Below, piece by piece: positions 1 to 64,000 of a stretch of 64,000 bases of DNA. Position 1 is the stretch's first letter. Every line of letters begins with the position of its first letter. The stretch is from positions 100,499-164,498 of the forward strand of contig CANGDR010000001.1 of NCBI GenBank assembly GCA_947452765.1, given 5' to 3'. The stretch is from Actinomycetota bacterium. Lineage in GTDB: Bacteria; Actinomycetota; Actinomycetes; S36-B12; UBA5976. The notes below the pieces were generated by a model that saw only the letters and a list, made by a program, of their open reading frames with translations, searched no databases and was not told the DNA's origin. The position numbers and the translations under genes were made by a program.

Positions 1-37
1 ATTTTTCAATCGGGCGATTAAACGGCAAAGTTGAGCC

Positions 38-412
38 ATGGCAATTGTGGGTATCGGCGTTGACGTAGTGGACCTTGCCAGGTTTGCTGGCGTAGTTGAG
101 CGGACTCCTGAAATTGTCAATCGACTATTCACCCATGCTGAGCAACATAGTGCAGAAGGACATGAACTTCCGCTGATGTCGCTTGCGGGACGTTTCGCTG
201 TCAAAGAAGCTGTTGCGAAGGCTCTAGGAGCACCGGCTGGCATGGATTGGCATGATTGTGAAGTAACCAATGGTGGACAGCCAAAAGTTAAAGTTTCTGG
301 GACCGTAGCCGCAGTTGCGGATTTGCTGGGGGTCACAACCTGGCATGTCTCATTGAGTCACGATGGACCAGTTGCTATTGCTTATGTGATAGCCGAAGAC
401 CGAAACATATAA
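38..412 (+). CDS. acpS: holo-[acyl-carrier-protein] synthase (4'-phosphopantetheinyl transferase)
   Basis: 124 aa; N-terminal [29 protein letters not shown] and C-terminal HVSLSHDG motifs typical of AcpS; sits upstream of alr as in other actinobacteria. Confidence 0.9.
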
Positions 413-430
413 ATAGGGAAGAATGACACT

Positions 431-1564
431 GTGACTGCACACGTAACAGCCCGAATTGATCTCGGCGCACTTGCCCACAACGTTCGTACCATCAAGGAAC
501 ATGTGGGTGGCCGCAAAGTGATGGTCGTTGTAAAGGCTGATGCCTATGGCCATGGTTTAGTTAAATGCGGCCAAGCAGCAGTAAACGCCGGTGCCGACTA
601 TTTAGGTGTGGCATTGCTCGAAGAGGCGGTCGCACTTCGCGAAGGTAATGTTCCAGGACCAATCTTGGCTTGGCTCAACACTCCTAATGACCGATTCACC
701 GAATGTATTGCGCGAGATATCGACTTGGCAGTTAATTCAATTGCATCCTTGAAGGCAATCGCCAATTCCGCATATTCCGTTGACCGCATTGCCCGTGTGC
801 ATGTGAAAGTAGATACCGGGCTGAGCCGCAATGGTGTCTTGCTTTCAGACTTACCAGAGCTAATCATCGCGCTTAGAAAAGCACAGGATGAAGGAACCGT
901 AAACGTTGTTGGAGTCATGTCTCACTTCGCTTACGCAGACGAACCAAGTAACCCAACCATTGCTAGCCAAATAGAGGAATTCAAAACTGCAGTTGATTTG
1001 CTTGAAGCTGCTGGCTTCGAGTTAGAAGTTCGCCATCTGGCGAATTCGGCAGCGACTCTAGGCTTGCCACATACCTACTTTGACATGGTTCGTCCTGGCG
1101 TTGCGGTCTATGGCGTATCGCCCGGTGCTGAAGTCGGCAACGCAACTGACTTCAACTTAAAGCCTGTTATGACTCTTACTTCTGTGGTCTCGCTACTTAA
1201 GGAAGTTCCTGCTGGCACAGGTGTCTCCTATGCCCATCAATATCACACAACGCAGGACACAACTCTTGCGCTAATTCCGGCTGGGTATGCCGATGGAATT
1301 CCTCGGAGTGCTACCAATAAAGGCCCGGTGCTGGTTGCGGGTGAAACTCGACGAGTTGCTGGCCGGGTGTGTATGGACCAGTTCTTACTTGATGTCGGTG
1401 GGTTAAATCTGAAACTCGGAGATGAAGTTGTTTTGTTCGGCGATCCGGAACGCGGCGAGCCAAGTGTGGAAGATTGGGCAGACGCTGCCGGGACAATCTC
1501 ATACGAAATAATTACTCGAATTGGACCACGGGTTCACCGCGAGTTCCTAAATAATTCCTGGTAA
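431..1564 (+). CDS. alr: alanine racemase
   Basis: 377 aa; PLP-lysine motif VVKADAYGHG near the N-terminus, full-length racemase architecture; GTG start. Confidence 0.92.
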   Translation: MTAHVTARIDLGALAHNVRTIKEHVGGRKVMVVVKADAYGHGLVKCGQAAVNAGADYLGVALLEEAVALREGNVPGPILAWLNTPNDRFTECIARDIDLAVNSIASLKAIANSAYSVDRIARVHVKVDTGLSRNGVLLSDLPELIIALRKAQDEGTVNVVGVMSHFAYADEPSNPTIASQIEEFKTAVDLLEAAGFELEVRHLANSAATLGLPHTYFDMVRPGVAVYGVSPGAEVGNATDFNLKPVMTLTSVVSLLKEVPAGTGVSYAHQYHTTQDTTLALIPAGYADGIPRSATNKGPVLVAGETRRVAGRVCMDQFLLDVGGLNLKLGDEVVLFGDPERGEPSVEDWADAAGTISYEIITRIGPRVHREFLNNSW

Positions 1565-1567
1565 ATC

Positions 1568-2053
1568 GTGAATATTTCAATCCGCACTTCTGACGAAATG
1601 CGAAAGTTTGGCTCTCGCATCGGAAAACTTTTGGTTGCCGGTGATGTCGTCGTACTTGATGGTCCACTAGGAGCGGGAAAAACAACCTTGGTGCAAGGCC
1701 TTGGTGAACAGCTAGGCGTTGTAGGTGCGGTAACCAGTCCAACTTTCGTAGTTTCCAGAATTCATAAAGCGAGCACAGCTGGTCTAGCCTTGGTCCACGT
1801 AGATGCGTATCGCTTAGCAAGTGGCTCTGACTTGGTTGATCTAGATCTAGATCACCAACAAAATGCTGTATTCGTAATCGAGTGGGGCCTACCGTACGTC
1901 GCAGACTTCACAGACGACTGGCTAGAAGTCCATGTGAGCCGTGACGATGAGTTAACCGATGTGGCGGACCCAGCAAGCGGGTTGCGCGATGTGTCACTGG
2001 TTGCCGTTGGCAAGCGCTGGCAATCTGTGGACTTAGCGAAGTTGGCCCAATGA
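1568..2053 (+). CDS. tsaE: tRNA t6A37 biosynthesis ATPase TsaE
   Basis: 161 aa; P-loop GPLGAGKTTLVQGL, SPTF motif; conserved position alr-tsaE-tsaB-rimI-tsaD. Confidence 0.88.
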   Translation: MNISIRTSDEMRKFGSRIGKLLVAGDVVVLDGPLGAGKTTLVQGLGEQLGVVGAVTSPTFVVSRIHKASTAGLALVHVDAYRLASGSDLVDLDLDHQQNAVFVIEWGLPYVADFTDDWLEVHVSRDDELTDVADPASGLRDVSLVAVGKRWQSVDLAKLAQ

Positions 2054-2667
2054 ACATTTTGGCCATTGACGCCTCAGCTGGCGTCTCGATCGCAGTGAGA
2101 TTGTCCACTGGTTCGATCTTTGAAAAAAATATTCCGGACCATGGTGTCCAAGGTGAAATGACAACTCAAGCAATAGCGGAGGTATTAAGTTCTGCGAGCC
2201 TAAAGCCCGAAGAGATAACGGACGTTGTTGTTGGGGTTGGACCTGGGCCGTTTACTGGTTTGCGAGTTGGGTTAGTGACTGCAGAAGTGTTTGCCTATGC
2301 CCGGAAGATCCCTGTGCATGGTATTTGTTCGTTAGATGCGGTTGCCTTTGATGTGAATCAAAGTTGTGTCATAGTCACGAATGCTAGGCGCAAAGAACTC
2401 TACTGGGCGAGATATGAATCAGGTCGGGTTGAAGGACCTGAAGTTGCAACTCCTGCAGTGATTGCTGAACGTTTTTCAGATTCAACATTTGTTGGACCAG
2501 GTGCAAACCTTTATCCCGAGATAATCTCTGGTGAAGTTTTGCCCCTTCGCGCCGCAGCCCTAGCTGAGTTATTTGCTCAGGGTAAGGCGCAAGTGGTACC
2601 AACAACACCAATGTACTTACGTAAGCCAGATGCAGTTGAACCGACAACACGAAAGTCGGTGCTGTGA
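2050..2667 (+). CDS. tsaB: tRNA t6A37 biosynthesis protein TsaB (YeaZ family)
   Basis: 205 aa; N-terminal ILAIDASAG and GPGPFTGLRVG motifs; 4-nt overlap with tsaE stop. Confidence 0.85.
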   Translation: MNILAIDASAGVSIAVRLSTGSIFEKNIPDHGVQGEMTTQAIAEVLSSASLKPEEITDVVVGVGPGPFTGLRVGLVTAEVFAYARKIPVHGICSLDAVAFDVNQSCVIVTNARRKELYWARYESGRVEGPEVATPAVIAERFSDSTFVGPGANLYPEIISGEVLPLRAAALAELFAQGKAQVVPTTPMYLRKPDAVEPTTRKSVL

Positions 2668-3122
2668 TGTCGATAATAATTCGCGCGATGCAAACAAGCG
2701 ATATCCCAATCGTCAAAATTATTGAAGATGACCTATTTCCAATTGACGCCTGGAGTACCGACCTTTTTCTAAGCGAACTAGCGGAAGTGGCTATCTCTCG
2801 AGATGTCGTGGTTGCCGAGCTAGACGGCAGGGTAGTTGGCTATGCGTCACTTCGATTTGTTGGAAAGCAAGGAGACGTTAATACCGTCGCCGTGGCTAGC
2901 TCCGAACAAGGATCCGGAATCGGAACACAGCTGATGAACTGGCTAGAAGATATGGCTCGCGAGCGTGGGGTACGTGAACTCTTCCTTGAGGTGCGAAGCG
3001 ATAATGCGCCAGCCAATGCCATGTATCAAAAGCGCAGTTATGACCGGATAGATATCCGCCGAAATTATTACGGTAATGAAGTTGACGCAAACATAATGCG
3101 AAAGAAGTTGCATGATGTCTGA
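2664..3122 (+). CDS. rimI: ribosomal-protein-alanine N-acetyltransferase (GNAT)
   Basis: 152 aa; GNAT acetyl-CoA motif [10 protein letters not shown]; located between tsaB and tsaD; overlapping start and stop. Confidence 0.85.
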
Positions 3123-4158
3123 GCCATTGATTTTAGGAATTGAGACCTCGTGCGATGAAACCGGGGTTGGAATTGTGAGGGGGACAACCCTGCTTGCCGA
3201 TGCTGTTGCATCTAGCGTCGAGCAGCACGCGCGATTTGGTGGAGTTGTTCCTGAGGTAGCGAGCCGAGCTCATCTTGAGGCTATGGTGCCAACCATTGAT
3301 CGGGCATGTAACGAAGCTGGAATAAAACTCGATGATGTTGACGCAATTGCCGTGACAGCAGGTCCGGGCCTGGCCGGCGCGCTTCTCGTTGGAGTTGCTG
3401 CTGCCAAGACTCTGGCACTTGCACTGAATAAGCCGATTTATGGAGTAAACCACCTTGCTGCGCACGTTTGTGTGGATCAGTTGGAGCATGGCCCACTATC
3501 GGAACCAAGTATTGCCCTACTCGTCTCTGGCGGACACTCTTCGCTTCTGCTCGTGCCTGATGTTACCCAAGATGTAATTCAACTTGGTCAAACTATTGAC
3601 GATGCGGCTGGTGAAGCGTTCGACAAAATTGCTCGAGTGCTTGGCCTGCCATTTCCTGGTGGCCCCTATATTGATGCAGCAGCAAAAGAAGGAAATCCAG
3701 AAGCAATTTCTTTCCCGCGCGGTTTAACTACACCTAAGGATTTAGCAAAACATCGGTTTGATGTTTCGTTCTCTGGACTTAAGACTGCGGTTGCCCGTTG
3801 GGTGGAGCAAGAGCAACGAACTGGCAATTCAGTCATGGTTAACGATGTTGCCGCCTCATTCCAAGAGGCGGTAGTTGATGTGCTCACCCGCAAAGCAATT
3901 GATGCCTGCTTATCCAATGATGTTGGAACGCTAGTAATCGGCGGCGGGGTAGCAGCAAACAGCAGGTTGCGAGTTGTGGCCCAACAGCGGTGTACAGAAC
4001 ATGGGATCAATCTTCGGATTCCAAGCCCCGGACTGTGCACTGACAATGGCGCGATGGTTGCTGCGCTTGGAAGTGAATTGGTCAAGCGCGGCCGCAGTGC
4101 GTCACAATTAACTTTCGCAATGGATTCTTCAATGAATGTAACAACGGTGGTGGCATAG
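3112..4158 (+). CDS. tsaD: tRNA N6-adenosine threonylcarbamoyltransferase TsaD (Kae1/Gcp)
   Basis: 348 aa; [17 protein letters not shown]-terminus, VSGGHS and GGGVAAN motifs. Confidence 0.93.
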
Positions 4159-5072
4159 TGACCCAAAGTTTTTCTGAGTGGTTAATACAAGGTCCATGGC
4201 CGATTGATGGTGGGCTTTCTGGCGAACTAGAAAAGCGCGGACACAATTTAGCCGATGCACTCTGGTCAGCCCGGTTACTTCGTGACGATCCAACTGCCAT
4301 TGCCGCAGTTCATCGAGACTATGTGGCGGCCGGCGGTCGAGTAATAATTACTGCTTCGTACCAAGCCAGCCGTCAAGGTTTTACCGCAATCGGTATGACT
4401 ACTGACGAAGCCGACAACTTGATGCGCCTTTCTGTGACTTTAGCTAACGAGGTTGCCTCAGCCGCACCACAAAAAGTTTGGGTTGCCGCCAGCGTTGGAC
4501 CCTATGGCGCAGTCTTAGGTGGTGGCCAAGAATACGTAGGTAATTATGGCGTTGCGCATAAGGATTTGGTTAAGTTCCATCGTGAACGAATTGAAGTTTT
4601 GGCAAGCGCCAAACCTGATGTTTTTGCCTGCGAAACTATTCCTGATCTAGATGAAGTTCGCGCACTAGTAGAAGTGTTAGCGGATTATCCAGAAACACCC
4701 GCTTGGATAACTATGAGTGCCAAGGATGGAAATTCCACTTGTGCCGGACAGGGTATTGGACATTTGGCTGAGTTAGTTAAAGATTCGCCTAACGTGGTTG
4801 CGATTGGAATTAATTGCACGATGCCTGAACATGTGACGTCACTGCTAGGCAAACTTTCAGAAAAGTCTCAGTTGCCGCTAGTGGTTTATCCGAATGCCGG
4901 CCGAGTATGGGATGGCGCAGAGATGTGTTGGATTGGTGAAGGGCACACTACGTTGCCCTCACAAATCATTAGTGAATGGGCGAAAGCAGGCGCCAAACTT
5001 ATTGGCGGTTGCTGCGGCTTAGGTCCAGATGCGATTTCTCAACTTGATCAAGACTTGGAAAAATTACGCTAA
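4158..5072 (+). CDS. mmuM: homocysteine S-methyltransferase
   Basis: 304 aa; IDGGLSGELEKRG start, C-terminal zinc-ligand motif GGCCG; 1-nt overlap with tsaD stop. Confidence 0.85.
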   Translation: MTQSFSEWLIQGPWPIDGGLSGELEKRGHNLADALWSARLLRDDPTAIAAVHRDYVAAGGRVIITASYQASRQGFTAIGMTTDEADNLMRLSVTLANEVASAAPQKVWVAASVGPYGAVLGGGQEYVGNYGVAHKDLVKFHRERIEVLASAKPDVFACETIPDLDEVRALVEVLADYPETPAWITMSAKDGNSTCAGQGIGHLAELVKDSPNVVAIGINCTMPEHVTSLLGKLSEKSQLPLVVYPNAGRVWDGAEMCWIGEGHTTLPSQIISEWAKAGAKLIGGCCGLGPDAISQLDQDLEKLR

Positions 5073-6278
5073 TCTTCGACAAATAAGAGCTTGTGGACCA
5101 GCATCATCACGATAAATTGCCACAACTAATTCGGCTGTCCCTTTAGCGACAGATTTACTAAGTGACTTTCGGATCGATTCGACATCCAATTGCATTCCGC
5201 GAGTCATGACAGTTATTCCCGAAGCTGCAATCCCGGTCACTTCAACTTGTAGCGCCTTTTGCGAATACTTAATGGATTTTAAAATTTCGAATCCCATGGC
5301 TGGTCTTGGGGATTGCGCAATCAAAGTGCGGACAGCTAACTCTTCATTACTTGTTAGCCAGGCAATGTGCTCATTAACCAAACCTCCAGAAACTTGATCT
5401 CCTAGGTTGGTGAGTGCACTTGCCCTTATCAACGCTGCATCGGGGACCACTAAGTATCTTCCGATTTCAGCTGGTGGCGTTATTTGGCCACCACCGTAGT
5501 TAGATATTTTTCCGGTATTTGATTCGATTAACGTTGCGGATCGCAACCCAGAACCCTGCGATTCCAAAAGCGTCTCTACCAAGTCGCCGTCAACACTGAT
5601 CCACGTTGCATCCCACTCGGGAACCAAGGATGCATCGAAACCGGGTGCTACTTTAGCGACAACTGGGAATCGTTGTGCCAGTTCACTCACAAACGACCAG
5701 CTAGGTGACCAGTCATCAGGATTAAAAATTCGTTGACTACTACCGTCAGCCTTGCGCGCTGAATCCGGATTTCGTCGAGCTGGATCAACAAAGATCAAGT
5801 CCACATCGCTTGGTACAGCAAAAGTTGTGCAGTCTGTAGTTATGACTTTTGCACCAAGGTCACGCAAGTTGTAGTTTGCTAACTCCGCAAGATCCGGGTC
5901 ACGCTCGAGCGCAGTTACTTGCATGCCGCATTTCGCCAGAGCCATCGCATCAAAGCCGAGCCCACAAGTTAAATCCAAAACTTTAATCGATGTTCCAAAT
6001 TTGCTGGCAATAAGATCAGCTCGAAATTTCGCAGCAGCCGGGCGGGTAGCCTGCATAACGCCGTCTTCAGTCAGCAGAAGTCCGGAGGCATCCACTTGCC
6101 ACCTTTCTTCGAGTCGGAGTTGCAACTGCGCCTGGGTTAGCGATTCAGAAGTCAGATGCGGTTCTACCTCAGGATATTTCTTGCGAAGTGAAGTTATACC
6201 CCGTATCGGATCCGTGATGGTTCGCGCCTCGGAAATAAGTTGCTGTCCAATGCCGGATACCAGCCAGTCAATGTTCAT
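5064..6278 (-). CDS. class I SAM-dependent methyltransferase with N-terminal THUMP-like region
   Basis: 404 aa; SAM motif I VLDLTCGLGFDAMALA followed by DLIFVDPARR; substrate unknown. Confidence 0.7.
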   Translation of the reverse strand: MNIDWLVSGIGQQLISEARTITDPIRGITSLRKKYPEVEPHLTSESLTQAQLQLRLEERWQVDASGLLLTEDGVMQATRPAAAKFRADLIASKFGTSIKVLDLTCGLGFDAMALAKCGMQVTALERDPDLAELANYNLRDLGAKVITTDCTTFAVPSDVDLIFVDPARRNPDSARKADGSSQRIFNPDDWSPSWSFVSELAQRFPVVAKVAPGFDASLVPEWDATWISVDGDLVETLLESQGSGLRSATLIESNTGKISNYGGGQITPPAEIGRYLVVPDAALIRASALTNLGDQVSGGLVNEHIAWLTSNEELAVRTLIAQSPRPAMGFEILKSIKYSQKALQVEVTGIAASGITVMTRGMQLDVESIRKSLSKSVAKGTAELVVAIYRDDAGPQALICRRLA

Positions 6279-6790
6279 GCTTGATTATTCGTGAGCCAAG
6301 TTTCACCGATGGATTGCTCTAAAGAAATAATTTTTTCTAGTTCGCCCGCAACTGCGTCTTCAGCTCTTGCTCCAAATATCGGCACGGCAACTTTGACTGA
6401 ACCAATGAGTTCAATCGTGGTACCAGATTTATTACCAAACAATCTAATTCCGGCATTCATAGTCACTGGTGCACCCGCAATCGTCACGGTGAGTTTTGCT
6501 TCAGCTGAACCGTCCTTAGCTGGCGTATTCCAATTTTGGATTTCCGTAACTGAGATCTCTTCTCCCAAAAATTTGCGCGCGATATCGGGTAAATCGCTTG
6601 CCAATCGTCGCTGCAAGGTGACGGTAGAGCCAGAATCAGTACGGTTCACACTTGCAGCAGAATCAATCGCTAGCTGTGACTTTGCTGATAAATAGCCAGG
6701 ATCATGCAGCATCTCAAAAACTTCCTTGGGAGAAGCCAAGAAATACAAGGATGCGCGAAGCGGGGTAGCCACCCCACAATCATGCCCCAA
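6275..6790 (-). CDS. DUF2505/SRPBCC-like hypothetical protein
   Basis: 171 aa; pattern recalled for DUF2505 (DPGYL..., PxFG.xAE near the C-terminus); 4-nt overlap with the downstream methyltransferase; start uncertain. Confidence 0.5.
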   Translation of the reverse strand: MGHDCGVATPLRASLYFLASPKEVFEMLHDPGYLSAKSQLAIDSAASVNRTDSGSTVTLQRRLASDLPDIARKFLGEEISVTEIQNWNTPAKDGSAEAKLTVTIAGAPVTMNAGIRLFGNKSGTTIELIGSVKVAVPIFGARAEDAVAGELEKIISLEQSIGETWLTNNQA

Positions 6791-6864
6791 CCTTTAGGAC
6801 TGTCCGAATTGGTAGTCTTAGCAGGTATTCACACTCCATGTGTGAATCCCAGGAGGCCCAAAAA

Positions 6865-9800
6865 GTGTCAGCATCGCCGCGTGGTTCACGCCGCCTTGAA
6901 GATGCTCGCGACGAGCTAATCGCGCGAGTAGGCAAAACTATCCAAAGCGATTTCCAGCCTCTCGTTAAGAGATATTTTGATCACATCGCGCCCGAAGATT
7001 TAGTAGGACGCGAACTACGCGACCTCGATGCCATGGTGGCATCACATATCTCACTTGGATCTTCTCGAAAAATTGGAGTGGCTGCCGTCCAAGTACTTGC
7101 CCCGTCACTTGAGTCAAATGGCTGGCAGAGCACTCATTCAATAGTTCAAGTCGTCACTGATGACATGCCTTTCCTTGTTGACTCAGTAACTGCAGAACTT
7201 TCCCAGGAGGGACGTTCAATTCGTCTTGTAATCCATCCTCGTTTTCTGGTCCGCAGAGATACAAATGGCAATCTTCTAGAGGCACTTGATCAAGATGTGC
7301 TACCAGACAATGAAGCGCCTCCAGGTGTCACGCAAGAATCTTGGATGTGCATAGAGTTTGATCGAGAAACTGATCAATTGGAATTAACTGACATCACGCG
7401 GCGAATCCTCGAAGTTTTGGAAGATGTGCGTGCAACGATTGACGACTGGGCTCCAATGCGAAAGCGTCTGGCTGAAGTCGTGTCCGAAGTTTCTAGTGCA
7501 ACTGGCCTTAGTGATCAAGAGCGAACCGAGGCCGTTGAATTTTTAAATTGGTTAGCAGATAATCACTTCACGTTTATCGGGTACTCCGAGTATGCGTTAG
7601 CTAAGGGTGAGCTAACCGATGTCGTTGGATCTGGACTTGGTACGTTACGGGATGCGGAAACTGGTAGCTACTTAGGCAAAAGTGACAAGGACCACGCAAA
7701 TATGTCGTCGGTCCTGCTTGTGACAAAAGCAAAGATGCGATCCACAGTGCACCGGCCAGCCTACCTAGATTACGTTGGAATCCGCCGCGTCGATTCAGCC
7801 GGAAAACAAATTGGCGAACACCGCTTCCTAGGACTTTTCTCTTCGGCCGCATATACGCAATCCGTTCAGTCCATCCCAGTGCTTTCAAGTAAGGTTTCGG
7901 CTGTACTCGAGTCAATGGCGATGGGACGAGACTCACATATCGGTAAAGACTTAATGCAATTCCTAGAGACTTATCCTCGCGACGAGATGTTCGAGATGTC
8001 GGTTGATGAACTTGAAGAGATCGCACGTGGCGTTTTAACTTTGCAAGAGCGCCGACAAGTCAAGGTATTCACTCGAACTGAAGGTTTTGGTCGATACGTT
8101 TCCGCGTTGGTTTATTTCCCGCGTGACCGTTACACGACTGATGTTCGGCTTGCAATGGAAGAAATATTGCTGGAAACCTATGGCGCAGACTCAATCGACC
8201 ACACTGCGCGAGTGTCCGATTCTGTACTAGCTCGACTTCATTTTGTGATTCGCGAGCCAAGCGGAAAAGAAATTCCAGTTATTGACGTCGATGTTTTGGA
8301 ACAGCGGTTAGCTGAAGCGGCTAGATTTTGGGAAGACGACTTCTCTGATTCATTAATAGAGCAAGTAGGCGAGGAAGAAGCGGTCCGTCTGGTTCGGACT
8401 TGGAGTGAGTCATTCCCAGAGTCATTCAAAGAGCACATCCCGGCAGCTAACGCAGTTGAGCACCTGCGAGTTTTAGAAGCATTGGAATCTGAACCGACTG
8501 GCGCGATAAAGGTTGCAATGTATGAACCAGCAACTGTTGAAGATGGCCCCCGTCGCTTCACTATCTATCGCGTTGGCGATGCAATAACGCTTTCTTCAGT
8601 GCTTCCGATGTTGCACGACCTTGGCGTGGAAGTGATAGATGAGCGTGCTTATGACTTGCGCAGAGCGGGGAACCCAGTTGCTTGGGTATATGACTTTGGA
8701 CTCAACTTTGACGCCACTAAGGCACCAGCTATCGATACGCTCGCAGATCGATTCTGCGCCACCTTTATGGCGACCTGGACTGGGGCAGTGGACAGTGATC
8801 CATTCAATGCGCTGGTTATTCACGGCGGCCTGTCTGCGCGCAATGTTGGAATTATCCGCGCCTATGCTGCGTACCTACGTCAAGCAGGTACGCCATTTAG
8901 CCGCGCTTATCTTCAGCAGGTACTGCTTGCAAATGTCGGCATCGTACAGAGATTGATTGAATTATTTGCCACTAGATTTGACCCGAACTTCACTGGCGAT
9001 CGAGTGAGCCAAGAAGCAGCATTGGTTAAAAAGATTGACGCCTCACTCGATGCGGTCGAGAGTTTGGACCATGACCGAATAATGCGATCCAGTATTGCCT
9101 TAGTGACAGCAACGCTTCGCACTAACGTTTATCAAAAAGATGCTGACGGTAACTACCCAGATGTAATGGCTTTCAAACTAAATCCTGCACTGGTTCCAGA
9201 CTTACCTTTGCCACTTCCCAAATTTGAAATTTGGGTTTACTCGCCTCGAGTCGAAGGTGTGCACTTACGTTTCGCATCGGTGGCACGTGGCGGCATCCGC
9301 TGGTCTGATCGACAAGAAGATTTCCGTACGGAAATCCTTGGCCTAGTTAAAGCCCAGATGGTTAAAAACACAGTCATCGTGCCAAGCGGAGCGAAGGGTG
9401 GCTTCGTACTAAAGCGCGGACCTGAACCAAGCGATCGCGATGCCTGGCTGGCTGAAGGTATCGTCTGCTACCAAATGTTTATCGGCGCACTTCTTGATGT
9501 GACCGACAATTTAGTAAATGGCGCAATTGTGCCGCCTGAACGTGTCATCCGCCATGATTCAGATGACCCTTACTTAGTAGTAGCAGCAGATAAGGGAACT
9601 GCCACGTTCTCTGATATCGCAAACAAAATCTCGGTCGATCGCGGCTTCTGGATGGGCGATGCATTCGCATCCGGTGGATCCGTTGGCTATGACCACAAAG
9701 TAATGGGTATTACCGCTAAGGGAGCCTGGGAATCCGTTAAGCGTCATTTTCATGAACTCGGCGTTGATACGCAAACTCAAGATTTCACTGTTGCTGGTGT

Positions 9801-11697
9801 TGGCGACATGAGCGGCGACGTATTTGGAAACGGCATGCTCCTTTCCGAACATATCCGGTTAGTTGCAGCTTTTGATCATCGTCACATTTTCTTAGATCCA
9901 AATCCAGACACTGCAAAGTCATTTGCAGAACGTCAAAGAATGTTTGCGCTTCCTCGTTCCTCATGGGAAGACTACTCAACTAAATTGATTAGCAAAGGTG
10001 GCGGAATCTTCCCGCGCTCAGCCAAATCAATTGACCTGACTGCCGAAGTTAAAGTTGTGCTGGGAATTGATTCGACAATCGCTAGCGTTACGCCTAATGA
10101 GCTGCTGGCTTACATCTTGCAAGCACCTGTTGACTTGCTCTGGAACGGTGGAATCGGAACCTACATTAAGTCTTCGATGGAAACTCATGCTCAGGTGGGG
10201 GATAAGGCAAATGATTCGATACGTATCAACGGCGAGGACGTTAGAGCCAAGGTAATCGGCGAAGGTGGCAACCTTGGTTGCACTCAGCTCGGCCGCATTG
10301 AGGCTGCTCGCGCAGGCGTGAAGTTAAACACTGACGCAATTGATAACTCGGCTGGTGTTGATACATCTGACCATGAAGTCAACATCAAGATTCTCTTGGA
10401 TCAGGCCGTAACCTCAGGAAATCTCTCGGTTGATGCTCGCAATGAACAGCTAGCAGCTATGACTGCTGAAGTGGGCACATTGGTTCTACGGGATAACTTC
10501 GAACAAAATTTGATTCTCGAACAGGCCCGCTACCAAGCCCCAGCCACGTTGCGGGTTCACCAACGCCTAATGCAGGGATTAGAAGCCGAAGGCTTGTTGA
10601 ACCGCGCTATTGAATACTTACCAACTGATACCCAAATTGATCACTTACATTCTCAGGGGCTCGGCCTAACTTCACCTGAACTTTCAGTACTCATGGCATA
10701 CGTGAAAATCGACCTGACCGGTGATCGCGCAAATGACGATATCGTGAATGAACCCTGGTGTCGTGAGATTTTGAAGAACTATTTTCCAACAGATTTGCGC
10801 TCTAAATACGCAGATTTAATGCAAACTCATCCATTGCGCAAAGAAATCATTTCTACGGTTATGACCAACGACATGGTTAATCGTGGTGGAATTACCTACG
10901 CTTGGCGAGCTGCCGAAGAAAGTGGCGCTGGAGCGTCTGAAATTTTGCGTGCTTATGTAGTGTCACGTGATGTCTTTGATTTCAAATCACTTTGGTCACA
11001 ATTAGAAAATCTTGACGGTGCAGTTTCAACAGATTGCCAAACTGAATTATTTCTAGAGTCACGTCGTTTATTGGATAGGGCCACTCGTTGGTTCCTACAA
11101 TCGCGCGGCGGTCGCCTGGACGTTGAGGCTGAAATTGCGAAATTCACGCCGGTGGTTGCAAAACTTCGAGGTGGAATTCCAGCAAAACTTCGAGGGGTTG
11201 AAAAAGCTCGCTTCGACAAGGGAGTCGAACGCTTTACGTCGCAAGGTGCTCCAAAAGACATCGCAACTCGTATTTCTGGACTTCTCGATGAATTCTGCCT
11301 GTTGGACATAGTGGAAATTGCTGGTCAAGCCGGGGAGGATGCTGAGAAAGTTACGGATCTCTACTTTGCACTTAGTGAGCGTTACGACGTAGATCGCATG
11401 CTGTTTCACATAACTGCATTGCCACGTGATGACCGTTGGACCGCTTACGCACGTTCCGCACTCCGAAGTGATTTGTATGTCGCACTTGCTGGACTTACTG
11501 CTCGGGTAGTTTCCTCCACTAAAGCTGGTGAATCAATAGATTCTCGGATTGCTGAATGGGAATCTAAATCAGCAGAAGGTGTGGCAAGAACTCGGGCAAC
11601 GCTTAAAGAAATTGCAAATAGTGACCAAACTGACTTGGCGACATTGTCAGTTGCATTGCGTGCAATTCGCACCCTTGCTGGCCAAGGTGCAAGTTAA
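6865..11697 (+). CDS. gdh: large NAD-specific glutamate dehydrogenase (~180 kDa class)
   Basis: ~1610 aa ORF with the catalytic core KGGIRWSDR...VPSGAKGGFV...GDMSGDVFGNGML typical of giant actinobacterial/proteobacterial NAD-GDH. I prefer the GTG at 6865, 8 nt after AGGAGG (6851-6856), over the ATG at 6838. Confidence 0.9.
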   Translation: MSASPRGSRRLEDARDELIARVGKTIQSDFQPLVKRYFDHIAPEDLVGRELRDLDAMVASHISLGSSRKIGVAAVQVLAPSLESNGWQSTHSIVQVVTDDMPFLVDSVTAELSQEGRSIRLVIHPRFLVRRDTNGNLLEALDQDVLPDNEAPPGVTQESWMCIEFDRETDQLELTDITRRILEVLEDVRATIDDWAPMRKRLAEVVSEVSSATGLSDQERTEAVEFLNWLADNHFTFIGYSEYALAKGELTDVVGSGLGTLRDAETGSYLGKSDKDHANMSSVLLVTKAKMRSTVHRPAYLDYVGIRRVDSAGKQIGEHRFLGLFSSAAYTQSVQSIPVLSSKVSAVLESMAMGRDSHIGKDLMQFLETYPRDEMFEMSVDELEEIARGVLTLQERRQVKVFTRTEGFGRYVSALVYFPRDRYTTDVRLAMEEILLETYGADSIDHTARVSDSVLARLHFVIREPSGKEIPVIDVDVLEQRLAEAARFWEDDFSDSLIEQVGEEEAVRLVRTWSESFPESFKEHIPAANAVEHLRVLEALESEPTGAIKVAMYEPATVEDGPRRFTIYRVGDAITLSSVLPMLHDLGVEVIDERAYDLRRAGNPVAWVYDFGLNFDATKAPAIDTLADRFCATFMATWTGAVDSDPFNALVIHGGLSARNVGIIRAYAAYLRQAGTPFSRAYLQQVLLANVGIVQRLIELFATRFDPNFTGDRVSQEAALVKKIDASLDAVESLDHDRIMRSSIALVTATLRTNVYQKDADGNYPDVMAFKLNPALVPDLPLPLPKFEIWVYSPRVEGVHLRFASVARGGIRWSDRQEDFRTEILGLVKAQMVKNTVIVPSGAKGGFVLKRGPEPSDRDAWLAEGIVCYQMFIGALLDVTDNLVNGAIVPPERVIRHDSDDPYLVVAADKGTATFSDIANKISVDRGFWMGDAFASGGSVGYDHKVMGITAKGAWESVKRHFHELGVDTQTQDFTVAGVGDMSGDVFGNGMLLSEHIRLVAAFDHRHIFLDPNPDTAKSFAERQRMFALPRSSWEDYSTKLISKGGGIFPRSAKSIDLTAEVKVVLGIDSTIASVTPNELLAYILQAPVDLLWNGGIGTYIKSSMETHAQVGDKANDSIRINGEDVRAKVIGEGGNLGCTQLGRIEAARAGVKLNTDAIDNSAGVDTSDHEVNIKILLDQAVTSGNLSVDARNEQLAAMTAEVGTLVLRDNFEQNLILEQARYQAPATLRVHQRLMQGLEAEGLLNRAIEYLPTDTQIDHLHSQGLGLTSPELSVLMAYVKIDLTGDRANDDIVNEPWCREILKNYFPTDLRSKYADLMQTHPLRKEIISTVMTNDMVNRGGITYAWRAAEESGAGASEILRAYVVSRDVFDFKSLWSQLENLDGAVSTDCQTELFLESRRLLDRATRWFLQSRGGRLDVEAEIAKFTPVVAKLRGGIPAKLRGVEKARFDKGVERFTSQGAPKDIATRISGLLDEFCLLDIVEIAGQAGEDAEKVTDLYFALSERYDVDRMLFHITALPRDDRWTAYARSALRSDLYVALAGLTARVVSSTKAGESIDSRIAEWESKSAEGVARTRATLKEIANSDQTDLATLSVALRAIRTLAGQGAS

Positions 11698-11747
11698 GTT
11701 ACAACGCCCAAGGTGATCGGATTTATAGTCACAAGTACTCTTATTAA

Positions 11748-12383
11748 GTGGATTCAGTGATTTTGGCGGCAGCGCTAACTGGTCAAGTTACTGATTGGCT
11801 AAATAATTTTGGTCCAATAATTTTTTACCTGATCGTTTGGGGCCTGGTATTTGCTGGAACTGGTCTCTTTATTGGAGCTTTCATTCCGTTTATTACTGGG
11901 GACTCACTAATCTTTGCTGCCGGAGTTTTAGCGGCTAGTTCCGGAAGCATCAACATCATCGTCCTCTCGGTGGGTGTAGGTCTGGCCGCATTTCTTGGCG
12001 ATCAGGTTGGGTTTGTGCTGGGCCGACACTACGGAAGACCTTACTTAGATAAGCGTGAAGGTCCACGTCTACGTTCCGCAATTGTTAAATCCGAGAAATT
12101 TTATGCGGAACTCGGCTGGTGGGCAGTTGTCGTTGCTCGCTTCATGCCGTGGGCGCGCGTCTTAGTTCCAGCCATCGCAGGAATTGCGCGCATGAATTAC
12201 TACAAATTCCTTGGCGCCAATTTCGTTGGCGCAATAACTTGGGGCGTTGGTCTAACTCTGGCCGGATACTACGCAGTCACGATCCCCGCGGTAAAAACTG
12301 GATCGTATGCGATTGCAACTTTCTTCATAGTCGGTTCAATAGTTGCGGGTATCCGTAGTTGGTGGAATAACCGTAAGTCGTAA
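11748..12383 (+). CDS. DedA/VTT-family membrane protein
   Basis: 211 aa; polytopic, FIPFITGDSLIFAAG and GRHYGRPYL motifs. Confidence 0.8.
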   Translation: MDSVILAAALTGQVTDWLNNFGPIIFYLIVWGLVFAGTGLFIGAFIPFITGDSLIFAAGVLAASSGSINIIVLSVGVGLAAFLGDQVGFVLGRHYGRPYLDKREGPRLRSAIVKSEKFYAELGWWAVVVARFMPWARVLVPAIAGIARMNYYKFLGANFVGAITWGVGLTLAGYYAVTIPAVKTGSYAIATFFIVGSIVAGIRSWWNNRKS

Positions 12384-12547
12384 GACTGTCAATCTAATGT
12401 AATTTCCACTGTGGAAAACTACTCCGAAACTGCGCTCGATTTCCAAGTTATCCACAAAATTGGTTTCCCCCTATGTAATCCCATTTAGCCTGCTTATGGT
12501 TCTTGAACTCGGCTTGGCCCGAGTAAGAGAAAGTAACGGGGGAGCTC

Positions 12548-13777
12548 ATGTCAGGCGTTATCTCTGATGTCGTGGATGAAGTCCGGTCGCGGGTTCGGAC
12601 TGGGGGGATCAATCCACAATCGGACAATATCGAAATGCGGCACATTGTTGAGGACATACTTGCTGAAGGGTTTCATCGAGGTGAATTCGCGCCAGGACAT
12701 GAGCCTCCGTTGCCTTCAGTTTCGGAAGTTGCAGTTCAACTTATGGGATTTGGCAAACTAGAGCCACTTTTTGCAGATCCTGAGGTAGAGGAAATATGGA
12801 TAAACGAACCTGGTCGAATCTTTGCTGCTAGAAACGGACGAAGTGAACTAACGAAGGTAATTTTGAGCGAATCCGAAATCCGCTCACTGGTAGAAAGAAT
12901 GCTGGCATCTACTGGTCGACGAGTAGACCTTTCTAATCCATTTGTGGACGCAACTTTGCCTGATGGATCACGCTTACATGTTGCAATTCCCGACATAACT
13001 CGAAAGCACTGGTCGATAAATATTAGAAAATTTATCATGGGATCGAAGTCACTTGACTCCTTGGTTCAGGTCGGAACGATTTCGGATCAGGCTGCCGCAT
13101 TCTTACAAGCTTGTGTCGTTGCAGGATTAAACATTATTGTCGCTGGTGCTACTCAGGCAGGTAAGACAACATTGATGAATGCATTATTGAATTGCGCACC
13201 GTCAAGTGAGCGAGTAATAACTTGTGAAGAAGTTTTCGAACTTCAACTCACAAGTCCTGACTGGGTGGCACTTCAAACTAGGCAACCAAGTCTCGAAGGA
13301 ACCGGCGAAATTCCCTTGCGCCGGTTAATTAAAGAAGCTTTGCGAATGCGCCCATCTCGACTGGTAGTTGGTGAGGTCCGCCAAGAAGAATGTCTTGATT
13401 TGTTAGTCGCGATGAATGCGGGGATGCCTAGCATGTGTTCGCTGCATGCTAATGGCGCTCGGGAAGCAGTATCTAAGCTGTGCTTGCTCCCGATGCTTGC
13501 TGGCAGTAATGTCTCAGCTGAATTTGTTATTCCTACAGTCGCTTCGGTTGTGGATATAGTGGTGCACACATCCCTCCAACCCGATGGATCACGTCGAGTA
13601 AAGCAGATCACATCGGTAACTGGTCGAGTTGAGGGTAGCAATATCGAGACTGGAGACATCTTCTCGATCCGCGATTCTAGATTGATTGCGCAGGGAATTT
13701 ATCCTGGTCGCCAAGAACTCTTTGAGGCTCACGGTATTAATCTTGGTCCGTTAGTCGGTGCATCACAATGGGTGTAA
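12548..13777 (+). CDS. tadA: Tad/CpaF-type pilus assembly ATPase
   Basis: 409 aa; Walker A GATQAGKTT, Asp/His-box region VGEVRQEE...SLHAN typical of type II/IV secretion ATPases; SD GGGGGAG upstream. Confidence 0.88.
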   Translation: MSGVISDVVDEVRSRVRTGGINPQSDNIEMRHIVEDILAEGFHRGEFAPGHEPPLPSVSEVAVQLMGFGKLEPLFADPEVEEIWINEPGRIFAARNGRSELTKVILSESEIRSLVERMLASTGRRVDLSNPFVDATLPDGSRLHVAIPDITRKHWSINIRKFIMGSKSLDSLVQVGTISDQAAAFLQACVVAGLNIIVAGATQAGKTTLMNALLNCAPSSERVITCEEVFELQLTSPDWVALQTRQPSLEGTGEIPLRRLIKEALRMRPSRLVVGEVRQEECLDLLVAMNAGMPSMCSLHANGAREAVSKLCLLPMLAGSNVSAEFVIPTVASVVDIVVHTSLQPDGSRRVKQITSVTGRVEGSNIETGDIFSIRDSRLIAQGIYPGRQELFEAHGINLGPLVGASQWV

Positions 13778-14445
13778 TTATTGGCCTACTTTTTTCAATT
13801 GCGCTCCTACTCATTAGGCAATCGTTTAGTTCACCAAATTCTGGGTTGCCATTCTATTTGTTACATAAATTCAAAATATTTGAAGTAAAGCGACGGAATC
13901 TAAGTTTGGTCTGGCCAGATGTTGTGGATGATTTAGGTTCGGCTATTCGCGCTGGATTATCGTTACCACAAGCAATTGGCGAACTTAGTGAAATTGGTCC
14001 AGTTGAGTTGCGTGAACCATTTAAGCGATGCGTAATTTCCTATCAAGCTACCGGTGACTTCGTAGCCGGCATGAAATTACTCGCAGTCGAATTAGCCGAT
14101 CCCACGGCTGATAAATTTGTTTCAGTCATTCAAGTTGCATATGAAGTTGGTGGCGCCGACTTAGGGATTTTGCTTCGCACCCTATCTGAAGTTATGCGAG
14201 ATGAATTAAAAGTCAAAGGTGAAATTTTGGCCCGACAAAGCTGGACGATTAACGGAGCGAAATTAGCCGTTGCCGCACCATGGATGACAGTCCTAGTGCT
14301 ATCAGCTCGCCACGATGCTGCAGCTGTGTATTTTTCCGTCATAGGAATTCGCATGTTATCAATTTGCTTAATTATTTCTTGTCTCGCATATTTTGCAATG
14401 ATGCGGATTGCAAAATTGCCTACCACTGAAAGATTGTTGGCATGA
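13768..14445 (+). CDS. tadB: TadB-like type II secretion F-domain membrane protein
   Basis: 225 aa polytopic protein with start overlapping the tadA stop; position and topology match TadB. Confidence 0.7.
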   Translation: MGVIIGLLFSIALLLIRQSFSSPNSGLPFYLLHKFKIFEVKRRNLSLVWPDVVDDLGSAIRAGLSLPQAIGELSEIGPVELREPFKRCVISYQATGDFVAGMKLLAVELADPTADKFVSVIQVAYEVGGADLGILLRTLSEVMRDELKVKGEILARQSWTINGAKLAVAAPWMTVLVLSARHDAAAVYFSVIGIRMLSICLIISCLAYFAMMRIAKLPTTERLLA

Positions 14446-15332
14446 GTGGAGGTATTTTAGGAATTGCTTTTGCTTTGGGTTTAGCTCTAATTGGACAAGT
14501 CTTGCGCCCGCGAAAGGTTTCATTAGCGAATCGAATTGGTCCATACGTTGGTAATTTTCAGGTAGTGTCGCCGAGTTTTGCTGAAGCGTTAGCGACCTGG
14601 ATTAAGGAGCTAGGAACTTTAGAGCCCTGGGCGCCTTGGGCAACTGACGAAGTTGTAACGCACCAACTTAGGCTAGTCAGGAGTCCACTGAATCTAGTTG
14701 GTTTTCGTAGAAGCCAATTGATTGCCGCAGGTTGGTCTGCCCTTGCTATGGCAATTTGGATTTTACTTCGGCTTGGATCCGGAAAGGGAATTAATCCTTT
14801 GGCCGGAATAATTTTTCTGTTGGCAGCATTAGCTACCGGTGGCTGGTTCCAGCAATGGCGACTAAATGAATCAGCTAAAAGTGTCGTTCAAACAATTGAG
14901 CGCCAACTGCCTTCGGTATTAGAACTCTTAGCATTTGCAGTAGCGGCAGGAGAACCGGTTTTGTTAGCCCTACGTCGGGTTACCCAAACGTGCACCGGCC
15001 CATTTGTCGCTGAACTTCGAGAACTGGTCTACGCAGTTAATTCCGGGGAGGGCCTAGTAGCTGCGCTCGACCGGCTCCAGGCTGATTTGGGATCCCAGGC
15101 CGTATCCCGATCTACACATGCTTTGAATTTGGCGCTTGAGCGCGGTACACCTCTAGCCCAAGTGTTGCGAGCACAGGCATCTGATGCTCGAGCGCATGAA
15201 GCTCGAATGCTCCTGATCTTGGCTGGAAAGAAAGAGACGGCAATGATGTTGCCAGTCATATTCTTAATTCTGCCGATGATCGTTGGAGTTGCCCTTTATC
15301 CAGGGTTATTAGCCTTACAAGCCATGCAGTAA
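14442..15332 (+). CDS. tadC: TadC-like type II secretion F-domain membrane protein
   Basis: 296 aa polytopic protein; 4-nt overlap with tadB; second T2SS-F-like paralog as in Tad loci. Confidence 0.7.
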   Translation: MSGGILGIAFALGLALIGQVLRPRKVSLANRIGPYVGNFQVVSPSFAEALATWIKELGTLEPWAPWATDEVVTHQLRLVRSPLNLVGFRRSQLIAAGWSALAMAIWILLRLGSGKGINPLAGIIFLLAALATGGWFQQWRLNESAKSVVQTIERQLPSVLELLAFAVAAGEPVLLALRRVTQTCTGPFVAELRELVYAVNSGEGLVAALDRLQADLGSQAVSRSTHALNLALERGTPLAQVLRAQASDARAHEARMLLILAGKKETAMMLPVIFLILPMIVGVALYPGLLALQAMQ

Positions 15333-15373
15333 CAATTCGCAGATTGCGTATTGAAATAGGGGGAGAAATGAAA

Positions 15374-15583
15374 ATGAAAGCAATCCAAGAAATCGGACTA
15401 CGCAGTTATGTTCGCATAATATCTAGCATTTCAACTAAAGCAAGGGAAGATCGTGGTGATGTACCAGGCTGGGTTTTAGTTACCGTTATGACTGCTGGAT
15501 TGGTCGTCGCAATTTGGTCAGTAGCGGATGGACAGCTTAAGTCGGTACTTTCGAATTCACTGCGAAGTGTCTCGCAGCCATAA
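15374..15583 (+). CDS. small Flp/DUF4244-like putative pilin
   Basis: ~69 aa; charged leader ending ...AREDRG, then hydrophobic helix DVPGWVLVTVMTAGLVVAIW; sits at the pilin slot after tadC; the ATG at 15374 lies 8 nt after GGGGGAG (alternatives 15368/15344). Confidence 0.5.
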   Translation: MKAIQEIGLRSYVRIISSISTKAREDRGDVPGWVLVTVMTAGLVVAIWSVADGQLKSVLSNSLRSVSQP

Positions 15584-15611
15584 GTACTGCGAAGTGTTTC
15601 GCAGGGTCGAC

Positions 15612-15992
15612 ATGAGTTTTAATTCGTCTCGCGGGTCAAGCGTTGTAGATTTTGTCTTAGTCGCACCACTTTTAATTGTGGTCTTTGTCGCCGCAACCCA
15701 GGCTGAGATGTTTTTGGCGGACAAGAGCACCATTAGTTCAGCAGCAATAGCAGGTGCGCGGAACGCGAGCATGGCCGATGCAAGTTCGGCAAAGGGGGTT
15801 GCATTAGCGCAGAAAATATTGTCAGGTAAGAAAGACCTTTCAAATTCTGCAAAGATTTCGGTTAGTCGAGAACAAACTTCTGGAGTGGATTTTGTCCGGA
15901 TGACCGTTGAATTTGAGTTTAAGATTCCCTGGATAGATCAAGTTGTTCATATCTCGTCTACTTCACGAGCATTGGATGAAAAGTCGTTATGA
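15612..15992 (+). CDS. TadE-like pseudopilin
   Basis: ~126 aa from the ATG at 15612; N-terminal GSSVVDFVLVAPLLIVVF matches the TadE G-x-x-x-(E/D)F + hydrophobic motif. The longer track ORF from 15528 overlaps the pilin gene. Confidence 0.65.
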   Translation: MSFNSSRGSSVVDFVLVAPLLIVVFVAATQAEMFLADKSTISSAAIAGARNASMADASSAKGVALAQKILSGKKDLSNSAKISVSREQTSGVDFVRMTVEFEFKIPWIDQVVHISSTSRALDEKSL

Positions 15993-16402
15993 AAATTTAC
16001 ACAGATGAAGGCAACGTGATTGTGGAGTTCATCGGAGTCCTTATGGCGTTAGTAATGCCAATAACAATCATCGCAAGCGCGAGTGTCTCAATCTCGCAGT
16101 CATATTTAGCAACAGAGGTAGCATCGCGGGCTGCTTCCCGAGCATTCGTCATTTCAAATACGGAAACAAATGCCCGAAAACATGCTTATGCTGTTGCTAA
16201 AGTTGCAATGCAAGATCATGGAGCTTTTGATAATTCCGTCGTAACCAAAATCTCATGTAGTAATTCTCCGTGCTTATCTCCGAGCGGCTACGTTACCGTG
16301 ACTGTTCAGCGTCAAGTTTTACTTGCCCTTCCAGCGCCTTTTGGGTCTCGGAAAATTTTGGTAAAAGCGAGTAGTACCTCGGTTGTAGATGAATTGGGTT
16401 AA
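15989..16402 (+). CDS. TadE/TadF-like pseudopilin
   Basis: 137 aa; N-terminal EGNVIVEFIGVLMALVMPITII; 4-nt overlap with the previous gene. Confidence 0.5.
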   Translation: MKIYTDEGNVIVEFIGVLMALVMPITIIASASVSISQSYLATEVASRAASRAFVISNTETNARKHAYAVAKVAMQDHGAFDNSVVTKISCSNSPCLSPSGYVTVTVQRQVLLALPAPFGSRKILVKASSTSVVDELG

Positions 16403-16847
16403 GGGATTGAAGTTAAAGTCTTTACGGGCAGAAGACGGAACTATCCTTCTTTTTGGGATTGGGCTCGCAGTTGCAGGATTAATGGTCCTAACGGCTTCTG
16501 TAAATGTTGCTGCTTTGTGGAGCACTAGAAACTATCTTGATGGCATTGCCGATGGGGCCGCGCTTGCGGGGGCTCAGGCAGTAGATGCAAACTCAATATA
16601 TGTAAACGGCCTTGAATCAAAGTTGGTGCTGAGTGACCCACTTGCTCGTATTCGAGTGGAACAGTATGTAATCGAAAGCGGTGCCCGAAAGCAAGTTTCA
16701 AATTTCAAGGTGAAATCAGTTCGAGTTACGGGAAGATCGATAACCGTTACAGTACAAGCGCAACCCAAGTTGCCATTTGGTTACTTGCTGCCTGAATCAC
16801 ACCCACTTGTAGTAAGCGCGGCAAAGGCAATTAATAAAGTTCAGTAA
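16389..16847 (+). CDS. TadG-like pilus assembly protein
   Basis: 152 aa; N-terminal hydrophobic segment then LDGIADGAALAGAQAVD typical of TadG-related proteins; overlaps the previous gene. Confidence 0.6.
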   Translation: MNWVKGLKLKSLRAEDGTILLFGIGLAVAGLMVLTASVNVAALWSTRNYLDGIADGAALAGAQAVDANSIYVNGLESKLVLSDPLARIRVEQYVIESGARKQVSNFKVKSVRVTGRSITVTVQAQPKLPFGYLLPESHPLVVSAAKAINKVQ

Positions 16848-16868
16848 TTAACGGTAGCCTTTATTCCT

Positions 16869-17975
16869 ATGGCTACCGGAGACTTCCCTGCAGACCTTGC
16901 GGCTATTAACTCCACGTTGCACAGCATCGAAAAAGTTCTAAATATTGATGTAATGCAATCACAAATCGCCGAATTGGAGGTACTCGCGTCTGCCCCTGAC
17001 CTTTGGGATGACCAAGCCAATGCCCAAAAAATAACGGGCAAGCTTTCAGTCCTGCAGGCAGATGTGGCACGGATCAAGAGCCTCCGAGCGCGAGTTGATG
17101 ACCTCTCTGTGCTCAGAGAAATGGGTGAGTCAGAAAACGACCAGTCGATCCTCGACGAAGCGCAAAGTGAATTGTTGTTACTTGAAAAATCGATTGGTGA
17201 GTTAGAAGTTCGAACCTTACTTTCTGGCGAATACGATCATCGGGAAGCTTTAGTTTCAATTCGATCAGGCGCTGGTGGAGTTGACGCTGCCGACTGGGCT
17301 GAAATGTTGCAGCGCATGTATTTGCGATATTGCGAACGGCATGGCTGGCCTACTGAAGTTTATGAAACCTCATACGCCGAAGAAGCTGGGATTAAGTCCA
17401 CGACATTTGCGGTGAAAGCACCATTCGCATACGGGACACTTTCGGTAGAGCAGGGCACGCATCGGTTAGTTCGAATTTCCCCATTTGATAATCAGAGTCG
17501 GCGCCAAACTTCATTTGCTGAAGTTGAAGTTATTCCAGTGGTAGAACAAACTGACTCGGTTGAAATACCTGACGATGACATTCGAATCGATGTTTACCGT
17601 TCTTCAGGTCCGGGAGGTCAAGGTGTTAATACAACTGACTCCGCGGTCCGCTTAACACACATACCCACCGGAATAGTGGTCTCTTGTCAAAACGAACGTT
17701 CCCAACTACAGAACAAAGCAACTGCTATGGCGGTACTTCAGGCAAAGATTTTAGAACGAACCCGTCGAGAAGAGCAGGAAAAGATCAACGCATTAAAAGG
17801 GGACACCAGCGGGTCTTGGGGAAACCAGATGCGTTCTTATGTTTTGCACCCGTATCAAATGGTTAAAGATATTCGAACTGAAGTCGAAACGGGTAACACT
17901 TCAGCAGTGCTCGACGGAGATTTAGACATGTTTGTGGAAGCGGGAATTCGCTGGCGCCTAGAGCAGGCAAATTAA
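16869..17975 (+). CDS. prfB: peptide chain release factor 2
   Basis: 368 aa uninterrupted; SPF tripeptide (RISPFD) and GGQ ([16 protein letters not shown]) motifs. Confidence 0.95.
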
Positions 17976-18126
17976 GCAAAATTTTGGAATGGGCGAATGT
18001 TCGGATTCGGTCAAGGTCGGCGCGCCATCCCCAGTCCGCACATTAAGCAATTTAGGCTGAAGATATTCAGTTTTCCTGAAAAATTTGCTGCACGTACCGA
18101 CCATGACAACCATGAGGAGTTAATTC

Positions 18127-18819
18127 GTGATTGTGTTCGACCACGTTACTAAGCAATACAAGAATTCTCCACAGCCTGCCCTAAATGATGTGAACTTGAC
18201 CATCGAGCAGGGTGAATTTGTGTTCTTGGTTGGGTCCTCAGGCTCAGGTAAATCTTCGCTGCTTCGGCTTTTACTTAAAGAGGAGAAGGCAACCGAAGGC
18301 ACGGTAACAGTAGATGGCATAAATGTTGCCAAGCTCCGAAATCGCAAAGTTCCAGCATTCCGTCGCCAGATGGGAATTGTATTTCAGGATTTTCGACTTT
18401 TGCCAGGTAAGTCAGTTTTCGACAACGCAGCTTTTGGCATGGAAGTTATCGGAAAGTCACGTAAGGAAATTCGAAACCGAATTCCAGCGGTACTTGAACT
18501 TGTTGGCTTGGAAGAGAAGGCACATCGTTTGCCCTCGGAACTTTCTGGTGGCGAGCAACAGCGCGTTGCGTTAGCACGCGCATTTGTTAACCAACCTCGC
18601 CTATTACTTGCTGATGAACCGACTGGAAACTTGGATCCGGCAACGAGTGTTGGAATTATGAAACTTTTGGATCGAATTAATCGAACTGGAACCACAATTG
18701 TTATGGCAACACACGACGTAGCGATTGTGGATCAGATGCGAAAGCGAATTGTGCAAATGGAAAGTGGACGAATCGTGCGCGACCAAGAGCGCGGAATGTA
18801 CGGACACACGGGAAATTAA
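18127..18819 (+). CDS. ftsE: cell division ATP-binding protein FtsE
   Basis: 230 aa; Walker [13 protein letters not shown] signature LSGGEQQR, Walker B LLLADEP. Confidence 0.93.
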
Positions 18820-18821
18820 TC

Positions 18822-19727
18822 ATGCGGATTTCATTTGTTGCTAAAGAAGTTAGCGGAGGCTTGCGTCGAAATTTCACCATGACGCTGGCATTGATTATCG
18901 CTGTGGCGGTTTCATTGTCTCTTTTTGGAACCTCGCTTTTGCTTAGTACTCAAGTTGATCGCATGAAAGGCTATTGGTACGACAAAATTGAAGTCTCTAT
19001 ATTCCTTTGCGGATCCAGTTCTGTCACCTACACATGCACCGGAAGTGTTACCGACGATCAGCGCACAAATATAGAGATGAAACTTAATTCACTTACGCCA
19101 ACAGTCCAACATGTTTTTTATGAATCATCCTCTGCCGCTTACGATAAGTTCAAGCAGCAATTCGCTGGATCGGCAATTTTGTCTAACGTTAGTCCGAATG
19201 CCTTACCTGCCTCATTTCGAGTGAAAATAGATAACCCGGATCATTTCCAAGAGGTAGCCTCTCAAATTTCGTCAATGCAAGGTGTTGAATCAATTCAGGA
19301 TCAACGCAAATTACTCAATCGCTTCTTTACTATTTTGAAGGGGTTGCAGTCGTTCGCCTTAGTCGTAGCGCTGGCCATGCTTGCTGTGACAATTTTGTTA
19401 GTAATGAACACAATCCGAGTTGCCGCATTTGCCCGTCGCCGAGAAACCTCGATCATGCGTGCCGTTGGTGCCAGCAATATGTCGATTCGATTGCCGTTCA
19501 TTTTGGAGGCAGCAGTAGCTTCAACGATCGGTGCCTCACTTGCGAGCGGCGGTTTGGTTGCTGCTAAATACTGGGTGATTGATGGCAAATTAGCCCCGAA
19601 CTTAACCTTTATTCCATTTGTGACCTGGACGGAAGTCGGCGCCATAATTCCTTGGTTATACCTAGTCGGCGTTGGAATTACTGTGCTTGCTTCGTTGATA
19701 ACGCTAAGGCGTTACCTAAAGGGCTAA
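18822..19727 (+). CDS. ftsX: cell division permease-like protein FtsX
   Basis: 301 aa; N-terminal TM, large extracytoplasmic loop, three C-terminal TMs; directly follows ftsE. Confidence 0.9.
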   Translation: MRISFVAKEVSGGLRRNFTMTLALIIAVAVSLSLFGTSLLLSTQVDRMKGYWYDKIEVSIFLCGSSSVTYTCTGSVTDDQRTNIEMKLNSLTPTVQHVFYESSSAAYDKFKQQFAGSAILSNVSPNALPASFRVKIDNPDHFQEVASQISSMQGVESIQDQRKLLNRFFTILKGLQSFALVVALAMLAVTILLVMNTIRVAAFARRRETSIMRAVGASNMSIRLPFILEAAVASTIGASLASGGLVAAKYWVIDGKLAPNLTFIPFVTWTEVGAIIPWLYLVGVGITVLASLITLRRYLKG

Positions 19728-19851
19728 GCCTTCTCCGAAGTCCAAATTGTCCAATTTTTGGCTGAAATTCGGCCTCGACACGGCCCAGTCACACCAGTAA
19801 CACTGGACCCTTCAGTTACGATTAAGTAACTTCCCTGTTGATCGGAGCATT

Positions 19852-21102
19852 GTGCGCGCCTTCCCTACGCGTCTGGCATCCTCGCGCCTAGCGAGAGGCC
19901 TAGTTGCCGTGCCTTTGCTCCTGGCCTTCGTCGCCACTCCATCAGTTGCCAATAACCTAACCAACATAAATAACAAGGTTTCGGATGCGTCTGAAGCTTT
20001 AACACAGGCATCCAAGCAAGTTACAGCAGCAGCGAAGCGCCTTAAGAAGACGCAAGCGCAATTACCTTTGGCGCGAGCAGCCCTAGCAGATGCTTCCGCA
20101 AAAGAAGCAGCAGCAACGGGCGTCTATAACCAGGCTGTGGTTGATTTGGCCACCGCTAAACAGAATTACGCGAATTCGCTATCGAAGCAAACCAGCAAAG
20201 AGGCCGAGATTAGTCAGCTTCAAATTCAGGTTGATCAATTCGCACGCTCTGTGTATCAGCAGGGACCAACATCGCAGTGGGAAATTGTTTTACAATCCCA
20301 GTCGCCTTCGGATTTAACAGATCGATTGCAAACTATCAAAGCGGTTTCGCAAACTTCGGCAAACAGTTTGACTGAATTATTGGCAGCAAAAGAGCAACTC
20401 AAGTCAGATGCTCAGGCCGCTCAAACTGTTCGCTTAGATATGCAACGCGTGGCTGATATTGCTACCCAGGCACTTATTGATTCTCAGCATGCAGCGGATG
20501 CTGCTGCCAGAGCAAAAGCTTCATTAGACACAATGCTCGCGCAACAGGCTGTTGACCTAAAGATAGCTCAAGACGACAGAGCTAAAGTTCAGAAGCAATT
20601 TAATGAACTCCGCGCAGAACAAATCCGTATTGCCGCTGCTGCGAAGGCCGCTGGAAAACAAGGTGCAGTAGACCCACAAGCAACGGGACCGCTATCTTGG
20701 CCACTTCCTGGGTATGCACCTGGTGGAGGTGTTGGTTGGCGAATTCATCCGGTTTACGGATATCGGTCTTGCCATACTGGCCAGGACATTGCAGCCCCAG
20801 GCGGAACACCCATTCACGCAGCAGCTGCAGGAGTCGTTTTAAGTACTTCGGTAAGCATTGCTTACGGCAACATGACTTTGATCGATCATGGCGGCGGCAT
20901 GGTAACGATGTATGCTCACCAATCTCGCTTTGGTGTGGCTCCTGGCCAGATAGTTGGGGACCAACAGGTTATTGGCTTTGTCGGAACAACTGGCTTCTCT
21001 ACGGGTAACCACCTTCACTTCGAAGTACATCTAAATGGTGTGCCGTACAATCCAATGGGTTGGTTCGGAGGATCCAAGACCGTTGTACCTTGTTGGGGAT
21101 AA
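19852..21102 (+). CDS. secreted coiled-coil M23 (LytM-type) peptidoglycan endopeptidase
   Basis: 416 aa; signal-like N-terminus, ~250 aa Ala/Gln-rich coiled coil, C-terminal M23 domain with intact HxxxD (HTGQD) and HxH (HLHFEVH) metal ligands. Confidence 0.85.
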   Translation: MRAFPTRLASSRLARGLVAVPLLLAFVATPSVANNLTNINNKVSDASEALTQASKQVTAAAKRLKKTQAQLPLARAALADASAKEAAATGVYNQAVVDLATAKQNYANSLSKQTSKEAEISQLQIQVDQFARSVYQQGPTSQWEIVLQSQSPSDLTDRLQTIKAVSQTSANSLTELLAAKEQLKSDAQAAQTVRLDMQRVADIATQALIDSQHAADAAARAKASLDTMLAQQAVDLKIAQDDRAKVQKQFNELRAEQIRIAAAAKAAGKQGAVDPQATGPLSWPLPGYAPGGGVGWRIHPVYGYRSCHTGQDIAAPGGTPIHAAAAGVVLSTSVSIAYGNMTLIDHGGGMVTMYAHQSRFGVAPGQIVGDQQVIGFVGTTGFSTGNHLHFEVHLNGVPYNPMGWFGGSKTVVPCWG

Positions 21103-21111
21103 GTGAGTTAA

Positions 21112-21588
21112 GTGGCTAAAGAGCGCGGTCGTAAGGTCATCGCTCAGAACCGTAAAGCGCGCCACGACTATACGATCGAAGATACATTTGAAGCCGGAAT
21201 GGTCTTGGTGGGAACCGAAGTTAAGTCGTTACGTGCTGGTCGGGCAAGCTTGGTTGATGGATACGCCCTCGTCGAAGGTGGCGAGATTTGGCTCCGCGGT
21301 GTAAACATTCCCGAATACAACGAGGGATCGTGGACAAACCATGCTCCAACTCGAGCTCGTAAACTCTTACTTAATCGCCAAGAGATTTCCAAAATCGAAA
21401 ATAAACTCAAGGAAAGCGGCTTAACCTTAATTCCGTTGAGTATGTACTTCCTTGACGGACGGGCAAAAATCGAAATTGCGATTGCTCGCGGTCGAAAGAA
21501 TTACGACAAACGCCAAGCAATTGCTGAAAAAGACGCAAAGCGGGAAACTCAGCGTGCTACCGGACGCCGCAATAAAGGTATGGATTAA
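21112..21588 (+). CDS. smpB: SsrA-binding protein SmpB
   Basis: 158 aa; [32 protein letters not shown] is the canonical SmpB N-terminus. Confidence 0.95.
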
Positions 21589-21636
21589 CGTTTTTCCAGG
21601 GGTTTTGCAGACTCCATTAAGGGCATACTAAAAACT

Positions 21637-22065
21637 ATGGGCGCATACCTCGATTCTTCTCAGGGAAATCTGGGTGAGCGATTCGGCGCTTTCCAAACCT
21701 TGATTGCTAGTTGGGATCTACCCGCTGCAGCGGAAACAGTTCGGGAAGCGCGGGAGTATGTGGTGGAAAGCTTAAGTGCCCTTCCTGCGATTGATTCAGA
21801 ATTGGCTGCATTAGTTACCAGTGAGCTAGTAACTAATTCTGTAATGCACGCAGCTACTCAATTAAGTGTCTCGCTCGAGCGTTGGCAATATATGGTCAAG
21901 TTGGTGGTTGAAGATTTTAGTTTTCAAATTCCCAAGTTAACCCCACTTGATGTCAGCTTGGATACGGGCAGGGGAATGCACATAATCGAAAAGTTTTCGG
22001 ATGCTTGGGGCTATGAATTAACAGAGCGTGGCAAACGGGTTTGGGCCAGTTTTAAGTGCGAGTGA
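21637..22065 (+). CDS. anti-sigma-factor-type ATP-binding protein (HATPase_c_2-like)
   Basis: 142 aa; ...AREYVVESL...LVTSELVTNSVMHA...GRGMHIIEKFSDAWGY pattern of RsbW/SpoIIAB-like serine kinases; no STAS partner in the window. Confidence 0.6.
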   Translation: MGAYLDSSQGNLGERFGAFQTLIASWDLPAAAETVREAREYVVESLSALPAIDSELAALVTSELVTNSVMHAATQLSVSLERWQYMVKLVVEDFSFQIPKLTPLDVSLDTGRGMHIIEKFSDAWGYELTERGKRVWASFKCE

Positions 22066-22066
22066 T

Positions 22067-23434
22067 TTAGTAGCGCTCAAAACCGCGGATTAGTTCAAAG
22101 TCCGTAATGGCTTTGTTGAATTGCGACAAATCAGTATCAACCATATGGGTGTAATGCTTATGCACGCGCTCGCCAAATGTTTCTTTAGCCCAAGTGCTAT
22201 TTACCCAAAGATCGCGGGCCATTTGTAGTGTATTTGGGACCCGATCCGTTTCTAATGCGTACGCATTGCCATCAAAGCGGGGCTCAAGTGTCATCTTCTT
22301 TTCGATGCCATCAATACCAGCAGCAATCATTCCAGCGACCGCTAAGTAAGGATTTACATCTCCACCTGGTACGCGGTTCTCAACGCGCAAACTTGGCCCA
22401 TGTCCGACCAATCGGTAAGAGCAGGTTCGGTTATCGCGTCCCCATTTGATTGCAGTCGGAGCAAAACTACCCGGCGCATAACGCTTGTAGCTATTTACAG
22501 TTGGCGCATACATAATGCTGAGTTCGCGCATATGTGCAAGTTGACCAGCAATGTATTGCTTGCCGATGTCACTTAAACCATCAGGATCATTATCGTCAAC
22601 TAGAACCATTGAGCCATCTGTGCCACGGAAAGATAAATGAATGTGGCATGAGTTACCTTCTCGCTCATTGAATTTAGCCATGAAAGTTAGGGCATAACCA
22701 TCCTGAGCAGCAATTTCTTTAGCGCCCGTCTTGTAGACCACGTGGTGATCACAAGTAGCCAAGGCATCTGTGTACTTGAATGCAATTTCGTGCTGGCCTA
22801 AATTGCATTCGCCTTTGACAGATTCAACAGTCATTCCTGCGTTCACCATTGACAACCGAATCCGTCTCAGGATTGGTTCTACGCGCGAAGTTCCGATGAT
22901 GCTGTAGTCAACGTTGTATTGGTTAACTGGAGTGAGCCCGTGGTACCGCTTATTCCAAGCTTCTTCGTAAGTGTCTTCAAACAAAATGAATTCAAGTTCG
23001 GTGCCAACCATGGCAACCATGCCCATGTCTTCCAAGCGCTTTAGTTGCTTTTGTAAAATCTGGCGCGGAGATTCTGGAATTGGATTGTCATTATGATCAA
23101 CCAGGTCAGCCAGTACTAGCGCAGTTCCTTCATGCCAATCGACGTAGCGCATTGTGCGAGGGTCAATTTTCATGACCATATCGCCGTACCCGGTATCCCA
23201 GCTTGAGATGTCGTAACCCTGAACCGTATTCATGTCGATGTCTACGGCCACGAGGTAGTTGCAGCCCTCAGTGCCGTGATTAAGAACATCAGTTAGAAAG
23301 TAGTCCCCGTGTAAACGCTTACCTTGGAGTCGACCCTGCATATCGGTAATGGCCACAATGACTGTGTCGATGCGACCTTCCTTGATGTCCTTAGTTAAGG
23401 CGTCAATGGATAGTGGGAAACTTACCGAGGTCAT
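22067..23434 (-). CDS. glutamine synthetase-like gamma-glutamyl-amine synthetase (GlnA3/GlnA4/PuuA-type)
   Basis: 455 aa; GS catalytic-domain motifs (NSCHIHLS, NRTCSYR, ENRVPGGDVNPYL); neighbours are ALDH, SDR and a PuuD-like hydrolase. Confidence 0.85.
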   Translation of the reverse strand: MTSVSFPLSIDALTKDIKEGRIDTVIVAITDMQGRLQGKRLHGDYFLTDVLNHGTEGCNYLVAVDIDMNTVQGYDISSWDTGYGDMVMKIDPRTMRYVDWHEGTALVLADLVDHNDNPIPESPRQILQKQLKRLEDMGMVAMVGTELEFILFEDTYEEAWNKRYHGLTPVNQYNVDYSIIGTSRVEPILRRIRLSMVNAGMTVESVKGECNLGQHEIAFKYTDALATCDHHVVYKTGAKEIAAQDGYALTFMAKFNEREGNSCHIHLSFRGTDGSMVLVDDNDPDGLSDIGKQYIAGQLAHMRELSIMYAPTVNSYKRYAPGSFAPTAIKWGRDNRTCSYRLVGHGPSLRVENRVPGGDVNPYLAVAGMIAAGIDGIEKKMTLEPRFDGNAYALETDRVPNTLQMARDLWVNSTWAKETFGERVHKHYTHMVDTDLSQFNKAITDFELIRGFERY

Positions 23435-23636
23435 TACGACTCCTTTTTGAGACTCTCAGGGCCAACCTGAGGATGCTTTGAATCTATCTGGTCGCAGGTT
23501 ACTAAATCTCGAGATTTACTTGTTGTTTATGTAGTTTTTGTGAGCCAAGTGACAATTTGGGCGCGGACAATAATGCGCCTAGCACCTCCACTACGCTCAG
23601 TTTAGGAACTTTCCAGGAGAAGATCGAAGAGGAACA

Positions 23637-25004
23637 ATGAGTAACACATTTGATGTGCTGAATCCAGCTACTGAAGAAGTAGTAAAGCAAGTACACATGG
23701 CATCTGCCGACGAAATCGATTCGGCCGTTGCCAAGGCCCAGGCTGCGTGGCCGGCCTGGCGCGACTTAGCACCGGGCACACGTGCAGATGTCCTTCGAAA
23801 GTTTGCGGCAATAGTTTCTGAACATAACGAGGAACTAGCAAAGCTCGAAGTTTTAGAAGCTGGTCACACAATAGGTAATGCGCGCTGGGAAGCACAAAAC
23901 GTAGCGAATGTTTTGAATTACATGGCTGGCGGCGTGGAGCGATTGCTCGGACATCAGATTCCAGTTCCTGGCGGCGTTGACATTACTTTCCATGAAGCGT
24001 TGGGAGTTGTTGGAATTATTGTGCCGTGGAATTTCCCGATGCCGGTTGCAGCTTGGGGATTTGCTCCAGCGCTCGCCGCAGGTAACACAGTAATTCTTAA
24101 GCCAGCGGAAACTACTCCGCTTACCGCACTTCGGTTGGCTGAACTCGCGCTCGAAGCTGGAATTCCAGAGCATGTATTCAATGTCGTTCCAGGATTCGGT
24201 AAAGAAGCCGGCCAACGAATCGTTGATCATCCAGCGATTCGAAAGATCTGCTTCACCGGCTCAACACCAGTCGGAACCCGCATCATGCAGGCAAGTGCAT
24301 CGCAACTTAAGCGAGTCACATTAGAACTTGGTGGCAAGAGCCCAACGATTATTTTTGCGGATGCCGATATTGAAAAGGCTGCAAAGTCGGCACCAGGCGC
24401 GGTATTTGATAATTCTGGTCAAGATTGCTGTGCGCGATCTCGTATCTTGGTTCAGCGCAGCGTCTATGACGAAGTACTTGCCTATATGGAGCCAATTGTT
24501 AAGGGTATGCATACTGGAAACCCAGCGGATGAATCTGTTGACATGGGACCCCTTATTAGTGCAGCGCAACGCGATCGAGTTAAATCGTTTGTTCCAGATG
24601 GCGCACCAATTCTCTTCCAGGGCGATGCTCCCACTGGAAAAGGCTTTTGGTTCCCACCAACAATTTTGGCCCCAATAACCGAGGCAGACATCCAGTACAA
24701 CCAAGAGATCTTTGGACCAGTTGCGGTTGTAATCCCATTCGACGACGAAGCGGACGCAATTCGCATGGCGAACGGAACCGACTATGGCTTAGCAGGATCG
24801 ATTTGGACTCGGGACGTAGGTCGCGCGATGCGAATGGCTCGTGGCGTGGATTCTGGAGTAATTTCCATTAACTCCCATTCTGCGGTCCGGTACTGGACCC
24901 CATTTGGTGGATTCAAGAAGTCAGGCATAGGCCGAGAGCTTGGTCCACATGCAATTGAGCATTTCACCGAAACCAAGAATGTATTTATTAGCACCGAAGA
25001 CTAA
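23637..25004 (+). CDS. NAD(P)-dependent aldehyde dehydrogenase (AldC/PuuC-like)
   Basis: 455 aa; ELGGKSP and catalytic-Cys region GQDCCARSR; divergent from the GS-like gene. Confidence 0.88.
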
Positions 25005-25057
25005 ACTCGAAACCGTCTGCATCAAGTGGACAACCAACCGAAAGTAGGAAGCCGAAA

Positions 25058-25822
25058 GTGAAGCGTTTACAAGATCGCGTCGCAGTTATAACCGGTGGAG
25101 CAAGCGGTATTGGCAAAGCCACCGCTATCCGTCTGGCTAGCGAAGGCGCAAAGGTAGTTATTGCAGACTTAGATCCAGTATCGGGTGAAAAAGTAGCAGC
25201 AGAAATTGGCGGCATTTTTGTCAGGGCTGACGTTACAAATGCCGATGACGTTGCCAATATGTACAAAGTTGCATTCGATACTTACGGTTCGGTAGACATC
25301 GCATTCAACAATGCTGGTATTTCACCGCCAGATGATGATTCAATTTTGACAACTGGTATCGACGCTTGGCGCCGAGTACAAGAAGTTAACTTAACCTCTG
25401 TTTACCTGTGCTGCAAAGAAGTACTTCCATACATGCAACGTCAAGGTAAGGGTGCAATCGTTAATACTGCATCCTTCGTGGCAACTATGGCTGCAGCGAC
25501 TTCACAGATCTCCTACACCGCGTCCAAGGGTGGCGTATTGGCCATGACTCGTGAACTCGGTGTGCAGTTTGCCCGGGAAGGTATCCGTGTAAATGCACTG
25601 TCGCCTGGCCCTGTGAACACACCACTTCTTCAGGAATTATTTGCCAAGGATGCAGAGCGTGCAGCTCGACGCCTAGTGCACATTCCCATGGGTCGCTTTG
25701 GTGAACCTGAAGAAATGGCAGCAGCAGTTGCATTCTTAGTAAGTGATGATTCATCGTTCATGACAGCATCCAACTTCTTAGTTGATGGCGGCATCAGCGG
25801 CGCATACGTTACTCCGCTATAA
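25058..25822 (+). CDS. short-chain dehydrogenase/reductase
   Basis: 254 aa; TGGASGIG cofactor motif, NNAG, YTASK active site. Confidence 0.85.
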   Translation: MKRLQDRVAVITGGASGIGKATAIRLASEGAKVVIADLDPVSGEKVAAEIGGIFVRADVTNADDVANMYKVAFDTYGSVDIAFNNAGISPPDDDSILTTGIDAWRRVQEVNLTSVYLCCKEVLPYMQRQGKGAIVNTASFVATMAAATSQISYTASKGGVLAMTRELGVQFAREGIRVNALSPGPVNTPLLQELFAKDAERAARRLVHIPMGRFGEPEEMAAAVAFLVSDDSSFMTASNFLVDGGISGAYVTPL

Positions 25823-25849
25823 CTAGAAGTACCGAAAAAAGGATTAAAA

Positions 25850-26887
25850 ATGGTCGAGGGTGTTTGGCGCGGATTTGCAAGTGACAACTATGCCGGGATT
25901 CAGCCAGACATCCTCGCTGCCATAACAGATGCAAACGCTGGCCACCAAGTTGCCTATGGTGATGATGTTTATACCCAAAAGTTGACTTCCGTTATAAAGA
26001 AGCAATTTGGCGACAAGGCCGAAGTGTTTCCAGTCTTCAATGGCACCGGCGCAAACGTGTTAACTCTGCAGGCAATGTGTCGCTCCTGGGAGTCAGTAGT
26101 TTGTGCAACTAGTGCACACATAAATGTTGATGAAGGTGGCGCACCTGAAAAGGTCGCTGGGCTGAAATTGATGCAGGTAGAGACTCCGGATGGAAAGTTA
26201 ACTCCGGAACTTATCGCCCTTCAGGCTTGGGGATTCGGCAACGAACATCGTGCACAGCCAAAAGTTGTTTCCATAACAAACTCAACAGAAATGGGAACGG
26301 TTTATTCGGTCGCTGAAATTAAGGCAATCGTCGACCATGCCCATGGCCTAGGTATGTATGTTCATTTGGACGGGGCTCGTATTTCTAACGCCGCAGCGGC
26401 ACTAGGTGTGCCACTTCGCGCATTCACCACAGACATTGGAGTAGATGCAGTTTCGCTCGGCGGCACCAAGAACGGTGCAATGGGCGCTGAGGCAATCGTA
26501 ATTTTGAACCCAGAATTAACCGATGTAATCAAATACATTCGAAAGACCGGGATGCAGCTCGCTTCAAAAATGCGGTTTATTTCAGCTCAGCTAATTGCGC
26601 TTTTTGAAAGCGACCTCTGGTTAAAGTCAGCAAGTCATTCAAATGCTATGGCCCAAGCTCTCTACGCCGGGATTAAAGATATCCCAGGGATCAATGTGTC
26701 GGCACCACAAGCAAATGCACTATTCCCATTTTTGCCAGCCGATGCGATTGAACCACTTCAGGCTGTTGCAAAGTTCTACGTTTGGGATCACATGACGAAT
26801 CAAGTTCGCTGGATGTGTTCTTGGGATACCACGCAAGCTGATGTGGATAATTTTGTGGCAGCCGTTAAGACTCAGCTAGCAAAATAG
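25850..26887 (+). CDS. ltaE: low-specificity L-threonine aldolase (beta-eliminating lyase fold)
   Basis: 345 aa; FASDNYAG N-terminus and SLGGTKNG PLP-lysine region as in LtaE-type aldolases. Confidence 0.75.
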   Translation: MVEGVWRGFASDNYAGIQPDILAAITDANAGHQVAYGDDVYTQKLTSVIKKQFGDKAEVFPVFNGTGANVLTLQAMCRSWESVVCATSAHINVDEGGAPEKVAGLKLMQVETPDGKLTPELIALQAWGFGNEHRAQPKVVSITNSTEMGTVYSVAEIKAIVDHAHGLGMYVHLDGARISNAAAALGVPLRAFTTDIGVDAVSLGGTKNGAMGAEAIVILNPELTDVIKYIRKTGMQLASKMRFISAQLIALFESDLWLKSASHSNAMAQALYAGIKDIPGINVSAPQANALFPFLPADAIEPLQAVAKFYVWDHMTNQVRWMCSWDTTQADVDNFVAAVKTQLAK

Positions 26888-26889
26888 AT

Positions 26890-27591
26890 TTATGAGCAAG
26901 CGGCAATAAAGCCACGGAATATGTTTTCCGAAGTTGCTTCATCGTCACTAAATTCTGGATGCCACTGCACACCCAAGACAAATTTTGCTGAGGTAACTTC
27001 GCACACTTCAATAGTGCCGTCGGAAGCCAGGCCCGTAACGGTTAAATCGCCAGGTGAGTCAACAGCCTGATGGTGACTTGAGTTGACTGTGATCTCAGTA
27101 GCGCCAACTAGGTTTGCGATCAAACTACCTGGTGTAAATGTCGCACCGTGGTAGTTGAACGTGCCTGGTGCATCCCGATGCAAAGTGTTTCCAACTATGT
27201 CTGGCAAATGTTGGTGAAGTGATCCACCATGGGCTACCGCCATAATTTGCAGTCCGCGACAGATTCCCAGCACTGGAATCCCTCTTTCAAGTGCTGCCAA
27301 GTACAGCCCAAGTTCACTGGCATCACGAGATTCGCGTGGTGCATCAGTTCCAGAATCTGGTTGTGCTCCATATCGAGCCGGATCAACATCTGCGCCGCCA
27401 ACCATAACCAGGCCATCTAACCGCGAAATAGCATCGTGGCAGTCTGGGTCAGGAGGCAAAAGCACCACACTTGCACCTGACTGCTGCAATTTATTTACAT
27501 AGTTCCATGGAATCAATGCGGCTGGTATATCCCAAGCCCCCCATTTTGCTGGCTCAAGGTATGTGGTGATCCCGATTACTGGCTTCGTCAT
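26890..27591 (-). CDS. puuD: gamma-glutamyl-gamma-aminobutyrate hydrolase family (peptidase C26, class I amidotransferase)
   Basis: 233 aa; nucleophile motif GICRGLQ and VQWHPE His/Glu motif. Confidence 0.85.
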   Translation of the reverse strand: MTKPVIGITTYLEPAKWGAWDIPAALIPWNYVNKLQQSGASVVLLPPDPDCHDAISRLDGLVMVGGADVDPARYGAQPDSGTDAPRESRDASELGLYLAALERGIPVLGICRGLQIMAVAHGGSLHQHLPDIVGNTLHRDAPGTFNYHGATFTPGSLIANLVGATEITVNSSHHQAVDSPGDLTVTGLASDGTIEVCEVTSAKFVLGVQWHPEFSDDEATSENIFRGFIAACS

Positions 27592-27606
27592 AATTCAAGT
27601 CTAGGG

Positions 27607-28545
27607 CTAGGCCTGGCGCGCAATTAGTCCAAGGACGTTACAGATTATTCGCGCATTATTTAAGGCACCGATATCGTCAACGTCACTATCTGGCATGAAT
27701 TCAACTAAATTGAAACCCGAGAGCTTGGCTTTGCCAGCAATTCCGTGAAGTAGTTCAACTACGTTCCAGTATGTTAATCCGCCTGGGGCACGACCGATTA
27801 CCCCAGGGACGATAGATGGGTCAAGCGCATCGCAATCCAAATCCACGATTACGTTTACACCAGCTGGAATTAGGTCAATTACTTGTTGAATCCCACCCGA
27901 AGCAACTTCGCGCGCTGAAACAAACTGCACTCCATGAGATTTTGCATCTTCGTAATCACTTGGCCGAGCTGAACCGATACCGCGCTGACCAACTTGAATT
28001 AATCCCTTGATGTGCGGCATTTCAAAAGCGCGGCGCATAGTTGAAGAAAGGCCAAGTTTTTCGCCGCCGACTTCGTCTCGGTAGTCGATGTGCGCATCGA
28101 TCTGAACCACAACGTATTCACCATGCTCTGCAAAACCCTGAATCATCGGTATTGGGATTGAGTCATCGCCGCCAATCACAACTGGTACGCCACCTCGCTT
28201 AACAATTTCGGAAGTGGTCGACCGAATCCGTTCCCGATTTCCAGCTGCATCTGATTCGTCGTAATCCAAGTCGCCAAGATCAATTGCATCAATACCGTTT
28301 GGAAATATCGGCCCACCTAAATCGAAGTCCATGTGGTCGATATTTGCCTGGTAGTTACTGATAGCACTTCGGATCGCTGCCGGCGCATCCTTGCAATACG
28401 GTCCGACGGAAGGGTAAGGCGTCGCACAAGGTGCACCGAAGATTGCCGAGCCACCTGAAACATCGGCAACAGTGCCGGCTGGAATCCCAATAAAAGTTGA
28501 AGTTGTTTGGGAACCCATCATGGTTCCTATGGATTTACGGGACAT
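27607..28545 (-). CDS. speB: ureohydrolase of the arginase family (agmatinase/guanidinobutyrase-like)
   Basis: 312 aa; Mn-ligand motifs GGDDS, QIDAHIDYRD, DLDCDALDP. Confidence 0.8.
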   Translation of the reverse strand: MSRKSIGTMMGSQTTSTFIGIPAGTVADVSGGSAIFGAPCATPYPSVGPYCKDAPAAIRSAISNYQANIDHMDFDLGGPIFPNGIDAIDLGDLDYDESDAAGNRERIRSTTSEIVKRGGVPVVIGGDDSIPIPMIQGFAEHGEYVVVQIDAHIDYRDEVGGEKLGLSSTMRRAFEMPHIKGLIQVGQRGIGSARPSDYEDAKSHGVQFVSAREVASGGIQQVIDLIPAGVNVIVDLDCDALDPSIVPGVIGRAPGGLTYWNVVELLHGIAGKAKLSGFNLVEFMPDSDVDDIGALNNARIICNVLGLIARQA

Positions 28546-28627
28546 GGCAACTCCTCAGGTGCTCTTGAATTCAGTTTAGGGTGCCTATTGGGATGACGTA
28601 TCGGACTTGATGCGACAGAATTCTCCT

Positions 28628-29380
28628 ATGACTGATCGCGGATATGCAGTAATAACTGGAGCAAGTAGCGGCATTGGAGCAGCAAGTGCTCGAGCATTGG
28701 CGAATGAGGGCTTTCATGTAATAGCCGCTGCCAGACGCACAGAGATGCTGACTAAGTTGGCTAAGGAGAACTCCTTAATTGAACCTTGGGAATTAGACGT
28801 TACAGACCAGGCAAGCGTCGATGCCCTTGCCGCACATCTCGAAGGAAAGCGCGTCACAGTTTTGCTTGCGAACGCAGGAGGAGCCTTCGATGGCACTGCC
28901 ATTTCGGATGCCGATATTGAAAGCTGGATCAAGGCGTACGACGTAAATGTGATTGGCGCACTTCGTTCTATTAAGGCAATCATCCCTGCCTTGATCAAGT
29001 CCGGCGAAGGCACCATCGTTTTGATGGGCTCAACTGCTGGACGCATTGTTTATGAAAATGGTGGTAGTTACACCGCAGCCAAACATGCAGTTGCTGCTTT
29101 GGCCGAAACCCTGAGACTTGAACTTGCCGGTGAACCCGTGCGAGTTGTTGAACTAGCTCCAGGAATGGTCAAGACTGATGAATTTGCTGTTAAGCGTTTT
29201 GGAGGCGACAAAGAACGGGCCGCCAAGATTTATGAAGGCGTTGCAGAGCCACTTACGGCTGATGATGTCGCGGAAGCAGTTCGTTGGAGCGTTATGTTGC
29301 CACATCACTTCAATATTGACCTAATGGTTATTCGTCCACTTGCCCAGGCCGCCCAGCATAAGGTCGTTCGAAAACTCTAA
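28628..29380 (+). CDS. SDR-family oxidoreductase (YdfG-like)
   Basis: ~250 aa from the ATG at 28628 (MTDRGYAVITGASSGIG); YTAAK active site; track ORF starts at 28607. Confidence 0.8.
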   Translation: MTDRGYAVITGASSGIGAASARALANEGFHVIAAARRTEMLTKLAKENSLIEPWELDVTDQASVDALAAHLEGKRVTVLLANAGGAFDGTAISDADIESWIKAYDVNVIGALRSIKAIIPALIKSGEGTIVLMGSTAGRIVYENGGSYTAAKHAVAALAETLRLELAGEPVRVVELAPGMVKTDEFAVKRFGGDKERAAKIYEGVAEPLTADDVAEAVRWSVMLPHHFNIDLMVIRPLAQAAQHKVVRKL

Positions 29381-29859
29381 GAAGCGGCGGCCTCATAGGC
29401 TTGGCGCATTGTTGCAAGATCTATTTTAGTCATTTGCATCATTGCCTGAGTTGCTGCTTGTGCGCCATCTGAATCAGGGCCACCGATGTACTGTTCCATC
29501 TGTGGTGAAATTACTTGCCATGAAACACCGAACTTATCTTTGACCCAACCGCAGCGACCTGGCTCGCCACCATCAGAAGTCAAAATATTCCAATAGTGAT
29601 CGATCTCCATTTGGTCACCACACGGAATTTGAAACGAAGTAGCCTCACTAAAGGAAAACATTGGTCCACCATTTAGGCCAATGAATGGCTGACCGAAAAT
29701 TGTGAAATCAACAACCACTTCCTCGCCTTGTTGATTACCTGGAGTATCTGCAGGAGCGATCCAGTTATTACCCATACTGCTATCGGGGAAAATGCTCGTA
29801 TAGAACTGGGCAGCTTGGCGCGCCTGGCCATCAAACCAAAGGCAAGTTGTAAGTTTCAT
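29377..29859 (-). CDS. VOC-superfamily protein (PhnB/YjdN-like, 3-demethylubiquinone methyltransferase-domain family)
   Basis: 160 aa; MKLTTCLWFDGQARQAAQFYTSIF N-terminus typical of this family; its stop overlaps the stop of the convergent SDR gene (CTAA). Confidence 0.7.
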   Translation of the reverse strand: MKLTTCLWFDGQARQAAQFYTSIFPDSSMGNNWIAPADTPGNQQGEEVVVDFTIFGQPFIGLNGGPMFSFSEATSFQIPCGDQMEIDHYWNILTSDGGEPGRCGWVKDKFGVSWQVISPQMEQYIGGPDSDGAQAATQAMMQMTKIDLATMRQAYEAAAS

Positions 29860-29971
29860 GTACCAATTCTGGCACCAGCCAGAGGGAATAGGAATGTCAG
29901 CCTGAAGGTTACAATAGGAACATAACTAAATAGTAGTGGTTACCTTTCCAGTAATCTCCAAGTAAAAACTT

Positions 29972-30334
29972 GGGGGTGAACGGTTTCGACTTTGGTAGTC
30001 GAAATGGGAGAAGCGAGCCGAGAATGTTGGTCATCTCGTAAACGTCCAGCAAAAACAATAAGTGCCAAATCTAATAGCACTGATTTCGCCCTAGCTGCAT
30101 AAGCTAGCCTCGAAATCCGCGAGACTAGGGGCGTTCCTGCTCTAGATCCTCGCGTCATTTAGGGAACTTACCAACGGAACCGGTCACGGGCTCTGACGGG
30201 AAATCTAACAGTGGCTGTGCCTGTCGACATCTTGTTTGCGTGAACGTCGGGGCAGAGAAAAGCTAATGCAAACTGCGCTCGGAGAATTACCAAATCTTCA
30301 CCTAAGGACCCGGGTTCGATTCCCGGCACCTCCA
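29972..30334 (+). ncRNA. ssrA: tmRNA (SsrA), one-piece
   Basis: 5' GGGGGUGAACGGUUUCGAC pairs with 3' ...CACCUCC-A to give a 7-bp acceptor stem with a G3:U pair. T-arm is GGACCCGGGUUCGAUUCCCGG. Internal tag reading frame 30064-30102 is GCC AAA TCT AAT AGC ACT GAT TTC GCC CTA GCT GCA TAA = AKSNSTDFALAA*. CCA is not encoded. Confidence 0.93.
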
Positions 30335-30392
30335 CTGCACAATCGAGTCAACTGACTCGAAACGAAACGCTAAGGCGTTTCAAACGCTTAAA

Positions 30393-30433
30393 CAGCGACT
30401 ACAAGTGCTTGCACTTAGTAGATCGCTGTTTTT
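30393..30433 (+). terminator. rho-independent terminator downstream of ssrA
   Basis: Interrupted ~16-bp stem (CAGCGA.CTAC.AAGTGC / GCACTT.GTAG.TCGCTG) followed by TTTTTGCGTTTT. Confidence 0.55.
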
Positions 30434-30518
30434 GCGTTTTACAGGAAATTGTAAATTTCCTTAGTTTCGAGTCTGATTGCGAGTTCCAGGTGGAGGTTGA
30501 GCGAGCGCAGCGAGGGAA

Positions 30519-30530
30519 CACCTCCACTGC
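30519..30530 (+). repeat. 12-nt direct copy of the tmRNA 3' terminus (CACCTCCACTGC)
   Basis: Exact match to 30327-30338 (last acceptor-stem bases plus 4 nt of flank), 192 nt downstream. Confidence 0.6.
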
Positions 30531-30609
30531 GACGGCTCCACCCCCGTTCTTACAAATCCTTAACATTTTTGTTACCAACTCTTGGATGGGTTTCTGTCAA
30601 GATTGCACC

Positions 30610-31617
30610 ATGCCTTCTTTTATTAAGCGACTTTTTGCCCCTGCCAATTCGTTGGAGGCGGGCAAAGCCTTGTTCCCCACTCGCATCTTTTTAGGTGCGA
30701 TGTTTATTTATGCCTCATTTACAAAGTTGACTGATTCAGCCTTCTTTGATCCCGCTTCTCCAAATGGCGTCGCAAGGCAAATGCAGGCCGCTGCTGGGTC
30801 GAGCCCAATTGGCTTCTTTCTTAACCACTTGATCGAGCATGCCACTTTGGTTGGTTACGGCATTGCACTCGGGGAATTGGCGATCGGCTTAGGTTTACTC
30901 TTTGGCATTTGGAGTCGTGCTGCAGCACTCGGGTTGGCACTAGTTTCATTTAGTTTTGTACTCACGGTCAGTTGGGGAACCACGCCCTACTTCCTGAATC
31001 CTGATCTTGCCTATTTTGCAGCTGCTATTCCATTCATCATTATTGGCGACGGCGGATACAAATCAATAGAAGCTTCAATTCGTAATCGGGTTAAGCAAGA
31101 ACTCGGAGTATCAAGTAGCAAGAAATTGAGTAACGCTCCACTTGAAGCGCAGATCGAGCGCCGCACTTTCGTCAAGACCAGCGCAATTGCAGGCGGACTT
31201 GGAGTAGCTGGGTTATCACTTGGCATGGTTGGCCAGAAGCCTAAGGGGACTGCAGGTCGGGTAATTTCTCCTTCTCCAAGCAGCACACCAGCTGCGACCG
31301 GCGGAAACTCTACTGGTACCAAAGTTGCTTCCATTTCGGATGTACCCGTGGGAACAGCATTTCAATTCACCGACCCAACAACGGGTGCACCAGCATATTT
31401 AATGCAGCCTGCAGCTGGCACGTTTATTGCCTACAGTGCAGTTTGCACACATCAAGGTTGCATCGTCGGGGAAAACTTAGCGAATGGCACATTCAATTGC
31501 CCATGCCATGGTGCCCAATTTGATGCCAAAACAGGAGCTCATCAAAGTGGCCCAGGCAGAGGCGATCTTACAAAGATTAATATCACTGCTTCAGGAAATG
31601 ACTTACTTGCTTCTTAG
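30610..31617 (+). CDS. membrane-anchored Rieske [2Fe-2S] protein with N-terminal DoxX-like domain
   Basis: ~335 aa from the ATG at 30610; four N-terminal TM segments, internal twin-arginine-like ERRTFVKTSAIAGGLGVAG, Ser/Pro/Thr linker, Rieske ligand boxes CTHQGC and CPCHG. Confidence 0.7.
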   Translation: MPSFIKRLFAPANSLEAGKALFPTRIFLGAMFIYASFTKLTDSAFFDPASPNGVARQMQAAAGSSPIGFFLNHLIEHATLVGYGIALGELAIGLGLLFGIWSRAAALGLALVSFSFVLTVSWGTTPYFLNPDLAYFAAAIPFIIIGDGGYKSIEASIRNRVKQELGVSSSKKLSNAPLEAQIERRTFVKTSAIAGGLGVAGLSLGMVGQKPKGTAGRVISPSPSSTPAATGGNSTGTKVASISDVPVGTAFQFTDPTTGAPAYLMQPAAGTFIAYSAVCTHQGCIVGENLANGTFNCPCHGAQFDAKTGAHQSGPGRGDLTKINITASGNDLLAS

Positions 31618-32823
31618 TTAGAGGGAAGCGGTAGCGTCTGCTAGCCCATTTAGCAAGCGATCTATTTCTTCAGCTGTGTTGTATGGAGCCAGCCCAGCAC
31701 GAATTGCGCCATCATCACCAAGTCCCAAGTGACGAGAGCATTCGATTGCATAGAAATTGCCAGCTGGGGCGTTGACTTTACGCTCTGCCAAGAATTCATA
31801 GACGCGCTCAGAATTTATTCCCGCCAAACTGAATAACTCAGTAGGTGTCTTCAGACGTGCATTGCTGTAAAGCGTTACATTAGGCATGGATTCCAAGCCT
31901 GCGCGCAACCGATGGTTAAGTATATGTTCGTGTTCATCGGCAGCAGTCTGGGAAGAAATTATCCGCTCGCGCCTGGAACCTGATCCAGGCACCATGTCGG
32001 CAATGAAGTCAACAGCCGCTGTGACGCCAGCCAACATCTCGTAAGGCAACGTGCCGAGCTCGAATCTTTCTGGGATGTCTTCAGAAGAAGGAAGTAATTT
32101 GTCTGGGTGCAGTGTTTCGAGCAGGGCAGGGGACGCTGTCATTACACCAATATGTGGGCCAAAGAATTTGTATGGTGAACAGCCGTAGAAGTCAGCACCC
32201 ATAGCTTTGAAATCAACAACTGAGTGTGGGGTGTTATGTACGCCATCAACATAAAGCAGTGCACCAGCCGCATGAACAGACTTTGCAATTGCAGGGATGT
32301 CAGGTCGAGTGCCGATCAGGTTCGATGCAGCCGTGATTGCTACAAGCTTGGTGCGATCGGTAAGTACCGATTCAACATCTGAAACATCTAGGTAGCCAGT
32401 AGCTGGATCGAAATCAATCCAACGCAAGGTAGCACCTGACTTTTGGGCATAACGAACCCAAGGTCGAACGTTGGCATCATGATCCAGGCGAGAGGCAACG
32501 ATTTCATCACCTGGTCCCCAGTCTTGAGCTAACGTACGTGCAATATCAAAAGTTATTTGCGTCATACTGCGCCCAAAGAAGATTCCTTCAGGCGTTGAGC
32601 CAAGTAAATCTGCCATAGCTTGACGCGCATTATCAACTGATGCCTCAGCATTACGCTCAGCCTCAGTCACCAGTGCCTGGTTTGCTAGCGGCCCAGTCAT
32701 AGTCTCGAAAATGGCTTTGCCAACTGGCAGTGGCGTTTGGGTACCACCGGGTCCATCAAAGTGAGCAACCCCAGATGTTAGGGACGAAAAATGCGACCGG
32801 ATTTGTGCAACATCAAATGACAT
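31618..32823 (-). CDS. class V aminotransferase-fold PLP enzyme (cysteine desulfurase-like)
   Basis: 401 aa; PLP-lysine context CSPYKFFGPHIG, overall SufS/CsdA-like layout; lacks an obvious persulfide Cys loop by eye. Confidence 0.7.
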   Translation of the reverse strand: MSFDVAQIRSHFSSLTSGVAHFDGPGGTQTPLPVGKAIFETMTGPLANQALVTEAERNAEASVDNARQAMADLLGSTPEGIFFGRSMTQITFDIARTLAQDWGPGDEIVASRLDHDANVRPWVRYAQKSGATLRWIDFDPATGYLDVSDVESVLTDRTKLVAITAASNLIGTRPDIPAIAKSVHAAGALLYVDGVHNTPHSVVDFKAMGADFYGCSPYKFFGPHIGVMTASPALLETLHPDKLLPSSEDIPERFELGTLPYEMLAGVTAAVDFIADMVPGSGSRRERIISSQTAADEHEHILNHRLRAGLESMPNVTLYSNARLKTPTELFSLAGINSERVYEFLAERKVNAPAGNFYAIECSRHLGLGDDGAIRAGLAPYNTAEEIDRLLNGLADATASL

Positions 32824-33063
32824 GTAGCAATGTTATGGGTCTGATCGTCGGCGCTGCACACCGATATTGGCTAAGCGACTTCCGTGTGCTTTCGAACCGC
32901 CTGTAACTCCAGTCACAAAGTGGTCCCGATTTCCTGTGCCATTGCTCACATGAGGCCAGTTTTCGGCGTTTTGGGCCCTGGTGGGTTAGAAAAGCACACC
33001 AATTAGGTGCATTCTTGGTTAAATCCATTTAGACGTGCGTTGTTTCGCTAACAAGGAGTTCAA

Positions 33064-34887
33064 GTGACCGGTTCTAATGTTCCAGGTTTTACCGATGCAC
33101 CAACCAAGAATAAGAAACTTCTTGCTTGGGTCGCCGAAGTTGCAGAACTGACTACTCCTGATCGCATCGAATGGTGTGACGGTTCCGAAGGTGAGTGGTC
33201 ACGACTCACTCAAGAATTAGTTGAAGCCGGCACTCTCATTCAGTTAAATCCAGAAAAACGTCCAAACTCATTCCTCGCTCGGTCACATCCGAGTGACGTA
33301 GCTCGCGTTGAAGATCGCACTTACATTTGCTCCGTAAAAGAAGAAGACGCTGGACCAACCAACAACTGGATGGAGCCAAGCGAAATGAAGGGCATCCTGC
33401 GCCAGACTTTCAAAGGCTGCATGAAGGGTCGCACTATGTATGTGGTGCCATTCTCCATGGGTCCACTTGGTTCTGACATCAGTGAACTTGGCGTTGAATT
33501 AACGGATTCACCATATGTCGTTATCAGCATGAAGATGATGACTCGTATGGGTAAAGCAGCACTTGATCTAATCGGCGAACATGGAGACTTTGTTCCTGCA
33601 CTTCACTCTGTAGGCGCACCACTTGAGCCAGGTCAAAAAGATTCAACTTGGCCATGCAGCGAAACTAAGTACATCGTTCAGTTCCCAGAAGAACGTGAAA
33701 TTTGGTCGTTCGGTTCAGGTTACGGAGGAAACGCGCTACTAGGGAAGAAGTGTTTCGCACTTCGCATTGCCTCAGTTATGGCGCGAGATGAAATGTGGCT
33801 CGCTGAACACATGCTAATTCTTAAGCTGACGTCACCACAAAAGAAGTCTCACTATATCGCAGCCGCATTCCCATCAGGTTGCGGTAAGACGAACCTTGCG
33901 ATGCTAGAGCCAACCATTCCAGGCTGGGAAGTTGAAACTATTGGCGATGACATCTGCTGGATGCGCCCTGGTGAAGATGGCCGTTTGTACGCGATTAATC
34001 CAGAAGCAGGATTCTTTGGCGTTGCCCCAGGCACGGGAATGCACACGAATGCAAACGCAATCAAATCACTTTATGCCAACTCACTATTCACCAACGTCGC
34101 GCTAACGGACGACGGTGATATCTGGTGGGAAGGCTTAACCGAAGAGGCGCCAGCACACTTGATCGACTGGAAAGGTAACGATTGGACTCCTGAATCCGAA
34201 GAAGTTTCCAGTCATGCCAACTCGCGCTTCACCGCACCAGCTGAGCAGTGCCCGTCCATTTCACCTGAGTGGGACAACCCAGCAGGCGTTCCAATATCTG
34301 CAATTCTTTTTGGTGGCCGTCGCGCTACCAACGTTCCGTTAGTTGCCCAGTCACGCAGTTGGAACCATGGAGTTTTCATGGGCGCAACTATTTCTTCGGA
34401 AATGACAGCCGCCGCAGTAGGTGGACTTGGCCAACTTCGTCGCGATCCATTTGCGATGCTGCCATTCTGTGGTTACAACATGGCTGATTACTGGGGCCAC
34501 TGGGTAAACATGGGACGTACGTTCCCGAATGTTCCAAAGATCTTCCAGGTCAACTGGTTCCGTAAGGACGAATCTGGAAAATTTATCTGGCCAGGATTTG
34601 GCGAAAATTCTCGAGTGCTGGCTTGGGTGGTAGATCGCCTAGAAGGAAGCGCTGAAGGCGAAGATTCACCAGTTGGCCTATTGCCGCAAATGGAAGAACT
34701 TAACCTCTCTGGCCTGGAAATTAGTGAAACTGATCTTGATGCTTTATTTGAGGTTGATAAAGGCAGCTGGTTGGCTGAATGTGAACTCACCGATGAATAT
34801 TTCGCCCAGTTTGATGGTCGCGTCCCAGCTGAACTAAATGCTGAGTTAGCCGATCTAAAGCAGCGCCTGAACCGCCTACCTGCTTAA
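33064..34887 (+). CDS. pckG: phosphoenolpyruvate carboxykinase (GTP)
   Basis: 607 aa; kinase-1a motif [24 protein letters not shown] and other GTP-PEPCK signatures. Confidence 0.95.
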
Positions 34888-34904
34888 TTTGTTAGGGTAG
34901 CCAC

Positions 34905-35177
34905 ATGGCTGACGAAGATTTTCGCACTGAAGGTGGAGTGCTTGTAGACGAACGCGTCGAAGAGCAAACCGAAGCAGGAGATCACGAGCGGTTCGCGCAT
35001 TATGTGCGAAAAGACAAAATCGTTGAAAGTGCGGTCCTTGGAGCGCCAGTCGTTGCGCTCTGTGGAAAAGTTTGGGTGCCAAGTCGAGATCCAGGCAAGT
35101 TCCCGGTCTGCCCGGAGTGCAAAGAGATTTTCGAAGGTATGCCAAGTGGTGGAGACGGCGGCGACCACAAAGAATGA
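34905..35177 (+). CDS. DUF3039-family small protein (actinobacterial)
   Basis: 90 aa; FAHYVRKDKIVESAVLGAPVVALCGKVWVP...CPECKEIF matches my recollection of DUF3039 (Cys pair zinc-ribbon-like). Confidence 0.75.
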   Translation: MADEDFRTEGGVLVDERVEEQTEAGDHERFAHYVRKDKIVESAVLGAPVVALCGKVWVPSRDPGKFPVCPECKEIFEGMPSGGDGGDHKE

Positions 35178-36556
35178 CCGGGTCACCTTGGGCACCGGAG
35201 TATCGGCGCCTCAGTACGGGAATCGTTGCGCTAGTTAGCGTCTTTGGATTCGAAGGCATTGCGATTGGAACTGTAATGCCGGTGGCAGCAGCTGATCTAA
35301 ACGCAATTAGCAATTATTCGGTTGCATTCACAAGTTTCACGATGGCATCGATACTCGGCATGACAATTGCTGGCCTTTGGGCTAACCACCTTGGGTTGGC
35401 GCGAGTTGCGATGCTTGCGGTCGTTTTTCTGGGTGCTGGCTCAATTATTGCGGGACTAGCAGAAACTCTTACAGTCTTGACGGCTGGTCGAGCAATTCAA
35501 GGCCTGGGAATGGGAATTGATTTAGTAACCATGTACGTGATTATCGGGCGCATGTATCCGGATGCAATTCGAGGAAAAGCATTAGGCATGCTCGCTGGTG
35601 CGTGGGTAGTCCCAGGTTTAATTGGTCCGGGATTAGCTGGCTTACTTGTTGAGTATGCATCGTGGCGAATGGCATTTTGGATCGTGCCAGTACTTTTACT
35701 TGGGCCGGTGTTTCTGCTCGTGCCGATTCTCCGAACCCTGCCAGATACCGGCGCACCCCTTAGAACTGATGCTCGAATTCAAATCATTTCAGTACTGATT
35801 GCGATCTTGGCGCTTTCCCTGTTTCAGTTCGCGGCTTCGCATGCTGGAAAATGGGAATGGTCACAAATAATTCCAGTCGTACTTGGCTCAATCGCCGGCC
35901 TTGTTTGGGCAATTCAACATTTGATGCCTAAGGGCTATCTTCGAATGGCTCCAGGAATACCTTCGGTAATTGGCATGCGTGGAGTTTTGGCTGGCGCATA
36001 CTTTGCGGCTGAAGTTTTTGTGCCACTAGCACTTCAAGAAATGCGCGGGGTACCAGTAGCACTTTCGGGAGGCGTCTTAACGGCAGCAACCATTTTTTGG
36101 TTTGCTGGATCCTGGCTACAAGGAAGTCACAAGCTTAAGATTTCTAAAGACGCGATCTTAACTATTGGATCGCTATGCGGCGGGATCGGTATCGCAGTCA
36201 TTCCGCTTGCTGTTTTTGTACCGGAAAGTAAATATGTTGCGGCGTTCCTTGCCAGCGTAGTTTGGGGGATCTGTGCCTTTGGGATCGGATTATGTTTTCC
36301 AACTCTTGGTGGCCTCGTGCTTGAAATGTCGCCAGAGGCGGAGCACCCAAAGCTCAGCGCATCACTGCAAATGTCAGACTCGTTCGGAACAATTATTATT
36401 ACGGCGATCGCCGGCAGCATACTTTCGGCAGCAAGTTTTGATGGCAATCTTAGCCATGCCACTTTTACCAAAATGTGGGTGATTTGTGCGATTTTTGCGC
36501 TTTTTTCGGTGGCGTTCGTCCGTCAAATCCACCGAAATGCGGTAATTGCCCGTTAA
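35174..36556 (+). CDS. MFS transporter
   Basis: ~460 aa from the ATG at 35174 (ATGA overlap with the DUF3039 stop); 12-14 TM segments, GRAIQGLGMG motif. Confidence 0.8.
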   Translation: MTGSPWAPEYRRLSTGIVALVSVFGFEGIAIGTVMPVAAADLNAISNYSVAFTSFTMASILGMTIAGLWANHLGLARVAMLAVVFLGAGSIIAGLAETLTVLTAGRAIQGLGMGIDLVTMYVIIGRMYPDAIRGKALGMLAGAWVVPGLIGPGLAGLLVEYASWRMAFWIVPVLLLGPVFLLVPILRTLPDTGAPLRTDARIQIISVLIAILALSLFQFAASHAGKWEWSQIIPVVLGSIAGLVWAIQHLMPKGYLRMAPGIPSVIGMRGVLAGAYFAAEVFVPLALQEMRGVPVALSGGVLTAATIFWFAGSWLQGSHKLKISKDAILTIGSLCGGIGIAVIPLAVFVPESKYVAAFLASVVWGICAFGIGLCFPTLGGLVLEMSPEAEHPKLSASLQMSDSFGTIIITAIAGSILSAASFDGNLSHATFTKMWVICAIFALFSVAFVRQIHRNAVIAR

Positions 36557-36602
36557 TCTCGATTCAAAGACCCAAAGTTTGGGCTAAAAACGGGAGAAAT
36601 AA

Positions 36603-37169
36603 ATGTCAACGAACACTATGGCGCCAGAAGAAGCAATCGGCGCAATTGGTAAAAAGTGGTGGTTACTACTTCTACTAGGTGCACTTTCCATCGTTGCTGG
36701 TATCGCAGCACTTAACAACCCAATCTCTGCAACTGCAACTTTGATCATGTTCTTTGGTCTGTGGCTGTTTGTTAGCGGTATTGGATCAATCGTCCGCGCA
36801 TTCGGCGCTGAATCCGAAGGTGCCGGCAAGACCATGATGATCATCAGCGGATTCCTGTCTGTTGCGCTTGCGGTTATTTTCTTCAACGGCGGCATCATCG
36901 ACAAAGTCCAGCTAGCTTCAATCTTCATGGGTATCACATTCATGTTCCGCGGTATGGCTGAACTAATGATGGGTATCGCTTCGAAGGGTCAAGCTGGCCG
37001 TGGCTGGGCCATCTTCATGGGCATCATCACGCTTATTGCTGGTGTTGTCACGATTAACAACCCAGTGGCCTCACTTGTAACTGTTACCCAGATCATCTCG
37101 TTCTTCCTAATCATCCTTGGTGTGATGGAAGTTGTATCTTCGTTCCAGCTTAAGAAGCTAGCTAGTTAA
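36603..37169 (+). CDS. HdeD/DUF308-family membrane protein
   Basis: 188 aa; six TM segments with repeated GI..I..G pattern typical of DUF308. Confidence 0.7.
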   Translation: MSTNTMAPEEAIGAIGKKWWLLLLLGALSIVAGIAALNNPISATATLIMFFGLWLFVSGIGSIVRAFGAESEGAGKTMMIISGFLSVALAVIFFNGGIIDKVQLASIFMGITFMFRGMAELMMGIASKGQAGRGWAIFMGIITLIAGVVTINNPVASLVTVTQIISFFLIILGVMEVVSSFQLKKLAS

Positions 37170-37183
37170 TTTGAACTAAATCA

Positions 37184-37213
37184 AAAGGGGTGGGCATTAG
37201 CCCACCCCTTTTG
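37184..37213 (+). terminator. rho-independent terminator
   Basis: AAAA-GGGGTGGGC-ATTA-GCCCACCCC-TTTT, perfect 9-bp GC-rich stem plus T-tract. Confidence 0.8.
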
Positions 37214-37253
37214 CATGTCTTGATTTGTCGCTTTGTCGTGAGACACTTTAAGT

Positions 37254-37532
37254 GTGAGTGTGGCACCAGTTGAAGAGATTAGTACGGATCTTTTAACAGA
37301 TCGACCTTGGATTACCTTGGTATGGAATGACCCAATCAATTTAATGACGTATGTTACCTACGTATTCCAGTCCTATTTTGGTTACGACAAACCAAAGGCT
37401 GAGAAGTTAATGCTTGACGTACACGAGCGAGGAAGGGCCGTCGTTAGTTCCGGAACGCGCGAAGAGATGGAACGAGATGTTGCTGGCATGCACTCGTATG
37501 GCCTATGGGCGACCTTGCAAAAGGATGACTGA
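37254..37532 (+). CDS. clpS: ATP-dependent Clp protease adaptor ClpS
   Basis: 92 aa; [22 protein letters not shown]...A..LM..VH..G.AVV core. Confidence 0.9.
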
Positions 37533-38042
37533 ATGTTTAAACGCTCGCTAACTGGAAGAATTATATTGAAGCTGGAGACAGCAGAGAAAGTTGTGCTTGG
37601 ACAACTCTTTGACCAAATGGATGAGCTTCTAGATACTGAAATTGAGCCCCTAAGTGAAGATCCACTAGCCCGTTTAATAAACCTAGATGGTCCAACTGAA
37701 ATTTCATCAGATCCAGCCGTAGCTCGACTATTCCCAAATGGGTACTCCAGCGATGACCACGCAAGTGCTGACTTCCGACGCTACACCGAACAAGATTTGC
37801 GGCAAGAAAAACTCGATGCATTAACCAGTTCCCGAGCAACCTTGGAGCGCGAAGAAATGAAGTCTGCGTTAACTGCAGATCAAGCCCAGGCCTGGCTAAG
37901 GTCCTTAAATGATTTACGACTAGTTTTGGGTACTCGCCTTGGCGTTGGTGAAGATTTTGATGAAGATTCAGACGACCCGGGTTACCATCTTTACAGTTAT
38001 TTAACTTATTTGCAGGGCACGCTGATCGATTGTCTTACGTAA
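37533..38042 (+). CDS. DUF2017-family protein
   Basis: 169 aa acidic protein abutting clpS (TGAATG junction), the conserved actinobacterial clpS partner position. Confidence 0.7.
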   Translation: MFKRSLTGRIILKLETAEKVVLGQLFDQMDELLDTEIEPLSEDPLARLINLDGPTEISSDPAVARLFPNGYSSDDHASADFRRYTEQDLRQEKLDALTSSRATLEREEMKSALTADQAQAWLRSLNDLRLVLGTRLGVGEDFDEDSDDPGYHLYSYLTYLQGTLIDCLT

Positions 38043-38051
38043 ATTTGACAT

Positions 38052-38085
38052 AAAAATACCCCGACCGATTGGTCGGGGTATTTTT
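38052..38085. terminator. bidirectional rho-independent terminator
   Basis: AAAAA-TACCCCGACC-GATT-GGTCGGGGTA-TTTTT between the convergent DUF2017 and rhodopsin genes. Confidence 0.8.
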
Positions 38086-38095
38086 ATTTAGTAAT

Positions 38096-38863
38096 TTAGT
38101 GAATACCTTCGGCTGCTGCATATGAAGAATCATCTGCAGCACTCTTTAGGCGAGCGATCTTGTAAATTGTCAAGCCAAATAGACACTTGGCAAGTACGTC
38201 TGCAACGGTGTAGCCAATTTGGCGCCCAACGAATGCAGATGCTCCATCAAGACCCAAAACTGGCATCAAGTAGGAGATTGGGTAAACGCCCCAGGTAGCA
38301 ATAAGAAGCAGACGCAAGCGCTTTACGGTTGCGGATACTTCAGCTGGCTGCTTGTCAAGGGACTTGGTTAGCTCTACGAACAATACGTAAAGAATGAAGA
38401 GGAATGGAATTGTGGAAAGTGCGCCCCACAACATCTTCGGACCGTTTTCAGCAGCAACTTCACCTGGGTAACCAAGGATGATCATCAATGCTGAAGCTGG
38501 AACTAGACGAGAAACAAGTGATTTGCGTTCCGCAGTTGGAAGTGCAAGTACTGCAATTGTCTCAAGTAGCAATAGTGGAACAGTTAGTAACCAGTCCACG
38601 TAACGGTAAGCCTCGTTGAATGTTCCGGCGCCGCCGTGAGCTGCAACGAAAGAATCAAATATGCGCCAGTAGTGGTAAAGCGCGATTAAGGTTACTGTTC
38701 CTGAAATTGCAATTGCCTGGCGGTACTTTGGAAGTACCCGCGCCTGGCTGATGTACAAATAAACAGTTGTTGCAAGCATTGATGCAAAGCCCAATGAAAG
38801 CACGTTGTATACCGCAGAATATTGAGTTGCGGTAAGGGTTGTAACGTCATAGATTCCATCCAT
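38096..38863 (-). CDS. actinorhodopsin (xanthorhodopsin-like light-driven proton pump)
   Basis: 255 aa, 7 TM; RYVDWLLTVPLLLLE carries the D-T-E proton acceptor/donor triad; retinal Schiff-base lysine in ADVLAKCLFG; ATWGVYPISY helix F motif. Confidence 0.92.
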   Translation of the reverse strand: MDGIYDVTTLTATQYSAVYNVLSLGFASMLATTVYLYISQARVLPKYRQAIAISGTVTLIALYHYWRIFDSFVAAHGGAGTFNEAYRYVDWLLTVPLLLLETIAVLALPTAERKSLVSRLVPASALMIILGYPGEVAAENGPKMLWGALSTIPFLFILYVLFVELTKSLDKQPAEVSATVKRLRLLLIATWGVYPISYLMPVLGLDGASAFVGRQIGYTVADVLAKCLFGLTIYKIARLKSAADDSSYAAAEGIH

Positions 38864-38873
38864 GAAGTTTGGT

Positions 38874-38891
38874 ACTCCTTAAATAAGGAGT
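38874..38891 (-). promoter_or_regulatory. Shine-Dalgarno-containing perfect palindrome in the actinorhodopsin leader
   Basis: mRNA-sense ACUCCUUA-UU-UAAGGAGU; the 3' arm is the only SD-like sequence (AAGGAG, 11 nt before AUG) and the 5' arm is its exact complement. Confidence 0.45.
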
Positions 38892-39034
38892 TGCCGAGTC
38901 AACTCAGTTAGGCGACTGTCGAGACAGTCAGGTCGTGCGATTCCCATGTTCCTCTCATACAATGGGTTCAGCAACCGCAACACCCAAAAATTTAGTTTAA
39001 TATTTAGTTGAAATTACTTTACGAATTGGCGAAA

Positions 39035-40398
<1,364 letters not shown>

Positions 40399-40402
40399 TT
40401 AG

Positions 40403-40675
40403 TCAGCCGCCAGCAACAGCGGGAAGAACGGTAACTGCATCGCCATCCACGATAGAGGCTTCTAAACTTCCTTTAAAGCGGACATCTTCATCGTTTATGT
40501 AGATGTTCACAAATCGACGAAGGACGCCATCTTCAATTAATCGCCCTGCTATGCCAGGAAATTGCGTATCCAGGTCTGAGATCAATTCGCGCAGATTCGA
40601 TCCAGCCCCCTGAACTGATCGGGCATTGTTTGTATAGCTGCGCAGAATGGTTGGAATGCTTACGTCGACAGACAT
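40403..40675 (-). CDS. cysO: ThiS/MoaD-family sulfur carrier protein CysO
   Basis: 90 aa from the ATG at 40675; MSVDVSIPTILR..., FVNIYINDEDVRF..., C-terminal LPAVAGG closely parallel M. tuberculosis CysO as I recall it. Confidence 0.88.
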   Translation of the reverse strand: MSVDVSIPTILRSYTNNARSVQGAGSNLRELISDLDTQFPGIAGRLIEDGVLRRFVNIYINDEDVRFKGSLEASIVDGDAVTVLPAVAGG

Positions 40676-40787
40676 GGGTTTCGCTTTCAAATTTTTGAGT
40701 ATGACTTAATTGTAAATGAATCGTCCAAATTGTTTACTTTGATAATTGATGCTAACCATTTATTTAAGACAATGTGGAATAAGGATT

Positions 40788-40814
40788 ACTAGTTGCAATA
40801 CATTTGCAACTAGT
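40788..40814. promoter_or_regulatory. 11-bp perfect inverted repeat upstream of cysO / at the stop of the neighbouring membrane-protein gene
   Basis: ACTAGTTGCAA-TACAT-TTGCAACTAGT; no flanking T-tract on either strand. Confidence 0.35.
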
Positions 40815-41199
40815 CTGCTGAAGCAAACCAAGCCCTGACGCTAGGTGAAAGCAAGCAGGCGTACGCAATCAGGTTTATCAAAATTGTGACGATACCCCCA
40901 GGCAACCTAAAAAATCCAAAAGCTATGTTAATTAGCAAAAGCACTTGAAGTATTAGTGGTAAATAAGGTGTTCGGTTTAGGGCTAGAGAGATAAACCAAA
41001 AGTAAAACAATCCCAAAATCATGCATAGTAGGCCGCTAATTAACAGGAACCAAGGCGGGAGTTCAACACTCGAGGAGTTAGCTGTTGGCACCTTACCTAG
41101 GGCCAGCCAGACACCTAGCCCAATGAAAGAGGTGCCACCTAATCCTGCAAGCAAGCAAAGGACTATTACGTTTCTCGGTGGCTTGGCAATTTTGCTCAC
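40810..41199 (-). CDS. hypothetical 4-TM membrane protein
   Basis: 129 aa, four hydrophobic segments, no recognisable motif. Confidence 0.5.
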   Translation of the reverse strand: MSKIAKPPRNVIVLCLLAGLGGTSFIGLGVWLALGKVPTANSSSVELPPWFLLISGLLCMILGLFYFWFISLALNRTPYLPLILQVLLLINIAFGFFRLPGGIVTILINLIAYACLLSPSVRAWFASAD

Positions 41200-41221
41200 T
41201 TGGTCAGATTACTCTTAAGTT

Positions 41222-42007
41222 GTGAATGATCATCCGATTGGCGTTATGGATTCTGGCGTTGGTGGCCTAACTGTTGTGCGCTCGATTCTGGATCAATTAC
41301 CCCATGAGCCTGTTATTTATGTCGGTGATACCGCAAACGGACCATATGGACCCAAACCAATTGCCCAGGTACGAGAACTAGCCCTTGATGTTTTGGATCG
41401 ACTTGTAGAACTTGACGTAAAGATGCTTGTAATCGCCTGTAACTCCGCGAGCGCTGCAATGTTGCGTGATGCCAGAGAAAGATATTCGATTCCGGTAATT
41501 GAAGTTATTCAGCCTGCAGTGCGACGAGCAGTGGGTGCGTCAAAGTCTGGTCGCATTGGAGTTATCGGAACTGACGCGACGGTCAACAGCGGCGCTTATG
41601 ATGACGCATTTGCTGCAGCCCCACACATAGAAGTGATTAGTCAAGCCTGTCCAAAATTTGTTGAGTTTGTAGAAGCAGGTATTACAAATGGTGAAAAGTT
41701 AACCGAAGTAGCTCGCGGATACTTGCAACCGATACTGGATGCAGATGTCGATACTTTGGTGCTTGGCTGCACACACTACCCACTTCTAACTGGCGTAATT
41801 TCGATGCTCGCTGGAGACAACGTGACACTGGTTTCTAGTGCCGAAGAAACTGCCAAAGATGTTTATCGCACTTTGGTAGAAGAGAATTTACTTCGCGATG
41901 CATCGCTACCAGAACCGAAGCATCAATTCCTAGCAACTGGAAAGTCCTTTACTGGCCTTGCTCGCAGATTTCTTGGCCCAGAAGTTTTAGAAGTGGTTTC
42001 TATCTAG
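41222..42007 (+). CDS. murI: glutamate racemase
   Basis: 261 aa; [19 protein letters not shown] and GCTHYP catalytic-Cys motifs. Confidence 0.92.
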
Positions 42008-42038
42008 TCTCAATTGGTATTGCAATAGAGTCAGAGAT

Positions 42039-42776
42039 GTGAATCTTAGATCTGATGGTCGCACTGCTGACCAACTTCGTAATGTTAGTTTCAGCCGCCA
42101 GTGGCTTGATCATGCCGAAGGAAGCGTACTCGTTGAGTTTGGAGCTACGCGAGTGCTTTGCGCGGTTTCTTTCACCGAAGGCGTACCGCGTTGGAAGAAG
42201 GGCAGTGGCGAAGGTTGGCTCACAGCTGAATACTCAATGTTGCCTAGAGCCACGCATACCCGCAATGATCGGGAAAGCGTAAAAGGCAAACTTGGGGGTC
42301 GTACCCATGAAATCTCTCGCCTTATTGGCCGAAGTTTGAGATCAGTTATCGACTTATCGTCTTTGGGTGAAAACACAATTATGATCGACTGCGATGTCCT
42401 GCAGGCGGATGGCGGTACCCGCACCGCAGCAATTACTGGTGCATATGTTGCGGTGGCCGACGCCGTTTCCTGGGCACGTTCGCAAGGCTTAGTTAAAAAA
42501 GATGCAATTGTGCTTCGCGACTCCGTTGCTGCAGTTTCCGTGGGAATTGTCGATGGCAAGCCATGCCTCGATCTGCACTATGACGACGATGTTCGTGCCG
42601 ATACCGACATGAATGTTGTCATGACTGGTTCTGGAGCGTTTGTAGAAGTGCAGGGAACAGCGGAACGGGAACCATTTGATAGAGGTCTATTAAATGAGTT
42701 ACTTGATCTCGCCACAATCGGTTGCGTCGAACTAACTGGAATGCAATCACAGGCCCTTGCTAAGGAATTGAGCTAA
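42039..42776 (+). CDS. rph: ribonuclease PH
   Basis: 245 aa; [12 protein letters not shown]-terminus, [26 protein letters not shown] motifs. Confidence 0.93.
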
Positions 42777-42781
42777 CTAAG

Positions 42782-43384
42782 GTGGTTGCTCAGTTCGTGC
42801 TTGCAACTCGGAATGCTCACAAAGCAGAAGAGTTGACGCGCATTTTGGAATCTTTTGATCTAGCCGTGGAATTAAAACTTGTTTCAGACTTTCCAGGAGC
42901 CCCTGAGGTGGAAGAAACTGAAGATTCATTTTCAGGAAATGCACTGTTAAAAGCACGGGCACTTTGTAGGTTCACTGGGCTGCCGGCGATTGCCGATGAC
43001 TCCGGAATTTGTGTAGATGCTTTAGGTGGAAATCCAGGCGTACTATCTGCGCGCTGGTCCGGCGCCACCGAAAATGTAGATACTTCAAATCTCGAATTGG
43101 TACTCCAGCAGACTGCAGATGTTCCTGAGGCTAAACGTGGAGCCCAATTCGTTTGCGCAGCCGTTGTAGTTTTCCCTGATGGCACCGAGTTGATTTCACA
43201 AGGAGAAATGCCAGGCAGGATTTTAATAGCGCCGCAAGGCAAAAATGGATTTGGCTATGATCCGATTTTTGTGCCAGTTGGATTTACTAAAACTACGGCA
43301 GAGATGACTTCAGCTGAGAAAGATTCAATCAGTCATCGCGGAATTGCACTGAGAAATTTAGCGGAACAACTCAAGGGGAAGTAA
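42782..43384 (+). CDS. rdgB: non-canonical purine NTP pyrophosphatase (RdgB/HAM1)
   Basis: 200 aa; ATRNAHKAEE, ADDSG, GFGYDPIF and SHRG motifs. Confidence 0.9.
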   Translation: MVAQFVLATRNAHKAEELTRILESFDLAVELKLVSDFPGAPEVEETEDSFSGNALLKARALCRFTGLPAIADDSGICVDALGGNPGVLSARWSGATENVDTSNLELVLQQTADVPEAKRGAQFVCAAVVVFPDGTELISQGEMPGRILIAPQGKNGFGYDPIFVPVGFTKTTAEMTSAEKDSISHRGIALRNLAEQLKGK

Positions 43385-46170
43385 TGGAATCAACGCAAGG
43401 TCGTAGGTCACTTTCAACTGGCCGAGTTGTATTCATTGTTATTGCAGCTGCCGCGCCGATGGCGGCGATGGTGGGAAACGTCCCGATCGGATTAATGTAT
43501 GGAAATGGAGCGGCACTTCCAGTCGCGTTTGTGATCGCCCTTGGAGTACTTCTGTGTTTCTCAATTGGGTACGCGCAAATGAGTCGCAGAGTTGTAAATT
43601 CTGGTGCTTTCTACACCTATGTAGCTCGAGCACTCGGTAAGCCGTTAGGAGTAGGAGCTGCTTACGTAGCGCTTACTGCATACACCGCGATGGCGATCGG
43701 CTTATCTGGCGGCTTTGGCTACTTCATGGAACAGCTGGTAGTTGGAGCAGGTGGACCAGACATCTCTTGGTTCGTATTTACCGGAATTGGCATTGTGGTT
43801 GTAGGGCTTCTCGGATTCCGCAGCATTGACTTATCTTCCAAAGTACTTGGCGTATTGATGGTTGCAGAGTTTGCAACTCTCACTTTGTTCGCTTTCCTGG
43901 TAATCGGATCAAAGCAATTGAGCGCTTTCCCGCTTGAATCTTTCAGCAGAGGTGAAATTACCTCAGGTCCAATCGGAATTGCCCTGATCATTGCTTTTAC
44001 AAGCTTCATTGGCTTTGAATCGGCTGCGCTTTATGGCGAGGAAACTAAGGATCCAGAACGAAGCATTCCGAAAGCTACATACATCGCTGTGTCGACCGTC
44101 GGAGTCTTTTATATTTTTATTAGCTGGGTCATTGTGGGAGCAGCTGGCGCAGCAAACGTGCGTGCAGATGCTGCAGCTGGTGGTGGGGAATTTGTCCTTA
44201 ATTTGATAAACCAGTACGGCGGTGAGCTCACATACAGTGTTGCAGCGGTATTTCTTTGCACTAGCGTTCTGGCAAGTTATTCAGCATTGCACAATGCTGC
44301 AAGCCGCTATTTGTTCGCGCTAGGGCGAGAGTCCATCATGCCCCAAATATTTGGTAAGTATCATCCTGAATTTTTCAGCCCACACATTGCCAGCATTGCC
44401 GTCACTTCAGTTACTACCCTGATTGCCACAGGATTTGCAATTAGTGGCGTTGATCCATACAAAACTTTTGCAGCGAGTTTTATTGGCATGGGAACGCTTG
44501 GTATTGTGGCCCTACAGGCTGCTGCATCATTGTCTGTGGTTGCGTTTTTCCGAAAGCGCCGTGATGGAAAAATCTGGCAAACAACAATTGCACCCTTAAT
44601 CGGATTCCTTGGGCTCACTAGTGCATTCTTCTTAGCGGCAACCAATTATGAAATCTTGACGGGTACAAATAACCAGCTGGTCAATGTAGCACCATATTCA
44701 CTTTTGCTAGTTGGGCTGATCGGTGTCATTAAGGGGCTACAGCTTCGCAAGAAGCAACCTGCAATTTATGCCCGACTCGCTTCCTCGCAGCTTCGGGGTA
44801 AGCGCCGAACAACTGAGGATCATCCAAAAATTAATTACACCCGAACTTATTGCTTAGTTGGCGCCGGCCCAGCCGGACTAGTTATGGCACGAGCGCTAAC
44901 CCATGAGGGAGTTAACTTTGAATGGTACGAGCGCCACAGTGATGTCGGTGGAATTTGGGATGTAGAAAATCCGGGATCACCAATGTACGAGAGCGCACAT
45001 TTCATTAGCTCTAAGTACACAAGTGGGTTCATTGGTCACCCAATGCCAACGAGCTACCCGGACTATCCGACGTGGCGGCAAATTCGTGATTACATTCGCA
45101 GCTTTGCCAGGACTTTTGGATTAATAGAAAAGGTTCAACTAAATACCGCCTTGGTGCGATCGACCCCTATTTCGAATGACCGTTGGGAAGTCGAGCTTTC
45201 CAACGGAACAGTGCGAGAGTTTGACGGGCTAATCGTTGCAACTGGAACTAACTGGCATGCGAATATTCCAGAATTCGAAGGTGTCAAAGAATTTAAAGGG
45301 ACCATTTCCCATTCTGTGGAATTCAAGGATGGCGAAGACTTAAAAGGTAAGCGTGTTCTAGTTGTTGGAGCGGGAAATTCGGGAGTCGATATTGCCTGTG
45401 ATGCTGCGCGAAATGCGGAAACTGCTTTCTTGTCGGTTCGACGCGGATATCGTTACATCCCTAAACATATTTTCGGTCTGCCAACTGATGCATTGCTGTC
45501 TGGATTAATTGATCCACCCAAGGGCGTCTCACTTGGCGGGGATGCCAACAAGCTCATTGATACATTGGTTGGGGACCTAACGCGACTAGGTTTGCCTGCC
45601 CCAGACCACGATGTTTTGTCTAGTCACCCAATTATGAATACCCAAGTGCTGCATCATTTGGCCCACGGAGATTTGATTGCAAAGTCCGACATTGAGCGCT
45701 TTACTCAGAGCGGCGTCGATTTCACTGATGGTTCGCACGAAGATATTGACCAGGTGATTTTGGCAACTGGCTATAACTACTCGGTACCGTTCCTAGATCC
45801 AAGTGCGGTGAATTGGACTAATGGCAGACCAGATCTTTATTTGCGACTATTTTCTAGGCAGTCACCAACGTTATTCTTCATCGGCTTCGCAGAATTTGCA
45901 GATGCAGCCTACAAAAGGTTTGAGGATATGGCGCAGTTGATTTTGATGGACATCAGGATGCGGGAAACTGGCGAACATTTTCCTGAATGGTCCGAAATGA
46001 AACGATCTGACAATCCTGATCTCTCGGGTGGACACGATTACATCGAAAGTAATCGCCACACCAACTACATTGATGTCACAACTTATCGTGAGTATTTATC
46101 CCAGTTAACGGATCAGTTTGAGTTCACGACGGTGGATGATGGAACTTATGCGGAAATGATTCGCAATTAG
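43384..46170 (+). CDS. fusion protein: APC-superfamily permease (N) + flavin-containing monooxygenase (C)
   Basis: 928-aa uninterrupted ORF. Residues ~1-470 are polytopic with the APC-like FIGFESAALYGEETKDPERSIPKA motif. Residues ~485-928 carry VGAGPAGL, DVGGIW, FKGTISHSVEF (FxGxxxHxxxF), VGAGNSGVD and LATGY. Confidence 0.8.
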   Translation: MESTQGRRSLSTGRVVFIVIAAAAPMAAMVGNVPIGLMYGNGAALPVAFVIALGVLLCFSIGYAQMSRRVVNSGAFYTYVARALGKPLGVGAAYVALTAYTAMAIGLSGGFGYFMEQLVVGAGGPDISWFVFTGIGIVVVGLLGFRSIDLSSKVLGVLMVAEFATLTLFAFLVIGSKQLSAFPLESFSRGEITSGPIGIALIIAFTSFIGFESAALYGEETKDPERSIPKATYIAVSTVGVFYIFISWVIVGAAGAANVRADAAAGGGEFVLNLINQYGGELTYSVAAVFLCTSVLASYSALHNAASRYLFALGRESIMPQIFGKYHPEFFSPHIASIAVTSVTTLIATGFAISGVDPYKTFAASFIGMGTLGIVALQAAASLSVVAFFRKRRDGKIWQTTIAPLIGFLGLTSAFFLAATNYEILTGTNNQLVNVAPYSLLLVGLIGVIKGLQLRKKQPAIYARLASSQLRGKRRTTEDHPKINYTRTYCLVGAGPAGLVMARALTHEGVNFEWYERHSDVGGIWDVENPGSPMYESAHFISSKYTSGFIGHPMPTSYPDYPTWRQIRDYIRSFARTFGLIEKVQLNTALVRSTPISNDRWEVELSNGTVREFDGLIVATGTNWHANIPEFEGVKEFKGTISHSVEFKDGEDLKGKRVLVVGAGNSGVDIACDAARNAETAFLSVRRGYRYIPKHIFGLPTDALLSGLIDPPKGVSLGGDANKLIDTLVGDLTRLGLPAPDHDVLSSHPIMNTQVLHHLAHGDLIAKSDIERFTQSGVDFTDGSHEDIDQVILATGYNYSVPFLDPSAVNWTNGRPDLYLRLFSRQSPTLFFIGFAEFADAAYKRFEDMAQLILMDIRMRETGEHFPEWSEMKRSDNPDLSGGHDYIESNRHTNYIDVTTYREYLSQLTDQFEFTTVDDGTYAEMIRN

Positions 46171-47046
46171 CTAGTCGTCTTCGGTAAGAACCCAAGTGTC
46201 GCCAACTTGTCGAGCGATTCCTCGTTTCTCAAGATCTTTTAGATATTTAACGTGCCCTCGGTTGCCACGACCCCGGAAGAGCGGCATCAATTTTGGCAAA
46301 GCGTTTGGAGCGAGCATCGCGCCACGTACCAACCAAGATTCACTTGGCTTTGGATAGCGCTCGAATTTTGGTTTATCCAGCATCTTGTTGAAGCTTTTAA
46401 CAACTGCATCTGTTTTTTGTGGCGGATCCATAAACTGCAATGAATTGCCACCTTCGACTGCCTCTCGGTGCAACATCGGAGTGTCTGTGGCAGACGGCAT
46501 TACGGCTCCCATAGTGATGCCTTTAGCGGCAAGGTCCATACCAATCGAAAGTATCGCGCCGCGTAAACCGAATTTAGACGCCGTATACATAGGCGTTTCA
46601 CCAAGCGGAAAAATGCCTCCGAGTGAAACGGTAGCGATAACTCTCGGATCCTTGGATTTATGAAGCAATGGGATCGCTTGGCGAATTAGCACGAGCGGGG
46701 AAACCAAGTTGATGTCGAGTTCGAGCTCGATACTTTCGACCGATCGTACGTCAAATCGATCTGTAGTAGTGATTGCCGCATTGGGAATTAAGACATCGAT
46801 TCGGCCATACTTATTTTCAATTTCCTGAATTACAGACTTTATTATTTGCCGATCAGTTAAGTCTCCTGAAAGCGCAGTGTGACTTCCAGCTGGCAAACTT
46901 GAAACCAGTGCTTCGACCCGTTCTTTATTTAGATCTATGGCAACGATGTTTGCGCCTTTTTTTGCAAAGTCGCGAGCCAGGTGCGAGCCGATACCGCCAG
47001 CTCCACCAGTAATTACAATTACTTGATCTTTAAAGTCATAAACCAT
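46171..47046 (-). CDS. SDR-family oxidoreductase
   Basis: 291 aa; TGGAGGIG, NAA(I), YTASK; its stop codon abuts the stop of the convergent fusion gene (TAGCTA). Confidence 0.8.
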   Translation of the reverse strand: MVYDFKDQVIVITGGAGGIGSHLARDFAKKGANIVAIDLNKERVEALVSSLPAGSHTALSGDLTDRQIIKSVIQEIENKYGRIDVLIPNAAITTTDRFDVRSVESIELELDINLVSPLVLIRQAIPLLHKSKDPRVIATVSLGGIFPLGETPMYTASKFGLRGAILSIGMDLAAKGITMGAVMPSATDTPMLHREAVEGGNSLQFMDPPQKTDAVVKSFNKMLDKPKFERYPKPSESWLVRGAMLAPNALPKLMPLFRGRGNRGHVKYLKDLEKRGIARQVGDTWVLTEDD

Positions 47047-47083
47047 TCATTTATTCTGCTCTGCTAAATCTTGTTTGTCAGGC

Positions 47084-47098
47084 TTCTGTCAGGCAAAT
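47084..47098. repeat. 15-nt direct repeat copy 1 (TTCTGTCAGGCAAAT)
   Basis: Exact copy of 47232-47246; the two copies bracket tRNA-Leu and its terminator. Confidence 0.7.
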
Positions 47099-47125
47099 AA
47101 AAAAAGGAACCGATAATCGGTTCCT
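47099..47125 (-). terminator. rho-independent terminator of tRNA-Leu
   Basis: Minus-strand sense AGGAACCGA-UUA-UCGGUUCC followed by UUUUUUU. Confidence 0.65.
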
Positions 47126-47134
47126 AATTGTTAA

Positions 47135-47219
47135 TGGTGCGGGAGGGGGGACTTGAACCCCCACACCCGAAGGCGCCAGATCCTAAATCTGGTGCGTCTG
47201 CCAATTCCGCCACTCCCGC
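47135..47219 (-). tRNA. tRNA-Leu (anticodon UAG), CCA encoded
   Basis: Reverse complement GCGGGAG...CCAGA-TTTAGGA-TCTGG...long variable arm...GGGGGTTCAAGTCCCCC-CTCCCGC-ACCA folds as a class II cloverleaf. Confidence 0.93.
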
Positions 47220-47231
47220 ACGTGGGCTCTA

Positions 47232-47246
47232 TTCTGTCAGGCAAAT
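47232..47246. repeat. 15-nt direct repeat copy 2 (TTCTGTCAGGCAAAT)
   Basis: Exact copy of 47084-47098; lies 13-27 nt upstream (minus-sense) of the tRNA-Leu 5' end. Confidence 0.7.
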
Positions 47247-47280
47247 CGCTTAATTTCATAATCGAGTTTCAGGGGGGATC

Positions 47281-48492
47281 TCATTCGCTCGGCATTAATT
47301 CTTCGATTGCAAGTTCTGTTAGGTGCGGAGACTTTCCCAAGACAAAGAAGCCAATTGCCATGACGCCAGCCGCTAGCCCAGCAATAGTCATAGGAGCGGA
47401 TCCTGATCCCTTCCCAGCGCCCCATAGCGCACCTGCCCAGAGTCCAGCGAACAAAATGGCAAAGCCTGAGAGTGATTGAAAAACCCCTTGTGCGCGACCG
47501 TGGGACTGCTTTGGAACCACGGATGAAACCATAGATTTTCCGATGCCATCGGTCAGGGCTGGGAAGAATCCGTAGAGTGCTACAACTAGGTACATCAAAA
47601 TTCCCGGCCTAGAAAGCTGGCCCAGGGTTACATAGCTAACAGCAAAAGCCGCCAATCCAATTGCATAAATTTTATGCGGCGAGATGTTCTCAGCCAGAAT
47701 TCCTGCTGGGTATGCGGCCAGTGTGTACACGATATTAAAAGCGATGTATGCAAGCACTACATGTGTGGTGGATGTACCTAATTGGAATAGCCGAAGCAGC
47801 AGCAAGGTATCCGGCAAATTAGTTAGCGCGAAAAGTATGAAAGGCACGGAGGTTGCCCAAAAGGAATTTGGTAACTTCAGTTTTGTTGTTAGCGATTTCG
47901 GGTTTTCTGTCCGAGGCTGCTTTACTTCTTTGATAAAAAATGTCAGTCCAATTGATAAAACGGCGGGAACTATTGCCCACCACATCACAGCACGGATATT
48001 TCCATTCAGTACGGATAGTCCAATTAGAGCTATAACGGGGCCAATTACAGCGCCTAATGTATCTGCACTCCGATGAAAACCGTACGCGCGAGAGTAATGT
48101 TCTGGCTCCACACTATTCGTGATCATGGCGTCTCTTGGTGCCGAACGGATTCCTTTACCAAGCCGATCTATAACTCGGCCAAGCAACACAGTTGGCCAGA
48201 TCACCGATGAAGCTACGAGAATCTTGCCAACCCCAGCTAATCCGTATCCAGCGGTTATGAACTGTTTGCGCCCTCTGGAATCTGAGGCTTTGCCGGCAAA
48301 GTATTTTGAAACCCCCATAGCAACTTCCGCACAGCCTTCAACTGCACCCAAGACAATTGCAGGTGCAACCAAAACTCCAGTTAGAAAAAGTGGCATTAGG
48401 GGATACATGATTTCGCTAGCAGCATCTTGCATTAGTGAAATCAAACTAAGAACAATTAAGTTTCGCGTGAGCCAAATACTTTTTGGTTTCAT
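47281..48492 (-). CDS. MFS transporter
   Basis: 403 aa, 12 TM segments, DRLGKG-type loop motif (VIDRLGKGIR). Confidence 0.8.
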   Translation of the reverse strand: MKPKSIWLTRNLIVLSLISLMQDAASEIMYPLMPLFLTGVLVAPAIVLGAVEGCAEVAMGVSKYFAGKASDSRGRKQFITAGYGLAGVGKILVASSVIWPTVLLGRVIDRLGKGIRSAPRDAMITNSVEPEHYSRAYGFHRSADTLGAVIGPVIALIGLSVLNGNIRAVMWWAIVPAVLSIGLTFFIKEVKQPRTENPKSLTTKLKLPNSFWATSVPFILFALTNLPDTLLLLRLFQLGTSTTHVVLAYIAFNIVYTLAAYPAGILAENISPHKIYAIGLAAFAVSYVTLGQLSRPGILMYLVVALYGFFPALTDGIGKSMVSSVVPKQSHGRAQGVFQSLSGFAILFAGLWAGALWGAGKGSGSAPMTIAGLAAGVMAIGFFVLGKSPHLTELAIEELMPSE

Positions 48493-48574
48493 GACAAAGC
48501 AGCCTTAAGTTCATTGCAAAGTTTGGCTGAACAATCAGAATCCATATCCCTAATGGTATGGCAAATAAAAACTT

Positions 48575-49792
48575 CTACTTAGTTGCTTTGGACTTATTCT
48601 CATCAATCACAAAAGCGTTACCTATTGGGCCTAGCTCTATGCCTGCAGCCACATGGTCAACTTTTTCGCCTCGCTCTAACTGCGCCATGTGCGCCTTTTG
48701 GTGCCAGCGCTCCTCGATGTTGCCGAATCTCCAAATTGAAAGCGCTGCAATCCAAACCAAAGCGAAGACAGCAACAATTATGTAACCAGCCGAGTTCAAA
48801 TCAAAAGAATTCGCATAATCCCAAAACCAGCCGGTTAGAGACAGTTGCTCAGAAATAACTTGGCAAATCTCAAGTCCACCAACAAAGAAAGCGACTGCAA
48901 CTGAAAGTCCAGTAATAACTATGTTGTAATAAACCTTTCTTACTGGTTTTGAGAAAGCCCAGCCGTATGCAAAGTTCATAAACGAGCCATCGATAGTGTC
49001 TAGCAGGCTCATGCCACCTGCGAAAAATAGTGGCAGGCTAATAATTGCCCACCATGGCAGTCCTGCAATAACCGAGGTTCCAGCAAGTACCAATAGCCCT
49101 ACTTCGGTTGCTGTATCAAAGCCAAGTCCAAACAAAATTCCCAGCGGATACATTTTCCAAGACTTATCTATGCGCCGAGCGATTGGTCCAAAGAAACGCA
49201 TCAGGAAGCCGCGAGCATCCAAATGCTTCTCTAGTTCAGCTTCGTCGTAAGTGCCTTTACGCATATCGATAAAAATCCGAACAACAGATTTGAGAACCAA
49301 GAAATTTAGCAATGCGATTAACATTAGGAATGAACCTGAAACTGTTGTTCCAATAAGTCCGGTGTAGTGGTGCAGTGAAGAATTATTGTCCTGCAGTTGG
49401 CTACCTAGAGATTTAATTCCAAAATTAAGTAAGATCGCCAGGCTCGCTACAACGGAAGAGTGTCCCAGCGAAAAAAAGAATCCAACTGCGAGCGGCCGTT
49501 GACCTTCACTCATCAACTTTCGAGTTGTGTTATCAATTGCAGAAATATGGTCTGCGTCAAAAGCGTGCCGCATACCTAGAACGTAGGCCAGCAACGCAGT
49601 TCCCCAGCCAAATAGTGAACCATCGGATAGTACGTAGTTTGATTTTGTGGCTTGGTACATCAGAATCGCACCAGCAACGTGTAGAAATAAAATAAAGCCA
49701 AACATGGCCGCCATACGACGCCATTCGTCCTTGGTTAAACGATCGCGCAGGGGAACGTTGGTTGCGGGTTCGGTTCCAGTGGTCAGTGCCAT
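48575..49792 (-). CDS. NiCoT (HoxN/HupN/NixA) family nickel/cobalt transporter
   Basis: 405 aa; signature RHAFDADHISAIDNTTRKL in TM2 and LGFDTATEV in a later helix. Confidence 0.88.
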   Translation of the reverse strand: MALTTGTEPATNVPLRDRLTKDEWRRMAAMFGFILFLHVAGAILMYQATKSNYVLSDGSLFGWGTALLAYVLGMRHAFDADHISAIDNTTRKLMSEGQRPLAVGFFFSLGHSSVVASLAILLNFGIKSLGSQLQDNNSSLHHYTGLIGTTVSGSFLMLIALLNFLVLKSVVRIFIDMRKGTYDEAELEKHLDARGFLMRFFGPIARRIDKSWKMYPLGILFGLGFDTATEVGLLVLAGTSVIAGLPWWAIISLPLFFAGGMSLLDTIDGSFMNFAYGWAFSKPVRKVYYNIVITGLSVAVAFFVGGLEICQVISEQLSLTGWFWDYANSFDLNSAGYIIVAVFALVWIAALSIWRFGNIEERWHQKAHMAQLERGEKVDHVAAGIELGPIGNAFVIDENKSKATK

Positions 49793-49804
49793 TTAGGTCT
49801 CTAT

Positions 49805-49833
49805 TTCTTATTGCGAACTATTTGCAATAAGAA
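49805..49833. promoter_or_regulatory. inverted repeat / candidate metalloregulator operator upstream of the NiCoT gene
   Basis: TTCTTATTGC-N9-GCAATAAGAA, 13-41 nt upstream of the start codon; minus-sense core TTGCAA-ATAGT-TCGCAA. Confidence 0.4.
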
Positions 49834-49913
49834 TAACCCAGATCTAGGAACCTTGCAGATCGGGGCAATTTCCAGATTGTTGATTTTCGCCCAAGAAACA
49901 TAGGCTTAGTGGC

Positions 49914-50174
49914 ATGTCAGGGTCACATCAAAAAGGCGGCAAGCGGTCTGTCTCTCAAATTGAGGCAGAGTTGCAAGCAGCACGTGACCGTTTAACCAAG
50001 ACTGCTGGGTCTATTTCAAATATTGCTAAGCCGGCTAAGTTGGCTGCGCGCGGGTTAGGAAAAACGTCCAGATTCTTTGTAAGTGATTCAGGTGAATTGC
50101 ATCCGGTACGAGCGTTGGCCGCGGCCGTAGCAGCAATTGGGCTACTTGGCTTATTCACGCGCGATCGCGACTAA
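49914..50174 (+). CDS. DUF3618-like small membrane-anchored protein
   Basis: 86 aa; SVSQIEAELQAARDRL... then a C-terminal hydrophobic segment AAAVAAIGLLGLF. Confidence 0.45.
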   Translation: MSGSHQKGGKRSVSQIEAELQAARDRLTKTAGSISNIAKPAKLAARGLGKTSRFFVSDSGELHPVRALAAAVAAIGLLGLFTRDRD

Positions 50175-50786
50175 TTAATCATTTATGTGATTTAGCGGCA
50201 TAGCTGCCATGTGATGTCGCCGGCATAAAACTTCGTAACTAACGACTCCAGAACTACTCGCTGTGTCACCAACTGCTACCTGATCACCTTCGGTAACCAT
50301 CACGCCATCCAAAGTTCTCGCATTATGCGTGCCGCGCCGCCCACACCAACAAAGTGCTTCAACTTGCAAGATCTGAATTCGATCAGCCAGTTCAAATAAC
50401 CGAGCTGAGCCAGGGAATAACTCGGTTCGGAAGTCACTTGCAATCCCAAACGCAAACACATCAATATCCAAATCATCGACAATGTGAGCAAGCTGATTTA
50501 TCTGATCCCGGGTATAAAACTGGGCTTCATCGCAGATCATAAAATCTAGCGGTTCTGCGGACGAATTGATTCCGAGGGCTAAGGCAAAGAAATCAGTCTC
50601 ATTAGTAACTTCATTTGCTTGAACTTCTAAGCCAAGTCGGCTGGATAAGATGCCTGCCCCGGCACGGTCATTTCTAGTGAAAACCAAGCCATTTCGACCA
50701 CGACTCGCATGTGTGTAATTTACTTGTGCAGCCAAAGTCGACTTACCGCAGTCCATCGTGCCTGTGAAAAAAACTAACTCAGCCAT
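50175..50786 (-). CDS. tdk: thymidine kinase
   Basis: 203 aa; P-loop GTMDCGKST, DEAQF, C-terminal zinc-ribbon CWCG...CRRHH. Confidence 0.92.
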   Translation of the reverse strand: MAELVFFTGTMDCGKSTLAAQVNYTHASRGRNGLVFTRNDRAGAGILSSRLGLEVQANEVTNETDFFALALGINSSAEPLDFMICDEAQFYTRDQINQLAHIVDDLDIDVFAFGIASDFRTELFPGSARLFELADRIQILQVEALCWCGRRGTHNARTLDGVMVTEGDQVAVGDTASSSGVVSYEVLCRRHHMAAMPLNHIND

Positions 50787-50808
50787 GTCTTCCCTCCTGC
50801 AGGGAAGT

Positions 50809-52233
50809 CTATTTCAGATCCTCCGGGTGAAGTGCATGACCGATCGCAGTCTCAATTGCATCAACTTCATTCGCACTTGCCCGACGTTGGGCTCTGCCTT
50901 GGAAAGCGCTGAGAATAAAGGCAACCAGCACTCCCATAGTTACTGCTTCAACTAAGTCGAGAAATAGAGTTGCCAAGGCAGTAGCCGGAACAATAACTAG
51001 GTGGTGCGGCGTTTCAGCAATAAGTATTTTCAGTTTTTTAAGGTCGACCATGCGCAGCGCAGTCGCTACTAAAACCCCTGCCAGTACGGAAAGTGGGATT
51101 TTGGAAACCAAACTACTTGCCAGTCCAACACAAATCAACAGGATAACGGAGTGACTTATTGCCGCCAGGCGACTTTGTGCACCACTTCGAACGTTAACTG
51201 CAGTTCGGGCAATTGCGGCGGTAGCCGGAACTCCGCCAAATAGGGGAGCAATCAAATTGGCAGCAGTTTGCCCGAGTAATTCTTGATGTGGATTATGTGG
51301 GGTTAAGTCAGCCATTGAATCTGCAACCGATGCGCAAAGTAAACCTTCGATTGCAGCGAGCCCAGCTACGGAAAGCGCTGGAATTAATAACGGGCCAAGT
51401 TTGAGATTTGTAAAGTCGGGTAGACCCAACCAACTTAAGTGCGAAGGAATTGCTCCAACAGTTGCAACGTCTAGTTTGAAATAGACCGTGACGCAAGTTG
51501 CAAGTGCGACAGAGATAATGCTGGCCGGGAAAGTGGGCCTAATGCGAGACATCATGAAAATAAACGCAACACTAAAAAAGGTAATCGCAATATTTGGATA
51601 GACAGGATTAGCGATCCAAGCTCGGATGGCATCAATTGCGGACAAGACAACTGACGAACCTTTACTTTTTATCCCAAGCGCCATCGGGATTTGTTGCAAA
51701 CCAATTAAAAGCGCAATACCAAGCGTGAAACCTTCTATGACACTGGCTGGGATGTAACGCATCGCACTTGCTGCGCCACTAAACGTCATTACCAAAAGAA
51801 TGAGTCCGGCAAAAAAGCCCACTGCAAAAACGGATTCTGCGCCATATTTAGCGGCAATGGGAATTAAAACAACTGTCATTGCCCCCGTAGGTCCACTAAC
51901 TTGCACTCGGCTTCCACCGAGAACGGCAGCTGCAATTCCCCCAACGATGGCTGTTGTGATGCCCGCTGCAGCTCCAACCCCAGAGCTGACGCCAAATGCC
52001 AATGCAAGTGGCAAAGCCACTACGGCAACGCTTAGGCCAGCAATGAGATCGCGTCGCGGAGAGTTAGCCATTTGGCGAAAATTTTCCCAAGTAGGGAGAG
52101 CTCGCCGAAACGTGCGTGCCAAAGGGAATCCTAAGTTGGGTGATTCTTGAAGTATTACAGCAGAATGAAGGCAATTGACGTAGTTCGAGTTAGTTAGTCT
52201 TAATGCGTGAGGAAATGTAAATGAAACGCGCAC
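50809..52233 (-). CDS. SulP-family anion transporter (no STAS domain)
   Basis: Up to 474 aa; RRDLIAGLSVAVVALPLALAFG motif. The true start is probably internal, because the longest ORF overlaps the divergent lipoprotein start. Confidence 0.8.
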   Translation of the reverse strand: MRVSFTFPHALRLTNSNYVNCLHSAVILQESPNLGFPLARTFRRALPTWENFRQMANSPRRDLIAGLSVAVVALPLALAFGVSSGVGAAAGITTAIVGGIAAAVLGGSRVQVSGPTGAMTVVLIPIAAKYGAESVFAVGFFAGLILLVMTFSGAASAMRYIPASVIEGFTLGIALLIGLQQIPMALGIKSKGSSVVLSAIDAIRAWIANPVYPNIAITFFSVAFIFMMSRIRPTFPASIISVALATCVTVYFKLDVATVGAIPSHLSWLGLPDFTNLKLGPLLIPALSVAGLAAIEGLLCASVADSMADLTPHNPHQELLGQTAANLIAPLFGGVPATAAIARTAVNVRSGAQSRLAAISHSVILLICVGLASSLVSKIPLSVLAGVLVATALRMVDLKKLKILIAETPHHLVIVPATALATLFLDLVEAVTMGVLVAFILSAFQGRAQRRASANEVDAIETAIGHALHPEDLK

Positions 52234-53081
52234 GAACTAACAGAATTATCGTGCCGATTGTGTTTGCAATCACACTTGCAGGTTGCGGTACAAGGCCTGG
52301 CGCATTAAATGTCTCACCCACAGCGGCAGCAAGCTCGGTTCCGTCTGAATCGCCGGAAGTGCTAGATAGCTATACGTTTTACTACGTTGCGGATACTGCC
52401 AACGGGTTACGACTTTACAAAGAGACTCAGGCTATAAGCGCCACTGAAAATGATTTAGGCGTCGACAAAGGGCTTAATGCGTTAGTCATGCTGATTAACG
52501 GGCAACTGCCTCCGACTGATGGTAACTACCAAAACCTTTGGCGCACGGGTAGCAAAGTAAATAGCATCACGCGCGCTGGTGATGTCGCGACAGTCGACAT
52601 TTCGCTTGGGCGACTGCAAGTAGGTGCCGAAGCTGAGCAACGCGCAATTGACCAGATTGTTTGGACGTTAACTGAAAACGATCCGAGCGTGAAGTCCGTT
52701 AAATTTACGGTTGACGGGAAGTCGGTTGAATCCTTAGCAGGCCATGTTGATGCAACGAAAGCATTCACCAGGGAGCCCCAGAATGAGGTGCTGGCAACAG
52801 TCTGGGTTGATCTACTTGATGGAAGTGACTTAGTCAGCCAAGTAAAGATTTTGGGAACTGCCTGTACTTTTGAAGCCAATGTCGGGTGGGAACTGTTGCA
52901 AAACTCGAAGGTGATTAAGTCGGGAGCAACGACCGCAGCCTCTGCTTGTCCAGATCGCTCCAGCTGGTCGGTAGACCTTGGCGCATTACCAGCGGGGGAT
53001 TACACGTTTCGAGCGTTTGACACTTCTGCTAAAGATGGAAGTTTGATAAATGAAGACACTAAGGACTTCACGATCAATTAA
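52221..53081 (+). CDS. lipoprotein with GerMN/Gmad2-like domains
   Basis: 286 aa; lipobox ITLAGC at residues ~17-22; the remainder resembles GerMN plus an Ig-like Gmad2 module by my recollection. Confidence 0.55.
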   Translation: MKRARTNRIIVPIVFAITLAGCGTRPGALNVSPTAAASSVPSESPEVLDSYTFYYVADTANGLRLYKETQAISATENDLGVDKGLNALVMLINGQLPPTDGNYQNLWRTGSKVNSITRAGDVATVDISLGRLQVGAEAEQRAIDQIVWTLTENDPSVKSVKFTVDGKSVESLAGHVDATKAFTREPQNEVLATVWVDLLDGSDLVSQVKILGTACTFEANVGWELLQNSKVIKSGATTAASACPDRSSWSVDLGALPAGDYTFRAFDTSAKDGSLINEDTKDFTIN

Positions 53082-53160
53082 CTTAAATTTGAAGGCATTC
53101 TTTACAAGACCCTTACACGCTGTTTATTTCGATCAAACCAAATTTTGGTATTTTCGGGAA

Positions 53161-53961
53161 ATGCCAAACCTGACGAGCAATTCCCGTACTGCCCGCACCA
53201 TGCTAAACAAAGTTCCCGAAGTAACTTTGTTCTTTTGGCTTATCAAAATCATGGCAACGACAGTGGGTGAAACTTTTGCCGACTATCAAAATGTAACCCT
53301 CGGGTTTGGCCTTTCCAAGACATCCGTTGTGATGACCGTGCTACTTCTTGTGGCACTTGCCGTGCAATTTATAACGCGTAAGTACATTCCAGTCTCGTAT
53401 TGGCTTACCGTAGTTTTGATTAGTGTCGTTGGAACCCTAATTACCGATAACTTAACGGACAACCTTGGATTACCACTTCAGACCGCAACAATAATTTTCG
53501 CGATTGCCTTGGCAGTAGTTTTTGCAATCTGGTTTGCTTCAGAAAAGACGCTATCGATTCACTCCATTGTCACGACTCGCCGCGAGATTTTCTATTGGCT
53601 CGCAATCCTTTTCACATTTGCCTTAGGTACTGCGGCTGGAGATCTGTTTTCGGAAACCTACCAACTGGGATACGGATTATCGGCCCTTATCTTTGGCGCA
53701 CTCATCGCAGTGGTAGCTATCGCAAGATTTGGATTTAAAGCCAGCGAAGTTACAACTTTTTGGGCAGCTTATATTTTGACTCGACCACTTGGTGCCTCGA
53801 TAGGTGACTACATGTCACAGTCGAAGGACGATAGTGGAATCGGACTGGGAACAACAACTACCAGCGCGATTTTCCTCGTGCTCATCGTAATTTTGGTTGG
53901 GTACCTGGCAGTCACCAGAGCTGACGCAACTGAAAAGAAACTAGGCGAGACAGCAAACTAA
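53161..53961 (+). CDS. uncharacterised polytopic membrane protein (COG4705-like)
   Basis: ~266 aa from the ATG at 53161; internal repeat of FW..K...T..GE..(A)D motifs (FFWLIKIMATTVGETFAD / FYWLAILFTFALGTAAGD). Confidence 0.55.
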   Translation: MPNLTSNSRTARTMLNKVPEVTLFFWLIKIMATTVGETFADYQNVTLGFGLSKTSVVMTVLLLVALAVQFITRKYIPVSYWLTVVLISVVGTLITDNLTDNLGLPLQTATIIFAIALAVVFAIWFASEKTLSIHSIVTTRREIFYWLAILFTFALGTAAGDLFSETYQLGYGLSALIFGALIAVVAIARFGFKASEVTTFWAAYILTRPLGASIGDYMSQSKDDSGIGLGTTTTSAIFLVLIVILVGYLAVTRADATEKKLGETAN

Positions 53962-53968
53962 AAACTTG

Positions 53969-54002
53969 TGGTGCGGGCTATGTGGTTCAATAGCCCGCAC
54001 CA
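53969..54002. terminator. 13-bp perfect hairpin between convergent genes
   Basis: TGGTGCGGGCTAT-GTGGTTCA-ATAGCCCGCACCA; weak or no T-tract. Confidence 0.5.
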
Positions 54003-54019
54003 TAGGAATTTAAAAGTTT

Positions 54020-55495
54020 CTAACGCATTACAAATGGATCTGAGATCGGTGCTTCGGACGTATTAATCCAAACTGACTTGGTTCGGGTGTAATCCAGTAT
54101 TGATTCTGCGCCAGCTTCGCGACCAGTGCCACTTTGACCGTAGCCACCAAATGGCACAAGCGGTGAAATCATTCGGTAAGTGTTAACCCAAACAATTCCA
54201 GCTCGAATTGAACGTACAAATCGATGAGCCCGACCTAAGTTTTGCGTGAATACTCCGGATGCCAGTCCGTATTCACTGTCATTAGCCAGGAGCAATGCTT
54301 CGGCATCATCTTTAAATTTCAAAACACTTAATACTGGACCAAAAATCTCTTCGGCAACGCACGCGGTTGAACTGATTTCACAATCCAAAATGGTTGGTTC
54401 GTAGTAAAAACCGGCCTCGAATTCGGCAGGTGATTTTCCACCTGTTAGAAGTTTCGCGCCAGAAGCAACACTTCGCGTCACAACGTCGTTGACATGATCA
54501 AGTTGACGTTGGGTGGCTAGCGGACCCATTTCTGTTTCTAGGTCTTGTGGATCGCCGATCTTAATTCGCTGTGCTTTTGAAACCAAAATTTCCATGAGTT
54601 TCGCGTGCACACTTTCATGAACTATTAAGCGTGAACCTGCAACACAGCTCTGACCAGTGGCAGCAAAAATTCCCGACACGATGGCGTTAGCGGCGCTTTC
54701 TAAATCTGCGTCTTCAAATACCAGTACTGGTGATTTGCCACCGAGTTCAAGTGAGACTAGCGCCAAGTTTTGTGCTGAATTTTCCACAATCCGGCGCGCA
54801 GTTGATGGCCCACCAGTGAATGCAATTCTCGAAACTAATCGGTGACTCGTTAGCGCCTTGCCACAAGTTTCGCCCATGCCCGTAATTACATTGACTACGC
54901 CAGGTGGGAACCCAGCTTCGTTAATAAGTTGGGCAAGTTTAAGAAGTGGTGCCGGACCATCCTCAGATGCTTTTAAAACAACGGTGCAGCCCGCAGCAAG
55001 GGCTGGAGCTAGTTTGACTGCACTTAAAAAGATTTGGGAATTCCACGGAACTATTGCGGCAACCACGCCAATTGGTTCGCGGCGAGTGTATGCCTCCATG
55101 TCTGGCTTATCTACATCAAAGTGGGCGCCCTGTACTTTGTCAGCCAGCCCAGCAAAGTATCGATAGTAATCTGCGATGTAGAGAATCACTGCTTTCGTTT
55201 CGCGGCGGATCTTGCCAGTATCTTTAGTTTCCAGTTCTGCCAATGCATCAGCATTGGACGCAACTAGGTCAGCAAGTTTGTAAAGTAATTTTCCGCGTTG
55301 CGTCGCAGTTAAGTTAGCCCATGCTGGGTTGCTAAGTGCATTATGTGCGGCCAAAACTGCACGGTCTACATCGGCGACACTTGCGGATGGCATTAGTGCC
55401 CAGGCTTTTCCGTCGGCCGGGTTAATACTTTCGAAAGTCTCGCTGGCATCTTCGAACGAACCGTCGATGTATTGCTGGAACTTTTCAAGTGCCAT
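54020..55495 (-). CDS. NAD(P)-dependent aldehyde dehydrogenase
   Basis: 491 aa; ELGGKSP and catalytic GQSCVAGSR motifs. Confidence 0.88.
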   Translation of the reverse strand: MALEKFQQYIDGSFEDASETFESINPADGKAWALMPSASVADVDRAVLAAHNALSNPAWANLTATQRGKLLYKLADLVASNADALAELETKDTGKIRRETKAVILYIADYYRYFAGLADKVQGAHFDVDKPDMEAYTRREPIGVVAAIVPWNSQIFLSAVKLAPALAAGCTVVLKASEDGPAPLLKLAQLINEAGFPPGVVNVITGMGETCGKALTSHRLVSRIAFTGGPSTARRIVENSAQNLALVSLELGGKSPVLVFEDADLESAANAIVSGIFAATGQSCVAGSRLIVHESVHAKLMEILVSKAQRIKIGDPQDLETEMGPLATQRQLDHVNDVVTRSVASGAKLLTGGKSPAEFEAGFYYEPTILDCEISSTACVAEEIFGPVLSVLKFKDDAEALLLANDSEYGLASGVFTQNLGRAHRFVRSIRAGIVWVNTYRMISPLVPFGGYGQSGTGREAGAESILDYTRTKSVWINTSEAPISDPFVMR

Positions 55496-55509
55496 TACGA
55501 CTCCCGGAA

Positions 55510-56550
55510 TTAGTTAGCGAATGCTGGCATCACTTTATCAATGAATAACTTAAGGCTCTTATGCTTTTGCTCATAAGTCATTGCGCTATCTAGCCAAATA
55601 CTGAATTGGTCGTAGCCAAGTTCTTCAAACTTCTTTAACCTTGCAATAACTTCATCAGGTGTTCCTACCAGCAAGTTTTTGCGCAGGACCTCTGGTGAAT
55701 ACTGTGGCGATCCTTCATATTCCTCTGTGGTTAAGGCTTCGATTTGGGCATTAACTATGGGAGCCTCGCGCTTAAACCATTTTGTGAAATAAAGGAAGAA
55801 TTTCTGCAATGCTTCAGATCCTGATTGAAGTTCTGCTTCAGTTTCTGCAACGTAGGTGTGCATTAGCAACATGACTTCAGGCCGTGGAACTTCTGGATGA
55901 TTTGCAACCGCAGTATTGAATTTATTCATTAAGTCGGCGACTTCATCATCACCTATTGCAAGTGGCGTTACTTGAACATGGCAGCCCGAAGCAACGGCAA
56001 AGTCATGGGTATGGGGATCCCGAGCCGCAATCCAAATTGGCGGTCCAGGTTTTTGGATTGGAAATGGAACCGGGGTAGTACTTGGGAACTGCCAGTATTC
56101 GCCGTCATGTGTGTAGTTGCCCTTAAAGAGTCCCTGAATCGCAGGCACCAATTCACGCATTCGAAGACCGGCTTCGAGCGCTTCAAGTCCAGGCATCATG
56201 CGTTCGTACTCAAACATATACGCACCGCGGGCAATGCCAAGATCAAGTCGACCGTTACTTAGTACGTCGCACATACCGGCTTCGCCAGCTAACCGAATCG
56301 GATGCCAAAACGGGGCAATTACATTGCCAGTGCCTAGACGGATAGTCGAAGTCTTAGCTGCCAAGTAACTTAAGTTGATAAATGGGTTTGGGGCAACCGT
56401 GAAATCCATTGCATGATGTTCGCCGATCCATATGGTTTCCATACCGCCGGCTTCAGCCATCAAAGTGAACTCAGTTAGTTCGTCCAGTAGCTGTTTATGT
56501 GAAAATTCATCGCCATAACGTTCGGCATGCGCAAATAGAGAAAATTTCAT
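55510..56550 (-). CDS. luciferase-like (LLM-class) flavin-dependent monooxygenase/oxidoreductase
   Basis: 346 aa; MKFSLFAH..., TIWIGEHH, TIRLGTG typical LLM N-terminal half. Confidence 0.85.
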   Translation of the reverse strand: MKFSLFAHAERYGDEFSHKQLLDELTEFTLMAEAGGMETIWIGEHHAMDFTVAPNPFINLSYLAAKTSTIRLGTGNVIAPFWHPIRLAGEAGMCDVLSNGRLDLGIARGAYMFEYERMMPGLEALEAGLRMRELVPAIQGLFKGNYTHDGEYWQFPSTTPVPFPIQKPGPPIWIAARDPHTHDFAVASGCHVQVTPLAIGDDEVADLMNKFNTAVANHPEVPRPEVMLLMHTYVAETEAELQSGSEALQKFFLYFTKWFKREAPIVNAQIEALTTEEYEGSPQYSPEVLRKNLLVGTPDEVIARLKKFEELGYDQFSIWLDSAMTYEQKHKSLKLFIDKVMPAFAN

Positions 56551-56565
56551 GAGTCTATTCTCGCC

Positions 56566-57399
56566 TTAATCCGTGATCGGTGCGACGGAATTAATGAAGT
56601 CTCGTATGGCATCGCTCACATAAGTTGGCGCCGTCAAGGTCATCATGTGGCGCTCGCCCGAAAGTACTGCCCAGTGCGAATTTGGAACAAGTGCGGCCAT
56701 GGCCTCAGACATGGCCGGGGTTGAATTTGGGTCAAGTTCGCCCGTGAAGAAAAGAGCCGGAACTGGTAAGTGCTGCAAACTATGTGAATGTATTTCGTCA
56801 GCGTTCGCGAAGACTTGGTATGCGGCTGCGTATCCTGCAGGGTTGACAGACTCTAAAAGTTTGCGCGCCAATTCTTCGGCATGTCCATGTGGGTGCGTTC
56901 CAGTTGTTCCAAACCAACGCTCTAAAGTCTCGGTGATGTTTACCGTCACATTTCCGTCGGCCAAATCCTGGGCACGTTTTTGAACCGCTATACGTTGCTC
57001 GGACGTGCGCTGGAAAACCGAATTCAACGCGCTAACGGATAAACAGCGTGTCGAATGGCTAGTGGCAAAATCCAAAGCAATCAAACCACCCATTGAGTGC
57101 CCGGCGAGGTGCACCTCTTCTATTTCTAGTTCGTTAAGTAAATCAAGTAGCTGGCTGGTGTAATCGGAAAGATCCAAATCGCGATTGGGTAACAGACTTT
57201 CACCGTGACCCCACATGTCGTAAGTCAGGATTTCGAAGTGGGTATCAAGTTCAGCTATCTCTGGTTTCCAAACATGCTGGTTCATACCGACACCGTGTAG
57301 CAGAACTAATGTTGGTCCTTCGCCATAGCGACTCCACGATGTTCCATTTTCGGTGATCCCAGAAGATTTTGGAGCTGGGAGCGAGAGATCAACTGACAT
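56566..57399 (-). CDS. alpha/beta-fold hydrolase
   Basis: 277 aa; HGVGMN oxyanion region, nucleophile elbow GHSMGG, C-terminal His (GERHM). Confidence 0.85.
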   Translation of the reverse strand: MSVDLSLPAPKSSGITENGTSWSRYGEGPTLVLLHGVGMNQHVWKPEIAELDTHFEILTYDMWGHGESLLPNRDLDLSDYTSQLLDLLNELEIEEVHLAGHSMGGLIALDFATSHSTRCLSVSALNSVFQRTSEQRIAVQKRAQDLADGNVTVNITETLERWFGTTGTHPHGHAEELARKLLESVNPAGYAAAYQVFANADEIHSHSLQHLPVPALFFTGELDPNSTPAMSEAMAALVPNSHWAVLSGERHMMTLTAPTYVSDAIRDFINSVAPITD

Positions 57400-57979
57400 T
57401 GCTTCCGAGGTCTTTTAAGTCCTGGTAACGATCACCGATTCGATGATGGGGACGACCGCCTATCGAGGCACCGAGAGCAACAACAATTTCATCTGGAGCA
57501 GGCGCATCATTAATTGCAAATTGAATCGTCAGGTAATGGGACCGCATACCTTCATCCAGTTTGTGCATTAATGGAATTGAAATTGCGCAGTTTGGTCCGC
57601 CGCGAACATTTGTGAAAGATAGGTAACTTGTTGCGCCAACAGCAGTTCGGAAATGATTACCAAAACGCAAGGTATGAATTAAGGCTGAGGCATGTTCCAC
57701 TTCGCCGGAAGTTCCAACGACTGCAGCTTTGCCGTATCCCTCAACAACTTCGCCACCTCCAGTCATCTCTAGAATCGCAGCCGTTAATTGCTCGCCAAGT
57801 TGGGGTGCAAGTTCGTGAATCTCAGGCTTAAGGTCTTCAACAAATCCTCGCCCTGCCCATGGGTTAGTGATTACCGCAGCAGCAGCAAAGAGTCGCAATG
57901 GAACTGCGGCAGCCTTGCCACCTTCAATTCGGGTTTCTTCGGAATACGTTACGAGTTTGCGAATCTGAACTGGCGCCAT
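57389..57979 (-). CDS. DUF1185 (amino-acid-synthesis family, PF06684-like) protein
   Basis: ~196 aa from the ATG at 57979 (MAPVQIRKLVTYSEETRIEGGK...), which matches my recollection of this family's N-terminus; 11-nt overlap with the hydrolase gene. Confidence 0.6.
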   Translation of the reverse strand: MAPVQIRKLVTYSEETRIEGGKAAAVPLRLFAAAAVITNPWAGRGFVEDLKPEIHELAPQLGEQLTAAILEMTGGGEVVEGYGKAAVVGTSGEVEHASALIHTLRFGNHFRTAVGATSYLSFTNVRGGPNCAISIPLMHKLDEGMRSHYLTIQFAINDAPAPDEIVVALGASIGGRPHHRIGDRYQDLKDLGSNVS

Positions 57980-58096
57980 GGCTAGGCCTTTCGAGTATGT
58001 GCTGGTACTTGATAGTAAGGCACGCAACACTTGGGCAACCAATAGGCTTAACCACAAGGCAACTTGCCTTGAATTATTGTACGAAATGGGATAGTC

Positions 58097-58882
58097 ATGC
58101 GCTTAGGTTTTGTTGGTGTCGGAGCAATTTCGGAGGCGGTCATCGAGGCCCTACTGACCGGGCCAAATGCAGCTGACATAGAAGTTGTACTCTCACCCCG
58201 CAATGCCGAACGCAGCGCTAAATTGGCTGCTAAATATTCAAAAGCATCGATTGGATCAAGTAATCAAAACGTTCTGGACCAATCAGATGTTGTTTTTATG
58301 GGCGTTCTCCCTGGCCAAATGAACGACGTCTGCGCTGACTTGATGTTTCGCGCGGACCACACCGTAGTTAGCTTGATTGCAGGAATGCCTCCGTCAACTG
58401 TTGCGGGTATTGTCAGCCCAGCAACCGAAGTAGTGCAGATGATTCCGCTTCCAGTGATCGCAATGCATGCCGGACCCCTTGTGATTTGCCCAGGCAATAC
58501 AGCAATGGTGAAGTTATTTGAAGGCTGCGGCGAAATTGTTGTCCTTAATGATGAGGCACACATATTTATATTGAGTTGTACTTCGGCTGCGATGTCCACC
58601 TTCTTTGAATACCAAAACACTGTGATTAATTGGTCTGCAAGTGCTGGGCTTCCAAATGATATTGCGCACAAGTATGCGACCTCACTATTTAAGGGGCTTG
58701 CCACTGAGGCAATGGCAACACCATTCGCCCACCTTCCCGAAATGCCGCGTGAGCATGAAACTCCAGGCGGACTTAATGAACATATCCGAACGTCATTAAT
58801 TAAGGCGGGAATGTTCGATGAGGTCACAAAACAACTAGAACATATTTATGTGACTCGTAATCGCACTAAAAAGTCCGATTAA
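58097..58882 (+). CDS. pyrroline-5-carboxylate reductase-like NAD(P)-binding oxidoreductase
   Basis: 261 aa; Rossmann start LGFVGVGAISEA and C-terminal TPGGLNE motif resembling ProC. Confidence 0.6.
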   Translation: MRLGFVGVGAISEAVIEALLTGPNAADIEVVLSPRNAERSAKLAAKYSKASIGSSNQNVLDQSDVVFMGVLPGQMNDVCADLMFRADHTVVSLIAGMPPSTVAGIVSPATEVVQMIPLPVIAMHAGPLVICPGNTAMVKLFEGCGEIVVLNDEAHIFILSCTSAAMSTFFEYQNTVINWSASAGLPNDIAHKYATSLFKGLATEAMATPFAHLPEMPREHETPGGLNEHIRTSLIKAGMFDEVTKQLEHIYVTRNRTKKSD

Positions 58883-58891
58883 CTAAAGAAA

Positions 58892-59449
58892 CTATTTCTT
58901 GAGTGCAGCTATTCGAGCTTTAGCCATGTCTTGCAAAAGTTTTGCATCAACTTTCCAGTCAACTGGAACTCGAACTGTCTTGAGTTGAACTTCATAATCT
59001 TTTAGACGTGGTGCAAGGTCTTTAAGAATTTGTCGACCGTCGTGCGGCGCAATTAAAATATGATTCTTGAGAATGTTTACGCCAAAGATATAGTCATCCC
59101 CAAGTTTTAACATCGGCTGATTCCAAGCAATTACTTCTTCCATTTTTGGGTACTTGGTTTTGATTGCCTTAAAAATAGCTTTAACGGTCTTTTGTTTAGT
59201 CGCATCATGCAGCGCCAAATATTCCTTGACATTCGCGTATTTCTTTGTAGTTGTTGAACCGCGCGAGAACATAACAAGCGCATTTGCGTGAGCCTGACTA
59301 AAGCCATGATTTTCGCGCAAGAAAGCAATTTGTTCTGGATACTTACGATCCGAGATTTCCGCCATTTGATCGTGCCAATAGGACATGGGCTGTCCGTATT
59401 TCTTTTCGATAGCAGGGAAGTGGGATGCCCGGTCTGAACTAGTGGCCAT
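58892..59449 (-). CDS. DUF4287/DUF5655-like protein
   Basis: 185 aa; N-terminal FPAIEKKYGQPMSYW pattern recalled for DUF4287. Confidence 0.5.
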   Translation of the reverse strand: MATSSDRASHFPAIEKKYGQPMSYWHDQMAEISDRKYPEQIAFLRENHGFSQAHANALVMFSRGSTTTKKYANVKEYLALHDATKQKTVKAIFKAIKTKYPKMEEVIAWNQPMLKLGDDYIFGVNILKNHILIAPHDGRQILKDLAPRLKDYEVQLKTVRVPVDWKVDAKLLQDMAKARIAALKK

Positions 59450-59458
59450 GCGAAAAGT

Positions 59459-59896
59459 CTACTTTTGAGTCTGGCGAATTTCTAATGTGACGCCAGCCTC
59501 AGGTGTTTTGAAGTAAGTAAATCCAGATCCGTCAGTCCGGCGACCTTTCATCCAAACCGCCACACCATCTTCTGCTGCTTGCGCTTCTGCTGTGTCGGCA
59601 TCGTCAACCTCAAAGCCCAAGTGAAAAACTCCTTCACCGTGTGTCTCAAGAAAATCGGCTTGAGGTGTGCCGGCGCCTGGCTGGCATAGCTGAAGCTGAA
59701 TGTTGTCGGTGTTGCAGTAGCGGTACTTCATGCTGCGGAATCCTTCTGGCGAAGGCATTTCGAGTTCGGTGTAATCGGCAAGCGGCGGGTAGTCCAACCA
59801 TGGCCCGATACCGACTGATTCGTAATACGCCTCAGTTGCTGTTATGTCGCGAACCACGATGCAGACATGGTGCAGGCGATTGAAAATTTTCGACAT
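59459..59896 (-). CDS. VOC-family (glyoxalase/epimerase-fold) protein
   Basis: 145 aa; LHHVCIVVRD...HLGFEVDD paired beta-alpha-beta-beta-beta metal-ligand pattern. Confidence 0.75.
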   Translation of the reverse strand: MSKIFNRLHHVCIVVRDITATEAYYESVGIGPWLDYPPLADYTELEMPSPEGFRSMKYRYCNTDNIQLQLCQPGAGTPQADFLETHGEGVFHLGFEVDDADTAEAQAAEDGVAVWMKGRRTDGSGFTYFKTPEAGVTLEIRQTQK

Positions 59897-60009
59897 TGAG
59901 TTACCTTCGGTCTAGGTGGAGTTAATTCCAGCGTAGCCCTAGATTTGTATCAGGGGAGTCGAATAAGTCACGTTCGAATGCCCACGTGGAAACTATGTCA
60001 GGAGGCGTC

Positions 60010-61149
60010 ATGGCGAAACCAGATCGAGTCATTGTTATTGGCGCCGGCATTATTGGCGCCAGTTGTGCTTATCACCTGGCAGCACGTGGACAACAAGTAA
60101 CAGTGCTGGAAAAATTTGACGCACCAGCAGAAGGCAGCACGGGTCGATCGTTTGCTTCTGTTCGTGGACAGTGGAGTGATGAACTTAATATCACAATTTC
60201 CTGGGAGAGTATTCAGACGTTTCGCGACTTTGAGAAACTTTACAAAGTTGATGTTGGTTATCGGCCAACTGGATATATGTACCTAGTTCCAGAATCCGGC
60301 TGGGAAACTCAGCTTCAACATGTGGCATTTCAGCAAGACCATGGTGTGCCTGTGGATGCCATCAGCTTTGAAGACGCACAAAATAAGACCCCGTTTGTGC
60401 AAGACGGACTTGGTGGAGTTACCTGGGGAGCTGCTGATGGCGTGGTTGATCCCTACCTAGCAACGAACGCCTACATTTCGATGGCAAAGTCCTTGGGTGC
60501 TGTTTTTCATATGAAGACTGAAGTTCATGAGATAACTCGCACGGAAGCTGGCTGGTCCATTCGTGCTGGGGATTCGATTTATGAAGCTGACTACATCGTG
60601 AATTGTGCTGGCGGTTGGTCAAGTGAGACTGCGAAATTGGCCGGGTTTGATATTCCAGTCGAGCACTTTCGCCGGAATATTTATTCAACCGCTCCAAATA
60701 GCACCCCGGTTCATCCGATGACTATTGATTTGAATACTGGTTTCTTCTTGCGTAGTGAGGGGGAACGCCTTTTATTTGGATTAGCACGAGCTGATGAACC
60801 CGCTGGATACAACACATCAGTTGACTGGGATTGGATGGAAACTGTTATGGAAACTGGTGGCGAACGCTTCCCTTGGTTACTTGATACCCCACTCGATCCG
60901 ACTGGCGCTTGGGCTGGGACCTATGAGATCACTCCCGACCATTTTCCAATCTTGGGTGCCCTACCCGAAGAACCAACTTGGATCAACGCATGTGGCTTCT
61001 CTGGCCATGGTGTCATGCAGGCACCATATGTAGGGAAGTTGATTGCGGAAGAATTGTGTGACGGGAAATCACATAGCATCGATATCGAACCATTGCGGAT
61101 TAATCGACTTCGTGATGGCAACCTACGAAGCGAAACTATGGTGTTTTAA
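60010..61149 (+). CDS. FAD-dependent oxidoreductase (DAO/sarcosine-oxidase-beta-like)
   Basis: ~379 aa from the ATG at 60010 (GGAGG 4 nt upstream); VIVIGAGIIGAS dinucleotide motif; track ORF starts at 59986. Confidence 0.8.
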   Translation: MAKPDRVIVIGAGIIGASCAYHLAARGQQVTVLEKFDAPAEGSTGRSFASVRGQWSDELNITISWESIQTFRDFEKLYKVDVGYRPTGYMYLVPESGWETQLQHVAFQQDHGVPVDAISFEDAQNKTPFVQDGLGGVTWGAADGVVDPYLATNAYISMAKSLGAVFHMKTEVHEITRTEAGWSIRAGDSIYEADYIVNCAGGWSSETAKLAGFDIPVEHFRRNIYSTAPNSTPVHPMTIDLNTGFFLRSEGERLLFGLARADEPAGYNTSVDWDWMETVMETGGERFPWLLDTPLDPTGAWAGTYEITPDHFPILGALPEEPTWINACGFSGHGVMQAPYVGKLIAEELCDGKSHSIDIEPLRINRLRDGNLRSETMVF

Positions 61150-61892
61150 TGAGCGCATCGAAAATTGAATTAGTCGTTGACAGCGGCTTTGCTTGGATCA
61201 CACTGCGCGGTATCGACACCAAAAACTCGCTAGACGAGGAATCTGTAGTACAGATGCTTGCAGTTTGTGACCAGATTGATTCCGACCCAACTATCGGGGT
61301 AGCGGTTGTGACGGGTGAAGGCAATGCTTTCTGTTCCGGCGCACATACGAGTGTTTTAGCAGGGCTCCGTGGCCAATCTGAAGATTTAGTGCGCTCTGGA
61401 CTTGGCCGAATTTATGAAGCGTTCACACGCGTACTTGAACTCAAAGTTCCGACAGTTGCGATGATCAACGGATCTGCTGTTGGTGCTGGCGTGAACTTAG
61501 CAATGGTGTGCGACATTCGGGTAGCAGATCGGAACGCCGTCATTTCATCGGGATTTGCTCGCTTAGGAATTCATCCTGGCGGTGGACACATGAACTTGAT
61601 CGCTCGCGCAACAAATCAATCAGTGGCAGGTGCGCTGGGAGTATTTGCTCAGAAGATCGATGGCGTTCGCGCACAAGAAATTGGCCTGGTCTGGACTGCA
61701 GTAGAAAGTGATCAGCTAAAACCAACTGTTGTTGGAATGGCGCAACACCTAGCAAGTGATCCAGCTCTTGCACGTGAGTTGGTTCAAACTCTGCGAGACA
61801 CCGCAAACCCAAATGTTGCCTGGATCAATGCACTAGAAATAGAACGTGAGCGCCAAATGTGGACTTTCACGCGAAGCCAAACAGGAGACTAA
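61149..61892 (+). CDS. enoyl-CoA hydratase/isomerase (crotonase) family protein
   Basis: 247 aa; FCSGAH oxyanion-hole region and INGSAVGAG motif; 1-nt overlap with the upstream stop. Confidence 0.85.
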   Translation: MSASKIELVVDSGFAWITLRGIDTKNSLDEESVVQMLAVCDQIDSDPTIGVAVVTGEGNAFCSGAHTSVLAGLRGQSEDLVRSGLGRIYEAFTRVLELKVPTVAMINGSAVGAGVNLAMVCDIRVADRNAVISSGFARLGIHPGGGHMNLIARATNQSVAGALGVFAQKIDGVRAQEIGLVWTAVESDQLKPTVVGMAQHLASDPALARELVQTLRDTANPNVAWINALEIERERQMWTFTRSQTGD

Positions 61893-61896
61893 TTTC

Positions 61897-63045
61897 ATGT
61901 ACCCCTTGCTGAAAGTCGATGCTGCCCGCGCTGCGTGGATTGAAGTTACTTCAAAGACTCTGCATGAATTAGGCGATCGTCATCGAACCGCTCTAGTTGA
62001 AGCTTCGCAAGCCCTGGAATTTCCGCGCGCTATATATCAAGAGCTGGGCAGCCTCGGCTACCTTGGCCCACTAGTACCAACTGAGCTTGGCGGCTCTGGT
62101 TGGGGAGTGCCTGAATACGTAGTTATCAGCGAAGAAGTTGGTCGGCATGGTTTAGTTTCGGGGCAGATCGCGGTTCAGGGCCAGAAGTGGCTACTTGACT
62201 GGGGAACTGATGAACAAAAAGCGCAATGGCTAGGCCCAATTGCATCAGGCGAAAAAGTTTTTTCAGAATCAATCAGTGAACCAACCATGGGCTCTTCATT
62301 TAAAAACATGAAAGCTACGGCAACTCGTGATGGTGATGATTGGATTCTTAATGGCCACAAAACCCACGTGAACTTGGGCGCTGATAGTGAAGTAACTATC
62401 TTTTATGGGGTAACTCCAGATGGCATCACGAGTTTTCTAGTGGACACCTCATTTGCAGGAGTATCCACGAAGGTTACCGATGCGATTGGGCTCCGTCTTA
62501 TTAGAACGGCGGATGTAATTTTCGATAACGTTCGAGTTTCTGATGCATCGCGCATTGGCCCGGTTGGTGGCGGACTCGAAACTTTCTTGAGTACCTTTAA
62601 CATCAGCAGATTAGGAAATGCCTCCGAACTAATCGGCCTTGGTCGGCGGGCACTCGAGATAGCCATTAATTACGGAAACACTCGAATTGTGGGAACTACG
62701 CACGTCACCGAGTTTCAAGGCATCCAGTGGATGATGGCTGATGCCTGGACCTCACTTCAGTCCGCATCTCTTGCACGGGACCAGGCTGCACTTGCTCATG
62801 AACGAGGTGAAGATATTGCGCTTGCAACCACGCTTGCAAAACGACTTGCAATCACCGCCGCTGAATTGGCAATGGATATCGCATTTTCGATGACTGGTGG
62901 GGAAGGGCTTTATCACGAGTCTCCACTGCTTGAAATTTCTAATGATCTGCGCGTACTTAAAGTTGCAGGTGGCTCACAAGAAATCATGCGTAACTACATA
63001 GCGCGAAGTATTTTGAAGAGCACCGACCACGAGGGTCTGGCATGA
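61897..63045 (+). CDS. acyl-CoA dehydrogenase
   Basis: ~382 aa from the ATG at 61897 (AGGAG at 61883-61887); SEPTMGSS and GGSQEIMRN motifs. Confidence 0.88.
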   Translation: MYPLLKVDAARAAWIEVTSKTLHELGDRHRTALVEASQALEFPRAIYQELGSLGYLGPLVPTELGGSGWGVPEYVVISEEVGRHGLVSGQIAVQGQKWLLDWGTDEQKAQWLGPIASGEKVFSESISEPTMGSSFKNMKATATRDGDDWILNGHKTHVNLGADSEVTIFYGVTPDGITSFLVDTSFAGVSTKVTDAIGLRLIRTADVIFDNVRVSDASRIGPVGGGLETFLSTFNISRLGNASELIGLGRRALEIAINYGNTRIVGTTHVTEFQGIQWMMADAWTSLQSASLARDQAALAHERGEDIALATTLAKRLAITAAELAMDIAFSMTGGEGLYHESPLLEISNDLRVLKVAGGSQEIMRNYIARSILKSTDHEGLA

Positions 63046-64000
63046 CATCAATAGTTAAGAGATTTGTCGAAGAAAGCGAAAAGCGCCCATCACTTGGGTT
63101 GGGAACTGCGTCGGACTTCATCACTGTTTCGGAAGTCCTAGGTCGAGCAGCAACCGTTGCTCGAGAGTTGCAGTCTCAAGGAATACAGCCTGGCCAGAAA
63201 ATCGCAATGATCGACTCGTCCTCAACTGGTTATGTGGTTTCGTGGTTGGCGTGCCTGTTGGCCGGAACACCGGTGGCCCTGATAAACCCAACATATCCTG
63301 AAGAATTACTGCAAGAAATGCTCGCTAAATTTGAGCCAGCAGTGGTCTGGCGCAGTGAAGAGATTGCCCGGAACCGTCAGGCTGTCGTAAGTGAGATTGC
63401 TGGCCTACCTGGACTGGATTCACAGTCATTAGATGTGATTTCCTATATGCACACTTCAGGTACAACTGGGCTACCAAAGTTTTGCGCGCAAACGAATAAC
63501 TACTTTATAAAAATGGCGCGAGATATGGGCGCAGCGCTAGAACTATCTCCTGCCGACCGGGTATTAGCACCACTTCCGTTATTCCATATAAATCCAATGG
63601 GTTACGGATTGATCACTGCTATTTTGGCTGGCTGCGATGTGTTCAGTGTTGAAAAGTTTTCCGCGTCCGGGTTCTGGCCGGTCGTAAAAGAGAACAATAT
63701 TTCAGTTTTGATTCTGCATGCCCCGCCAGTTGAAATTCTTAAGCGCGCAACGACGACTGAAGATGCAGCTGGCCATTCAATTCGCACGATGTTTTACGCC
63801 AACCGAGACTTTATGGAGACTTTTAAGATTCCGGTTGCAGTATCTGGCTACGGCTCAACTGAAGCAGGCGGAATTTCCCACATGAAAAAGTGGACGAGTC
63901 CGATTGGGATGCCTGACAACGTTAGTCGTTATGGCGGTGAGAGCAGGCCAGAGATCGAATGGAAACTAAATGATGCTGGATACGTCATGGTGCGGGAAAC
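63042..64000 (+). CDS. AMP-dependent synthetase/ligase (acyl-CoA ligase), 3'-truncated by the window end
   Basis: My own translation from the ATG at 63042 (ATGA overlap with the ACAD stop): MTSIVKRFVEESEKRPS...; AMP-binding motif YMHTSGTTGLPKF; open to position 64000. Confidence 0.85.
   Translation, partial: MTSIVKRFVEESEKRPSLGLGTASDFITVSEVLGRAATVARELQSQGIQPGQKIAMIDSSSTGYVVSWLACLLAGTPVALINPTYPEELLQEMLAKFEPAVVWRSEEIARNRQAVVSEIAGLPGLDSQSLDVISYMHTSGTTGLPKFCAQTNNYFIKMARDMGAALELSPADRVLAPLPLFHINPMGYGLITAILAGCDVFSVEKFSASGFWPVVKENNISVLILHAPPVEILKRATTTEDAAGHSIRTMFYANRDFMETFKIPVAVSGYGSTEAGGISHMKKWTSPIGMPDNVSRYGGESRPEIEWKLNDAGYVMVRE

What the first reader, a model, noticed from the sequence alone, without database searches (positions are those of the whole stretch)
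43384..46170. Single-polypeptide fusion of an APC-family permease with a complete flavin-containing monooxygenase
A 928-codon ORF has no internal stop or obvious frameshift. The N-terminal ~470 aa is a ~12-TM APC-type amino acid/polyamine permease with the motif FIGFESAALYGEETKDPERSIPKA. After a basic linker (LQLRKKQ...RGKRRTTEDHPK), the C-terminal ~440 aa carries every class-B FMO hallmark in the canonical order. These are FAD GxGxxG (VGAGPAGL, ~44858), DVGGIW and the FMO-identifying FxGxxxHxxxF (FKGTISHSVEF, 45292-45324). They are followed by NADPH GxGxxG (VGAGNSGVD) and ATGY (LATGYNY). With 12 TMs the C-terminus is cytoplasmic, so the imported substrate would be handed directly to an NADPH/O2-dependent N- or S-oxygenase, a physical coupling of uptake and oxygenation. 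I know of no characterised transporter-FMO fusion. The FMO motif spacing resembles bacterial trimethylamine monooxygenase (Tmm), which makes small methylated amines or polyamines plausible substrates. This is interesting given the amine-catabolic genes elsewhere in the window. The start overlaps the rdgB stop (TAATG), and the stop abuts the stop of a convergent SDR gene (TAGCTA).
Basis: partly seen in the sequence, partly recalled or inferred. Interest (0 to 1): 0.7.

Follow-up and report, generated by a model that had tools for sequence, protein, structure and literature searches.

The report
Amino-acid-type permease fused to flavin monooxygenase
One gene really does encode a membrane importer joined to an oxygen-inserting flavin enzyme; this uncharacterised fusion is conserved in hundreds of bacterial species, usually beside a partner dehydrogenase, and suggests that uptake of a nutrient is physically tied to its first oxidation.

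Summary
Window 43384-46170 (+) is an intact 928-codon gene: a 12-helix APC-type permease (aa 12-457), a basic linker of fixed length, then a complete class B flavin monooxygenase (aa 488-928).

It is not an assembly artefact. The same single-frame architecture occurs in 323 species-representative genomes. The best 80 are 58 Actinomycetota, 19 Proteobacteria and 3 other labels, at 47-84% identity. The two halves co-evolve, and AlphaFold gives pTM 0.83.

The Tmm/methylamine idea is not supported. The FMO half is closest to DiatB/SCO7468 (an amino-acid N-oxygenase forming aldoximes) and to animal FMO5. It belongs to an uncharacterised bacterial clade in which the near-universal flavin-site Asn is an invariant Ile.

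A new point is the partner gene. An NAD-type SDR lies directly next to the fusion in about 60% of loci, in three gene orders. Other alcohol/carbonyl dehydrogenases or esterases replace it elsewhere. Relatives of the FMO are themselves fused to this SDR type or to an α/β-hydrolase.

The best reading is import of an amine-bearing alcohol or ketone, followed by dehydrogenation and Baeyer-Villiger-type oxygenation. N-oxygenation is the main rival. The substrate is unknown, and I found no paper describing the architecture.

The parts
43384..46170 (+). Whole gene: APC permease-FMO fusion, 928 aa plus stop
   Evidence: ORF. Both Pfam domains. Full-length orthologues. AlphaFold pLDDT 87, pTM 0.83.
43417..44754 (+). 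APC-type permease domain (aa 12-457), 12 membrane helices
   Evidence: PF13520 and PF00324 above their cut-offs. Helix pattern from the AlphaFold model. Distant match to xCT, LAT and AdiC structures.
43441..43479 (+). TM1 motif IAAAAPMAAMVGN (aa 20-32); replaces the usual G-[ST]-G-I-F substrate-site motif
   Evidence: Invariant A21-A24, P25, A27, A28, G31. Aligned to xCT 'GTIIGAGIF'. Shared with stand-alone permeases of the same subfamily.
44005..44070 (+). TM6 and following loop, FIGFESAALYGEETKDPERSIP (aa 208-229): the APC signature region
   Evidence: F208, G210-A214, L216, Y217, E219, E220, P224 are invariant in 89 sequences. Conserved in stand-alone relatives.
44737..44847 (+). End of TM12 plus the basic cytoplasmic linker (aa 452-488)
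   Evidence: Linker length is fixed at 28-31 aa in 70 orthologues, and aa 455-488 hold 10 K/R in 34 residues. P459, Y462, A466, R471, Y485 are invariant. pLDDT is lower here, 69-76.
44845..46167 (+). Class B flavin-containing monooxygenase domain (aa 488-928)
   Evidence: PF00743 at 1.7e-51. PDB DiatB 1e-65 and AncFMO5 2e-53. Foldseek TM 0.84 to DiatB. 34% identity to the SCO7468 orthologue over 427 aa.
44860..44877 (+). FAD-binding GxGxxG (GAGPAG, aa 493-498)
   Evidence: Position. G493, G495, P496 invariant.
44986..45018 (+). Flavin-site segment YESAHFISSKY (aa 535-545); the dyad is F540-I541 where other FMOs have x-Asn
   Evidence: Gap-free alignment to DiatB 'YRTLHLNTAKQ' and AncFMO5 'YKSVIINTSKE'. 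H539, F540, I541, S542, S543 invariant. Role of the dyad from PMC10682829. The same motif occurs in the related FMO clade.
45292..45324 (+). FMO-identifying motif FxGxxxHxxxF (FKGTISHSVEF, aa 637-647)
   Evidence: Position. G639 and H643 invariant.
45367..45384 (+). NAD(P)H-binding GxGxxG (GAGNSG, aa 662-667)
   Evidence: Position. G662, G664, N665, S666, G667 invariant.
45601..45639 (+). PDHDVLSSHPIMN (aa 740-752); H742 aligns with the FMO5-lineage His (tAncFMO H275), and H748-P749 with AncFMO5 'QHP'
   Evidence: Alignment to 6sek. P740, D741, H742, H748, P749 invariant. Meaning of H275 from PMC9950137. Clade-wide 'SHPxxN' motif.
45763..45774 (+). ATGY motif (aa 794-797)
   Evidence: Position. 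A794, T795, G796, Y797 invariant.
46048..46062 (+). SNRHT (aa 889-893); H892 aligns with AncFMO5 'DSQRHT' His (tAncFMO H426)
   Evidence: Alignment to 6sek. R891 invariant and H892 at least 90% conserved. Meaning from PMC9950137.
46171..47046 (-). Partner gene: classical NAD-type short-chain dehydrogenase/reductase (291 aa), convergent, with zero intergenic bases
   Evidence: adh_short 1e-42. An SDR of this subfamily is adjacent to the fusion in 47 loci, 38 of the 64 that have enough flank, plus L021 and L042. The same subfamily is fused to FMO relatives. Ser and Tyr-x3-Lys are kept, and Asp/Glu ends β2 in 41 of 47.
42782..43384 (+). Upstream rdgB/Ham1 gene whose stop overlaps the fusion's start codon; the link is lineage-specific, not functional
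   Evidence: Ham1p_like 1.5e-62. TAATG overlap. murI-rph-rdgB precede the fusion only in the 7 closest loci.

Best explanation
**What it is.** The gene encodes a real bifunctional membrane protein.

**What is shown**
- The N-terminal half is an intact member of an uncharacterised APC (amino acid/polyamine/organocation) permease subfamily.
- The C-terminal half is a complete FAD/NAD(P)H class B flavin monooxygenase on the cytoplasmic face.
- The two are joined by a short basic linker of fixed length.
- The protein works with an adjacent NAD-type short-chain dehydrogenase.

**What is inferred**
- The permease imports an amine-bearing small molecule that carries a secondary alcohol or ketone group.
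- The dehydrogenase interconverts alcohol and ketone.
- The tethered FMO uses NADPH and O2 to insert oxygen next to the carbonyl (Baeyer-Villiger type), giving an ester.
- The ester is split by an esterase, encoded nearby in some genomes, or breaks down on its own.
- Tethering the oxygenase to the importer captures the substrate as it enters and makes uptake effectively irreversible.

**How sure I am of each layer**
- Real, conserved, functional fusion: about 0.95.
- Functional partnership with the SDR or an equivalent dehydrogenase: about 0.8.
- Baeyer-Villiger chemistry rather than heteroatom oxygenation: about 0.45.
- The substrate itself is unknown.
For: **The fusion is real and conserved**
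- At least 120 clusters (at 90% identity) hold full-length 900-959 aa proteins with both Pfam domains, at 57-84% identity.
- 323 matches in GTDB species genomes. The best 80 all cover aa ~2-927 in one frame, in 58 Actinomycetota, 19 Proteobacteria and 3 other labels.
- Mean column identity is 70%, with invariant residues in both halves and in the linker.
- Pairwise identities of the two halves correlate at r = 0.84, and the linker is 28-31 aa throughout.
- AlphaFold gives pLDDT 87 and pTM 0.83 for the whole chain.

**The permease is intact**
- Its TM1, TM6 and TM8 motifs are shared with about 30 stand-alone permease representatives at 35-52% identity.

**The dehydrogenase partnership**
- An SDR lies within 63 bp of the fusion, or overlaps it, in 47 loci. 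That is 38 of the 64 loci with at least 1 kb on both sides.
- It occurs in three gene orders: 19 convergent, 19 co-directional downstream, 9 co-directional upstream. L021 and L042 add two more.
- Where the SDR is missing, another enzyme sits directly adjacent on the same strand:
  - aldo-keto reductase (L017, L018);
  - Gfo/Idh/MocA oxidoreductase (L024, L025, L054);
  - β-hydroxyacid dehydrogenase (L050, L053);
  - extended SDR (L036);
  - esterase (L057, L064, L067).
- Relatives of the FMO half are fused to adh_short (P0278, P0321), to an extended SDR (P0288) and to an α/β-hydrolase (P0350).
- Those fused SDR domains score 240-242 bits on the HMM of fusion-adjacent SDRs. Unrelated SDRs in the same loci score 140 bits or less.

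**Esterase link**
- In Streptomyces the order is TetR | fusion | SDR | penicillin-amidase-family hydrolase | Abhydrolase_3 esterase.
- The closest stand-alone FMO (P0250) lies 19 bp after an α/β-hydrolase gene.

**Active-site hints**
- Two histidines, together with a hydrophobic residue at position 60, install Baeyer-Villiger activity in ancestral FMOs (PMC9950137).
- They align with invariant H742 and with H892, which is at least 90% conserved. Position 60/61 is Phe, or Leu in relatives.

**Cofactor**
- Asp/Glu at the end of β2 in 41 of 47 partner SDRs points to NAD+ and so to the oxidative direction. The rule itself is from my own knowledge of SDR classification.
Against: - No substrate, activity or transport has been measured for any member.
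- The Asn at position 62, whose mutation abolished activity in mFMO, is Ile here. The way the peroxyflavin is handled is therefore unknown, and the enzyme could do something unconventional.
- The same paper stresses that no fixed residue set predicts FMO chemistry.
- APC permeases carry amino acids, amines and organocations.
- The two closest characterised bacterial relatives are N-oxygenases: DiatB/SCO7468 and LbmA-Ox.
- Class-III aminotransferase and aldehyde dehydrogenase genes lie near some members. These fit amine chemistry as well as, or better than, ester chemistry.
- About 40% of loci with adequate flanks have no classical SDR adjacent, and some have no recognisable partner at all.
- If the imported form is the alcohol, the SDR must act before the FMO. 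That weakens the idea of a direct permease-to-FMO hand-off.
Confidence: 0.5

Rival explanations
1. Import-coupled N-oxygenation. The permease brings in an amino acid or primary/secondary amine. The tethered FMO hydroxylates its nitrogen, giving a hydroxylamine, oxime/aldoxime or N-oxide, as DiatB/SCO7468 and LbmA-Ox do. The adjacent SDR, AKR or other dehydrogenase then handles the aldehyde or ketone released from the oxime.
For: - The closest solved and characterised relative is DiatB, the SCO7468 orthologue (E 1e-65, TM 0.84, 34% identity).
- SCO7468 N-hydroxylates tryptophan-type amino acids twice to give aldoximes (PMC3617294).
- LbmA-Ox, an oxime-forming PKS domain crystallised with ethyl glycinate, is also a good match.
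- The fused transporter belongs to the amino acid/polyamine/organocation superfamily.
- A class-III aminotransferase lies near the fusion in five proteobacterial loci.
- The FMO-SDR fusion P0278 sits in an Aldedh/Aminotran_3/Aldedh/DAO cluster beside a PotABCD-like ABC importer.
Against: - The two DiatB residues that its depositors mutated, N57 and R360, are I541 and E837 in the fusion family, both invariant.
- The family's 'H-F/L-I-S-S-K' and 'S-H-P' motifs are absent from SCO7468/DiatB.
- Esterase and α/β-hydrolase partners and fusions have no obvious role after N-oxygenation.
- No aldoxime dehydratase or nitrilase was seen in the neighbourhoods examined.
Confidence: 0.3
2. The FMO half is a Tmm-like trimethylamine/dimethylamine (or polyamine) monooxygenase fed directly by the permease.
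For: - The domain has generic class B FMO motifs.
- A Puu-like gene pair lies about 20 kb away in the window.
Against: - The NCBIfam Tmm equivalog scores 92 bits against a cut-off of 675.
- Tmm and mFMO structures match only the N-terminal ~190 residues, at E 1e-14 to 1e-17, with TM 0.62-0.64. DiatB reaches 0.84.
- The Asn essential in mFMO is Ile here.
- Trimethylamine is not a known APC substrate (own knowledge).
- The conserved SDR and esterase partners are left unexplained.
Confidence: 0.05
3. The permease half no longer transports anything. It serves as a membrane anchor or ligand sensor for an FMO that acts on membrane-soluble substrates, as the membrane-bound animal FMOs do.
For: - Clade I animal FMOs, among the best matches, are membrane-bound enzymes (PMC7948450 abstract).
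- The canonical TM1 G-[ST]-G motif is absent.
- Partner genes resemble those of ketone or alkane sub-terminal oxidation (own knowledge).
Against: - The strongest conservation in the N-half falls on the TM1, TM3, TM6 and TM8 substrate-site segments.
- The same unusual motifs occur in many stand-alone permeases of the subfamily, which are presumably working transporters.
- A simple anchor would not need 12 helices held at a mean 54% identity across phyla.
Confidence: 0.1
4. Artefact: two neighbouring genes were joined by a sequencing or assembly indel in this metagenome-assembled genome.
For: The source is a MAG. One relative, L072, does show a frameshift inside the gene.
Against: - The identical protein is found on 9 contigs from NCBI, ENA and Logan assemblies.
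- The single-frame architecture occurs in isolate genomes, including Streptomyces humidus JCM 4386, S. shenzhenensis DSM 42034, Rhizobium aquaticum DSM 29780, R. wuzhouense W44, Solimonas marina C16B3 and Amycolatopsis rhizosphaerae.
- The linker has conserved residues and a constant length.
Confidence: 0.01

Closest known systems
DiatB / SCO7468 (Streptomyces FMO of 5-dimethylallylindole-3-acetonitrile biosynthesis; PDB 8z12-8z17)
   Same: - Best sequence and fold match to the FMO half: E 1e-65, 34% identity over 427 aa, Foldseek TM 0.84.
- Same FAD, NADPH, FxGxxxH and ATGY/TGF motifs.
- Both have the 'PDH' histidine.
- It acts on an amino acid, a typical APC-type substrate.
   Different: - It is a soluble stand-alone 432-aa enzyme encoded beside a prenyltransferase.
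- It has Asn57 and Arg360 where the fusion family has invariant Ile541 and Glu837.
- It lacks the 'SHP' and 'RH' histidines.
Animal FMO5 (ancestral FMO5, PDB 6sek), the Baeyer-Villiger member of clade I FMOs
   Same: - Full-length match: E 2e-53, TM 0.72.
- It shares the histidines equivalent to tAncFMO H275 and H426, and the 'QHP/SHP' motif.
- It has a hydrophobic residue at dyad position 61.
- It is membrane-associated.
   Different: - FMO5 is anchored by its own C-terminal helix, not fused to a transporter.
- It keeps Asn62.
- It has Ile rather than Phe at position 61.
Bacterial Baeyer-Villiger gene sets such as cyclohexanol dehydrogenase ChnA (SDR) + cyclohexanone monooxygenase ChnB + lactone hydrolase ChnC, or MekA/MekB (from my own knowledge, not tested here)
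   Same: The recurrent gene set is the same: a dehydrogenase, a class B flavin monooxygenase, an esterase or α/β-hydrolase, and a local regulator.
   Different: - Those monooxygenases are type I BVMOs with the FxGxxxHxxxW fingerprint, and they are soluble.
- Here the enzyme is FMO-type and fused to an importer.
- The type I BVMO structures match only the first ~200 residues.
Transport-coupled enzymes: vectorial acylation by FATP/FadD, the Aas-LplT pair, PTS group translocation (own knowledge)
   Same: The concept is the same: an enzyme is tied to a transporter so that the substrate is chemically trapped on entry.
   Different: - The folds and the chemistry are different.
- None of them uses a flavin monooxygenase or an APC permease.
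- No chemical modification during transport is shown here.
APC precursor/product antiporters (AdiC, CadB, PotE, GadC) and SLC7 transporters (xCT, LAT1)
   Same: - Same fold family: Pfam AA_permease_2, with 12 helices.
- xCT is the best solved match, at E 2e-13.
- Antiport of substrate against product is a conceivable mode.
   Different: - The relationship is only distant.
- The TM1 G-[ST]-G-I-F motif is replaced by AAAAP-x-AA.
- No NCBIfam transporter model reaches its cut-off; the best, TIGR00909, scores 86 against 557.

Membership tests
Class B flavin-containing monooxygenase (Pfam PF00743 FMO-like) | Profile score above the curated cut-off over most of the domain | tested here: met
   175.7 bits against a cut-off of 22, aa 490-842.
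Class B flavin-containing monooxygenase (Pfam PF00743 FMO-like) | Two dinucleotide-binding GxGxxG motifs plus the FxGxxxHxxx[YF] motif in canonical order | tested here: met
   GAGPAG 493-498, FKGTISHSVEF 637-647, GAGNSG 662-667. The key residues are invariant in 89 orthologues.
Class B flavin-containing monooxygenase (Pfam PF00743 FMO-like) | Asn (Gln in clade IV and NMOs) at dyad position 62 above the flavin, thought to stabilise the C4a-(hydro)peroxyflavin | tested here: not met
   Ile541 aligns with DiatB N57 and AncFMO5 N62 without gaps and is invariant. PMC10682829 reports Asn as predominant, with only sparse Thr, His or Val.
Class B flavin-containing monooxygenase (Pfam PF00743 FMO-like) | Two-Rossmann-domain FMO fold | tested here: met
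   Foldseek E 1e-28, TM 0.84 to DiatB, and 0.68-0.72 to the ancestral mammalian FMOs.
Trimethylamine monooxygenase Tmm (NCBIfam NF058570) | Equivalog model score at or above the cut-off | tested here: not met
   92 bits against 675; only aa 490-678 align.
ArsO family flavin monooxygenase (NCBIfam NF040505) | Equivalog model score at or above the cut-off | tested here: not met
   124 bits against 425, with a partial match at aa 491-696.
Type I Baeyer-Villiger monooxygenases (PAMO/CHMO type) | Full-length similarity and the FxGxxxHxxxW[P/D] fingerprint (the fingerprint is from my own knowledge) | tested here: not met
   The motif ends in Phe, not Trp. PAMO, CHMO and steroid monooxygenase chains match only aa ~490-695, at E 1e-11 to 1e-18.
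DiatB/SCO7468-type amino-acid aldoxime synthase | Conservation of the residues probed in the solved structures (N57, R360) and linkage to an indole prenyltransferase gene | tested here: not met
   N57 corresponds to I541 and R360 to E837. No Trp_DMAT gene lies beside the fusion, whereas one lies beside P0138. The roles of N57 and R360 are inferred only from their being mutated; I could not read a paper on DiatB.
N-hydroxylating monooxygenases (Lys/Orn, PF13434) | Full-length profile match | tested here: inconclusive
   28 bits against a cut-off of 21.3, but only profile positions 131-216 of 339 match. This overlaps the much stronger FMO-like hit.
APC superfamily permease (Pfam PF13520 / PF00324) | Profile scores above the cut-offs across about 12 helices, with TM1 and TM6 broken | tested here: met
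   93 bits against 27 and 66 bits against 24.6. Helix pattern from the model.
APC superfamily permease (Pfam PF13520 / PF00324) | TM1 G-[ST]-G-I-F substrate-site motif of well-studied members | tested here: not met
   AAAAPMAAMVG aligns with xCT GTIIGAGIF. The variant motif is typical of a whole subfamily.
Any named APC subfamily in NCBIfam (TIGR00909, BcaP, YjeH, LAT, CadB, GabP...) | Model score at or above the cut-off | tested here: not met
   The best is TIGR00909, at 86 bits against 556.8.
Baeyer-Villiger-competent clade I FMO (FMO5-like residue network I60/H275/H426 of PMC9950137) | Ile/Leu at 60/61 plus the two histidines | tested here: inconclusive
   H742 and H892 are present and conserved. 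Position 61 is Phe in the fusion family and Leu in many clade relatives. The residue numbering was matched by my own count on the HMMER alignment.
Transport activity of the N-terminal half; oxygenase activity of the C-terminal half | Measured uptake and measured NADPH/O2-dependent turnover | not testable with these tools
   No experimental data exist for any member in the sources searched.

The most novel reading that the evidence does not exclude
The fusion is a new kind of group-translocation-like device. The substrate would leave the inward-facing cavity of the APC permease straight into the active-site tunnel of the tethered FMO and be oxygenated before it ever equilibrates with the cytoplasm. 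NADPH and O2, rather than ion gradients alone, would then make uptake irreversible. This would be carried out by an FMO clade that runs peroxyflavin chemistry without the canonical Asn. Given its prevalence in abundant freshwater Nanopelagicales-type Actinomycetota, it would define an unrecognised route for turnover of a common dissolved nitrogenous compound.
Probability: 0.2. Interest if true: 0.85.

Novelty: new variant of a known kind. Interest (0 to 1): 0.62.

Why it matters
- **A new architecture.** Enzyme-transporter fusions that tie uptake to the first chemical step are rare, and none involving a flavin monooxygenase has been described in the literature I could search.
- **A natural experiment.** This one is a conserved protein family present in hundreds of species across at least two phyla. 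They include streamlined freshwater Actinomycetota that dominate lake bacterioplankton, and cultivable Streptomyces, Rhizobium and Solimonas strains in which it can be tested.
- **An unexplored enzyme clade.** The finding exposes a large, uncharacterised bacterial FMO clade (stand-alone, SDR-fused, hydrolase-fused and permease-fused) that lacks the flavin-site Asn regarded as near-universal. This bears on the open question of what decides N/S-oxygenation versus Baeyer-Villiger chemistry in FMOs.
- **Practical value.** Public databases annotate the family only as 'amino acid permease', so its oxygenase half is hidden from metabolic reconstructions. The conserved TetR-SDR-fusion unit offers a direct experimental route to the unknown substrate.

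Tried and rejected
- **PDB codes in the literature.** Searches for 8Z12-8Z17 found nothing relevant. A search for 'DiatB' returned only unrelated papers.
- **Permease + FMO + fusion searches.** Two searches returned nothing relevant. Two FMO phylogeny and review papers contain no mention of permease, transporter or fusion.
- **Identifying 8z12.** A full database search returned only generic names. Its identity came instead from gene context and PMC3617294 and from the Foldseek entry titles.
- **The afdb50 fold library** was unavailable.
- **Names of the closest relatives.** Public names for the closest stand-alone and alternatively fused relatives were uninformative.
- **SDR family.** NCBIfam gave no specific family for the partner SDRs; all scored below the cut-offs.
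- **Triple fusions.** Suspected permease-FMO-SDR fusions in L042 and L021 were rejected: the SDR is in another reading frame.
- **Long 'fusion' ORFs.** ORFs of 1000-1700 aa in high-GC loci are upstream extensions produced by my simple ORF caller, not extra domains.
- **Unfused pairs.** I looked at the closest stand-alone halves for permease + FMO gene pairs. P0250 has no permease beside it, and P0247 and P0252 have no FMO beside them.
- **Other neighbours.** Several neighbours of SDR-less loci had no Pfam match or unrelated functions such as TPR, IMPDH and PGM.
- **One failed call.** One Pfam call failed on wrong coordinates.
- **Neighbours considered and set aside as incidental.**
  - murI-rph-rdgB upstream, present only in the closest lineage.
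  - CMAS + FAD_binding_4 genes upstream in some Actinomycetota, probably an unrelated lipid-methylation pair.

Full report
**1.

Window 43384..46170 (+) is a single ATG-initiated ORF of 928 codons. Pfam finds AA_permease_2 over aa 12-442 and FMO-like over aa 490-842, both far above their curated cut-offs.

The FMO motif FKGTISHSVEF falls exactly at nt 45292-45324. The start codon overlaps the stop of the upstream Ham1/rdgB gene (TAATG). The TAG stop touches the stop of a convergent SDR gene (TAG|CTA).

The AlphaFold model has mean pLDDT 87 and pTM 0.83. It shows twelve membrane helices, with TM1 and TM6 broken as in the APC fold, followed by the two-Rossmann FMO fold. The N-terminus and the linker are basic: the linker has 10 K/R in 34 residues. 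This fits an N-in/C-in topology, and a cytoplasmic location is what an NADPH-dependent enzyme needs.

**2. It is a real, conserved fusion and not an assembly accident**

- The identical protein is carried by nine contigs from independent assemblies. One is a 162-kb contig of a freshwater MAG (GCA_947455085.1) that also encodes an actinorhodopsin.
- A search of about 5.8 billion proteins returned at least 120 clusters of full-length (900-959 aa) proteins with both domains, at 57-84% identity.
- A scan of one genome per GTDB species found 323 encoding stretches. The best 80 all cover residues ~2-927 in one frame.
- Those 80 come from three groups:
  - 58 Actinomycetota, including Nanopelagicales, Streptomyces, Amycolatopsis, Actinocorallia, Nocardioidaceae, Pseudonocardia and Kineosporiaceae;
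  - 19 Proteobacteria, including Rhizobium, Caulobacteraceae, Phenylobacterium, Rhizomicrobium, Acetobacteraceae, Solimonas, Nevskia and Steroidobacteraceae;
  - three with other labels.
- Several are isolate genomes.
- In alignments of 26 and 89 sequences, both halves and the linker contain invariant residues.
- The linker is 28-31 aa in all 70 full-length orthologues. Pairwise identities of the two halves correlate at r = 0.84, so the protein evolves as one unit.
- One relative (L072) carries a frameshift, which shows what a broken copy looks like.
- At 50% clustering the fusion collapses to two representative clusters. It is therefore one family of probably single origin.

**3. The permease half**

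- It is only distantly related to solved APC transporters: xCT is best at E 2e-13, followed by y+LAT, GkApcT, CAT, LAT1 and AdiC.
- It reaches no NCBIfam subfamily cut-off.
- The usual TM1 motif G-[ST]-G-I-F is replaced by an invariant AAAAP-x-AA-x-x-G.
- The TM6 segment F-x-G-F-E-S-A-A-L-Y-G-E-E and a TM8 segment are also invariant.
- The same unusual motifs occur in about 30 stand-alone permease representatives at 35-52% identity.

The fused domain is therefore an intact member of an uncharacterised APC subfamily, not a decayed anchor.

**4. The FMO half is not Tmm-like**

| Comparison | Result |
|---|---|
| NCBIfam Tmm equivalog | 92 bits against a cut-off of 675 |
| Tmm and mFMO structures | match only aa ~489-680, E 1e-14 to 1e-17, TM 0.62-0.64 |
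| PDB 8z12-8z17 'DiatB' (best match) | E 1e-65, TM 0.84 |
| Ancestral mammalian FMO5 | E 2e-53 |
| FMO2, FMO3-6 and FMO1 | E 1e-46 to 8e-41 |
| LbmA-Ox, oxime-forming PKS domain | E 3e-44 |

DiatB is 91% identical to a Streptomyces violaceoruber protein that sits beside a Trp_DMAT prenyltransferase, which makes it the SCO7468 orthologue. Ozaki et al. showed that SCO7468 N-hydroxylates 5-dimethylallyl-L-tryptophan and L-tryptophan twice, giving aldoximes (PMC3617294). The window's FMO half is 34% identical to it over 427 residues.

**5. An unusual active site that defines a clade**

Nicoll/Mascotti and colleagues describe a two-residue dyad above the flavin, Ile61 and Asn62 in AncFMO5. [quoted passage not shown] Position 61 is Leu or Ile in all Baeyer-Villiger-performing FMOs (PMC10682829).

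- In gap-free alignments the fusion family has Phe540-Ile541 at these positions, both invariant.
- The DiatB depositors mutated N57 (8z16) and R360 (8z17). These align with I541 and with invariant E837. The residue count is mine, made on the alignment.
- The motif H-(F/L)-I-S-S-(K/R) and a second motif S-H-P-x-x-N are shared by about 40 representatives of close relatives, but not by SCO7468.
- Bailleul et al. showed that T60I, N275H and N426H together install Baeyer-Villiger activity in an ancestral N/S-oxygenating FMO (PMC9950137).
- By my count, the two histidines align with invariant H742 ('PDH') and with H892 ('RH', at least 90% conserved).

This resembles the Baeyer-Villiger-competent constellation. 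It is not proof, because the same authors stress that no fixed residue set predicts FMO chemistry.

**6. The conserved partner is the main new finding**

I called ORFs in the 80 loci plus the window, clustered them by BLASTP and built HMMs.

- An SDR of about 270-295 aa lies within 63 bp of the fusion gene, or overlaps it, in 47 loci. That is 38 of the 64 loci with at least 1 kb of flank on both sides.
- Two more (L021, L042) were recognised later.
- There are three gene orders:
  - convergent, as in the window (19 loci, freshwater lineages);
  - co-directional downstream with overlapping stop and start (19 loci; Streptomyces, Rhizobium and others);
  - co-directional upstream (9 loci; Rhizomicrobium, Caulobacteraceae, Solimonas, Nevskia, Steroidobacteraceae).
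- A divergent TetR gene commonly precedes the unit.
- Where the classical SDR is missing, another enzyme often sits directly adjacent on the same strand:
  - aldo-keto reductase (L017, L018);
  - Gfo/Idh/MocA oxidoreductase (L024, L025, L054);
  - β-hydroxyacid dehydrogenase (L050, L053);
  - extended SDR (L036);
  - esterase (L057, L064, L067);
  - luciferase-like monooxygenase (L019).

There is independent fusion evidence as well. The exhaustive profile search found relatives of the FMO half fused at their C-terminus to adh_short (P0278, P0321), to an extended SDR (P0288) and to an α/β-hydrolase (P0350). The fused SDR domains score 240-242 bits on the HMM of fusion-adjacent SDRs. Unrelated SDRs in the same loci score 140 bits or less.

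Further context points the same way:
- In Streptomyces sp. GESEQ-35 the order is TetR | fusion | SDR | penicillin-amidase-family hydrolase | Abhydrolase_3 esterase.
- The closest stand-alone FMO (P0250) lies 19 bp after an α/β-hydrolase gene, with a TetR gene nearby.
- The partner SDRs keep the Ser and Tyr-x3-Lys catalytic residues.
- They carry Asp/Glu at the end of β2 in 41 of 47 cases. By the usual SDR rule, which I take from my own knowledge, this indicates NAD+ and oxidative use.

**7. The most likely mechanism**

*Shown:*
- an intact APC-type permease covalently tied to a complete class B FMO on the cytoplasmic side;
- a conserved genetic partnership with an alcohol/carbonyl dehydrogenase, and often with an esterase and a TetR regulator.

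*Inferred:* the recurrent set of dehydrogenase, flavin monooxygenase and esterase is the classic layout of Baeyer-Villiger catabolic routes: alcohol to ketone to ester to acid plus alcohol. Combined with the FMO5-like histidines, this makes a Baeyer-Villiger-type oxygenation of an imported amine-bearing alcohol or ketone the best single reading. I give it about 0.45.

*Speculation:* the invariant Glu837, where DiatB has Arg360, would suit a cationic amino group rather than a carboxylate.

*Main rival (about 0.3):* N-oxygenation of an imported amino acid or amine, as in DiatB/SCO7468 and LbmA-Ox, with the dehydrogenase handling the released carbonyl.
- For it: the nature of APC substrates; class-III aminotransferases near five proteobacterial loci; and the amine-catabolic setting of the FMO-SDR fusion P0278, which lies among Aldedh, Aminotran_3, Aldedh and DAO genes beside a PotABCD-like importer.
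- Against it: the loss of DiatB's N57 and R360 equivalents, and the unexplained esterases.

*Minor alternatives:* the permease could act as a substrate/product antiporter, or it could be a mere anchor. Its conservation pattern argues against the anchor idea.

**8. Comparison with what is known, and novelty**

The protein is a member of the APC superfamily and of the class B FMOs by profile, motifs and fold. It fails the membership tests for Tmm, ArsO, type I BVMOs, DiatB-type aldoxime synthases and every named APC subfamily. It also lacks the FMO dyad Asn.

Public sources call it 'amino acid permease' or 'CzcO/amino acid transporter'. No paper describing a permease-FMO fusion or this FMO clade was found in six searches and two targeted readings. 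That library is incomplete, so absence there is not proof.

I rate it a new variant of known kinds: known domains in an undescribed, conserved architecture, with an atypical active site and a defined partner.

**9. Limits**

- No biochemical data exist for any member.
- The neighbourhood census uses my own crude ORF calling. High-GC loci are noisy, and only the best 80 of the 323 loci were available.
- Residue equivalences to tAncFMO numbering rest on my counting in HMMER alignments.
The high pTM is only indirect support for a fixed arrangement.

Noticed in passing
window 44998-45006 (aa 539-541, H-F-I): The flavin-site Asn regarded as near-universal in FMOs is an invariant Ile. This holds in the fusion family and in a whole clade of stand-alone, SDR-fused and hydrolase-fused bacterial FMOs.
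   Followed up: yes
window 45892-45894 (aa 837, Glu): Invariant Glu837 aligns with DiatB Arg360, the residue mutated in PDB 8z17. The charge reversal might mean a cationic rather than a carboxylate substrate group. The role of R360 is only guessed from its having been mutated.
   Followed up: partly
window 54020-57399 (-) and 58097-58882 (+): An operon of aldehyde dehydrogenase, luciferase-like monooxygenase and α/β-hydrolase, followed by an F420-dependent NADP oxidoreductase-like gene. A luciferase-like monooxygenase also lies directly downstream of the fusion gene in locus L019, so a link is conceivable.
   Followed up: no
window 22067-23434 (-) and 23637-25004 (+): A glutamine-synthetase-like gene next to an aldehyde dehydrogenase, reminiscent of the γ-glutamylation (Puu) route of polyamine catabolism. 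It lies about 20 kb from the fusion.
   Followed up: partly
window 38096-38863 (-): A bacteriorhodopsin-family gene (actinorhodopsin type). It fits a freshwater photoheterotrophic Actinomycetota genome.
   Followed up: no
window 6838-11697 (+): A very large (1619 aa) NAD-specific glutamate dehydrogenase with ACT and helical-motif domains.
   Followed up: no
window 39448-40395 (-) and neighbours (ThiS-like and JAB genes seen in L081 5652-7292): PALP enzyme + ThiS-like carrier + JAB protease. This looks like the actinobacterial CysO/CysM/Mec sulfur-carrier route to cysteine (from my own knowledge).
   Followed up: no
window 46168-46173: The fusion gene and the convergent SDR gene share no intergenic base (TAG|CTA). 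Any transcription terminator must therefore lie inside the opposite coding region.
   Followed up: no
L072 7995-10814: In a Caulobacteraceae MAG the fusion gene is split by a frameshift, and the FMO part continues in another frame. This is either a pseudogene or an assembly error.
   Followed up: partly
L053 6403-7455: A homocysteine S-methyltransferase gene directly follows the fusion gene in a Streptomycetales MAG. In E. coli such an enzyme pairs with the APC permease MmuP for S-methylmethionine (own knowledge). This is a single case.
   Followed up: no
P0319 (991 aa) and P0327 (4928 aa): Relatives of the FMO half also occur as a tandem FMO-FMO protein and at the C-terminus of a megasynthase-sized protein.
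   Followed up: partly
L086 6001-9528: A close stand-alone permease of the same subfamily (Streptomyces sp. TLI_235) is followed 16 bp later by a 674-aa AMP-binding enzyme. This may be another transporter-enzyme pairing in the subfamily.
   Followed up: no
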